From assembly GCA_964252035.1 (NCBI GenBank), contig OZ176201.1: DNA of 64,000 bases; one strand, 5' to 3'. This document shows positions 1 to 64,000 of the stretch, piece by piece; the stretch's first letter is position 1, and each line of letters starts with the position of its first letter. The position numbers and the translations under genes were made by a program. This stretch comes from Podarcis erhardii (Eukaryota). Under the pieces are notes generated by a model, which was not told the origin of the DNA, did no database searches, and was given only the letters and a program-made list of their open reading frames with translations.

Positions 1-49
1 TTAGCGGAGTCTGTAACCTGAAGCGTATGCAACCCGAGGTACCACTGTA
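1..49. mobile_element. End of Tc1/mariner-type MITE
   Basis: TIR aacccgaggtaccactg followed by TA. Confidence 0.75.
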
Positions 50-464
50 GTGATAATCAGAGCTCAGCCTATAAAGTTCTTGTTGCACTTTCTTTTCAAA
101 AAGGTGTCATTGTCCAAACTGAGCGAACATTAGGCCCGTAAGCCTTTGAATCTATGGCTCTTTTACAATGACCAGAGTCATGCTGTCAAACATATGCACA
201 TATCTCATTATTTTCAGTTGGGAGTCTGTAGGAGTTCTTTTCACTAGAGAGTGAACTCTTTCAACAAATTGATAGTGGATTGGCTGGCTGTGAAGAGAAG
301 AAAGCCTCTGATGTACAAAATATCTCTCTGTGTGAGCATGCATGTGTTTTAAAGTAACGTAAGCACCGGCTGGAACTCCAAACCAGGACTCCTCTCTAAA
401 GACTTTTCCTGTGCTAGAGATCAGGCCTTTTCTATAGGAAATTATGGTTATGGTCCCCTTTGCT

Positions 465-715
465 AAAATGTATCCAAACAGAGTCCTTTGAAGATTTTTT
501 TCATTTTCATTTTTTCCATACCTTGGAAGTCAAACAGAATTCATTCCGGAAGTCCGTTCGACTTCCAAAACATTCAAAAACCAAACCACAGCTTTTGACT
601 GGCTGTAGGAAGCTCTTGCAGCCAATCAGAAGCCCCATTGGATGTTCGCATTCCCCCCAAAAACATTTGCAAACCGGAACAATCACTTCTGGGTTTGCGG
701 CATTGCTAATTCAGG
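465..715. mobile_element. Degenerate Tc1/mariner-type MITE fragment
   Basis: Internal sequence shared with 52301-52490 and 30016-30261. Confidence 0.5.
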
Positions 716-1904
716 ACTCAATTTTAGTTTGTTCTGTAACACCTATTGTGATAGGGACAACCATAGAATGTTTATTCTACATTTTATGAAAAATGAATTC
801 AACTTGCTTTTCTTTTTGAAAAACTGTTAAAGCAACCACATCCAATATGAAAATGCAATAATCATTTGTTTATGTACTTAAGCTTTTATGTCCTATCTTT
901 CTGTCAGGGCAGCTCACAATAACAAAAGTTAATCCATCTGTTGATAAAAATTAAACAGTAACAATTAAACAATAAAACCAGCCACAGACACACAAAAGAA
1001 GAATTTTGCAGCAGAGCAGACATTAAGAGTAAAACCCGTTCGTTAAAGGAAAAAGCCAAATTTTGACTGCAAAAAATCACAGAATTGTTGATTTGGAAGA
1101 AACTCCAACAGCTGCCTAGTCCAAACCCCTGCAACACAGGAATCATGGCTAAAGAATCCCTGACAGATGGCCATTCAACCTTTGTTTTAAAATCCTCCAA
1201 TGCTTGTCTGCATGCAAGAAGCAAAGAATGATGTACCCAGCAATCTGTGGGGCCTCAGGTGTTGAGAAAAACTCCTGAAAAGGCTGATACTAAAGTAGGT
1301 GGTCCTTGGTATATTCCGGTTCCAAACCATTTAGTTAAATCTATTTTTGGGAACTGCCCTGAGATCTACGGATGAAGGGTAGTAGACAAAACTAAATAAA
1401 TAAATCTAAATAAATAAATAATAAAGTGAAGCCACAGGCACTTTATTTTCTTTTGCTGCTGCCTTCATGATAATTCATTAAATATACGATTATATTGCTG
1501 TAAGCTGCCTTGTGAATTGCAAAAATGAAAAGGAAGGGTCTAAATATTTTGAACTGTGAAAATGGTATAATATGCTGCATTTAGTGGAGGCCCCTCTAGA
1601 TTTGTTAGTATCTTACTGTTTTTGTGAAAGTTATGATTTTTCTTCTGCTTCAGCTGTGCAGAAAGATTCTTCAACAATTATAACTAAGTAAATATGATTC
1701 TTCCTACTTCTTGCCACCCAGGGGTTCAGACACTGGGCAATCACCTCCCCATCCTTCTGATTATGGAAATTTGTGATGCTTCTTCTTGTTGTTGTTTGTC
1801 AATATGTTGAAGGTAGAATTGCCATTGAGATGTGGCCAGGGAATCACATCTCTTTGTAGGTGTGCGAATTTGCTTGGTAAATTGTCCCTGTTGCTTGTTC
1901 GCAG

Positions 1905-1980
1905 TGTTCTGAGGCTGGTCCTTTGGATACTGAAATGTCTGAGTTGTACTCCACATCTCAGCTTCTGGACGCTGGTGAAG
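1905..1980 (+). CDS. NSD1: NSD1 exon ([25 protein letters not shown])
   Basis: gcag/gtaggt boundaries, 76 nt, phase 0 to 1; resembles human exon 9 (CYEAG...). Confidence 0.8.
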
Positions 1981-4900
1981 GTAGGTGGTGCTCCTGTTCT
2001 GTAGCATGAAGCTGGCAGTTTCCTGTGAGTGAACATTAATAATAAGCTAAGCAAGATTCTTCCGTCACGTTACATAATCATCAGCCCACTGCAGTGTAAG
2101 CAGATATTTTCACATAGAGACCAAGTCACAAATGAACTGGGTCCAGATCAAAAAGAAGGAATTGCATCTTTGTCTAATAATAATAATAATAATAATACCC
2201 TGCCCATCTGGCTGGGTTTCCCCAGCCACTCTGGGCGGCTTCCAGCCGAATATTAAAAACAAAACAGCATCAAACATTAAAAACTTCCCTAAACAGGGCC
2301 GCCTTCAGTTGTCTTTTAAAAGTAAAATAGTTGCTTATTGTCTTGACATCTGCTGGGAGGGCATTCCACAGGGCAGGTGCCACTACCAAGAAGGCCCTCT
2401 GCCTGCTTCCCTGTAACCTCACTTCTCCCAGGGAGGGAACCACAGGAAGGCCATCAGTGCTGGACCTCAGTGTCTGGGCTGGATGGTGGGGGTGGAGACA
2501 CAGGTATACAGGACCGAGGCTGCTTAGGGCTTTATTAGTCAGAGTCAGTTTTAAAATGAAAACATACTAGAATTTGTGGCAGCAGTGAGTGTAGTGATGG
2601 ACTCAGGAGCACTCCAAAGATGAAAAAGGTGTGTGGGGTGGATCTGGCCAGAAATCTGTTCAGACAACAGCAGAGTGATAAGAAACAACGTGAGACTCAA
2701 AGGTGTCCTTCGGCTTGCATTTCTGAATTTTCAGTGCTCACCAACCACATTTTTCTTCATGATCATGAGGATGAGAAACTAGCTGTTAACTAAGGTGGCT
2801 TCTTAGATGCCAGTAACTCTGCTGTATGGTGTTCAAAGGGATACCTGGAACCACCCTGTTTATCAACTCACTGGTACTTTCTTCCAACTTGTGGTATTTG
2901 GGTAATGTGGAACAAGGGTGACTTCGTCTTATTTTTGTGAAAATATACTCAACAACACAATATGAATTTTCATTCTAAACTGTGTAGTCCTCAGAGGTTT
3001 GCAGACATTTATCTGCAATTGAATTACGGGTTAAAAATGGGTATGGTGTGTCCTACTCATCAGTGCTGGATTTTGGGGTTTAAAATTTGAGGGCCATAGA
3101 TGTCAGAATTACCTTAGGGTACAGTTATTTGATTACAGTCTTGAAACATCTTCCTTACTGCAGCTCCTGAAAAGGTTCCAGGCAAACAGAGAAGGCGGAA
3201 GCGGCAACGACGTACTTTTGCCTCAGCGCCATACAAGAAGGAAAAGGGTGAAGATGTACTGGGAGAAAATGCGAACTCTGAGGTACTTCTGGGCTTTGGA
3301 TTCTGTAAAAGGATACATGTATGACGTCTTTTTGAAGTAGCATTATATTTTTAAAAATGCATAAAACTATTGACTGTGTTGTAAAAGAAGGTATAAAAGA
3401 CTTAGCAGCAAACAAAGGCAGGACTGCACAAGAGTATTGTGTATAAACTAGTGGCTCATGTTTAAAAGATTTGCGTTAACCTAAGTATTCATACACGCAT
3501 ACATTTCTGTGCCGCTAAACCAAGAAAAATGTATTCATTTTGAATTATACATACAAACAACAATTACAGGAACTTGTTCTCACAATGTGTATAAGGCCTG
3601 GAAAAACTCGCCGCAGCTACAAGCTGAATGTCACACCAACTGCCCTGAAACCCTTCAAAAAAACCTCCCCTATTCAGAGAGTGGTGTATATAAAATCAAA
3701 AGTAAAAACATAAAAAGGCAAAGTTCAGAAGCACATAAAACCAGGTTTTAGGGATATTGTTGTGATACTTACACGGTTGGGAGTCCATTTTAGATTACAG
3801 TATACTGAAATTCACTGGACAGTTGGCTTTAACATTTGAAACAGTATATTCTAAAGCATGTTTCTGTCATAGGCTTCCAAGTTTACAATACTATATTTCC
3901 ATTCACATACAGGATGTGGAAATGAAAGCTGCACGTTTTGTATTTCACATACTGTGTTCTTTCCACAAGACCTAGTATGAAATTGCTTTTCTGCTCTGTG
4001 ACACTTTCATGGAATAGAAATATATTTTTCTCTGAAAGCAGTATACTACAGTCTTCTTGAACATCCACCAGTTGTTTGAAATTATACGCCCACAACTTTT
4101 TCTTGGTTTAGCAATGACAGGAGGGTTTCTGTACATTAGGGTTTTATATATTTATTTAGTGGTTATGTTTATAACCCATCCTTTTCTCACAGTGACCAAC
4201 ATGTTCATATGAGTGGAAGAGTTGCACCTGCTTCTCTTAACACAGTCATTTGCAATTGTCCATTTGCATCTCATTATATAGTCTACACTGTTTGCTGAAG
4301 ACACACTTCTGTACCCTGCCCTTTGACAGCTGAACATTTGTGTGATATTTGTGAGACCACCCCTATTATTCTTTGGTTTGTTTTGAGTTGTTTTATTTGA
4401 TTTTGATATTGTATGATTTTATGCTTGCAACCCGTCATGGGATCTTGTGAAAGGGGGGGGGTATGAAATCTAATAAATCAATAGCGTTGTGTGTCAGATA
4501 CTGAGGTTGCGCCCTGGAGACAGTGTGGTGTAGTGGTTAGCGTGTTGGAGCAAGACCTGGGAGACGGGGGTTCTAGTCCCCACCCATGAAGCTCACTGGG
4601 TGACTTTGGGCAAGTCGCTGTCTCTCAAATCTACCCAACCTCTCAGGGTTGTTGTGAGGATAAAATGGAGATGGGGAAAACCATGTATGCCACCTCTTGA
4701 GCAACTTGGAGGAAAGGCAGGATATAAATGTAATGAATAAATAATGGTTGTGGAGATTCCCAACATAGGTGTTTAGGAAGTATACTGCCACAGGGCAGCA
4801 AAATAGTCATAGTCATGTGTTTTGTTAAAGTTCAGAATGTTTCTTTCCCTCAGTGAAACCTTAAAAGTGGAGAAGTGTGAGGAGAGTTAGCGCCACAGCA

Positions 4901-7900
4901 TGAGGCATCTTCTGCAGGCAGAGTGATTAGGGCTAGAGGCGCTGCATGCAGCTCGGCAAGCAGGTTGGCAGAACACCCCTATGTATTGTACCCAAACTAT
5001 AAGAGCAGCCCAGAGGAGGGGGTAAATGAAAGAGAGAATCTGACTGATCACAGTCTTTCTTTTTCTCAAAAGGGAGATAGGACTAATCATGGAACAGCTG
5101 GAAGCCCCAAGGAGACTATTGAGGAAGGGTCTGAAAATGACCATGGAGTGCCTTCATCCAAACGGATGCAGGGGGAGCGAGGAGGAGGAGCTGCTCTCAA
5201 GGAGAACGTGTGTCAGGTAAAAGTCTGAAGTGCTTTGCTTGAATGCTGGTAATTGTGAAGATGACTTGAAGCAGCCAGACTACTTGGGGACAGGCCATGT
5301 TAGCAGGAACCAGATATTTGCAGAGCTTGCATCCAATGCTTTTTTAAAAGCTTCTGCAAACAAAACTCTTAAGGTATTTTTATTAATTTTGACATGAGGG
5401 CTTTCTGTCTACAATCCTTATTTTGTGTGCAGTCCCAGAACCATTTTGGGTAGACAGGAAGTGTGGGGGGTACAGGATTGCAAACGTGTGTTTAACGTGT
5501 GCCTTGTAAGGAGCTTCTGAAGTAGTGTAAATCACTCGAAGTTCTAATGTTTGAGCCAAACAATTGGACCACAGCGGCTGTTGCTGAAAATGTGTTAGCT
5601 GTGGTTTAGTAGCTATGCATAAGCTAGGATTCCCTACTCCCACTGTTAAGTTGTGGGTGAACATATCAGATGACATAGCGATTCTTCAAACAGCTCTTGT
5701 TTATTCACAGGCCAGAACAGAACTGACCTGAAGGGTTCAGTCAGCCTCCTTATATAGAGCTCCAGTACAACGTAACTGTAACAATTTTCTAAAACTATCC
5801 AATCACTGAACGTCACTTTCGATCCCTTATTTGCATAACTATCTACAATATCCCCCTGCTAGCCCAGGGTGAGAACTTCAGTACATAACACCCACCTCTT
5901 TAATTTCAGTCCTTGACCACACATTGTTTATAATTCCTTTGCAGATCTGTGAAAAGCCAGGTGAATTGTTGCTCTGTGAAGCCCAGTGCTGTGGAGCTTT
6001 CCACCTGCAGTGCCTCGGGCTCTCAGAAATGCCGAAGGGCAAGTTTATCTGCACTGAGTGTTCCACAGGTACGAAACTGTACTCGCTGATGGTGTGGCGA
6101 GCTCTCGGGTTGCTTTCAAATGTTGGAGCTTGTTGAAAACAAATGGCTTTGCAGCATGGAGCAGAACGGCTCTGCTGTCTACCAGGCTGGAGCAATCCTG
6201 ATCTTGTATGTTGTTGCCTCCAGCCGTGGTGACTGCCTGTAACTTTTTTTTTTTTTGCTCTGCTGCCGTTCAGGACTCTTGCACCTTCTCTTCTTTGATT
6301 GTGTTTCTTCTACTTTGCTGCCCTCTCCTATTAGGAGTCCACACGTGTTTTGTATGCAAGAACAGTGGAGAAAACGTCAAGCGGTGCTTGCTTCCCTTGT
6401 GTGGGAAGTACTATCATGAAGAGTGCATACAGAAGTACCCTCCCACAGTCATGCAGAACAAGGGCTTTCGCTGCTCACTGCACATCTGCATGACTTGCCA
6501 TGCAGCCAACCCAGCAAATGTCTCCGCATCTAAAGGTACAGTAACCTTTTCTTGTGTCCAGAATGGAAGTGCATTTCTACATTCATTTTAATTCATTGGT
6601 GTTCCCCCCACCCTGTTCTTGGATATTTTAAAGGTGGGGTTGGTGTATAAAACTTCAATCTTAATAAACGATTTTTTCAGCTTTTATTATTATTAAGAAA
6701 ATGTAATTCCAATATATTTCTCTGCTAGGTCGCTTGATGCGCTGTGTCCGATGTCCTGTTGCATACCACTCGAATGATTTCTGCCTCGCTGCTGGGACTG
6801 TGATCCTTGCTTCCAACAGCATGATTTGCCCAAATCATTTTAGCCCTCGAAGGGGCTGCAGAAACCATGAGCATGTAAATGTCAGCTGGTGCTTTGTTTG
6901 TTCAGAAGGTAAGGCGCTTTGTGCTGGGCCTGGTGCGTTATGAGTGCTGCCATGTTTTGAATGAGTACAAGCATAGGAGGATGTTGTTGAGGAAGTGAGG
7001 GGGCAGCCTAATCTATCAGCTCTTTACCACAAAATGATACAAATGGCCACGATGCTGTCCTTTGTGTAAGTGAAACATGTTGCCGGACTGAGGTATACAG
7101 TCAGGATCATCCCTGGGGGTCCCTACTTTGGGCCTAAGGGAGAGGGAAGCAGCCAAAAGAAGGCAATGGGCCTTCCATAGAATGCAATACAGTGGTACCT
7201 TGGGTTAAGTACTTAATGGAGGTCCATTCTTAACCTGAAACTCTTCTTAACCTGAGGTACCACTTTAGCTAATGGGGCCTCCCGCTGCTGCCGCACTGCC
7301 ACCATGTGATTTCTGTTCTCATCCTGAGGCAAGGTTCTTAACCCAAGGTACTATTTCTGGGTTAGCGGAGTCTGCAATCTGAAGTGTCTGTAACCTGAGG
7401 TACCACTGTATGTAAAGGCAGTGGTCATGTTAGTGGGATGGGCCACAGTGATAAAGCCACTAAAACAAAATGTAATATATATGTTTGCTAAGCTTGCTGA
7501 CATAGCAGGCACAGCAAATGAGACATGGAATATGGAACTTAAGCCCTTCTTCCATAGAGCTTAGGGCAGTATACATGGTTGACTTCCCCCTTTTCACCAT
7601 CCCCCTTTCTGTGAGCGAAGATTGGCCTAACTGCCTCCTTGTCATATATAACACCTCAGAAGATGAAGTAGTGGAAAAAAGTAAATGTTGTGGCCCGCAG
7701 GTGCTTCGCTATGCAAATAGATATGATTGGGTTTAGCACTGGCATATTGTATTGGCTTTGACACAGTTGAGACCTTTACAATAAAATGGATACCTGGGGG
7801 GTGAAGTTAACTTTATTCTGGGGACCAGCACGACCCTCTTTTGACCCATTTTCCATTTAAAGAACTGAAGTGGGATTTGAGGTCTGGATAGGATGAACTC

Positions 7901-8610
7901 CCCTTTTAATGTGATGCTGTGCATAGGTGTTCCTGTGGTTCTGTCCCTGACATACCTGCCTTTCTTTCTCACAGGTGGAAGCCTTCTGTGCTGTGAATCC
8001 TGCCCTGCTGCATTCCACAGGGAGTGTCTGAACATTGACATGCCAGAGGGGAGCTGGTACTGTAACGACTGCAAAGCTGGCAAGAAGCCACACTACAAGG
8101 AGGTGGTCTGGGTTAAAGTGGGACGTTACAGGTGAGAGTGAATGAAGGCAAATTTCTGTTATATTTAAAAGATTACAGTTGTCTCTTGTGAAAGCTTGTT
8201 GCTACTGCTCATTTTTGCTTTGCTAATATTATTAATACTGTACAGTGGTACCTCGGGTTAAGAACTTAATTCGTTCTGGAGGTCTGTTCTTAACCTGAAA
8301 CTGTTCTTAACCTGAGGTACCACTTTAGCTAATGGGGCCTCCCCCTGACACTGTGTGATTTCTGTTCTCATCCTGAACCTGAGGTACTATTTCTGGGTTA
8401 GCGGAATCTGTAACCTGAAGGGTCTGCAACCTGAAGTGTCTGTAACCCAAGGTACTACTGTATTCACAGTGTCAAGAGGGGACCTCCCCTCAGCTTTATG
8501 TGTATTCTTACCAGCATGGCTGTTGCTGCCCTTACAGTTGTTTCCACAATGTTAATAGAATACGTAAAGTCTTCTACTAATGTGGGTTCCTGTTATGCCA
8601 TGGTTAGGTT

Positions 8611-8641
<31 letters not shown>

Positions 8642-11600
8642 GATGCATCTCCAAAGGAGTGGATCTAGGAAACGGACATTCCAGAAATTTATCCATGGGT
8701 TCATCTGTTTTTCTTGCCTTTGTTCATTTCCAGGTGGTGGCCAGCTGAGATTTGCCACCCTAGGACCATCCCTGTCAACATCCAGAAAATGAAGCATGTC
8801 ATCGGTGAATTTCCTGTACTTTTTTTTGGATCAAATGATTACCTTTGGACCCACCAAGCTCGAGTATTTCCCTATATGGAAGGAGATGTGAGCAGCAAGG
8901 ACAAGATGGCAAAGGGAGTTGATGGCATTTACAAGAAGGGTAACCCATTTTCTTCTACTCTAATGTAACCATGAAAGTTTGCAATGAATCCCATCTTTTT
9001 CTTTGTTCTCAGGGAAATAAGATGCTGCTTTAGGGAAAAAGGAATAGATTCTGGCATCATTATACTTCAGAAATAGCCCTGGCTAGAATTATAGATTGAG
9101 CAACTTTGGTTTGTCATGATGTCTGAACTGATGAGCAGTGGTTTGTGAGTGGTCGGCACACCAGAAATGGAAGCTGTGGTTTGAAATAGGTTTGCAAACC
9201 ATAGTTTCTGCTAAGCAAACTAACTATAGTTATAACTATTGCTTTGCCTCCAAAGGCCACTGGGCCTAGACACAGAAGCACTAAGCAGACAAGTAGTTCT
9301 AAACTATACTTTGTCCATCCAGAACCTCAAACTGTGGGTGCATTTGCATGCCATGGTAAACAATGGTTAATTCTTTACCATGAGTGTGCAGCTTGCTCCC
9401 CATTTTTCCCCTTCTGCTAGTGAGCAGGAGCAACAAACCACAACTCTTGGTGTACATGGTTGAAACATAACACTAAATCAGGGATTATAGTTTGTTGTTC
9501 CACTTGCTACTGGATGGAATAAAGTGGGAGTGATTTCCATATTCCTGGTGAACTATTAACTGTGGTTTACTGTGACATACAAATTCAGCTAAAGTGTGTT
9601 GAGAGGTCGGAACTGAGTCTCTTTTGTTGTTGTTTTTAATCTTTCCTGAGGTGACATTTCTTGATGTAAGAACTCAGCATAGAGTAGATGGGGATTGGTG
9701 TCTATATAGCTTTAAGATGTAGGGATAAAACAAATTATTTCAAAAAGCTTGAGTTACACAAAACAATGTCTTTACTTTTTGCAATCCTGAAACAAAGGCA
9801 TGCTAAAGTTTTCTGGCTACTGCCTGGGAGTATGGAAATCTCAGTACTGTTCTCAGTTTTGCTACAGACTGGGAATCCTAGAGAATCCTCTTTGTGGCTG
9901 CTGTTTCCTGTCCCGTCTGTTACTGGTGCCTCACTTCAGCATATTTTCATGTAAGTGCATATATAAAAGTGGCTGAATGCCTGTTCTTATATAATAAGGA
10001 AGTTTTCTTAATTTAGCTCTGCAGGAAGCTGCTGTGAGGTTTGAAGAGCTGAAAACGCAGAAGGAACTGAGGCAGCTACAGGAAGACAAAAAGAATGATA
10101 AGAAGCCCCCTCCTTACAAACATATCAAGGTGAGGATGCAGGACATGATAGCAGATGACGGGCCTTGTGCACATGTGTTGCCCCCTATCCCTTGAAGGTG
10201 GTTGGGCTGTGGGACTGTGTGCTCCATCCTTAAACATAATGAAGGCACAAGTCTTAACCATTGTTAATGCTGACCAGGACGTGCTCTTAACTATACACTC
10301 TTCTTGCCAATCTTTTCTTCATATCTTGCCACCTGCCACTACACCACAAAAGCTGAAACCTGTACAATCTGTCCACTGTGAAACATTTCCTTTAGACTTC
10401 AAAGGAAGCACACAAGCTGTTTTTGGTGGTACCACAGATTCACATGGCAAGATTCACCTAACAAGTCATGTCAGTGCAAGCCCTGTGTGAGGATTTCCAC
10501 TTGCACAAGGGGACTTTTCCCTCCTCTCCTCCCCCTCCACACCCGCTGAATTGGGTCTAAGGGGGTTGGGAGAACCCCCAGAAGTGCTGGGGGGATCATT
10601 CTGTCTGGCAAGGTGCAATTCTTGTGTTGATGGGGTGTTCACTGTAGTGCAACATTGAGTTTTACCTATGTTTTAATCCCAGTGTAAACTATGAGGTCAG
10701 CTATTGGCCACATGAACTTCAACTCTTTGCTGACCTGCAGTAAATCTTTGGTGTATAAAATCCTGTTGAAAGGAAGGGACTCTCCTTACTGTGTGAACTA
10801 CTATGTTCTTTCTGTCCCACCCTGAGAAAGGATCACCTCACACTATTGAACACCATTACAATAGCTGATTAAAGTGGAAGGTGCATTTTCTATGCTGGTA
10901 GAAGAGTTGCAGCTGAAACAATAATAAAGATTAACAATATACATGAAAGTGCAGTATTGACCCATTTCAACAAGTATCACTGTAGCAAAAGTTGTTTCTG
11001 ATTTCCATGTATGTAGTCTACATTTCTGCATTCCAGTGATTTAGCTAGGCCAGCCGATTTACTTAGTGGCTTATATCTGTATTTAAAGGTGAACCGGCCT
11101 GTAGGCAAAGTGCAGATCTTCACTGCAGACTTGTCTGAGATCCCACGTTGCAATTGCAAGCCAGCTGATGAAAACCCCTGTGGCCTAGACTCCGAGTGTA
11201 TTAATCGCATGCTGCTCTATGAGTGTCACCCTGCTGTCTGCCCTGCTGGGGAACGTTGCCAAAACCAGTGTTTTACCAAAAGGCAATATCCTGAAGTGGA
11301 AATATTCCGCACATTGGCAAGAGGCTGGGGTTTGCAAGCCAAAAGAGACATTAAAAAGGTATGTTTGTTTTTTGCTGTCTTAATTCTTCCCCAAGTTTAG
11401 TTTCAGCATCCCACACTTTCTATAATTGAATTTAGTTTTCCTTTCTTAAAGCGTAAAATTTACAAAGACAAGAAATGAGTCATTATTCCTGTCTGAGACA
11501 TACATACACATGTGGTAGGAGTTTGTTTCCCATGATTACCTAAATATATAGTCAGTCTTTGCCTTCCCATATATAAGTTGGGTTCTGTGCTAATGGAACC

Positions 11601-14600
11601 TTGAAACAATCTGAACTAGATTTAGCAGAAATCAATATATGTCAGGATTTCCCCAGATGAGTAGTATTGCTTACCTCTCTTCATCCTACACCGCAAATTC
11701 TTGAGTGCCCAGTTTTTCATCACGCTTCTGTGTTTTAAGAAACAGATGGAAAGTACTGCTCATTAGACTGTTTCTTAGCCTCACATTTTCTTACACCAAA
11801 ACCATCCTTAATTAATACCCATCTAAGTAAAGGGATTTTAAACCCCATATTTAAACTGAGTGGATTGCCAAAAAAATTTCTATCAAGGCGATGTCTGCAT
11901 TTGCAGTTTTTACTGTTGTAAAAAGTAACTACTGTAAACGCTTGAATTGCTGAATCTCAGCTCTCCTAGGCAAACCATGAGCCCTAAATCTTGGCTACTT
12001 CTCGTGGTTACTTATGATTTAGCTCAGCACAGCAGTAGGGGGGTTAGGGAGGCACTAAGCACTCACAGTTTTCTTTTTTGGAGGCCATGGGTTGGCATAG
12101 TGTGACAGGCATACCAGACTACAAAGAGCAGTGGTCTAGGTCAAAAGAAACCAGTTTGTAATAAAACTGAAGGTTATGATGCTCTAGTATGTTTTATTAA
12201 GGAATGCAGTTCAGTACCTAAAATAGAGATGGTGCCTCCTCAGGCTCACCTTCCAAAAAGCACTAAAGATTTTGGTTTCCATGAAAAGCTATGAATTAGT
12301 AACTTTTGTTTTAATGGGTGTGTGTTTTGTTCATTTGTTTCCTATGCGTATCTCTTCCCATCCCCAAAGCCCCTGAGTTTGATTGGTCTTGGCTTTGTAT
12401 TCAGAGTACTATTTGTTGTTCTCTCATCTCTTCCCACTTCCACACTTTCAGGGTGAGTTTGTCAACGAATATGTGGGAGAGCTGATAGATGAGGAGGAAT
12501 GCCGGGCCAGAATCCGCTATGCCCAAGAGCACGATATCACCAACTTTTATATGCTAACTTTGGACAAGGTGTGTGAAAACATTCCTGTTTTCTATATCTG
12601 AAGTAAAATACTGCTAGTTCATGTACGTTTGAAACAATAAATTAAGATACTGTGCCTTCTGTTGGCATTGGTTTTAGATTGCAAGACCACCTGATTTGTG
12701 TGTGTGCTTTCTTGGAAAGACATCTCCCCCAACCCTCAAATTTCTTAGAGCATTCCATATCTGTATTGCACTGCTTATAGCTAAGAATAAAGTTCTGTGT
12801 TTTGAAAGGCTTGAGTTCTTCCCTGTGCTTTTTAGGATCGAATAATTGATGCTGGACCAAAAGGCAATTATGCTCGATTTATGAACCATTGCTGCCAGCC
12901 AAATTGTGAGACACAGAAGTGGTCAGTGAATGGAGATACTCGGGTTGGCCTTTTTGCGCTCATAAATATCAAAGCTGGTAAGGAGCCCTAATGATTAGTA
13001 GCCTTGTTTCTGATATTTTGGCGTATGTATCAAGAAATGAAAGTCTGCAGCCTGAGGGCAGGTTTATCTAATGAGTCCCGCTAATGGAACTCTGTTCAAG
13101 GACTTCTGCTGATTCAGTGGCACTTCCCTTCTTTTCCCACCCTCTCACTGAAATTGGCTTTGTGGTGGGGGGTCAAGAAAACCCCCAGAACTGCATGTGG
13201 GGGGAGCAGAGGGGGGTCATTTTGTCTCACAGTCTGAAAAGCTTGAGCTGATGGAACGATTGCCATAGCACTATGTTGGATTCCTCCCTGAGTGATGGCA
13301 TGTAAGAAGTTGAGATACTTCTTCACAGTAAGTGACACATATCTCTGCGTTCACCATCCATTACATATAACAAAAAGCTTTAATAGGTAGCAGCTGTCAT
13401 AGAATCAAAGAGTTGGGAGTAGTATTTTGAAGTCATTTCCCAACCCCCTGCTCAGTGCAAGATACAATACAGCATCCCTGACAGGTGGCTATTTGGTGGA
13501 AGGTATGTTCTTCTATCTGTGTATTTGTACTATATTCACAATGTAGGAAATTTCATCCTGCTTGTTGAAATTTCATCTTGCATGGTCCTCAGGAGGTAAG
13601 GTAATGCAATTCTACTAAGTCATAGACCTTTGTTGCTAGCCTGCACTGGAATTTCAGCACATACAAGGAAAAGTAGAAGCAGCAGATTCTCCTCAGCATT
13701 TGCACATCTTTTTTTGGGGGGGGGGGTTGGTTTTTCTTGTTTGTTTAATCTTGTTTTTAATCTTTTATTCCAGTTCTAGAACTTCAGGTTTAGCAAAGCC
13801 TATTACAATCCAAATGGGTCTCATTGATTTCTCTTATTACCAGGGACTGAGCTAACTTTCAACTACAACCTGGAGTGTTTGGGGAATGGGAAGACAGTTT
13901 GCAAATGTGGTGCTCCAAACTGCAGTGGTTTCCTTGGAGTAAGACCAAAGGTATTTCAAACCCTTATTTAGATTTCTTCCTTCAGCTGCCCTTTGAATTG
14001 CTTGGGGTTCATTTTTTACTTAATTTAAAGGAATCTTTTTCTCTTCAGTATACTCCTCTCCAAGTTACTGTGTGATTGCTATTGCTGTTGATAAAAATGG
14101 CACCCCTTTAAGGCCCACTCTGCATTGCTTAAATCAGATGAAAATGGGGGGGGGGGACTGGAAAAAAGCCAATGCCAGGAGAGATCTGTGCTAATAACAT
14201 TAATCACTGTATAGGGAAGTTTTTAATGTTGGATGTTTTACTTTGTTGGATGTTTTAATTTGTTGGAAGCCACCCAGAGTGACTGAGGCAACCCTGTTAG
14301 ATGGGCAGCATATGAATAATACATTGTTGTTGTTGTTCTTTTCCTGACACAGTGGTCAGGATGAATGTAAAACTTCCAATGTGTCCAAAATGAATATATG
14401 TTTGTTAGGAACTTTCATAGCTGGGGAAACTCTGGGTTTATTCATACTAGGAAAACATAATCTTATCATATGGCCTATTCAGAATTGAACTGTTTACTTA
14501 CCCCTCAAGAATTGTGATTGCAGCTGTTTTCCTTGTGGTCTTTCATCAAGTCAGCTAAAGAAGTTTAACAGAAAGAGGTATGAGGACTGGGATTTGTTCC

Positions 14601-17328
14601 CTTTGAGCATTTACTCAGTGGCATTGTTTTGTCTCCAGAACCAGCCACCTGCCTCTGAAGAGAAGTCCAAGAAGTTCAAGAGGCGGCATGGGAAGCGTAA
14701 ATCCCAAGCAGAGATTATGAAGGAGCGTGAGGATGAATGTTTCAGCTGCGGGGATGGAGGGCAGCTGGTTTCCTGTAAGAGGCCAGGCTGCCCAAAGGTG
14801 TACCATGCTGACTGCCTCAATCTGACCAGGCGTCCTGCAGGTCAGTCACGTATTCTCACTATTATTCATAGAAACTTAAGTATAACAGCTGCATTGATAG
14901 CACTAGCCTCGAGCGAGAAATGATGCCTCCCAAACTTAGCAGCTGGTGACAATTCATATAATAAAAACAGGAGGAGAGCCCAGCTGCATCAGAACAAAGG
15001 CCTATCTAGTCCAACATCTTGTTCTCACAGTGGAAGCCCAGAAGCAGCACCTGAGTGCAACAACACTCTCCTCATTCATGTCCCCCAGCAACTGGCATTC
15101 AGAAGCATACCATCTCTGAGTGGAGTGCTTGTTTGGTGTGGACAAAAGACCAAATAAAAGGAAGTTCCACCAGCTCAGTTTGCTAAGTTTGAAAACTTGA
15201 TTTAAATCATTACTTTTGTTGTTGTTGTTGTTGCTTGAACCAAAACTAACTTGAAACACAGTGGTTAGAACTGAATGAACAAACCAGCGCATTTTACATA
15301 ACTGCAATGTAATTTATAATGGCAAATGGATGCCTGGTAAACTAGAGCTGTTTTGGATGATATCCCCTTAGCAACCTCCAGAGTTAGTCCAGGCTTTCTT
15401 TCTTGTTGATTTCAGCCATTCGCAGATCTGACTTTCTCACCTCCTCTTAAGCTGCGCCTTTTTTTTCCTGTGCTGCAGGGAAATGGGAATGCCCTTGGCA
15501 CCAGTGTGACGTGTGCAGCAAAGAGGCAGCTTCCTTCTGCGAGATGTGCCCCAGGTCCTTTTGCAAGCAGCACCGAGAGGGCATGCTCTTCATCTCTAAA
15601 CTGGACGGACGCCTGTCCTGCACAGAACATGATCCATGTGGACCTAACCCTCTAGAGCCAGGAGAGATTCGTGAGTATGCGCCTTCCACAGAATCGGCAG
15701 CTGGCTGCCAAAACACTCAGCCATCAGACGAGCAGCCTGCGGCTACAGGCCCGAAATCTCAGCCATCAGAGAGGCTACCTCTGACTGTGGCCCTGAGGCT
15801 GCAACCCTCAGATAAGCCACCTTCCTCTTCAATGGCTCTGAGGCTAAAATCCTCAGACAAGCAGCCTTCCTCTGTCGCACTGAAGCTGCAGTCCTCAGAT
15901 AAAGCACCCTCCACCGTGGCACTGAGGCTACAACCATCAGACAAGCTGCCCTCCACCCTGTCCCTGAGTTTAAAACCCTCAGACAAATTGCCCTCCACCC
16001 TGTCCCTGAGGTTAAAGCCCTCAGACAAATTATCCTCAGCCCTTGCCCTTAGGTTGCAGTCGTCAGATAAGCCGCTCTCTGCCGTGGCGCTCAGGCTACA
16101 TCCCTCAGAAAAATCGCCCTCCACGGTGGCCCTGAGGTTACAACCCTCTGAAAAACAGGCTTCTGCTGTTGCCCAGAAGTCACAATCGTCAGAAAAGCTA
16201 TCCTCCACAGTAGCTCATGAGTCACAGCTATCAGACAAGCCGGTCACTGGAGTGGCACCAGGACCTCAGGACAAGCCACCTGCTCCGGAGGCATTGGGAC
16301 CTCAGACAACAGACAAAAGCTCCACAGTGAAACCACCAGGGTCCAAGAAGTCAGAACTGTCACCTACTGCAGGCATACCGAGGTCTCAGAATTCGGAGGA
16401 ACCTCCTGTTGCAGAGATACCAAAGCTCCAGGTGTTGGACAAGCCTGCTGATCCTGAATCTCCAAGGCCTCAGCCACTGGACAGGCCCATTTCTCTTGGC
16501 CCAACACCCAAGCCCTCGGGCAAGTCTGTTGCTCCACTGAGCCTACGATCTCAGCCAGTAGTCAGACCAGTCACCCCCATAGCCCTGAGGTCTAAACCAT
16601 CAGAAAAGCCAGCCACTCCTGTAGTCCCACAGCCACAGCCACCCAACAGGGTTTCTACCCCAGCAGATGCTCGGCCCATGCCATCAGACAAGCCTTCCAC
16701 TACCACAGGTCTGAGGCCTCAGCTTCCTTCCCCACTAAGCCTGAGGCCTTTGCTTTCAGAGAAAGCACTGAGGCCTGTTGACCAGAACGCTCAGCCAAAA
16801 GAAAGAGGCTCTGTGACTGTGGAGCAGACTCCTCAGCAGAAAGAGCGGACATCTGTATCCGAGGAGCAGCCTTGCAGGCCTACAGGGAAATTTTCGGGCT
16901 ATGTTGGGCAAGCAGCCCACCCTCTAGAGAATTTTCAAATACACGAACAGACCCCTTGGCATAGTGCGAAAGGACTGCAATCGGTGGAGCAATCGCTTTG
17001 GACAGCTGAGAAACTGCAGTCTCCTGAGCACAGTCTTTGCTCAGGCCAAGAAGCCGCATCTGCACCTTCCACGGAGCAGCCATTTTGGCCCACAGATAGA
17101 CTGTGTGCATTTGAACAACCCCTTTGGCCTGCAAGAGAAGCTCCACTGCCTTCTGGACAGGCATCGTGGCTGCCCAGAAACATTCAAACATTGGAGCAGA
17201 TCTCGTGGCTCTCTGGGAAAGCACAAACGCCTGTGGGGCAGGACATTTTGCCTTTGTCTGAACAAAACGTGGTGCTAGTACTGAACCAGGATTCCCCTGG
17301 CCATGAACCTACTGAGTCTAAACCTTAG
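1905..17328 (+). CDS. NSD1: NSD1 histone H3K36 methyltransferase, 3' portion (human exons 9-23 equivalent): PHD1-4, PWWP2, AWS-SET-postSET, PHD5-C5HCH, long Pro/Ser-rich tail; 5' exons lie upstream of the window
   Basis: 15 GT-AG exons: 1905-1980, 3164-3282, 5073-5216, 5945-6068, 6335-6535, 6729-6908, 7975-8131, 8734-8939, 10017-10129, 11089-11358, 12452-12568, 12836-12977, 13844-13950, 14639-14840, 15479-17328. Total 4008 nt, one continuous frame ending in TAG. Motifs include [10 protein letters not shown] (PWWP), [10 protein letters not shown] and ELTFNY (SET), [10 protein letters not shown] (postSET). Confidence 0.97.
2177..2535 (-). mobile_element. L2 LINE 3' end
   Basis: GGGAGGGCATTCCACAG...GGTGCCACTACC motif and (TTA)n tail. 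Confidence 0.7.
3164..3282 (+). CDS. NSD1: NSD1 exon with basic NLS-like stretch (RRRKRQRR)
   Basis: cag/gtact boundaries, 119 nt, phase fits both neighbours. Confidence 0.88.
4516..4744 (+). mobile_element. tRNA-derived (MIR/core-like) SINE with (TAAA)n tail
   Basis: CAGTGTGGTGTAGTGGTTAG A-box, core-like GGGTGACTTTGGGCAAGTC. Confidence 0.75.
5073..5216 (+). CDS. NSD1: NSD1 exon (...[15 protein letters not shown])
   Basis: aag/gtaaa boundaries, 144 nt. Confidence 0.93.
5644..5890 (-). mobile_element. Solo LTR, 247 bp
   Basis: TG...CA termini, 7/8 terminal inverted repeat (TGTTAAGT / ACATAACA), perfect 5-bp TSD CCCAC (5639-5643 and 5891-5895). On the - strand the order is octamer, CCAAT, TATATAA, AATAAA. 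Confidence 0.85.
5945..6068 (+). CDS. NSD1: NSD1 exon, PHD1
   Basis: [26 protein letters not shown]; cag/gtacg. Confidence 0.96.
6335..6535 (+). CDS. NSD1: NSD1 exon, PHD2
   Basis: [29 protein letters not shown]; tag/gtaca. Confidence 0.96.
6729..6908 (+). CDS. NSD1: NSD1 exon, PHD3
   Basis: [22 protein letters not shown]; tag/gtaag. Confidence 0.96.
7188..7410. mobile_element. Tc1/mariner-type MITE
   Basis: TA-CAGTGGTACCT...AGGTACCACTG-TA. Confidence 0.85.
7975..8131 (+). CDS. NSD1: NSD1 exon, PHD4 and start of PWWP
   Basis: [18 protein letters not shown]...VWVKVGRYR; cag/gtgag. Confidence 0.96.
8241..8462. mobile_element. Tc1/mariner-type MITE (same family as 7188)
   Basis: Same TIRs and internal sequence, TA flanks. 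Confidence 0.85.
8616..8641. repeat. (CA)n microsatellite
   Basis: Direct reading. Confidence 0.9.
8734..8939 (+). CDS. NSD1: NSD1 exon, PWWP2
   Basis: WWPAEICHP...[11 protein letters not shown]; cag/gtaac. Confidence 0.96.
10017..10129 (+). CDS. NSD1: NSD1 exon ([12 protein letters not shown]...PPPYKHIK)
   Basis: tag/gtgag, 113 nt. Confidence 0.95.
11089..11358 (+). CDS. NSD1: NSD1 exon, AWS and SET start
   Basis: [24 protein letters not shown]...RGWGL; aag/gtatg. Confidence 0.96.
12452..12568 (+). CDS. NSD1: NSD1 exon, SET
   Basis: [17 protein letters not shown]...FYMLTLDK; cag/gtgtg. Confidence 0.96.
12836..12977 (+). CDS. NSD1: NSD1 exon, SET catalytic core
   Basis: [29 protein letters not shown]; tag/gtaag. 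Confidence 0.96.
13844..13950 (+). CDS. NSD1: NSD1 exon, SET end and postSET
   Basis: [35 protein letters not shown]; cag/gtatt. Confidence 0.96.
14639..14840 (+). CDS. NSD1: NSD1 exon, PHD5
   Basis: [32 protein letters not shown]; cag/gtcag. Confidence 0.96.
15479..17328 (+). CDS. NSD1: NSD1 terminal coding exon (C5HCH plus repetitive tail)
   Basis: [23 protein letters not shown]...; 605-aa ORF in the track ends at TAG 17326-17328. Confidence 0.95.
15715..16263 (+). repeat. Coding tandem repeat, about 42 nt / 14 aa unit (consensus [14 protein letters not shown]), 13 units
   Basis: Units read directly in the translation; one unit is 15 aa. Confidence 0.9.
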
Positions 17329-18910
17329 TGAAGCCAGTTCGAGGCCAGACGGGTCACTATTTTTGTTTTGTTTGTTTTTTTATTGTATGGGGAAGGGTAT
17401 TTTGTTTCTTGGGTTGTTGTTTTTTTAAAAAAATACACTTCCCCAGATCCTTGACCTTCCAACATCCCACCCAAACTACCCACCTACATTTACCTAAATC
17501 CGAACGATGCCCAGCCAAGCAGCAAGAATGTAGATGGCCTGTTCCGTCTTCATTTTGGAAACAATAAAGCTGAAATAAAGGAATCCACTGTGGATAATAA
17601 TCTCTAATTCCATTGAAATAATCAAAATTACTAACCTTGCATGTCTGAGTGACAGGCGTGCATTAATGGTGTGTCTCCTAGATTTGCTGTTCCAAAGAAG
17701 TAGCTTCATTCCATCTCACTAGTTGCAAGCCAGCCATTCTGTACTGGCACCTTGCATTTCCAAAACAATTCAACTGATGGAATCCCGTCATTGGAGAAGC
17801 GAAGCGAAGGGACCTGACAGTTTCCTCCCTAGTTTTCATTTCTCAGAGTTCTGTTTTAGGAGAGTGTTTTGCTTGAGAATATGCTGCCAGGGCACAACAA
17901 ATACAGGTGCTTTTTGAAGAAACGTTACTTGAAGTTAGTTGAGAAGCCCAGTTCCACTAGGTGGAACTGTCTGCTCCTTTGTGAACAGCTGAAGATCCTT
18001 CACGGACTTTATAATTGGAGGTGGGGGGGAAAAGAAATTCAGAGATACCATCTGCTAGCATTCTTATCCTGGGACTTAGATCTCTAGCACAGTAAAGTCA
18101 GAGCCCCCACATAGGCAGAATTTTGACCACTAAAGGCAACAGCAGGTTAGACAAATGAGTCAATCTCTCTTCTGGATTTTTGTGGTGCATCATTGCTGTT
18201 ACCTAACTTTTTTCAGTCTTTGCAACAAGAATTATTAGTGTTTTTGGATGAATGAAACTAATTCCCCCCCTCCACTACAAGCAGTTGCTTAGGAATCATG
18301 TTTGCATTGTTTACAGTAGTCCTAACTATTCGGGGTGCATTCCTCTGGCTAAAGTATGTCACCTCAGAAGGCGGAACAGAACTAATAACCCGTTTGAGAA
18401 TAAATGTTTCCAGGATAGAAAGCGTGTTTTATTAATCTTACCTTGATTAGTCTCCAGCTTAAAGTATTTCCCATCTTACCAAAAAATACTGAAACAAAAA
18501 CTTGAATTTAACTGGGCTACACTGAAGAATATCTGCATGTCAGAAACAGAGGTAGCTGAGGTCATAGTTCTCACACTGGAACACTAAGGGCTGCAGCAGC
18601 TGGCTTAGATCTCTCTTCCTTTCTTCATCTCTCTTTCCCAGTCAGTGCAGCGCTTTATGCCTGGTGCGTAGCCAGGCTGGTATTATGCATAACTCTGGTG
18701 GAAGTGGTTATTGTTACCCAACCAGACATAAATGCAGCTTGCTATGGTGCTGGTTAGATATTGTTGATGAACTATATTGAGGATCAGAGAAGTTACTGCT
18801 TGCTTGGCCCTGAATATGTCTAGGTTTCTTCATATCTTGGCTGTAGGAGAGACAAGCAAGCATACCATGCCAATATTTCACATGGTGGTTTCAGTTAGAC
18901 ACACTGATGT

Positions 18911-19053
18911 NNNNNNNNNNNNNNNNNNNNNNNNNNNNNNNNNNNNNNNNNNNNNNNNNNNNNNNNNNNNNNNNNNNNNNNNNNNNNNNNNNNNNNNNNN
19001 NNNNNNNNNNNNNNNNNNNNNNNNNNNNNNNNNNNNNNNNNNNNNNNNNNNNN
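18911..19053. other. Assembly gap (143 N)
   Basis: Run of N in the sequence. Confidence 1.
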
Positions 19054-22001
19054 TCCTGCTAACTTTTGCCTCCTTTTCATGTTCTGTTGGCCTGGATAGC
19101 TGAAGTCGCACAGTCTGTCATGCTTCAGCTTCAAGTAGCAAATTTGGTTAGCTCCTAATTTGCCCTTTTTAGATTTCCAGGTGTTGTTTTTTTTTGCACA
19201 AAGCAGAAGTTCTGGTTTCTGATCCTTTTACTTTGAAGCATATATCATTGGGGTATTCAGATCCTCTGTAGAATTGCAATAGTACTACAGTTGATCCTAT
19301 ACAGTGGCAGTTCAAATTCTGACCTAATACTTTTTTCAATGCTGGCTTTCCACAATGATGGTACCTGCTGGGCACTACAAAACATTCCCCCCCCCCACCA
19401 CCACTGTGCATCTCATCCTCTCCCCTGAATCATTTCCCTCTCTCTCCAAAGCTAGTGACTTTGCAAAGCATTATAGCTAACGGAATCTTAGTTCTTAACA
19501 TTGGTTTTCCTCGAAGACCTGCAGGCTCAGCGGTTGCTTATTGCTGAAAATGGGGAAAAGCAAGTACATTTTGGTTTCTGCGTGACTCCTGCACAAAGGG
19601 AAACAGGACAACTCTTCTGAACGAGGCAGAAACAAGAAGCCAAGGGCATTTTACTAAAACCTTTTTTAAAACAAAAAGATCACATTTTTAAACAAGCAAG
19701 CCAAACCAATCACGAGGTTCAGTATGTTAAATATTTCTCATGTGTGGAAAATAATAATAATAAAGCTCTAAATTTTACATATTTAGGCCTTCCCGTGAGC
19801 TGGACTTTGTCATGTAGATTGTGTGTTTAGGGCTTCCTTTGTGCCAGACCCCACCCCAAGCCAGCTGTACCTGTAACAAGAAAGATACCTGCACTGCTTT
19901 GTCCAACTCTGTTCTTGCAATGTCATGTGTTTTTAACTAGCTATTTGTTTCATGGAAAAACAACAACAATAAACTGTGAATATTTTTGGTGGAGGCTGTT
20001 TTAAATCTTTAAAACAGAGAAAAGTCCATTTTGCATTAATTCTCCTGAGTGTAGGTGCTAGGGGTCAAGAATGCGTGACACGGTAGGGGATCTGTGCAGC
20101 AGCACATTCAGAATCTTTATCTAGGAACTCCTGCTTAAAGTCAGTTGGATTTTTGCATGGCATTTCAGCCCCTGTTGTCTGCTGCCGCCCTGCTTTCTCC
20201 TTTTCCCCCAAGAGCCTCTCTGTACAGATTCAGTTTTGCCGCCACCTCCCTCCCTGAAGCTGATCAATTAAACTGGGCATCTGAAGTAGAAAGTGTCACG
20301 GATGTATGTGTGGAGTGTGTGTACCTGCATGCCTGTAGCACAACTTTATACTGATAGCATCTCTCCAAGTCTGGAGGCTGGTGTCTGGTTTGTTATGGTA
20401 AGTAAGGAGAAAATCCCAAGGTGCAGATTAAGAGAAATGCTACGCAGGAACCTCACCCAATCGGCACCTTCAACCCAAAGCAGGGGTGGTTTCCTATGTG
20501 AAATGGGAAGAGCCAGTCACTCCCATAGGATACAACATTCAATTAGGAAGGGACACTGGCCAAGCAGAAGCCAAGTGCTGTTTGATTCTGAGGGATCCAG
20601 AATGCAAACAGACACAGGCTAGGAGAGTGCTGGGAGAGATATTGGACCTGAATGCTTCCCCTGTTGTGTACCCTTTTACCTAGTGTGAATCAGCTACCTT
20701 TCCAAGAGCTGGGCTGCCAGAAACAAAATTTGATCCTGCTTCTTAAAATGGTCCAGGCATGTTCTATTCTGCTGTTGCTTATGTGGTACTTTGCTAGGGG
20801 TGTGAGCATGGCAAGTGGCTTCTGGTGTGCAAATCTTACTCCCCATCATGTTTCTATATTTCATGCAGAAAATAAGGTGCTATAATGCTGGGGTCTAGTG
20901 GGACATAGAGCTTTGCACATTTTGTGCTTGAAAATCTGTGCCAAGAGGCCAGATCTGTGGCAAGAAAAGCTTAATTGAATACTGTGACATTTGAATCATG
21001 CAGAAAAAAACAGATTTGTGTATGTTTGCTTATTTCATAACTTACTCTGTTTCTGTTAATCATGGGAAGGGGCAAAGAACTAGGTATGACAACAAATTTT
21101 GCCCAGCAACTCTCCTCCACCCACGAGTATCTGAAATTAAACCAGGAATCCCCCACCCCACTTTTTTTTTTTTTTTACACAAAACAATTGAAAGATGATT
21201 CAGCAGCATCCTGAGCGTCTCAAGCGCCAGATTCTACACTAGCTCCATAGTTTCATGGAATAATAGACTACAGTGGAGTCAGGTAGTTGTACTAGCACCC
21301 TTGACGGGCATTGTTTACAATGAAGCTAACAAAATACAATTTCCACCCCATTTATAAAATATTCACAGGTAATTAAAATTTTGCCACATGAAAAATGCGT
21401 AGTTGCTGTACAGAATGGAGCAGATCATTGTCCAGAAATCAGGTGTTCTGTCTCTGTGCTTTTCCCTATTGGATGTTTCTCCAAAAGTTAGAGTGCCAAC
21501 GGGACTGGGATTAGATCAACTGCAAGTGCCTAGGTCTGTTAAAAAGATGTTCATGTTTATTTTTTAAGAATTGGGGTATTTATAGCAGCTCAACAGGGTA
21601 TACCTCTATTCAGTGCTTCCCTCTGCCCCTCTCACTTTAATGTTGCAAGAATTACTTCCCTTTTCCGACCCCAGGGTCGTGGCCTGAAGAGTGTTCTTTA
21701 TGTTAAAATATTTGGAAACTCCTCATCTGTGCAATTGACTAACATGCTGCTAAGAGCACCTGTGATGGGACTTTCCTAGAATGCATCACCTTTTGCATTA
21801 TGCTGTGGCTACTAAGGTGGTTATTTGATTGGTTTAGGGCAGGGGCGAAGAGCAGATGTTGAACTCCAACCCCCTCACCCTGACCTTACTAGCTCGGGCT
21901 GATAGGAATTGTATGCCAGTGTCTAGAGGGGACACAGGATCCCCACTCCTGGTTTAGGATGAATACTTTGGAATGGAGGAGCTGAGCTGTAGGCTTTTGT
22001 A

Positions 22002-22002
<1 letters not shown>

Positions 22003-22057
<55 letters not shown>
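22003..22057. repeat. (TAA)n microsatellite, about 18 units
   Basis: Direct reading. Confidence 0.95.
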
Positions 22058-22058
<1 letters not shown>

Positions 22059-22948
22059 GTGACAACATTTGGAATAGATTTTAAACATTCTGCAACCTAC
22101 GTAATTGTGCTGAAATGGAATAAAGCCTTTCCCCTTTCCGCCAAATCTGCATGACTGGTAACATACAAGAATTTGTTAACAAATGCATTGAGTGTGGTGA
22201 CATTTTGCAGTATTGATGGATTCCCTTCCGTGGGAGTCAGAGGGCTAGGGGTGCTGGGAATGTGATGATTTTAACAAGTATTGGATTTCATGTCTGAAAG
22301 CAAGAGATGTCAGAGCACATTTCTCAAGTACTGACAGAAGGCAGGAATAGAAGTTATATTTTAAATGGCCACATTTTTGCCCCCCATGCTCCCAGACTCT
22401 GATTTTCTGGAAGATGGGATCAGTGTACAAACGACACTTAGTTCCTATTCTCCCTACTGAGGCAGTGTGGTCTCTTGAAAGTGAATGCTTGCAAGGGTAT
22501 TTGTGCATAGGAAACCACTTCTCAGCCTACGCAGAGCATCATCTTGGAAACATCTGGAATTTCACTAACTTGAGTGGGTGCTGAGCAGATGTGGCAAGGG
22601 GCAGCTAAGTGCCATTCCTTCCATTTCTCCTCAGCAGCATCACAGGGCATATTCCTTTGCTGTAGCAGCTTATTTCAGTAATGTATGGTGTGGTGCTTTT
22701 GAATTGTTCAGGTCTGTAATATGTTGGGAGAGAGAAACTCTTCTCTAATCGCTTGACAGTCGTCCCCCCCCCCCCCCGCATTTTGTTTCAAAGGGGTTTG
22801 GGCAGGGCTAAGACTGGAGAGCTCTCCCCACTCATTTAGCTGCTGGTACAGAAATGGAGTAGCGTATAGTGCTAACGGAGATGAAATATTGCATTTCTCC
22901 AAGCTGTATTGCTTGGCCTCAGGCGGTATGCTGCATGCTGACTGTCCC

Positions 22949-22992
22949 AGACTCTCTGCTGGGAGTTGTGAGACTCTCTGCTGGGAGTTGTG
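22949..22992. repeat. Perfect 22-bp tandem duplication
   Basis: AGACTCTCTGCTGGGAGTTGTG x2. Confidence 0.9.
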
Positions 22993-24781
22993 ACTGAACA
23001 GAGCCATTGCAGGAGAAGGCCTCTGGGAAAAGTCCTGTTCTGCAATGACACTGCAGTGCATAATTGCAGTATTTCTGCATGAATAATGGGGAAGGAATTC
23101 TTTTCAGTGCATCTATTGTGGTTACCAACAGTCAAGCATAATGTCTTTTTACAGAGCTATCCTATTCTCATCTACGTTCTCTACAAATGGCCGGCAAGGG
23201 AAATGCTTTACAGTATCTACATTAGAAGAAGAGGAAGAGTTTTGGCTCGTGGATTCTTATTTTTCCTCCCCTGACTCATTTAACTGTGTGTGTGTAAAAA
23301 CTATGACAATGAAAAACAAAGTTGTCCTACCCAAATGTTCCCAAAATATGTACTGTAATTCTTTGTATATAAAAGAAAGCAATTACTGTAAAGTAAAGTT
23401 TAACTTTGCTCTTGACTGTGTGTGCTATTTTATTGAGCCTAGATATGGCAGATTCTAATCTGCTTTTTAATCTAAAAAACAAATTGAAATCTCTGTAAGT
23501 TTGTATAGAGATATGGCTGCCAGGAATAGTAGGGACCTTGAATTTGTGGTCTTCTGTGGGTCACAGCTGGGGGAATGGAGAGGGGGCTGCTCAGCTTGTA
23601 CCAGATCAAAACAGTAGTTTATAGCTTAGAGAGAAGTGGTTTTGCAGAATGATACAAAGTCTGAGATATTGCTCTCAATTGTAACTTGTGAGGTGCATCA
23701 ACTAATTCTGAAAACTCAGCTTCCATAGAGACTTAAAGGTTTGGTAAATCAACCTGAGAATGGACCTTTATTACCAATGTAGCAAATAACTCTTAGGAAG
23801 CTTTTGGGCTCTTGCTGCTTGTATAAAGCCTTTGAAACTTGACACAGAGGTAGATGTCAATGGAACCACAGCCCGAAGATCACTTTCAATACTTTTGCAC
23901 CCAAATTTTAGTGCACTGAGTGAGGGGCCCTACTATGTGCCTACCAATTGCTTCTCCCCCAGCCACAAGCCACTAGGTTAGCCAAGACCAGAGTTGCACT
24001 ATGGCAGTTACCTGTAACAATATAGTAAAAAGACATCCAGGCATATATATTTAAAGCCGTAAAACACACTCCAAAACATCTAAGGGAAGAGAGCATATGT
24101 TGGAGAAAAACTATCGGTATATTCCATTCCACAGAGATGATCATGTAAAGGAAAACTGATAGAAATAGCCTACTCCGTCAAATGGCAGAGTATTGTGCAG
24201 CTCTGTAACCTTTTCCATTCAGCTGCTGTGCCATGCTTCCAACAGTACAGGCCAGCACCGTCCTTGGCACAGGGATCCTCAGCTGCATCTGCCTTTCTGC
24301 TTTCTCTGGAAAGAGGGCGGCCTGCTTGTGTAGATCAGCACCCCTGGTGCTCCAGCCAACTAGAGCCTAGCCCAGGTCCCCCTTCATTTACCAGCCGCCT
24401 TATAACTGCTGCAAAGCCCATCACTGCTTGTATCTACAACTGTTCTGTGATGCTTATTGATGCTTTTACAGTATTGGAGCAACTGGGCCTGCTTATCACA
24501 CACGTACACATCTATCAAATTGGCTGATTAAAAAACCCACAGCAAATTCCTAAGCCTCCTCAGATGGTTGCTTTTGTTCCCTGTACCAATACATGTTTCA
24601 ACTGCTGGAACGTCAGAGAAACGTCAACCATTAGAAACTGGTGGTCAGCCCATGTAGTAGGAGAGGCACCCGTGTTTCTTCCCATTCCCTCTAGGAGTTT
24701 AGCCTGGAAACAAGTTTGAGCAACTTCAATAAGAACACAAACCTAGCTGTGTTTCTCAACAACACAGGACCACAATGCACT

Positions 24782-24787
24782 TTTATT
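24782..24787 (-). terminator. RAB24 poly(A) signal AATAAA
   Basis: TTTATT on the + strand about 420 nt past the stop codon. Confidence 0.6.
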
Positions 24788-25203
24788 TACATATACATAG
24801 CTTATTAGAAGCCATTTAAATAATAAAGCAAAAAATCAGGTGCAACACCATCAAAACAGCAGAACCAACCACTGCCAGAACAAGGTGTCTTCAGCTTTGG
24901 AGAGCCAGTTGTGAAAAAGCAATTCCTGAAGCGCGTCAAGAATTTTAAGTCAGCCTCTGGAAGGGATGGGAGCACAAGGCAGTCAAGGTCTCTGGTCGTC
25001 AAGGCAGCAGAAAATCTCGCAGCGTGTGCCGTGTTCTCCCCGCTCCCACCATTCCAAGGAGAAGTGCCAGCAAGTGATGCTCCACAGGTCCGAAAGGGCA
25101 AGACATTCCATACAGCAGGGAAACAGTGTGAACTATCCAAAGACAGCATGAACTGCTATCCTAGGAGGGGAGCACTGCTGCTTTGGCAAAACAAGGAAAG
25201 AAC

Positions 25204-32060
<6,857 letters not shown>

Positions 32061-32244
32061 TCAGGTGGAGAGGCTCACCTGCAGTAAGCAGAGGAGGAAG
32101 TACAGCAAGTGACTCAGGAGCAGCACCTCCCCGTTCCCACGTCACCTAAAAAGCTAAGAGGGCTCCAGTAGGCATAAGCCAGAAGGCCTGGCACTGCCCA
32201 GAATGCAGGTGTGCCCTGCATCCTCCACAGCAGTTGCACGAAGC

Positions 32245-32382
32245 TACAGTGGTACCTCGGGTTACATACGCTTCAGGTTACATACGCTTCAGGTTTCACA
32301 CTCCACTAACCCAGAAATAGTGCTTCAGGTTAAGAACAGACCTCCAGAACGAATTAAGTACTTAACCCGAGGTACCACTGTA
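32245..32382. mobile_element. Short Tc1/mariner-type MITE
   Basis: Perfect 17-bp TIR CAGTGGTACCTCGGGTT with TA TSD. Confidence 0.85.
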
Positions 32383-32524
32383 CTGGCACGCAGTAGCAGC
32401 ACTTCAAAAAAATGCGGAGAGGGAGGCAAAAAAGGGCAATACTATTCACAACGACAAGAAGAAACGTGTTTCTCCAGCACTACCCATTTCTGCGGCAGCT
32501 GTCCACCGGGGTGCTGCCGTCCGC

Positions 32525-32590
32525 TCTAAGGGGCTGGACTAGATGATCCTCAGGGTCCCCTCCGACTCTACCATTCCGCGATTCTACGCT
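32525..32590 (+). mobile_element. CR1 LINE 3' tip
   Basis: GGCTGGACTAGATGATCCTCAGGGTCCCCTCC...ATTCTA; similar tips near 57855-57935, 13400-13495 and 1105-1205. Confidence 0.55.
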
Positions 32591-32840
32591 GCTCTGTTCC
32601 CAGGGGAGGGGCGCATGGGTTTCCCTTGGCCTCCACGAACTCCACCCATGTGGGCGCCCCAGTGGCTGAGGGACTGGCCCCAGGTCTGGCAGGACCCTGG
32701 ATCCGATGACGCGGCAAGGGTGATCCTAACAGGAGGCTCCCCTCCCCGGAGGCTTCGGGACAGCGCTCAGCGCCCAGCCCGGCAGGGACTGGCGGCTTCT
32801 GCAGGGCCGGGCTGGGGAGGAAGAGGGCGGCGGCACTCAC

Positions 32841-32960
32841 CCCGGTCTCATGGCGCTGGAGCCGGTCGCCGCTGGCGGAGGCGGGAGAGAGTCGGGACGC
32901 GGCGGCGGCGGCGGCGGCGGGGGAACGAGCCGCCGACGGACCAGTTCCCAGCCAGCGCTG
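32841..32960 (-). other. RAB24: Probable RAB24 first (5' UTR) exon
   Basis: Strong GG|GTGAGT donor at 32835-32840 inside the CpG island; the 5' boundary is uncertain. Confidence 0.5.
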
Positions 32961-33318
32961 CTGCTGCGGCGGAGCAGCCCGGGGAAGGGGGCGGGGCTTC
33001 GCGGCGGGGCCGGAAGCGCGCGGCCGCGGCGGGGCGGGGCTTGCGTCCCCCAGTGCAGGAGGAGGGACGAAGGAGGCGGCAGCAGCGGAGCTGAGGCGGC
33101 GGAAGCGCCTGGGCTGCTCGTCGCGGAAGTCGCTGCCGCTGCCCTGCCCTCGCATGGCGGCCGCTGGGCACCGCTGGCCGCGATCTTCGGGACTGGCCGC
33201 GACGCCGGAGAGAGGCCTCCGCCAGCGAGAGGCCCGGGAGGCGTAAGGCGGGCCAGGCCGCCGGGCGACCGCCGCCGTTTCCTCTCCGTCTCCTGCAGGA
33301 TCGGTGACCGCGGAGGTG

Positions 33319-33410
33319 ATGGGGAAATACTTCCTGACCCTGAGCGTCCTCAAGGGGCCCTGGGACCAAGTCTTCGCCGCCTTCTGGCAGCGCTATCCGA
33401 ACCCCTACAG
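33319..33410 (+). CDS. PRELID1: PRELID1 exon 1
   Basis: MGKYFLTLSVLKGPWDQVFAAFWQRYPNPY; donor gtgag. Confidence 0.95.
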
Positions 33411-36400
33411 GTGAGCGCGGGCCGTGGGGTCTCCTCTCCCTCACTGGAGGAAGTGAAAAGGGCTGGGCTGGGCTGGGGGGGGGCACAGTGGGAGATGCCG
33501 GGCGACAGCCTGACAGAGCGATACTTTCTCCCTCCCGTGATCCCTGCTCCCGTCACTGGCTCCGGAGCAAGCCCCATACATTTGGGGTGGCCCCGCACTC
33601 GGGGCAGATGCGGCATTCCCAGCCCGAGCCTGTTCACGTACATACAGGCTGCTCGGTTGAGGCTTGCCGCTAGGGGGCGTGCGTCGGGGTGCTCACAGCC
33701 CCGACTTGGTGGGCTCAACCTGGCGATCTGTGCTGCCCCCAGCGGCGGCCTCAAGACGGGGTAATGCAGTGGGGAGAAGTCTGGCGGAAGACGTACGTGC
33801 TGGTGAAGCAGTTGCCTTTCTTCTCTGCCTTGGCCAAGGCCGCTGCATGAACCTTTCACCTAGTGCGCCGGGAGAGACTTTGTGGCCATCTGGGTGTAAT
33901 CTTTGATAGCCTCTTCTTTGAGGCTAAGCCGTCGGAGCTTGCTGTTTACCGATCATTTGGATTTTGGGAGGTGGGGCAGGGCAGGGATTTCTATAAACAG
34001 GAGTAATTAAGATCAAAAAGATTTGCTAGATGATAGATTAGCACAGGAGGTACGGGTGTGGTGTGTGTAAAAAGTTTGCTCTGGAAGAGCCATTTTCAAA
34101 TGCCACAGGCAACCTTTTATTTTTGCCTGTTGCCTTGACTCTTGAGGAAACCATCCTCTTAATCAGGCTTCCTCAAACTCGGCCCTCCAGATATTTTTGG
34201 CCTACAACTCCCATGATCCCTAGCTAGCAGGACCAGTGGTCAGGGATGATGGGAATTGTAGTCTCAAAACATCTGGAGGGCCTAGTTAGGGCTCTTAACA
34301 CTGCTGTAAAAGTGCACATGCACAGATTTGTGTTTTCATTAGGGATCAGTTGATTAAAACCAACTACTAGCTTCTGCTGGTGATTGACTCACCTGTAAAT
34401 CACTTGACCTCACCGGGACCTTAGGTACCGTAATCCTTTTTTCCTTTGCAGAGTGACTTGAACTCAAGCTGAGCTACAAAGAAAGATCCCAGCCAATCTA
34501 AGCAGGGCTTGAAGTCAGCACTGATTAGCTGAGTGGCACTGTCATTAAGCCTCAATTTTGGCTAGGGTCAGCTACACTTGGGAGCTCTGCAGCTCTCTAA
34601 GCCACATGTTAACATCATACATGCCATCTAGTGGAGGTGGCTTGGGAAAAAGAGCCAAACCGGGGCCTAAGTGGGACAGAGGGAAGCAGTCCAGCTAGGA
34701 ATGGCATTCTGCTCTGCTGAGTGACTGGAGAGGAGGCAATGTACTCTTGTCACATGATTATACACTTAGGAAAGCTTAGAACAGCCTTCCCCTAATCTGG
34801 TGCCCTCTGGGACTACCAACTCCTATCTGCCCCAACCAACATGGACAACAGCCAGGGATGATCAGAGTTGTACTCCAAAAAAACAACTGGAGGGAACCAG
34901 TTGAGGAAGCACAGCTTAAAATGAATTTGCTAGATTCTCTTCTCTCCTCCCCAGCAAACATGTCCTGACAGAAGACATTATACACCGAGAGGTGACAGAA
35001 GACCAGAAGCTGCTTTCCAGGCGGCTCCTCACCAAGACCAACAGGATGCCTCGCTGGGCAGAGCGCTTCTTTCCATCCAATGTCGCCCACTCTGTCTACA
35101 TCCTTGAAGATTCCATTGTGGACCCAATGAACCGAACCATGACCACATTCACCTGGAACATTAATCACGCGCGTCTTATGGTGAGCAGGCTTTGAGCAGG
35201 GCTAGCAGCATAAACTCTTGCTGTGTTTCGTCCTATGGGGAGAGTTGATGGTCATTTTGTTGTGCCATCTCTTGTGCCTTGCAGGTGGTGGAGGAGCGGT
35301 GTGTTTACAGAGAGAACCCTGAAAACAGTGGCTGGACAGAAGTCCAGCGGGAAGCTTGGGTTTCCTCCACTCTGTTTGGTGTCTCACGTGCTGTCCAGGT
35401 GAGTGGTCAGTGACCTGTGTCTCTTGATATACTTCAGCTGCAAAGAGGCAGTCTTAGAAGAGCTCAACATGATGGCTACCTCTGGGTAGTTTTGTAACTG
35501 GAAACTAGGGCTGGGCGATATCAGCTTTTCAACACTGCTGTGTATCACCAGCCAAACATCACAGTTTGGTGATATACCCCAGTATTGAAAAAACAAGATG
35601 CATTGGCCTCTGCCCGCGAGACACCAGGTGAAACTGCCCCAGCTCTCGCCTCAGGCGCAGCATTGGGGCTCCTTTGACTGCTTGCTGCAGGGAGGAATTC
35701 AGGAGTGGTGGCAGTTTCACCAGCGATATACTGCTGAGTGAAACTGACATCACGGTCTGCTCCTCATACAGCTGCTGGCCGATATATTAATATATCACCC
35801 AGGTCTACTAGGAACATAGCTGATGGGCCAGGCTGATTCCTCCGAGTTCAGGTTGTGTAAATGAGTGGACTCTGGCGGCATTCATTATTCTTTTCTCTGC
35901 TCACTCCCCCTGTATTCTTGTTTTAGGAGTTTGGCTTGGCCAGGTTCAAAAGCAATGTGACCAAGAGCACCAAAGGGTTTGAGTACGTGCTGGCCAAAAT
36001 GCAAGGTGAGTACTGTTACTAAGCCTCCAGCATTGTTAGCATATTCAGGTTCTAAAAAGCACACAGATCACCAGTGCCAATATTTCCCCCCTTTAGTTTA
36101 CTGCACCCATGAAAGCATGTAAATTTTGTTGGGAGACCAGCAAATTTGCTGCATCAACCGGAGGCTAGCACCGAGTAGGGTAGGGCTTGTTCCCTTTTCT
36201 GCAGGAAGTTCCAAGAGAGTTTTGGGTTGCTAATTTCACCAGTCCTGCTCCAGAGTAGTTTTAGCATTCTAAACCAAGGAATGAGGTGAAGACAGAAAAT
36301 GCAGCTTTAGAATGTCTGGAACTACCTTTTGGGGGGCAGGCGTCTTCTGTGCTTGTTCTTGGTAAACCTGTAGACTTCCGATTTTTAGCTAGTAGCAATA

Positions 36401-36890
36401 TGGACTATTGAGAAAACAGAAGGAGTGTTGTTAAGAGCCATGACAAACAGATGGGAAATACATAAAACTCCAGTCTGTTGTTCAGAAACTGAGATGGTAA
36501 AACTGATAGGTATGGAGCTGGTAGTAAGTTTCCCTTTGGCTCCCCGTTTCTCTTTTTCCAGTTGGTGTTTCTCGTGAACATTAAGGCTAGATAAAATAAC
36601 ACTTCCTTAACTATGTGGAAGGAGATGCCCACTGTAGAGAGTGATACCTAAACAAACAGCAGCAGCAAACTAAAACGCTTACATTGATTTTTTGTTCAGA
36701 CCTTCAGGCAGTTCAGTGGACATACTTAAGAGCTTTTGGCTTTATTACAGGTGAAGCACCATCCAAAACCTTGGTGGAAACTGCAAAGGAGGCAACCGAG
36801 AAGGCCAAGGAGACTGCCTTGGCAGCAACTGAGAAAGCAAAGGACTTGGCTAGCAAGGCAGCTACTAAAAAGAAGCAGCAATATGTTTGA
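33319..36890 (+). CDS. PRELID1: PRELI domain-containing protein 1, mitochondrial, complete CDS (216 aa)
   Basis: 5 GT-AG exons: 33319-33410, 34955-35180, 35285-35398, 35927-36005, 36751-36890 (651 nt). WDQVFAAFWQRYPNPYSKHVLTEDI (PRELI domain) and a C-terminal LEA-like TAKEATEKAKE repeat. Confidence 0.97.
34165..34290. mobile_element. Palindromic hAT-like MITE
   Basis: GGCCCTCCAGAT...ACAACTCCCATGATCCCT / AGGGATGATGGGAATTGT...ATCTGGAGGGCC hairpin; related copies near 47270-47390 and 50035-50135. Confidence 0.65.
34955..35180 (+). CDS. PRELID1: PRELID1 exon 2
   Basis: KHVLTEDIIHREV...NINHARLM. Confidence 0.96.
35285..35398 (+). CDS. PRELID1: PRELID1 exon 3
   Basis: VVEERCVYRENPENSGWTEVQREAWVSS. 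Confidence 0.96.
35927..36005 (+). CDS. PRELID1: PRELID1 exon 4
   Basis: EFGLARFKSNVTKSTKGFEYVLAKMQ. Confidence 0.96.
36751..36890 (+). CDS. PRELID1: PRELID1 exon 5
   Basis: GEAPSKTLVETAKEATEKAKE...KKKQQYV*. Confidence 0.96.
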
Positions 36891-37070
36891 AAAAAAAACT
36901 CAGTTTTCCTGCTGTGGGGAATAGAATGCAACAAAATAATACTGGAAGGCTTACCTGTCTGTAACTAAGCGTCTCTTCCCTTGGGAAGCATGTCTCTAGC
37001 TTTTGTGTTTTTTTAAAATTGAAACTATACAAATCTGACAATCATCTTCTTTCTAAAAGGTGTAATTATC

Positions 37071-37076
37071 ATTAAA
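37071..37076 (+). terminator. PRELID1 poly(A) signal ATTAAA
   Basis: About 180 nt after the stop codon. Confidence 0.5.
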
Positions 37077-37992
37077 AGAATAGACTTCAAGTTAATCCAG
37101 TGCCAGGGCCTGTTCCTCAGGTGGGCACCAATTTTCAAAGCTGTGACTAAGCCAATAGAAGTCTTCCTGTTTACTTTACCTTCTATGCAACTTGGAGGTC
37201 TCTGTACATTATGATGTGGGTGTGAGTGGCTGCTGGTTAGCAAGTATGCTATAAACAGCCTCACACATGTTTTGCATTCTTAGGAGAAAACCAGATGAAT
37301 AGGATGCAAGAAATACTAGAATACTGCTGGGTACATAAGCGGATGGGTCACAAAACGGAAGCAATGTTTGTTTCGGGGAAAATCAGATACTTCAATTGGG
37401 TGGAATGTGCCATGGAATGAGAGCCCACTAGCCATTGTCCTAGCTGTTCCCAGCTCCCCTTGACACAACCCATTCCATGTTGAGGAATTGGAGATAAGAG
37501 CAACCTGGTTTTGCTAGCTTGTTCATCCTGCATTCCTGGAACTAAGTGCATATCTGCTATAAAGTTGGAATGATTCAGTATGTCATGGTCTACTGTTGCC
37601 CTTGTTGAGACTTGCTTCCAGTCCTTAACAGGCCAAGCCTACCTCCACTTTCTGACTAGATGAGACACACAAGCTTTCACAGCGGGTGGGGCACAGAAAA
37701 CCATATAGCTACCCCACGCACAGCGTAATCTGTCTGGTACACTTTAAGTGCTGTGGGGATCTCACCCTTCTTTCAGCCCTGTCCCATAATTGAGTAATCC
37801 AAGTCTTTTATCCAAGTCTCTAGAAAATGTTCCGGCTTGGTCTAGCAGAAAGGTAGAGGTACAACGTGGGTAGCACTGTCCTTTGCACCATGCAGAGTTT
37901 TGTTCAGAGCCAAATTCCATTCATGAAATCCTGGCTTTGCTGCTGGAAATCCATCTGGGTGAGAGCTGGCCTTATAACTAGGCTTCTGTCCA

Positions 37993-38111
37993 TCATAACC
38001 AAAAGTTGCTGGCACTGGAATAACTGTGTTCCTGCCCAGTGCTGAAGGCAGCCACAACATCCTCTTCAACGCTGCTGAACGCCAGACCTTCCACGTCCAC
38101 CTCTGCATCTT
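37993..38111 (-). CDS. MXD3: MXD3 exon 6
   Basis: [12 protein letters not shown]...[14 protein letters not shown]. Confidence 0.93.
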
Positions 38112-41100
38112 CTGTAGCAGAAAAAAAATACATCAGAGTTCTTTACCCATACAGGATCTAGTATCTTTTACAGACACTCCAGAAGGTCACTAGAGGCAAG
38201 GGAGCTGGGACACCTCCAGATGCTGCTGAACTGCAAAACCTGTCGTTCTTGGTCATACTTGCAGAGGGCTGACAGGAGTTGTAGTCTGGCAACATTTGGA
38301 GCTGTCACAAATTCCCCACCGCTGCCTTCCACAACCTGGTACTCTCCATGTTTTGGACTATAGCTCCCATCAACCTGAGCCAGCACAGTTGTGCTGGCTG
38401 AGACTGATGGGACTTATAGACCAAAACGTCTGGAAGGCACCAGGTTGAGGAAGGCTGTAGTAGGAAATGTCCAGTGTACCCTGCTCTTACACTTATGCCT
38501 TCAATAGAACGCGTCCAGCTATGGGGACCGCAGCACAGGCCATCCAATTGTACGGCAACACCCACCTGAATCGGAGCGTTCGGAGGAGAACCGAGAAGAG
38601 TCCAGGCTATCGGTTCGCAGCCTCTCCATGCTGGAATGAGCCAGCAACTCTTCCAGCTGCTGGTGCAGGTTCTGCTGCTCACAGCGTAGCCTCTCCTTCA
38701 GTTGCTGTGCTCTCTGCTCCTGCTCTTCCAGCTTCTGGAAGGGGAAAAGGGGTCAAGGACAATATCCAATAACTATAGCAAATGCTTCAGCTCCTTCCGG
38801 GTTCACCAGCTTTTGTGACTTTTTGGGAAGCAACATTGCACTTCCACCGCAGCTGTCCAGGAGGACTTTGATGTCTGGCTTATAAATTCCCTGGAAACAT
38901 TTGGGTGGCCACAGCTGCTGGCAAGATGAGAGATCACAGGGGTATGATCCAGCAGGGCCAAATGAAGCACCCAATGTGAATTAGTTCATATGCGGTAAAA
39001 TAAAAAGGTATACCCCTTAGCAATGCAACACACTGGTAAAATAAGAGGTTTAGTCACACTCAAGTGATTTTTCACCCCTCTGGAGGTTGGAAGCTGTTTG
39101 ATCCATTTCCAGCCCTACTCAGTAAATCTGTTGGATCCTGCTCATACACCGTCTGTCTCATGTGTTCCAAGTTTAAAGTACAAGGCTGGCAAGGCAACAT
39201 TGAAAAACAGCCAGTAAGCAGGGAAGTGTGTCGCTTACCTTAATATGCAGCCTGGCTCTGTGCAAAAGACTAAGGGTTGTGTAACGAGAGCACTCAGTGT
39301 TCATGGGGACCTGTTGCTTAAGCTGATCCAAACAATGACGCAGCTGAGCCCTCCTGCCAGAGAAAAAGAGATCACAATGTGGGTTCGATGCATGAGATGA
39401 CACGGGAGCTCACCATGTCTCTGGGTAAGGCCTTGAGGCAACTTCCAGGCCCTTACAAAATTGGAAAATGTGTGCCTGTCTCCTCTAGCTAGAGAGCTAT
39501 AGTCCTCCATGTAGTCCAGATCTCAGACTTCATTGTAATTAATTAACTTTATGTACGGAGGGGGAAACAGAACCAGATCTCGTCATCTGCCTGCAACTCT
39601 TACATGCCTGTCTTCCTCAATCCAAGCAAGCTGATATGGGTAGATGGATAAAGGTAGAAGATGTATACAAATTGGGATGGTTATAATAAGTAGCATGAGC
39701 AGAATTACAGACACCCAGATCTAACCAACATGGCTTTCTTCCCATCTCTCATTGTATAGAAATCCTGGTAGAGTGATCCATGGCTACTGCATGCAGGATC
39801 TTAACAGTTGGAAAGCCCTACCATAAGAACACAGAACTAAAAACTGGCCCAAACGAGTGGTCTCAGAAGATCCATAACACGGTCTTCGTCTAGTTATCAG
39901 AGAGGGGTGTGTGTGTGTGTGTGTGTGTGTGTGTATCAGATCGAAGTGATTTGTGTGTGGAGGCGATTAACTCCTTCAGACGTCTTTTAACTTCTTTAAA
40001 AAAACACAGGAGTTCCAATCATGGCTTTCCTGACATCTCATCTATTTACTGTAGGTATTGAGTTTTATGGTCTAAGTTGAACATCTTGTGATCCTCTACC
40101 CCAATGGAAAAAACATGTGAGCATTTTAAATTAAACCAGGAACTCAAAAAAGGCATTTTGGCAAGATATGATGTACAGGGATTGACAATTATGCAAGGTT
40201 AATCAGGAGTGACAAATTTATCACGTGGCACCTTCATTGCAGGAGGTGCCAAGATCTCAATGCTGAAGAGTCAAGACCAGGGGTCAGCAAACTTTTTCAG
40301 CAGGGGGCCGATCCAATGTCCCTCAGACCTTGTTGGGGGCTGGACTTTTTTTTTTTTTAAATGAACGAATTCCTATGCCCCACAAATAATCCAGAGATGC
40401 ATTTTAAATAAAAGCACACATTCTACCCATGTAAAAACACACTGACTCCCGGACTGTCTGCGGGCCAGATTTAGAAGGCGATTGGGCTGGATCCGGCCCG
40501 CGGGCCTTAATTTGCCTACCCATGGTCAATACACTTTATTTACTTAGCTGTGGTAAGTACATGTTAACTTTATCACAATTTGATTGGAAAGTATGTATAG
40601 TCCTTCAAATATTTCACATACTTCTTCCCTTCCATCACCCTCCATGGACATTTTCCTATGTGCATCTCCATTTAAAAATAAAATCCTATACAAAACTAGT
40701 GGTCAACAGCATGCTAACTCCTTATACAAAAATTCGGTGCACATCTCCTAAGTTTGGCAAGGTAGAAGTGGCCTGGGGCAGCCTTCTTACTCAGCTGTAA
40801 AATGCTTTTGCTACTTCATGAATTTCATCTCTCTACTTAGACAGGAAGTGCTCTTATAAAGAGCAGCTGCTATGTTCAGTGCTGTCAACTCCCACTTCCT
40901 ACTGAACATGATAAATGAGAAACTACCCCTCTTCTCCCCGCAACCCCAGCCCTTCCTATATGAAAATTTACCTGTGCTTCTCCAGCTCATTGTGCACAGT
41001 TCTGAAATGAAAGAAGAATAGGGAATAAGATTAATGCATCACATTTAGATTTATAGAAAAATGATAGTTGGTTTTGTTCACATTGTCCACTGAGACAGAA

Positions 41101-42879
41101 AGTTCTCATTCAGTCCCAGTAAAATCCTACCTTCCCAAAGCTCAGTGTCTACTATCCACATAGTGAATATGCAGGACAGGAGAGGAAGAAGATCCATTTC
41201 ATTCTCTAAAGTAGTTTATGAAGAAGCCCAGTAACTGGCACTGTACTGGACCAGTCAAGGTCCTGTTTGCAACATCATCAGAAACCCACACATCCAAGGA
41301 CCCAAGAAACATGTAATAAATAGTGCAAATCCCTAAGTCTGGGGTGGCAGGTACAAGCCTGAGGTAATGTAAAACTAAATGCCTATTTGAGAAGAGTCAG
41401 ATTTCACAGAGAAAATGACAAGTGCAACAGCACACTGCAAGAGGTGGGTGTAACTATTTCTGCAGTAAGAAAGTCGAGAGGTGGTACATAGCTCAGGGAT
41501 GGAGCATATGGTTTGCATGTAGAAGGTTCCAGTTTCAATCCTTAACATCTCTAGGTAGGGCTACAAAAGACCACTGCCAGCTAGTATAGACCAGGCAGGC
41601 AATGTTGTGCTCTCAAAATGTTGTTGGATGGCAACACAGCTGCATGGCTAATTTGCAAGGATGATGGGAGATGGCACTCCGACATCAAATTGGCTACGCC
41701 TGGCATATAGACAGCAATAGAGCTAGGTGGACTAATGCTCTGACTCAAGATAAGGCCGTTTCCTATGTTCTCATGCTTGTGGTTGCGTGACAGTGGCACA
41801 ACTGGTTTTAAAGAACCAGATGTCAGGAATAGTCATAACTGCTAACCTCTATGCCAGGAATGCAGCTCCTCGGAGCTTGCACAATGTCACAGGAAATATG
41901 CAACCATCAATTAAAGCATTTTGTTTCCTGCAATTAGGACTTCTGTCTCCTATTGGATAGTAACGCAGTAGGGTATAGAAACCTCGGGGTCCATGTATTG
42001 AAATGTGAGCCTTGCTCCAGTGGAAAATGTAAAAGCAAAACAAAATACCTAGTCCAATTCCTGAGCAAGGTAAAACCAATGAAAGAGGAGGTTTTGATTT
42101 TCTTAAACCACAAAGCCAAAAACTGATGTCCAGGAGAGAGAAACAACTCAACTGGTGGCTATGGCTTGTATCCAACTAATTTAATTCAGAGTAGACACAC
42201 TGAAATTCATGGATCAGTATTAATCAAACCCAGTAACTTCAGGTCTACTGTCCATACAACTAATGCTGCATTCAAAACTGGTTGCCTCATGTAATATATG
42301 AGCATTTTGTTTCTGGTGGCGACCCCATCACTTTGAAGAAGCGCTTTGCCAACCTCGCTGAGATTTCACACCCCCATCTTCTTTATTTTTATTTCGCTAT
42401 ATAGACTTCTATTTTCAGTTAGTCCATCACCAGATATTCCACTGCAGTTCCAATGGCAATAGTAGAACAAAACCCGGACTCTTACCTGAGGTTTTTCAGG
42501 GCATTCCGAGGCTTGGGCCTCTTCCGGGGCTGCAACGAGTCTTTCCCGGAGTAAGGGGACAGCGAAGCGTAGCCATGTTCGGCTTCTGCGAGACAAAATC
42601 CGAGGCTCGGAACGATTTCGCCTCCGCACCATTTAATAACCCCCAGCCCACTTCTTTTCTAAGGAAGAAACCCACCACCCCATTCCTCCGCCCCACTCCC
42701 ACGGAGGACAGCCGGTCCTGCCTGCCTCCGATCGAGGCAGCCACAGTATGGCCCTCATACCCCGCACAGCCAAGCCACCGCCCCCGACCCTGAGATAGGC
42801 AGGTGGTACCTCTCTCCCTGCGCTCCAGGTACTCCGCCGCTTGCAGCAGCACCTGAATGTTGCTGGCCATGAGCTCCAT
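37993..42879 (-). CDS. MXD3: MAX dimerization protein 3, complete CDS (200 aa)
   Basis: 6 GT-AG exons: 42810-42879, 42486-42585, 40972-41001, 39239-39353, 38566-38734, 37993-38111 (603 nt). Sin3-interaction domain [13 protein letters not shown] and bHLH-Zip [12 protein letters not shown]; position next to PRELID1 as in human. Confidence 0.95.
38566..38734 (-). CDS. MXD3: MXD3 exon 5 (leucine zipper)
   Basis: [16 protein letters not shown]...[15 protein letters not shown]. Confidence 0.94.
39239..39353 (-). CDS. MXD3: MXD3 exon 4 (HLH)
   Basis: [16 protein letters not shown]...[15 protein letters not shown]. Confidence 0.95.
39907..39933. repeat. (GT)n microsatellite
   Basis: Direct reading. 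Confidence 0.9.
40278..40524. mobile_element. hAT (Charlie-like) MITE
   Basis: CAGGGGTCAGCAA / TTGCCTACCCATG ends; 8-bp TSD GTCAAGAC / GTCAATAC. Confidence 0.8.
40972..41001 (-). CDS. MXD3: MXD3 exon 3 (30-nt micro-exon, basic region)
   Basis: [10 protein letters not shown]; cag/gtaaa. Confidence 0.93.
41476..41770 (+). mobile_element. Old tRNA-headed SINE with CR1-like tail
   Basis: TAGCTCAG...GAGCAT head and ...TTCCTATGTTC tail; related copy at 43455-43790. Confidence 0.5.
42486..42585 (-). CDS. MXD3: MXD3 exon 2
   Basis: [16 protein letters not shown]...; cag/gtaag. Confidence 0.93.
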
Positions 42880-43350
42880 GACAACAGACTCGGACCGAGC
42901 GAAGACTTTGTTACACCGTAACCGACCCACTGACTTCGGCTCCGGCTCCGCCCCCTCGAACGCTCCGAGGTTCTAACCCCGCCTCTTCGAACCCTGGCGG
43001 CAGCCGCGGCAGGCCTCGGAACCGGCTCCAGTTTTGGCGCGGGCCGAAAGCTTCGCTGCAGCAGCCGGGAGCTGCTTTTTGAACTGCCCGGAACTCCCAA
43101 CACCCGTGACCCTCTGGAGCTCCGCGAGCCCACCCAGCTGACTTGTTTTGAATCTCACCCTGCGGCGGACGTGGCCTGGGGAACTAGCGCTCTCATTGGC
43201 TGAAAGGCTTGACCAGGCGTGGCTACGTCACTGCAGTTTCAAAACAAATTCGGGCGGGAAAAGGACGGGGCTTCAAATTTGAATTGGAGGCGGGGCCATC
43301 GCTCGCCAGCGGGAGTACTGTATATTGACGTGAGGGATTTTTAAAAATAA
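42490..43350 (-). promoter_or_regulatory. MXD3 CpG island and cell-cycle-type promoter
   Basis: CpG-rich. E2F site TTTTCCCGCC (43253-43262, - strand); CHR-type TTTGAA/TTCAAA at 43078, 43147, 43238, 43272 and 43278; CCAAT boxes at 43195 and 43283; CRE-like sites at 43224 and 43326; GC box near 43288. Confidence 0.75.
42810..42879 (-). CDS. MXD3: MXD3 exon 1 (SID)
   Basis: [23 protein letters not shown]. Confidence 0.93.
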
Positions 43351-43454
43351 GGTTTCTAGGAGGAGGTCAGGCTTCTAACACCTCAGAATTCAGAGTAGTT
43401 CCCTCGTTCGTAGGTACTGTCGACAATTTAGACTAGAACCCCTCGCTTCACGTG

Positions 43455-43790
43455 TCGCTCAGTAGTAGAGCAGGTGCTTTGCATGCAGAAGGTCTCAGGC
43501 GCAATCTCCAGGTAGAACTAGCAAAGACCCCTTGTCTGACCCGTTGCAGAGAGTAGCTCATAGCTGTCAACTTTCGGATTTGAAAATAAGGGATCAGCAG
43601 CCTCACCTGTCCCGGAGACAGTCTACGGGATATCTAAGAATCTGGGATAGCAGCGAGAAACAGCGCTGAAATAAGGGAAGTTCCCTCAAAAAAAGGGAAG
43701 GTTGACAGCTATGGAGTAGCTGCCAGTCAGTGGGCAACACTGAGGCAGATGGCCCATCCAGTGCCCTACCTTGGGGCAGCTTCCTATATG
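43455..43790 (+). mobile_element. Old tRNA-headed SINE interrupted by the hAT MITE
   Basis: GCTCAGTAGTAGAGC head and GCAGCTTCCTAT tail. Confidence 0.5.
43559..43713. mobile_element. hAT MITE, 155 bp
   Basis: Perfect 13-bp TIR CATAGCTGTCAAC and perfect 8-bp TSD GAGTAGCT. Confidence 0.9.
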
Positions 43791-44169
43791 TATGCATGGG
43801 AAAGGTGCAAGAGAATTTAAGGCCTCCTCTTGTCACCACAACTCCTGTGGTTGGGGAGGGTAAGAAGAGTGCCCTGTGAAAGAAGTAACCTGGGCTCACT
43901 ATTATAGTGCAACAAGATAATTTCTCATAGGGAAAACAAAGTTAATCTGTCACATATTGCTGTTATTTAATACAATAGTTTACATGAACATGCATAATTT
44001 AAAGTAAGAGTGTGTGTGTGTGTGTGTGTGTTTAACATGCATACCCTGACTGATTTCCAGTCACATAAGGTACTCATATTTTCCTTATAGAGTTGGGCAT
44101 GTGAATGTATACTCTTCACCACATCCACACAGTTATAATTTTAACAAACACTGTGGGGAAGCGCCTCAA

Positions 44170-44770
44170 ACATAAACAGACATCTACCGTGTCTCATCCG
44201 CAGTTTATACGAAAACACTCGGGTCTGGGTTAGGTGTGACCGACAGGGCCATTTATCCAAGGAAATCCAAACCTACCATGGTGTTAAACAAGGCTGCGTC
44301 CTTGCGCCTACTTTATTCAACTTCTATATTAACTCCTTAGTAGGAAACATGGAGAAAGAAAATGCCCACCCCCCTAAATTGGCTACTACACCCTACCGGT
44401 TCTCTTATATGCAGATGACGCAGTTCTAATTTCCTTCTCCTGTGTAGGCCTAAGAAAACTTCTAAGATCTCTCAGTTTATTGTAATGCCGAACAATTAAC
44501 TATAGCAAATCCAAAGTTATGATGTTCTCTAAAAAAAGAATGAGACACAAATGGAGAATTGACAATCGACATATTGAACAGGTATCATCTTTTAAATACC
44601 TGGGTATAACCTTCCAGGAAAAGGGCTCGTAACATTATCAGGTTAATAATACTATTGCAAATGCCCAAAGATCTACCAACGCTATTTTAAGGTTTTTCTA
44701 TGGAAAAGGGGGCCAGTATATTCCGGCAGCCTCCCAGGTCTTTGCTGCAAAAATATTAACACAACTGACA
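44170..44770 (+). mobile_element. Degenerate non-LTR retrotransposon RT fragment (clade uncertain)
   Basis: GVKQGCVLAPTLFNFYIN ... frameshift ... VLLYADDAVLIS. Confidence 0.8.
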
Positions 44771-45598
44771 TGGTGGGGTTGATTCATGGGTAGCTGCAGG
44801 GAAACACGGAAGTAATGGAAAAGCAGAAATGGAAACACAATTATATCCTCTGCTATTTTGCAGAGTAAAACAGGAGGCCTGTAATCCTATTGGTGCCGGC
44901 CGCAAGTAAGCCCTGCCAAGTTCAAAAGGGCTTATTCCTAGGCAGATGTGTACAGAACTGTAGGCCTACCATATACCTTAAGTTATGCCAAGGCCTAATC
45001 CCCTGCTGCCCTCACCCTCACTGATGGAGGCTGTTGTCAGCCCTGTTCCTACACTAGCTCCTAAAGCAAATGTGAGAGGAAGCTGACAATTGTATTATAA
45101 TGAAAATTCATAATAAATCTTACAAGTGGAGCTGGCTATGCTTTTAGAATAGTCACCACTCCAAATGCAGCTGGGGAGATGGTCGTATGAAGGATAGAGG
45201 GAAGCACTGGCATCTTAAGTTTATCCTGACAACCAAGATGGTGAGAGTGAAGGGGGTTAGTGTCTCTTTAAAGGTAAACTAGGAAAACTTGCTAAGTTCC
45301 TAAATGTACAAATCACCCTCCACCCACATACGTACATGGCTGCTTTTCAGACCTCCCTCCTCCCCCTGCCATTAATCAGAACTTTTAAATTCCTTCTTGC
45401 ACTCATTCGGGGCCTATCATTGGTACCAGCTAAAAGCATTGCAGTGGGTTTCTGGGATGAAAATCAAGGTGTTTGGTAGAGGCGGAATTACAACCAAAGT
45501 GTTGGCAGCATTAATTGCTCAAGGTGAACACCCATGTGAAAGGTTGAATGAACAAATGAATGCCTGTACACACTGTCAATGTAACCTACCATTCCATT

Positions 45599-45846
45599 TA
45601 CGGTGGTACCTCCGGATGCGAACGGGATCCGTTCTGAGCCCCATTTGCATCCTGAAGCGAATGCAACCTGTGCCTGCGCGTGCGCGGGTCACTGCGTCTG
45701 CGCATGTGTGTGACATTATTTTGAGCATCTGCACATGCGCGAGCAGCGAAAACTGGAAGTAACGCGTTCCGTTACTTCCGGGTCGCCGCGGAGCATAACC
45801 TGAAAATGCTCAACCTGAAGCATATTTAACCCAATGTATGACTCTA
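45599..45846. mobile_element. Tc1/mariner-type MITE, third subfamily
   Basis: TA-CGGTGGTACCTCCGG left end; degenerate right end. Confidence 0.65.
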
Positions 45847-46075
45847 TATCAAAAAGGTTATTTGATGCTGGAAGGCAGGTGATGTAGCTCATCAAACCTG
45901 CACAGAGAGGAGTGGGGATGGTCGGAGTGTGAGCTGAAGGAGGGGGAAAAACTACACACACACACACACACACACAGCAGGAAGGTTTAGAGTTTGTATT
46001 TGCATTTTCCTGGGGGAAGAAGTGTAGCAGCAGATTCTGCCTCTCAATATCCAACAGCTAAATTCAGCAAAAGTG

Positions 46076-46130
46076 TTTATTTTTTAGCCCAGAGAAGACA
46101 AATTGGCAACAGTAACAGATAGCATTTATT
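46076..46130 (-). terminator. Two AATAAA poly(A) signals of the LST2-like gene
   Basis: TTTATT at 46076-46081 and 46125-46130, about 730-780 nt past the stop codon. Confidence 0.55.
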
Positions 46131-46856
46131 CAAGTATTCAGGAGAAGAACCAGCTCTGCCTGGTTTCAAAAAGGAGCTATAAATCTCCTGGAGAAGCTTC
46201 AAAAGCGTCGTCCACACAACAGTGTGGCAGGAGAGTTTTACAAGAAAATACATTGCATATGAAGATTGTTGAAGCCCTTAGCTGTATCAGAAGCTGGTGG
46301 GCAAAATGTCATGGCTATCCTCCACAAGGTTGCTGCTGGACTAGAGATCCTGCCTTTCAGTTCCAGTGAAAGGCTCCATAAAGCCCTTATTGCACATACA
46401 CCCAAATCTAGTAATGCAACCTCAGAGATTTGTCAAAAATAAATCCACAGGACTGATGACTATCATGGGGCTCTCCCAAAAGCCAGGCAACCAGCACCAG
46501 GCAATCCCTCCATAGGCCACAATTTACTCTAAGGAAAGAGTAATGGGGGGAAAGATGCTTTTACTGTCATTTACAAGAACTTGCCGAAACATCTTCTACA
46601 GCAAGCTCTAGCTCCAGCCCAAGGAATCCCACTGGGAGTTATTTATATTAAACAGCAAAGATTCAATCCCCAGCTATTAAAGCCTGGCGTTCCCATCTCT
46701 TGCCCTGACCACCAAGGCCTTTGGAAAGTTCCCAGGAGCATCCTAATAAGACAAGTGTGGTTGTTCCCACAGTCCTTTGCTGACAGTACAGGCTGTTGCC
46801 ACTTCCAAAGTCTTTGGTGTTTCCACAGGCACAGAAGGTGTTTGAGGCAGCTCCAA

Positions 46857-46982
46857 TCAACTAGTATTTTTGCTAGTGGAAGGCAAGTGGGTGGTGTAGC
46901 AGTGTGTACAAATGCGGACTGGCTTCAGCTGCTTGAAGTGGGGCAGAGGTGCCAAGTGTGACGAGCAGCGAGAGCAGAAGAT
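46857..46982 (-). CDS. LST2-like last coding exon, FYVE second half
   Basis: [41 protein letters not shown]. Confidence 0.95.
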
Positions 46983-49900
46983 CTGGGGAGGAAATAAGAT
47001 TGTGCATCAAATAGAGCCGAGGGCCATGTGGTACTACAAGCCCCACTTCACATGAAAGAGATGCGGTTGCCCTAATCCTTTGGCCAAGAAACAATAAAAA
47101 ACATGACTGACCCAGTAGAGGTCCCAACAGGGACTTAGATTGCAAGCTAGTTCAATTATTGCAACCTCTCCCCATCCCTCCCATCTGGAGAGGCCATCCT
47201 TTCAGGCACAACCTTTACTCACAATATTTTTTTAAAGGCATCTTTCCAGGGGAGCATGTAAGCCAGTCTTGCCCAACCAGGGACCCCCTATATGCTTTGA
47301 ACTACAACTTCCCTCATTCCTGACCACTGGGCCATGCTGGCTGGGGCTTATGAGGTTGCAGCCCAAAAGATATGGACACCAAGCCCAAGCCCTGGCCCAT
47401 GACAAGATACGCTATAGTTAAAGTGTTCACAGGCATGGTCTGCCTGGTGCTTTTGCAGCTGCTGCTGCTGCTGCTTCCACTAGAATGAAAGTCCTAGGAG
47501 GTCCTTATTTAGCCCCATCGCCTACCTTGCCACAACTTCGGCAGTGGTGCCGTCTGCGAAGAAAGGTGAAAGGCACACGGCAAGCCATGCAGTGGCTGCA
47601 AGTGCTGTCTGGCACCCAGTCTGGTGGTGCTAAGACATCTGGAAAAGAACAGAAGGGCAGTTGGGGACATGGCCACATGTCTTCTAAAGTCCGTCAGAGC
47701 CATAAAACTTCCCCCAGCTAAAATGTGTTAAGAGAACTCCGATTACAGAGAGATATATATGTTTATTCAGTGACAAAGCAAAAAGTAGTTCACGAGGAGT
47801 CGCAAGTCATCTGCCCAGGCACAAAGCCTTGGGGCTCTAGAGTGGGGCACAGTTTGGACAACACAGCCCCTAAAATGTAAGGCAAGAGGGGGACTGTGCA
47901 GGATCTTTTGCTTACTGCAAACCAAACAGCAAAATTCCTTTTGTCAGCAAGGCCAGCCCAGGGTCCCTGCCTGTGCATAGGAGATCCTTGAACATGGGAT
48001 CAACCTTTCTTGAAGGCTTGGCAGAGTGAGAGAGAGAAGCTCAAACCAAATTCCCCGGGACAGCAGAGATGCTCAGGAAGAGGCCTGTTTCACATTCTGG
48101 GCTCTCACCTTCTCTCCCAGTGCCTCCCCGGCTTCTGGAGCAGAGAGCACAGTCTGCCAGGTGAGAAGCTGTTGGTAGCACATGGACCTCCACCTCTGAA
48201 AAGGAAAAAAGAAAAGCTATAAGCATGCAAGTTGCTACTGCTCAAGGGAAAAGGCATCTATGCCAGGGCAAAGATACAACTGGCAGACACCTCAGCTGTA
48301 TGTTCCCATAAATGTTCCATTCATTATCCTTAAAAAAGGGGTCCAACTACATGTTACGAGGGAGACACATAATCAGACATACCCAACTTCGTTTTAAAAT
48401 GGGGAGGGAGAAAGAGGGATGATGATGCCTAAGCACCAGCCACAATGTGGTGCTTGGAGTGTGTGTTTTCTATGCTTATATGAAGAACTAAAAAGTACTC
48501 CATGTTCTTCACCTCAATATGCATCCCCATGCTCACTGGTCTAATGCACAACTGAAAGATGAAGGGGCAGGAACCTGGATTGAGCAAAGTCACGCTGCAA
48601 TTAGCAGCAATCCTTTGAGCAAAGAGAATGTTTTATTGGGCTTAGAGCAAGGGTGTCATTAACAAACTCAGTTCCAGGGACTATCACACAGTACCAACAT
48701 GTAGCTAAAGGAGCCCTGCTCTCATTCTGAGGTCCATTAGCCAACTGAAGTAATTAGCACAAGATAAGATATTCTTTTCAGTTGTGGTGCCGAAAATGAA
48801 ATTACTTCTCAACAGACATTCATTTGGTCGCCTATTTGCCCACAAACCCTTAAGAGTGTTCTATTTAACTTATATGCAGAATTCATCATGCGAAAGGCTG
48901 GGCTGGATGAATCCCAAGCCGGAATTAAGATCGCCGGAAGAAATATCAACAACCTCAGATATGCAGATGATACAACCTTGATGGCAGAAAGTGAAGAGGA
49001 ATTAAAGAACCTTTTATTGAGGGTGAAAGAGGAGAGCGCAAAATATGGTCTGAAGCTCAACATCAAAAAACGAAGATCATGGCCACTGGGCCCATCACCT
49101 CCTGGCAAATAGAAGGGGAAGAAATGGAGGCAGTGAGAGATTTTACTTTCTTGGGCTCCATGATCACTGCAGATGGTGACAGCAGTCACGAAATTAAAAG
49201 ACGCCTGCTCCTTGGGAGAAAGGCGATGGCAAACCCTAGACAGCATCTTAAAAAGCAGAGACATCACCTTGCCAACAAAGGTCCATATAGTTAAAGCCAT
49301 GGTTCTCCCAGTAGTGATGTATGGAAGTGAGAGCTGGACCATAAAGAAGGCTGATTGCCGAAGAATTGATGCTTTGAATTATGGTGCTGGAGGAGACTCT
49401 TGAGAGTCCCATGGACTGCAAGAAGATCAAACGCATTCATTCTTAAGGAAATCAGCCCTGAGTACTCACTGGAAGGACAGATCGTGAAGCTGAGGCTCCA
49501 ATACTTTGGCCACCTCATGAGAAGAGAAGACTCCCTGGAAAAGAACCTGATGTTGGGAAAGATTGAGGGCACAAGGAGAAGGGGATGACAGAGGACGAGA
49601 TGGTTGGACAGTGTTCTCATGAGTCTGACCAAACAAACATGAGTCTGACCAAACTGCGGGAGGCAGTGGAAGACAGGAGTGCCTGCCGTGCTCTGGTCCA
49701 TGGGGTCACAAAGAGTTGGACTAACTACTAAACAACGACTAAATGACTAAACAACAACAAATTGCTTATGGTAGGCTTTCCCCCCAGTGCGGCCTCTGAT
49801 GAAGTTTTTTCTTTGTGGTTGCTGATATGGTTTCCACTACGCAGTTTTTGCTGCTGTTATTATTTTGCTTTTATTTTGTTTGTGAATTCTGTGATTTTTT

Positions 49901-52900
49901 TTGTAAGCCACATCAAGTCTGATTTTAGCAGAGAGAGATAAGATATATATGTTGAGATAAATAAATAGAAAACAATGAAACAGCCCAGAGTCCTTGAAAT
50001 TTATGTAGGATTGATTTAAGTATTACAAACAGCCAGCCCCAATCTGGTGCCTGCTGGTCCAATAAGTTTTGGAATACAATTCCCATCTGTGACCATTAGT
50101 CATACTAATTTGGAAGACCTTAGGTTGGGGAAGGCTACATGACAGTATAAATGACTCAGTATGTGTCACTAACATGACTGCCCAGCACTTTTAGTGGAGC
50201 AGCATTACATGTGCATGCCATATCTAGCTTCTGCACATGCAAGCACTAAGGAAATGCTATGAAACCATGCACGAGTCAAGGAGTGTCACTCACGGCCAGT
50301 GTCTGTCACCTCCTGTTCCTCTGCCCGGGATGTCACAATTTTAAATACAGTCTTCAGGATGGCACGCAGATCACTTGCAAAGTTGGTTTGGAGCTGGTCT
50401 GCCACTCCTACACAAACACAACACAGCAATTTGAGTAATATCCATTGCACAATGACACAAGGGCAAGAGATAAACATGTAGATTTTAGCCAACTAACACA
50501 AAAGTCCTTCCATAGAGGGAAACAGTAGTCAACAGCTTCTAACCAAGCAATTCTTTCCATCTCAATTCTGAACCAACAGGATACTATTTTTTCACTACTC
50601 TTTCCTGCTGAAGAGACTAATTCTCAATTTAGGTGCTAAACCTTCAGGATTAAGGCTAGGCAAGAGAGTTCATACAGTATCTGAGCTGAACCAAAACTTA
50701 CAGTTCAAAATCCTTAGGCAACATGGGAGCAATACTTGCCTGCTTTACAGGCAAATTCTTGGGCTTCTTAGCTAATGTGTGTGAAGCACTTTCAGCTGAG
50801 TCATTCAAAATTTAAGTACTTGCCCCCAATGAATATATATTTTATTAAAATGGATGCTATTCCCTAATCATGTAATAAGACAATAGCTGCCATCTTCTGA
50901 GCTATTTTTAATGGCATGTGGAACAACTTGTTCTAACTTGCCATCATATCCAGATCGGGATATTACAGCTTGTAGTCACTGTGATGCTTAACTAAGGAGT
51001 CGCCAACCTTTTGTGTGCTAGGCAGTACATTTGGAATTTTGAGAATTCTGCCATGAGCAGCGGTCACAAAATGGCTGTTGTGAGCGGAGGGGCATGCCGC
51101 AAAATAGCTGTCACAGCTAAAAGATAAGGAGAGGCGGGAGTTCAAAGTGGTGTGGGCAAGCCCCTCCATCAGCCATCCTATCAGTGTCACAGGAGGAAGG
51201 CACCTAACATTAGCTACTGCTCGGGCAGAGAAGATCTTTGCACCTCTCCTCTGTTCAGAACAGATGGGAGTATGAGCCTCCACTGTTGGCTTCCAAGGAA
51301 ATGTGGGCATGTTAAAGGGGGAGTGTTGAAGAGAAGCTGTGCAGGGAAAGCAAACAGTCTCTTGTCAGCTGTGGATTTTTGAATGGATGCTTTACTGAGA
51401 CTTTTGCATGTAGCATAAGCAGTATTGGTGGGGAATTTTATCTCAAGCCCTGCTCCCCCTAAAAGCTTATTTAATTCTAGAAAACCAACTGCTTCCTGCC
51501 AGGATCTCTTCCCCAACAGGGCAACAAGAAGCTTGTTTGGAGGTATGATCAGGTACGCCGTCCTTCCACTTGGACATATCTGTTCCTTTCCAAAATCTTG
51601 ACCAGCAGGAATGGTCAGGAGTGGTAGGAATACATTCCAAACATAAGGAACACCTGTTCACTTGTCCAGTTTGTCCAAATCAGGGAACCTACAGAGGCTT
51701 GTCTGCTTATTTTTTTAAAAAAAAAAACTTCCTTTCTGCTGCCAACCATACCCCTGCCAGCCAATGCCCCAGTTGCATTATGGGATATTGGATGATGAAG
51801 ACCTCCCTTATCCAGCAAAAACAGGGTACTCACCAGAGATGCAGACAAACAGTGTGTGGATCATGTCCTCTGTAGTGGTATAACGGGCTCGCAGTTCTGC
51901 CCAACGAGCCGTCTGCGGAGCTTGTGTGTTCACTCCTGCCTTGGTGCTACTAGACCCCTGACCACGCTGCCTGTTGAACAAGCAGCATTAGAATGGGTAT
52001 TAAGGGGTTACTCTCTCACCTTCTGCACTCCAGTTCTTTCAAAGTTCTCCCTTCTCCTCTCCCCCCCCCCAAAAAAAACAGCAACAACCCAAAGGCATCA
52101 TCTGCCCTAAATACATGAATGCCAGGCAAGCAAATGCCAAGGAAAGGGTAAGCAATATATACAGTAAATGTTCCCACATGAGCTTTGGGTCAGCTAAGAT
52201 TTATGCACCCCTTCTTTTCATTTCCAAGAGACAAGAGCCACTGACTCCTCAAACGCTGAAAGAGGTAGTGCTCTGACAGGGTTTGTCAACTACCTTGGTT
52301 CTCTCCAAAAACATTTGAAAACCAAGGCACAGCTTCTGATTGGCTGCAGGAGCTTCCTGCACTCAATCAGAAGCTGCGTCAGATGTTCGGCTTCCAAAAA
52401 ACGTTCTCAAACACTTATTTCCAGGTTTGCAGCCTTCGCTAGCCAAAATAATCGAGTCACAAGGCATTCGAGAACCAAGGTACGACTGTACTGCCACCTA
52501 GCTGCAAAGTTTCGATTACTCCTTTACCTCTCATGTAGTCCACACTGCTCAAAAGCTACAAGTGCTCCTGATTCCTGCAGAAGTACTGATGAACCCTTTC
52601 CATGGTCTTGATGCTGTCATGGATAACACTTTTAGTGGCTTTCACGTTAAGGATTTACTGTGGAAGAGCCATGGCCTTGTTTGCTCACTTTTACAGAGCA
52701 CCTACATGACACTGTCAACAAAACAAACCCTTCTTATGCTTTCCCTGCTTAGCTTTATGTCCCCCAGAACTTAAAAAAACCCCCAGAAATCCAACTTTAT
52801 TTTTACTCGGCAGAAAAGCTACAATAGAGGAAGAGGAAGAAGAGTTTGGATTTGATATCCCGCCTTTCACTCCCTTTAAGGAGTCTCAAAGCGGCTAACA

Positions 52901-55900
52901 ATCTCCTTTCCCTTCCTCCCTCACAACAAACACTTTGTGAGGTGAGTGGAGCTGAGAGACTTCAAAGAAGTGTGACTGGCCCAAGGTCACCCAGCAGCTG
53001 CAGGTGGAGGAGCGGGGAAGCGAACCCGGTCCCCCAGATTACGAGACTACCACTCTTAACCACTACACCACACTGGCTCTGATATATTGTCATTATATCA
53101 GTCTCCCCACACCACACCTAAACTGTGATCCAGGGTGGTGGTGCACAATCGTGATCTGGTGCGCAGTAAAGCGGAACAGAGCAATTAATCTTTTCCACAC
53201 GGACAATGGGCCCAATGAAATCAGCATACAATCTCAGATTCCAACATTTTGGGCTGAGGGCAGGTGGGTGAAGAGAAGTGGTTCTTGGTCATACCTTGGG
53301 ACAGCCGAGACACGTGGTGTCGCAGCGCCTCGGAAGTCAGGAGAATCTATATCCTTGAAGGGCTGTGAATCTGTAGTGCTCTCATTCAGTACACGCTTCT
53401 CCAACATGTAAAGTTCTTCCTTGGACAACACACGCAGCAAATCCCTATAAGGGAGAAGGCTCATAAAGGAGGCATCTAGGAAAACAAGACACTGAAATTG
53501 CCCTAAAAGAACAGACTGGATAACCCAGCTCTCACGTAGTACCCTGGAAAGAAGGTCAGATCTACTCTCGTTATGGTAGGGCTTCAGTGCAATGTGGAAA
53601 CCAAGCTCGCAAAAAGGAGCTCATGCCCCCCACACCATGTGCAAATGCATATAATTTGTACCCCCTGATGAGGCAACCTGCTGCTGCATCTCTTCCCCCA
53701 GCACGCACACAAACTCTGATCATGTATCCAGAACATCTTGCTTCATCCTCTGTTAACTGTATGTCTGATTACAGGAGAAGGACACCACTAACATTTATGC
53801 AATAATTTCCATTTAACTGAGGGTAGATCAAACATCAGCAAAGTTATGCGGTAGAATATTTATTGGATTGTGCAGCTTCAGACTGCAGGGTGGCAGGGAT
53901 TGCATTTTTCAAATGAGCTATATTAGCCCTTCCCGTGACTGCACTAAAGCACCACAGTCAGGTGATTTTGCTGAACATGTAGCTTGGGTTGTTAACACAA
54001 ACCCCTCCACAAAGACCCAGACTCAGTTCCAGTTGAGTTCCTGTGCAACAGCTGCTTTTATAGACACTCACCTGATTTTTCTAAGCAAGACGTAAAAGGG
54101 GCTAAAGACTCTGGATATCTCCTCAGGCCTCCGATCCAAATTGAGGGGTCCATCTGGGTAGATCAGAAGACCACTGTGTACGGGGCAAAGAAAGAAAACA
54201 AAACACACAGGGAGGATTGGATTTCCTGTTCTACTGCTGCTATGTATGTTTTTCCTAATACATTAATTATTATTGGAGGTGGGGGTTTCCCCCCAAAATG
54301 TGAGAACTTTCAAAATAATAATGGGTAAAGATTAATGGGAATTGCTCTTTCGTCATATCGTTTGGGCAGAGAATTCTCAAAATGAAAGCTGTGACACTGT
54401 AGTAAACCTTGTCCAAGTTTCCTTTTTTAATTTCTTTTCCAAGATAGCAAAATTTCCCTAACTTTAAATTACTTCTTTGGTTAGTTAACGGATGTGCATA
54501 TTTCAGCTCTGATGCCACTGCTCTGCCTATATTTTGTGCCCACCACTCTATAAATTCCTACTAACAGCTATGTTTCCCAAGGAGCTTTTAGTGTGTTACC
54601 CACATTGAAGGGGAAACTCAAAAGTAACACAGCCACTTACTGCTGAGATGGGGACATAGTGCCGTACTTTGAAGAACCACCACGAGTGGAATTTGACAAG
54701 GCAAATGCTGGTGGGAAAGGGCCACGTGCAAATAACTGTGTGCTGGTACCTCAGGCAGTAGCTGCCCCAATCAGGATCTAAAGGAGCAACAGCTGGCTTT
54801 GGGAAAGTCATCCCACCTATAAAGTAGTCACACACACCGAGAATAGGCAGGGAGGATGGCCATTTGGAGAGAGGGACAGTCCGAAAGTTTTAAATACAGC
54901 ACAAGCAAGCAATCTTCCCAACTGCATGAGCCAGAGCAGTGGTGGAAAACTTTTGGGGGCCTCTGGGACTCATTTGGTGATACGTCACATCCTCCCCACC
55001 ACCATGCAGACACACATGAGAGATGGGGAGAGGAACGTGTTTAGATTGCCAAGATGCCATTGCACACCTTCCTGCTGCCCAGAAGATTGGCAAGCGCCGA
55101 GGAACTTATAGATGTGTAGCTGATTTATGTACCGTGAAGGAAGAAGTAAAATGAGAGACCTCCGTTTAGACAAATGTGACTTGCCCCAGTTTCTTCTGTT
55201 AAAAATGCACACCTGTCTTGCCAGCTTTGACAGCTATAATTGCCAGATTGAACATTCCACATGTCTCGAGTTTATCGAGCTACCGGGCTCCATACTCAAC
55301 CAAAAGATGACAGGTAAAACCACATACCTGATAATGGCCAGGCGGGGAATGGTGAACATCAGCTGCGGTTCATACCCATCAATCGTCTCCTGAGTCAAGT
55401 AGCCAAGTTTCAGAGCTCTAGATGAGCGAGGGAGAGAAGGGGCAGGAAATGAGGAAGGAAGGCGTGGGCAGAAGTCAAAATCCCTAGTCCAAGTAGATAA
55501 TTATCCTAGACCTCACTTGAGCCAAGCTTCCCACATCAAAAAGGAGCATTGGCTGGTCTGCGTCATAAGGTTTTGTAAAGACCCATCTTTGTGCCCATGT
55601 TTTCTCTGATCCATAAAACAAGACCCTGCTTATTATGCTTTAATCTCTTGATTTTTTAAAAACATGTTTTTATTCTACTGCTTTGTTGGTTCTGGAAAAT
55701 GATTGTATTTTTTAAAAATGATACTGTTGGTATTTTATGTTGTATGTTTCCAAGAAATATAAAAAACATAAAGCCGTTTATAAATACATCTAAACAAATA
55801 AAATAAAAACAATAAAATAAGATGAATGTTCATTCTATTGGAGAGGTAGATAGTGCTTGCCCAAGGATCTTTCCAAGCCACAGAGCGCAAAATCCTCACC

Positions 55901-58900
55901 TAGCCACAGTTTCACAGAATAGCACAACAATCTCCTGCTGCCTATAGATTTCTTCGGGCGACTTCACCGAGACTAAAGATGACACGTAACTGGAAAAGAG
56001 AAACAAGCTTTGAAACCCAGCTTAGCCACCACTCTCAGCACCTACCTTGCATACAAGACCAAGACATAGCCCTAATTTTCTGGTCTCCCTTTGAAACTCA
56101 CACTTTGGCAGCATAAACTTCAGAAGGCAGCAGTGGTCCTTTCCAGAGATTCCCCTTGCTGGCCAGTCACTACTTTTATTGGTTCTGGCCAGGTTGTTTT
56201 TTAGCATCTTTTCATTTTCATATTTAAAAAGCAGCTGTTAGAAGTTCCCTCCTCTTCTGTCCACATTGAACCACTTTCTGCTCCTTAGCTTAATCCACTG
56301 CATTGCCTAAAAAGGTCAGCCTATGGACATGCCCAATTCCTTAAAGCGAAACATGTACACATAACATGAACACCACTGTTGAAATATCTGCAATGGCTGC
56401 CCATCTACTATTGAAACAAGCTTAAAGTCCTTGTGATAACTCACAAAGCCCCAAACAACTTAGGTCCAGGGCACATTTGGGACCACCTAAACCCTTATAT
56501 CTCAACTTGATCACTGAGATCACCTGCAGGTGTATTGCTGGTTGTTCTCCCACGTTGGTGACACACATTTGACATCGACACAAAAGAGAGACTTTAGTGC
56601 GATCTGCCTAGTCCTGTGGAATGCTCTGCCAGCACCTTCTGTTTCAACCTTTAAATGCCTGCTGAAAACTCTTTTATTCCACCAGGCTTATGCAGACAAT
56701 TCAGAATACATATTTCCATGACGGTCAGTTGATGCTCTACGATTTTAATTTTTTAATGAGTTTTTCTTATGTATCAATATTATTGTACACTGCCTTGAAC
56801 CTTTGCATGATAGAGTGGTATATAAATATTAGTTATAAAGAGAAAAATAGTCAGAATGTAAGAACCCTACTGGATCAGCCTGGAGACCTATCTAGTTATA
56901 CAGCTGCCAATCAGATGTCTCTGAGAAGCAGGTCTGCTCAGCACCCACCTCAGCTCAAACTCAGCAAAGAGCATATCAAAACGAATCAATGCCCTGCGGA
57001 TAGGCTCTGAATAGGGTCCAGGTTGGTTCAGGCTTTGTTCCCGGAGTACCGTCCGCACCAACTCCAAGCTGCACAGCAGATCCTTGGCCAGAGGTCGCAG
57101 CCGTATCCCATCTGCCTCGTCCACATCAATGTAGGTGCGTGCCATCAAACACTGGAGCGAAGAAGAGTTTGAATTTGGATTTGATATCCTGCTTTATCAC
57201 TACCCGTAGGAGTCTCAAAGCGGCTAACATTCTCCTTTCCCTTCCTCCCCCACAACAAACACTCTGTGAGGTGAGTGGGGCTGAGAGACTTCAGAGAAGT
57301 GTGACTAGCCTAAGGTCACCCAGCAGCTGCAGCTGCAGGTGGAGGAGCGGAGACGCGAACCCGGTTCACCAGATTACGAGTCTACCACTCTTAACCACTA
57401 CACCACACTGGAAGGAAGAGTGACAGCTCAGGAACACTCTGTGTCCTTTGACTGCCTCTCCCGCCATATCACACAAGCTATTTCAGGGCTGGGATGAGCC
57501 CCCCAGCAACTGCCAAAGCCTAACTCCAGGAATGGAACCATAATACATCCCAATGAAGCAAGCAAAATTCCCAAGCGCACAGCAATCATCTACAGCCAGA
57601 GAAATCACAGCTAAAGGAATCCAGGCTGTGAGTAATGAAAGAGGAAAAGGAGAATATGATGACACTAGATGCACCAGGTGTTAGGAATTTCCCCTATTCC
57701 AGCTGTTCATGTTTGTAGCCTAAAATGGAGCTGTACTCAAGAACAGAACATACAAAGAGTGGTTGAATGTTCTAGTCCACCAAATCAGATGGCACAGTGG
57801 GTGCGGCTGTTAACCAGAAGTTTGGTGGTTTGGGCCCACCCAAGGATGGCTAGGGGCTGGATTCCTGCATTGCACAGGGTTGGAGTAGATGGCCCCCATG
57901 ACGCCGTCCAACTCTACAGCTCAATGATTGAATGAAATCCCTCCCGCATGGCTCACCTCAGCAGCAAACAGCATGTGGTTCCGGAGATTGTCCACGAGGA
58001 GGTCTTCGGGGAATTTGATGACATAGTCACGGCCATGACGCTCCTTGGGGATACACTCATCCATAATTCGCTCTATGATGGACAGCAGTTCGGTCTAGGA
58101 GAATGGGTAGAGTGGTTGTTACCATCAACACAAGGACATTCTGGAGACACCAGATGAGCTGATAAGGCAGGAAGCTAGGTCTTCCCAGAAAATTACTGAT
58201 GGGCCAGGGTAGATTTTGGCATTTCCATTGCCAAACATCTCAGCCAGAAATGGAACTCAGCGGTGAGGATTTAGCAAGATAAAACACACTGTTCTGTATT
58301 CTGTGTTGATCGGAAGAGGTGAAAATTGGGGGAGAGGGGGACCTCAGACTGCAGCCGCTCCATATTCCAAGAGTGTCCCACATTTTTTTTCCTGCCACAG
58401 GAAATTTACTCTTAAAATAGGAGGAGGAAATCATTTTCCTTTAAAAAACAACAACAATAGCCAACCCCAAATGCACACAAGCACAGAGGGAGCACTACAC
58501 TCTGGAAGATTGCTGTGTATAATCTCCATCTTGATCCTTGCCAGTCAGAGGCATGCCATGTGCACTGCTCCACTGAAGCAGCCAGGGACTGTAGACCATG
58601 TACTTTGGAAAGAATCTCCAAAGGAGGGTGCAATGAGACCAATGTGGGTCTTGCCATCTCCTAATTGGAGTATATGTGCATTTAAAGTGAGATGATGAGT
58701 AGGAAGGGGAAGCAAAATCCCTTACCACACTTCCCCATTGGAAATCTCTTATTTTGAGTTGTGTGCTGGGTTCCCCCCCCAGCCAAAGTTGCTTTTGGTC
58801 ATGGAGTTTCCCCAAGCAAACAGCTAGAAATGTGTCTGTGTGTGTGTCAGCTACTGCCACCTATCAATACTGTGCTTTGAAGTGCCACCCTCCCTCCCCT

Positions 58901-59085
58901 TCTGATCATCATGTCTAGTTTGGCCCTTAAAGAGAATGCCTTACCTGACTAAGGTGCAGCTGATTTAATAGAACCAGGTATTGCTGAGGATCTGTCTCTA
59001 CATCCAGACAGTTGATCTCCGTCACCACTTGGGTCACTCGCTCATCGGCATAGAAAAACTGTGACAGTAACCTCGGATCGGAGCG
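46857..59085 (-). CDS. Lateral signaling target 2 (LST2/ZFYVE28)-like FYVE-domain protein, paralog; first coding exon not located
   Basis: 12 GT-AG exons: 58945-59085, 57957-58094, 56949-57151, 55900-55989, 55328-55417, 54072-54173, 53295-53444, 51834-51970, 50294-50407, 48109-48195, 47526-47638, 46857-46982. Total 1491 nt = 496 aa plus TGA, with no internal stops. LST2 hallmarks: [56 protein letters not shown]: PDWVPD...[17 protein letters not shown]...PVRICTHC. Confidence 0.93.
47526..47638 (-). CDS. LST2-like exon, FYVE first half
   Basis: [34 protein letters not shown]. Confidence 0.95.
48109..48195 (-). CDS. LST2-like exon (...HLADCALC...)
   Basis: 87 nt, cag/gtgag; resembles EDCALC of ZFYVE28. 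Confidence 0.88.
48861..49760 (+). mobile_element. RTE-BovB LINE, 5'-truncated 3' fragment
   Basis: Frameshifted RT: [57 protein letters not shown]; (CAA)n-like tail. Confidence 0.92.
50294..50407 (-). CDS. LST2-like exon ([22 protein letters not shown])
   Basis: 114 nt, tag/gtgag. Confidence 0.92.
51834..51970 (-). CDS. LST2-like exon (...[21 protein letters not shown])
   Basis: 137 nt, cag/gtgag, in-frame stop just upstream of the acceptor. Confidence 0.85.
52301..52490. mobile_element. Tc1/mariner-type MITE fragment
   Basis: Right TIR CCAAGGTACGACTG-TA. Confidence 0.65.
52827..53079 (-). mobile_element. tRNA-derived squamate SINE with (CTT)n tail
   Basis: Head GAGCCAGTGTGGTGTAGTGG (A-box); highly similar to the copy at 57157-57411. 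Confidence 0.85.
53295..53444 (-). CDS. LST2-like exon ([17 protein letters not shown]...)
   Basis: tag acceptor is clear; AG|gtatga donor chosen because it keeps phase 2. Confidence 0.8.
54072..54173 (-). CDS. LST2-like exon ([33 protein letters not shown])
   Basis: 102 nt, cag/gtgag. Confidence 0.92.
55328..55417 (-). CDS. LST2-like exon ([29 protein letters not shown])
   Basis: 90 nt, tag/gtatg. Confidence 0.92.
55900..55989 (-). CDS. LST2-like exon ([29 protein letters not shown])
   Basis: 90 nt, cag/gtgag. Confidence 0.92.
56575..56840 (+). mobile_element. L2 LINE 3' end
   Basis: LWNALP...[10 protein letters not shown] followed by an AT-rich tail. Confidence 0.6.
56949..57151 (-). 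CDS. LST2-like exon (CLMART...RPLAKDL...FAEFEL)
   Basis: 203 nt, cag/gtggg. Confidence 0.92.
57157..57411 (-). mobile_element. tRNA-derived squamate SINE with (CTT)n tail, inserted at an exon acceptor
   Basis: Same family as 52827; flanked by an 8-bp direct repeat ACACTGGA (57149-57156 and 57405-57412). Confidence 0.88.
57957..58094 (-). CDS. LST2-like exon ([16 protein letters not shown]...[20 protein letters not shown])
   Basis: 138 nt, tag/gtgag. Confidence 0.92.
58945..59085 (-). CDS. LST2-like exon ([17 protein letters not shown]...)
   Basis: 141 nt, cag/gtaag. Confidence 0.92.
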
Positions 59086-60104
59086 CTGAATAGAGATAAG
59101 AAAGCATGGTTTATTCACAGCTCATCCCTATGAGGCAATGCTGGTACTCATGAACAGAAGTTGAGGTAGTAAACTGGTTTCTGAACGATACCATTTCAGA
59201 TTGCAGGTGGGGGAAATTACATGACTGAATGTGCTTCACTGCGAGGGGAAGAAAACTAGATGATGTTGATGATGATACCCCTACCATCTGACTGCGTTGC
59301 TAAAACCACTCTGGGTTTAGTCTAGTTTTTCCCCTGATGTATGTTTTAAATAAACAGTAAATGCAAGATTATTTTTGCAATGGAGGAACATTCAGTCATG
59401 TGAGGTGCTACTTGCATTCTGAAATGGTACAGTCCAGAAACAGGTTTACTGCTACATCTTCTGTGTTTGAAAATTAGGCCTCGTCTTTGATGCAACTTCC
59501 TGTGATCCCTTTCAGAAACTGCTTTGAATAGCTCTAAGAACATAAATACATAAAGATTTTGAAGATGAGTATCTATTAGCAGAAGACATGGTAAGGATTA
59601 AGTCCCTATTCTCTACAAGATTTAGATCAGTGGAAAGATATGAACTAAAAAGAGCGGTGCTAGATCAGACCAAGGGCCCATCACCCAGTAGCCTGCCAGT
59701 TTTCAACAGACGCTTCTGAGAAGCCCAGTCGTAGTTAACACCCATTTATAAACTCGTCCTCCACACATTTACCTAATCCGCTTTAAAGCCATCTAACCCT
59801 GCAGCCATCACCACACCTTGTGGCAGCATGTACCATAAGTTAATTATATGTTGTGTTACGTGAAGCCATCTATTTCAAGTTCCTAGACACCACCAGAATC
59901 ACATTTCAGGCACCTGGGGGGAAGCAACTTTGCATCCAGTCATTACATACATACAACCATACGCCATTAAGTAACATTTTTTGCAGAGTTTGGGCACAAA
60001 AGGCAGTACTTGAATTGTTGTATCCAGCCAGATTGCAAGGATTTAGGTCAAGAATAAAACAAACAAACAAACAAACAAACAGAGGGCCTTCCAGTTCACC
60101 AAAG

Positions 60105-60150
60105 TGCTCAGGCACGCACCCCAGGCCTGCTCAGGCACGCACCCCAGGCC
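60105..60150. repeat. Perfect 23-bp tandem duplication
   Basis: TGCTCAGGCACGCACCCCAGGCC x2. Confidence 0.9.
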
Positions 60151-60701
60151 TGTTCTATGCTATTTGTTTTTGGGAACAATGATAAATCTTATGAAAGAGG
60201 AACGACCCTCTAGGCTTAAGATGCCAATTCCTGACAGGTGGATTCTAAGCTTAATTGTGGCAAATAACAAATGAGAAAAATGGTATCTAAAAGATGGGAG
60301 GGTGGGGGCAAGACAAGAAAAATCAAGGAGAGTTCACAAGGTTCCCACAATTGTAACTTTGTCTATTCATAAGTAAGTCCTACTGAATTCAATATGGTTT
60401 ACTCCCAGGTTAGGATTGCAGCCTTAGAACTTATCCACACTAACCTTTCCTCTGCTGTTTCCAGGCATGGTCCACGCTTTAAAACTCTGTGTATGAGCAC
60501 CCTTTCCCCCCCACCCCCTCTGGATCTTTATCTACAGAAACCTGCTCTTTAAAGCTATATTTGAGCAAATGGCAATCCGCAGAAAACCCAAACTGACAGT
60601 TGTTCTGACTGGGAACTAAAGAGCGGGGAAAGCTATGGGGCAACAATCACCACCACCACGCTCAGACATGGATCTGTGTCTGGAAAGAGTGGGGCAAAAG
60701 G

Positions 60702-61016
60702 TACTGTAGTTTTCTGTGTATAAGATGATTTTTATTATTATTTAAAAATGATAAAAATTGGGGGTCTTCTTATACACGGATAGTGCAGAGGGGGGATGAG
60801 CGATTTGGTCGCAGCCGCGACCAGGATATTGTGAGCGGCGGTCAATTGGGTGAGCGATTGTCAGCAATCATACCAAAAAAAGCCCAACAACTGTGGACAA
60901 CCCCCCCCCCCAAAGCTTAACAACTCTGGGCAATCTCCCCGCATTTCCTTAATTTGGAGTCCCAAAAAATAGAGGTCTTATACAGGGGGGCGTGCTATAC
61001 ACGGAAAAATGCGGTA
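60702..61016. mobile_element. TcMar (pogo/Tc2-like) MITE
   Basis: Imperfect TIR TACTGTAGTTTTCTGTGTATA / TATACACGGAAAAATGCGGTA. Confidence 0.7.
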
Positions 61017-61754
61017 AGTGTGGATGAGCCCTAAGTCCACAACATGGCCCACAGGTCCTTTGCAATGAGACTCTCTGTATCCTACTCTCAAACTGTTTTT
61101 AACCCCTCCAGCATGCCATGGGACTCTGACAGTAACATGGCATAGACCTGCCTCTTTCAGTGTGAAGAAAGCACCAGATGACCTTGGAACAAACAAGGGA
61201 TGTCTGTATTAGAAACCCAAACAAATTTTAAGTGGGATCACCCATCTTGGCTTCTTCTGATGAATGTGATTCTAAAGGGGGTGCTGAAGCTTCTCAGTCC
61301 CTTATGTTCTTTCAGATGGAGTGTGAAAGGCTAAGCTAGGCAGAGTGGAAATCTGTGTAGGCTAATTATTGAAGTCCAGGAAACTTATTTGCAGGACTGT
61401 CCTTCAGATCAATGCCATGCAATTGCATACTCTGCCAAACAGAAACCGGCAAAGGCAACAGTAACATGCCCAAGATTATCCCCACTCAAATGCAGCCTAG
61501 TCAGCACATTTGAGTAAATTAACCTTGGGACCAAGCCAGAAGTCTCAAGCTATTGCTTTGAAGCTGCTAGAGACAAGCAACTTGTGCTAAACAGAAGTGT
61601 CTCTGCATTTGCCTCCCCCTTTTTGACAGTTTAGAAAGGGAGAGGGAGGCTTTGGGTAAAGGCCTTTCAGCAGAGGCTGGACAGGGATGCTTCAACTGCA
61701 CCCTGCATTGAGCAGGGAGCTGGATTACTTGACTTCAAAGCTCCTTTCAACTCA

Positions 61755-62080
61755 TAAGAACATTAGAAGAGCCGGCTGGATCAGCCAGTGGCCCATCTAG
61801 TCCAGCATCCTGTTCCCACACTGGCCAGCCAGATGTCTGTGGGAAAGATGCAATCAGGATCCAAGTACAAGAACACTCTTCCCTCCTGCAGTTTCCAGCA
61901 ACTGGTCTTCAGAAGCATTGCTGATTCTGACTAGGGAGGCAGAGTATAGCCATCATGGCTAGTAGCCCTTGATAGCCTTGTCCTCCATGAATTTGTCCAA
62001 TCTTCCTTGAAAGCCATCCAAGTTGGTGGCCATCAACACCTCCTGCCAGAGTAAATGCCATTTTTTAATTATGCATTGTA
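61755..62080 (-). mobile_element. CR1 LINE 3' fragment
   Basis: ATAAGAACATTAGAAGAGCC...GGCCCATCTAGTCCAGCATCCTG; related fragment at about 59650-59860. Confidence 0.65.
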
Positions 62081-62971
62081 TGTATAAGTACTTTTATGCT
62101 GTTCTAGCTCCATGCCAAGTGCAAATTTATTTATTTATTTATTTATTTATTTATGTATTTTTATTAAAGATTTTCTTGGTTTACAAAAGTATATGCACTG
62201 TCTCTCTCTCTCTCTCTCTTTTTCCCCCAAGTAACATTTTTTTACAGAACAGTTTCAGTGGTTGAGACATTAGGAAGAAAAGGGGGAATGAGGTGGCGGG
62301 GGGAGAGATGAGTGGGGGTGGGGGGCGTGGTTTCTATTTTACTTAATATATGTGGGGTTTTGTGTCAGCATCGCTTGTGCAGGTTCTCTGCTATTCCCAT
62401 GTGCAAATTTATAAGCTTTTATTATGTTATCTCTCTCTCACCTTTTCTCTAACCCAAACATGGCAACCTTTCCTTTTACGGAGTTGCTCCACCTCCCTGA
62501 TCATTATGGTTGCCCTTTTCTGAAATAAAAAATCCTCCTTCTGTGACTGAATCACTGTGCATGCAGGCTGTCCTAACTGTCCACCCCCTGGCTCCACTGA
62601 GTGGGAGGATTACTAACGGGTCACATTCAAAGGCTCATGACACCTTTGTGACAAACAGGATAATGACAGAGTTTGGAAAGGTTTCCCAAAGCCCCTCAAG
62701 TCAGAGCAAGCATCTTTCTCTACTTCTGGCATATAATGACAGAGGCTCTTGCCTGAGCAAGTCCATGTCACAAATGAACCTTCGGGGAAGGGTGAGGTAC
62801 GATGGATCAATTGCTTATTGCTGCTGCTGTTATATTCCTATAGAAAATACATTGGCCTGTTCTAAGATTATTTTCTAATGCTGGCTTTCAGTTTATGCAC
62901 CTCTCTCTTGGGATCCTCAGGCCTATAAATATGATACATAAATAAAAAAAAAATAGATAAGTCATCTAGAG

Positions 62972-63156
62972 CAGTGGTTCCCAATTAGCCAAGTACTGCA
63001 AACCCCCTGTTTTTCAAAAATCGAGCCGTGAACCCCCTACTTTTGAAAATGTTGATATCTCTATGGTACTTTTTGTTATGTGAATGGTGCCATGGATCCC
63101 CTGGGTGGGTTGTGCAGATCCCCTGGGATTTGCGGGTTATCAATTGGGAACCACCG
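62972..63156. mobile_element. hAT (Charlie-like) MITE
   Basis: TIR CAGTGGTTCCCAA / TTGGGAACCACCG; TSD ATCTAGAG / ATTTAGAG. Confidence 0.85.
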
Positions 63157-64000
63157 ATTTAGAGAAGTGCCACAGCACTGCCAAGTGGCTACTTTTGACT
63201 AAACCAACTGCTCTGGAACTGCCACCCTTTAAGCATGTACAGAAACTAGTTCATGAACTGAACCCAGCTCAGGCCTTCAGACTGATCAAGGGGCAGACAG
63301 AATGCCAAGGGCAGACCATTTATTGCCAGTCAGAAACTGGCATGACGCTGTGGTTAGATTTTCTACTCTGTAAACGAGGCAGCGCACACACCTATGCATA
63401 TACAGAGCTGGGCTCACGGATTACCAAGTGACGGAGTTCTCTGTAAGGATCTTCACACCCAGTGGGAACAAAAGGCATGCCAGGACACAAAAGCTAGGAT
63501 TGGGGGGGGGGGCAAAGGACTGTAGGAGTAGATTATCTGTCAGAATCTCTAGCGGACAGGCTGTTTCCCACTTGGTGCAAGCATATCACCAGAACCAGGC
63601 AATCACAGCCAAGAGGCCAGCCAACCAACTCCTCTGCTCATGAAAGAGTTATGTGGGCACTTGGAGAGAGGGTCTTGCCCAGCAATGGTTAAAAGAATAA
63701 AGCTCACATCCTCAGAGTACAACAAGGCCAGTTCAGTGGCATTTAACAACAGAACCTTTCCTGCAGTAACTCCTCGGCTAGAGAATTTTGCCTAGTGCCT
63801 AACATGTGGTCTTTTAAACACCAAGTAAGGACCTTCTCCCCCCACCCTGGCTTTTCATTTTTTAAAACAAGATTGAGCACTTTCTAGACCTTGTTGCTGG
63901 TTTTATTTGGATGCTATTTCTGATTTTATGTTCATATTACATTGTTATATTTTATGGGTTTGGAATATTGTAAACCACAAAGAGAACTTAGCGTTGATGG

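What the first reader, a model, noticed from the sequence alone, without database searches (positions are those of the whole stretch)
46857..59085. Intact second LST2/ZFYVE28 gene: probable whole-genome-duplication ohnolog absent from the human locus
Seen: 12 exons splice into an uninterrupted 496-aa ORF with the LST2 N-terminal helical domain and a complete FYVE finger (WxxD, RRHHCR, eight Cys). Its first six exon sizes (141/138/203/90/90/102) match those I recall for ZFYVE28, but the protein is clearly diverged (e.g. [12 protein letters not shown] vs FYYADEELNQVA; NHMLFAAE vs GQLWFGAE). Established: human 5q35 runs NSD1-RAB24-PRELID1-MXD3-LMAN2 with no gene here, while the paralogous 4p16.3 block carries FGFR3, NSD2, MXD4 and ZFYVE28, with ZFYVE28 directly upstream of MXD4 on the same strand. 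That is the arrangement seen here relative to MXD3. Inference: this is a 2R ohnolog retained in this reptile, an essentially uncharacterised candidate endosomal regulator of EGFR sorting. It may exist in databases only as an unnamed LST2-homolog model.
Basis: partly seen in the sequence, partly recalled or inferred. Interest (0 to 1): 0.85.

Follow-up and report, generated by a model that had tools for sequence, protein, structure and literature searches.

The report
Second LST2 gene beside MXD3
This wall-lizard window carries a real, expressed and conserved ancient sister copy of the endosomal gene ZFYVE28/LST2 next to MXD3; placental mammals appear to have lost it, but databases already predict it and a 2011 paper already noted it.

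Summary
On the minus strand, 12 exons (59085 to 46857, all AG/GT) splice into 496 codons plus a stop. They encode an LST2-type helical N-domain and a complete FYVE finger. The model has no start codon. A 14-codon first exon (MLPAAVRRWLHRPK) lies beyond the window, as transcripts and the Lacerta and Anolis loci show.

RNA contigs from four studies use all six junctions tested. dN/dS is about 0.11. The protein matches RefSeq "lateral signaling target protein 2 homolog" of lacertids (3 differences to Podarcis raffonei).

A maximum-likelihood tree gives two jawed-vertebrate clades. One is true ZFYVE28. The other is a faster-evolving paralog clade running from sharks to birds, platypus and marsupials, and it holds this gene. 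The AU test rejects ZFYVE28 orthology (p about 1e-61). The paralog sits directly upstream of MXD3 in lizards, koala and gar. No placental protein appeared among the 120 listed hits to the koala paralog.

The ohnolog reading is therefore supported, but it is not new. The gene is annotated, unnamed, in well over 100 species. McFerrin and Atchley (2011) already described an unnamed ZFYVE28 duplicate linked to Mxd3.

One modest new point: the paralog lacks ZFYVE28's mTORC1 docking (TOS) motif and its S670 region. Interest is low to moderate.

The parts
58945..59085 (-). It starts at an acceptor AG with RSDPRLL and holds no ATG.
   Evidence: The RNA junction 58945/58094 is seen in 4 runs, and a loose end at 59087 encodes ..AAVRRWLHRPK of exon 1.
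57957..58094 (-). Coding exon 3, 138 nt. It includes IKFPED, whose Lys corresponds to human LST2 K87.
56949..57151 (-). Coding exon 4, 203 nt. A SINE insertion abuts its acceptor.
   Evidence: (junctions 57151/57957 and 55989/56949).
55900..55989 (-). Coding exon 5, 90 nt.
55328..55417 (-). Coding exon 6, 90 nt.
54072..54173 (-). Coding exon 7, 102 nt. It ends the helical N-domain.
53295..53444 (-). Coding exon 8, 150 nt. This is the shortened disordered-linker exon: 426 nt in koala, 678 in gar, 885 in whale shark.
   Evidence: The RNA loose end at 53294 continues into exon 9.
51834..51970 (-). Coding exon 9, 137 nt. It ends in HTLFVCIS-G.
50294..50407 (-). Coding exon 10, 114 nt. It encodes the conserved helix [21 protein letters not shown].
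48109..48195 (-). Coding exon 11, 87 nt, containing the ADCALC motif.
47526..47638 (-). Coding exon 12, 113 nt. This is the first half of the FYVE finger (WVPD, Cxx[11 protein letters not shown]).
46857..46982 (-). Coding exon 13, 126 nt including the TGA stop. This is the second half of the FYVE finger (CSRC, RICTHC).
46105..46856 (-). 3' UTR of about 730 nt, with AATAAA at 46130. The 46105 end is estimated from the signal and was not mapped.
   Evidence: In one search, a 2361-nt RNA contig runs 1309 nt beyond exon 8, which is 577 nt of coding sequence plus about 732 nt of UTR.
37996..42972 (-). Context: MXD3 (bHLH-zipper gene), directly downstream on the same strand.
   Evidence: The tblastn of the alligator fusion model P0007 matches at 39358-37996. 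The HLH Pfam hit is at 39176-39409. The exon-1 [26 protein letters not shown] is.

Best explanation
This is most of a functional gene for the second vertebrate LST2-family protein. It is an ancient paralog of ZFYVE28, most likely an ohnolog from the early vertebrate genome duplications. It sits head-to-tail upstream of MXD3 in the NSD1-RAB24-PRELID1-MXD3 block of a Podarcis-like lacertid lizard.

The 510-aa product has four parts. The first is a roughly 280-residue all-helical LST2 N-domain that keeps the lysine corresponding to human K87. Next come a short disordered linker, then two conserved helices, and finally a canonical FYVE finger.

The mechanism is inferred, not shown. The FYVE finger would bind PI3P and place the protein on endosomal membranes. 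The helical domain would engage the same kind of partners as ZFYVE28/LST2, which restrains EGFR signalling by favouring receptor degradation. The paralog has no counterpart of human residues 313-704. It therefore lacks the RAPTOR-docking TOS motif and the mTORC1 site S670, so it is probably not under the mTORC1 control described for ZFYVE28.

The gene is retained under purifying selection in non-placental jawed vertebrates and appears to have been lost on the placental stem.
For: Gene model: 12 canonical exons and 496 codons.

Expression: four RNA data sets from four studies show exon-only depth. All six tested junctions fall at the predicted bases with GT..AG ends. One 2361-nt contig spans every exon laid and also carries exon 1 and the 3' UTR.

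Constraint: dN/dS is 0.11 against Lacerta agilis (bootstrap CI 0.03-0.23) and 0.12 against Anolis sagrei (CI 0.09-0.17). In the N-domain it is 0.03-0.08.

Identity: the protein is 98.6% identical to XP_032996348.1 of L. agilis and differs at 3 residues from the P. raffonei model.

Family: the alignment to human LST2 (PDB 9f43_G) scores 340 bits over residues 5-312 and 192 bits over 705-877. Pfam FYVE scores 79.5 bits. The AlphaFold model has a helical region at residues 11-290 with pLDDT mostly 80-97. Its FYVE part superposes on endofin, Vps27p and EEA1 at 1.2-2.0 A, and the 20 best Swiss-Prot fold hits are all LST2 proteins.

Paralogy: the ZFYVE28 clade has support 100/97 and the paralog clade 100/100. 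Each follows the species tree from sharks upward, and the AU test gives p = 1e-61. Both genes occur in the same bird, turtle and platypus genomes.

Synteny: an HLH gene follows the paralog on the same strand in Lacerta, Anolis, koala and gar. NSD1, RAB24 and PRELID1 are confirmed in the window.

TOS motif: RVFFMDDL is conserved in six ZFYVE28 proteins from zebrafish to echidna. It is absent from the window protein and from 16 of the 18 other paralogs examined; the two hits there do not look like the motif. The roles of TOS, S670 and K87 come from PMC11348030.
Against: The start-codon exon and the promoter are outside the window, so intactness of this individual's gene is not fully shown. The RNA runs come from a coded 'organism A' whose contigs are 95-99% alike; it is probably a congener, not necessarily this species.

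No binding, localisation or EGFR assay exists for any member of the paralog clade. After the duplication the paralog evolved about four times faster than ZFYVE28, so its function may have drifted. Absence of a TOS consensus does not exclude another mode of mTORC1 or kinase control.

Placental loss rests on the lack of annotated proteins among the 120 listed hits, not on a DNA search of the MXD3-LMAN2 interval. The hagfish sequence is unresolved, so the duplication is not tied to a particular round.
Confidence: 0.88

Rival explanations
1. It is the lizard's only ZFYVE28 gene, moved next to MXD3 by translocation and then diverged.
For: Databases give it the same protein name as ZFYVE28. [quoted passage not shown] I did not retrieve a squamate ZFYVE28 protein: the 120 listed hits were filled by birds and turtles.
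Against: The tree puts it with the shark-to-marsupial paralog clade at 100/100 support. The AU test rejects squamate paralogs plus ZFYVE28 as one clade at p = 1e-61. The same position upstream of MXD3 is found in koala and gar. Birds, turtles and platypus have both genes. The protein lacks the TOS motif that is invariant in ZFYVE28 from zebrafish to echidna.
Confidence: 0.01
2. The paralog arose by an ancient small-scale (segmental or tandem) duplication in a stem vertebrate, not by whole-genome duplication.
For: The gene tree only dates the split to after amphioxus and echinoderms and before crown jawed vertebrates. It cannot show the mode. I did not verify the MXD4-ZFYVE28 adjacency with tools: no HLH gene lay within 10 kb of ZFYVE28 in zebrafish, turtle or echidna.
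Against: Several neighbouring gene pairs are duplicated together. NSD1, MXD3 and PRELID1 lie here, and a FAM193 gene lies next to the gar paralog. Their partners NSD2, MXD4 and FAM193A lie on human 4p16.3 with ZFYVE28; that is established map knowledge, and PMC3177325 reports Mxd4-ZFYVE28 linkage in opossum, chicken and Xenopus. Block-wise paralogy of 4p16 and 5q35 is a classic signature of whole-genome duplication.
Confidence: 0.08
3. The locus is a decaying or non-functional copy that merely still looks open.
For: The clade evolves about four times faster than ZFYVE28. The linker exon has shrunk from 885 nt in whale shark to 150 nt here. A SINE sits on a splice acceptor. The gene was lost in placentals.
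Against: There are no stops or frameshifts in 12 exons, and all splice sites are canonical. Spliced transcripts appear in four studies, and they use the acceptor next to the SINE. dN/dS is 0.11-0.12, and 0.03-0.08 in the N-domain. In the 40-sequence alignment, 87 columns are invariant between the paralog and ZFYVE28 proteins.
Confidence: 0.02

Closest known systems
ZFYVE28 / LST2 (human Q9HCC9; PDB 9f43, 9f45)
   Same: The architecture matches: a helical N-domain (aligned to human residues 5-312), the pre-FYVE helices and the FYVE finger (human 705-877), and a conserved Lys equivalent to K87. Coding exons 2-7 have identical sizes. The fold matches too.
   Different: It lies in a separate gene-tree clade. 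Identity to ZFYVE28 proteins is about 50%. It has no counterpart of human residues 313-704, so no TOS motif (401-405), no S670, and no S334 or S368. The protein is 510 aa against 887-925 aa. The gene spans about 17-46 kb against 185-286 kb in echidna and turtle. It is linked to MXD3, PRELID1 and NSD1 rather than to CFAP99 and MXD4.
RefSeq and UniProt models 'lateral signaling target protein 2 homolog' of lacertids (XP_032996348.1 Lacerta agilis, XP_053233216.1 Podarcis raffonei, XP_028574318 P. muralis / A0A670IJK1)
   Same: This is the same gene. The 13-exon structure is identical, and there are 3 to 7 amino-acid differences over 496 residues.
   Different: Those models include the first coding exon, which lies outside this window. 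None is identical to the window protein, so the window probably comes from another Podarcis-like species or allele.
'ZFYVE28*', the unnamed duplicate linked to Mxd3 in McFerrin and Atchley 2011 (PMC3177325)
   Different: That paper used it only as a synteny marker in five species. It gave no phylogeny, expression, selection analysis or domain comparison of the gene itself.
Invertebrate LST-2 (C. elegans Q9TZD0, Drosophila Q9VB70)
   Same: They share the single-copy ancestral architecture and fold. Like the paralog, they have no TOS motif; PMC11348030 states the motif is found only in vertebrate LST2.
   Different: They are outgroups to both vertebrate clades.

Membership tests
LST2 family (LST-2 / ZFYVE28-like FYVE proteins) | Homologous N-terminal LST2 helical domain | tested here: met
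   The alignment to human LST2 residues 5-312 scores 339.7 bits. The AlphaFold model is helical over residues 11-290 with high confidence. The top 20 Swiss-Prot fold hits are all LST2 proteins.
LST2 family (LST-2 / ZFYVE28-like FYVE proteins) | C-terminal FYVE finger with WxxD, R(R/K)HHCR, RVC and eight zinc-binding Cys | tested here: met
   Pfam PF01363 scores 79.5 bits against a cut-off of 27.8. WVPD, RRRHHCR and four CxxC pairs are read directly from exons 12-13. RVC is RIC here, a conservative change. The domain superposes on endofin, Vps27p and EEA1 at 1.2-2.0 A.
LST2 family (LST-2 / ZFYVE28-like FYVE proteins) | Shared gene structure | tested here: met
   Coding exons 2-7 are 141/138/203/90/90/102 nt in this window, in Lacerta, Anolis, gar and whale shark paralogs, and in zebrafish ZFYVE28. 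Koala has 99 for the last of these.
LST2 family (LST-2 / ZFYVE28-like FYVE proteins) | PI3P-dependent endosomal binding and down-regulation of EGFR | not testable with these tools
   This is known only for ZFYVE28/LST2 (PMC11348030 and works cited there). No data exist for the paralog.
ZFYVE28 orthologous group | Groups with ZFYVE28 in a gene tree | tested here: not met
   It sits in a separate clade with 100/100 support. The constrained tree is worse by 324 lnL units, AU p = 1e-61.
ZFYVE28 orthologous group | Long central region carrying the TOS motif (FFMDD) and the S670 mTORC1 site | tested here: not met
   The linker is about 90 aa against about 500 aa. No TOS-like motif was found, while RVFFMDDL is invariant in six ZFYVE28 proteins. 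There is no counterpart of human residues 313-704.
ZFYVE28 orthologous group | Genomic neighbourhood of CFAP99 and MXD4 | tested here: not met
   The neighbours here are MXD3, PRELID1, RAB24 and NSD1. ZFYVE28 of zebrafish and turtle lies beside CFAP99.
Vertebrate whole-genome-duplication ohnolog pair | Duplication node after the split from invertebrate chordates and before the jawed-vertebrate radiation | tested here: met
   Both clades hold chondrichthyans and bony vertebrates and are jointly sister to amphioxus, echinoderm and arthropod sequences. The hagfish is unresolved.
Vertebrate whole-genome-duplication ohnolog pair | Both copies embedded in paralogous blocks of many duplicated neighbours | tested here: inconclusive
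   The MXD3-side block was verified here and in four other species. The 4p16-side block (NSD2, MXD4, FAM193A, FGFR3) rests on established human map knowledge and PMC3177325. I could not see MXD4 within 10 kb of ZFYVE28 in three loci.

The most novel reading that the evidence does not exclude
The LST2 pair may have divided its regulation after duplication. ZFYVE28 acquired a long linker with a RAPTOR-docking TOS motif and the S670 switch, and so became an mTORC1-controlled brake on EGFR. The MXD3-linked paralog kept the ancestral TOS-less state and would act as a constitutive, mTORC1-independent endosomal LST2. If so, its loss on the placental stem left mammals such as humans with only the mTORC1-gated form. 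Chicken, lizard or marsupial cells would then be a natural system for separating the two modes.
Probability: 0.3. Interest if true: 0.45.

Novelty: already known. Interest (0 to 1): 0.25.

Why it matters
The result settles that the open frame is a genuine, transcribed and constrained gene. It also gives the correct evolutionary label for something databases name identically to ZFYVE28, or even call ZFYVE28. That confusion can corrupt orthology tables and expression studies in birds, reptiles, amphibians, fishes, monotremes and marsupials.

Biologically, it is one more ancient duplicate that placentals lost. It is of some interest to people studying LST2, mTORC1 and EGFR feedback, because it is a natural variant without the TOS motif and S670 region. 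It does not overturn anything and it was already recorded in the literature as a synteny marker.

Tried and rejected
1. I looked for the start-codon exon in 59086-64000 with motif regexes, with tblastn of four homologs, and with the exon-1 sequence recovered from RNA (up to 6 mismatches). Nothing was found. I concluded it lies outside the window, which fits the 14.7-17.9 kb first introns of Lacerta and Anolis.

2. I tried to retrieve a squamate ZFYVE28 to show both genes in a lizard. Coexistence is therefore shown for birds, turtles and platypus, not for squamates.

3. I tried to show the ZFYVE28-MXD4 adjacency directly. The platypus and echidna X2 isoforms were not on record. The echidna and box-turtle genes are too long for DNA to be returned, and no HLH gene lies within 10 kb. 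Zebrafish has CFAP99 upstream and a 5'-nucleotidase gene downstream. The platypus paralog locus was also not on record, and the whale shark paralog has no gene within 10 kb downstream.

4. A strict TOS consensus (hydrophobic residue at position 5) found nothing even in ZFYVE28. I relaxed it after reading that the motif is FFMDD.

5. Fold search of the helical N-domain against the PDB gave only weak helical-bundle hits (vinculin head, FAT domains; E above 0.1). I do not interpret these.

6. I considered and rejected the translocated-ortholog, pseudogene and recent-duplicate readings (see rival explanations).


Full report
**What is there**

The window's minus strand between 59085 and 46857 holds twelve open segments. 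Each is bounded by a polypyrimidine-AG acceptor and a GT donor. Spliced together they give 1491 nt, which is 496 codons plus TGA. An AATAAA signal lies 726 nt after the stop, at 46130.

The frame begins with RSDPRLL immediately after an acceptor site and has no ATG. Homologs begin with a 14-residue exon, MLPAA(V/L)R(R/K)WLHRPK. No such exon exists in the 4.9 kb of window upstream. In Lacerta agilis and Anolis sagrei the first intron is 14.7 and 17.9 kb. The gene therefore has 13 coding exons and a 510-aa product, and the window holds exons 2-13.

**Surroundings**

Downstream on the same strand lies MXD3. Its exon-1 ORF is near 42800, its HLH exon is at 39176-39409, and later exons reach about 37996. 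Beyond it come PRELID1 on the plus strand (PRELI domain, 34920-35192) and RAB24 on the minus strand (Ras-type exons at 31740-32060 and 29439-29900). The 3' half of NSD1 follows on the plus strand, with AWS at 11017-11397 and the C5HCH domain at 15451-17325. The order NSD1-RAB24-PRELID1-MXD3 matches the human 5q35 order known from the human map, with one extra gene after MXD3.

**Is it expressed and constrained?**

I laid RNA-derived contigs from four runs of four studies (one coded organism, 95-99% alike) on 53200-59100. Depth falls on the exons and is zero in most intron bins. The exception is a SINE whose copies are abundant in transcripts generally.

All six introns in the stretch are skipped at exactly the predicted bases, with CT..AC ends on the plus strand, that is GT..AG on the gene strand. 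A loose end at 59087 reads, on the gene strand, the codons for ..AAVRRWLHRPK, which is exon 1. A loose end at 53294 continues into exon 9. One 2361-nt contig spans every exon laid.

Codon comparison with the orthologous loci gives dN/dS = 0.11 against L. agilis (472 codons, 22 differing, 6 non-synonymous; bootstrap CI 0.03-0.23). Against A. sagrei it is 0.12 (CI 0.09-0.17). The values are 0.03-0.08 in the N-domain and 0.24-0.38 in the linker. This is a transcribed gene under purifying selection.

**What protein is it?**

The model is 98.6% identical to XP_032996348.1 of L. agilis. It differs at 3, 5 and 6-7 residues from the Podarcis raffonei, P. lilfordi and P. muralis models, all named 'lateral signaling target protein 2 homolog'. 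The window is therefore from a Podarcis-like lacertid.

Against solved structures the best hit is human LST2/ZFYVE28 (9f43 chain G). The N-domain aligns to human 5-312 (340 bits) and the C-terminal part to human 705-877 (192 bits). Nothing corresponds to human 313-704. Pfam finds a full FYVE domain at 79.5 bits.

The AlphaFold model, built from a 40-sequence alignment, has mean pLDDT 74. It has these parts:
- an all-helical domain at residues 11-290,
- a disordered segment at 291-336,
- further helices mainly between 336 and 397,
- the FYVE finger.

The FYVE part superposes on endofin, Vps27p and EEA1 at 1.2-2.0 A. The 20 best Swiss-Prot fold matches are all LST2 proteins from nematodes to human. 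The helical domain has no significant match among solved structures.

**Ortholog or paralog?**

A profile-free scan of 1.8 billion cluster representatives with exon 4 gave two tiers. Proteins of about 500-770 aa were 66-72% identical, and ZFYVE28-type proteins of about 900 aa were 45-52% identical.

The first tier is annotated in many groups:
- turtles, crocodilians, more than 60 birds and many squamates,
- frogs, axolotl, lungfish and coelacanth,
- gar, bowfin, sturgeon, bichir and basal teleosts,
- sharks and rays,
- platypus and eight marsupials.

True ZFYVE28 of about 925 aa occurs in the same bird, turtle and platypus genomes on other chromosomes.

I built a maximum-likelihood tree of 50 sequences (611 columns, LG+C20). 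It recovers a ZFYVE28 clade (100/97) and a paralog clade (100/100, stem length 0.5). Each follows the species tree from cartilaginous fishes upward. Together they form a vertebrate clade (100/100) against amphioxus, echinoderm and arthropod sequences. The window protein is sister to Lacerta within squamates. The hagfish sequence is unresolved.

Forcing the squamate proteins to join ZFYVE28 lowers the log-likelihood by 324, AU p = 1e-61. After the split the paralog lineage accumulated roughly four times as much change as ZFYVE28.

**Synteny elsewhere**

The paralog is followed on the same strand by an HLH gene of about 200 aa in L. agilis (with PRELID1 beyond), A. sagrei, koala and spotted gar. 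In gar a FAM193 gene lies upstream. An alligator database model even fuses the paralog with MXD3.

ZFYVE28 of zebrafish and box turtle lies beside CFAP99, as on human 4p16.3. I could not confirm the MXD4 adjacency with the tools. It rests on map knowledge and on McFerrin and Atchley.

**Loss in placentals**

I queried with the koala paralog. The 120 listed hits comprise marsupials, platypus, sauropsids, amphibians and fishes down to E = 1e-134, with no placental protein. Given how densely placentals are annotated, this indicates loss or pseudogenisation on the placental stem. It is still an argument from absence of annotation.

**How it probably works**

Work on ZFYVE28/LST2 shows a protein whose FYVE domain alone targets early endosomes and which negatively regulates EGFR. 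mTORC1 docks on a TOS motif (residues 401-405) and phosphorylates S670. This promotes K87 mono-ubiquitination, stabilises the protein and keeps it off endosomes (PMC11348030).

In my comparison, RVFFMDDL is invariant in ZFYVE28 from zebrafish to echidna. It is absent from the window protein and from 16 of the 18 other paralogs examined. The two hits there (koala FILER, lungfish FDMDK) do not resemble the motif. The K87-equivalent Lys in KFP(E/D)(E/D) is invariant in both clades.

The linker exon shrinks from 885 nt in whale shark to 678 in gar, 426 in koala and 150-153 in lizards. [quoted passage not shown] The simplest reading is that ZFYVE28 gained mTORC1 control after the duplication, while the paralog kept a TOS-less state.

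I therefore propose, as inference, a PI3P-binding endosomal LST2 that is not gated by mTORC1. No experiment exists for any member of this clade.

**Novelty**

The gene is present as an automatic model in RefSeq and UniProt for this genus and for well over a hundred other species. Its name does not distinguish it from ZFYVE28, and one UniProt entry calls it ZFYVE28 outright. McFerrin and Atchley (Genome Biol Evol 2011, PMC3177325) already drew 'ZFYVE28*, an unnamed duplicate of ZFYVE28'. [quoted passage not shown]

- the explicit phylogeny,
- the taxonomic range and the placental loss,
- the RNA evidence and the selection evidence,
- the missing first exon,
- the absence of the TOS and S670 module.

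The scan's own notes hold only this same finding and a neighbouring note on the SINE.

Noticed in passing
window 57152-57412 (minus-strand intron 3, abutting the exon-4 acceptor); second copy at 52842-53076: A SINE of about 240-260 nt sits directly against the acceptor of coding exon 4. It is absent at the orthologous site of Lacerta agilis. There, about 16 nt including the acceptor region align to both sides of the insertion, which looks like a target-site duplication. RNA contigs still splice at 57151. The element draws very high RNA depth from copies elsewhere. This matches the scan's note s1-254877.
   Followed up: partly
L001-L006 and window exon 53295-53444: The linker exon (coding exon 8) of the paralog shrinks stepwise: 885 nt in whale shark, 678 in gar, 426 in koala and 150-153 in lizards. 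The axolotl paralog instead has a linker of about 930 aa and a protein of 1320-1362 aa.
   Followed up: partly
database proteins P0007, P0139, P0275: Three annotation problems surfaced. The alligator model KYO47939.1 fuses the paralog with MXD3. A Platysternon ortholog is labelled 'ATP-binding cassette sub-family A member 2'. [quoted passage not shown] NCBI also gives both paralogs the same protein name.
   Followed up: no
loci: The two genes differ strikingly in size. The paralog spans about 13-46 kb, whereas ZFYVE28 spans 185 kb in echidna and 286 kb in box turtle.
   Followed up: no
window 32001-34000: A GC-rich stretch (64% GC) lies between the 5' ends of RAB24 (minus strand) and PRELID1 (plus strand). 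It is probably a shared CpG-island promoter.
   Followed up: no
window 18911-19053: A run of 143 N lies downstream of the NSD1 last exon.
   Followed up: no
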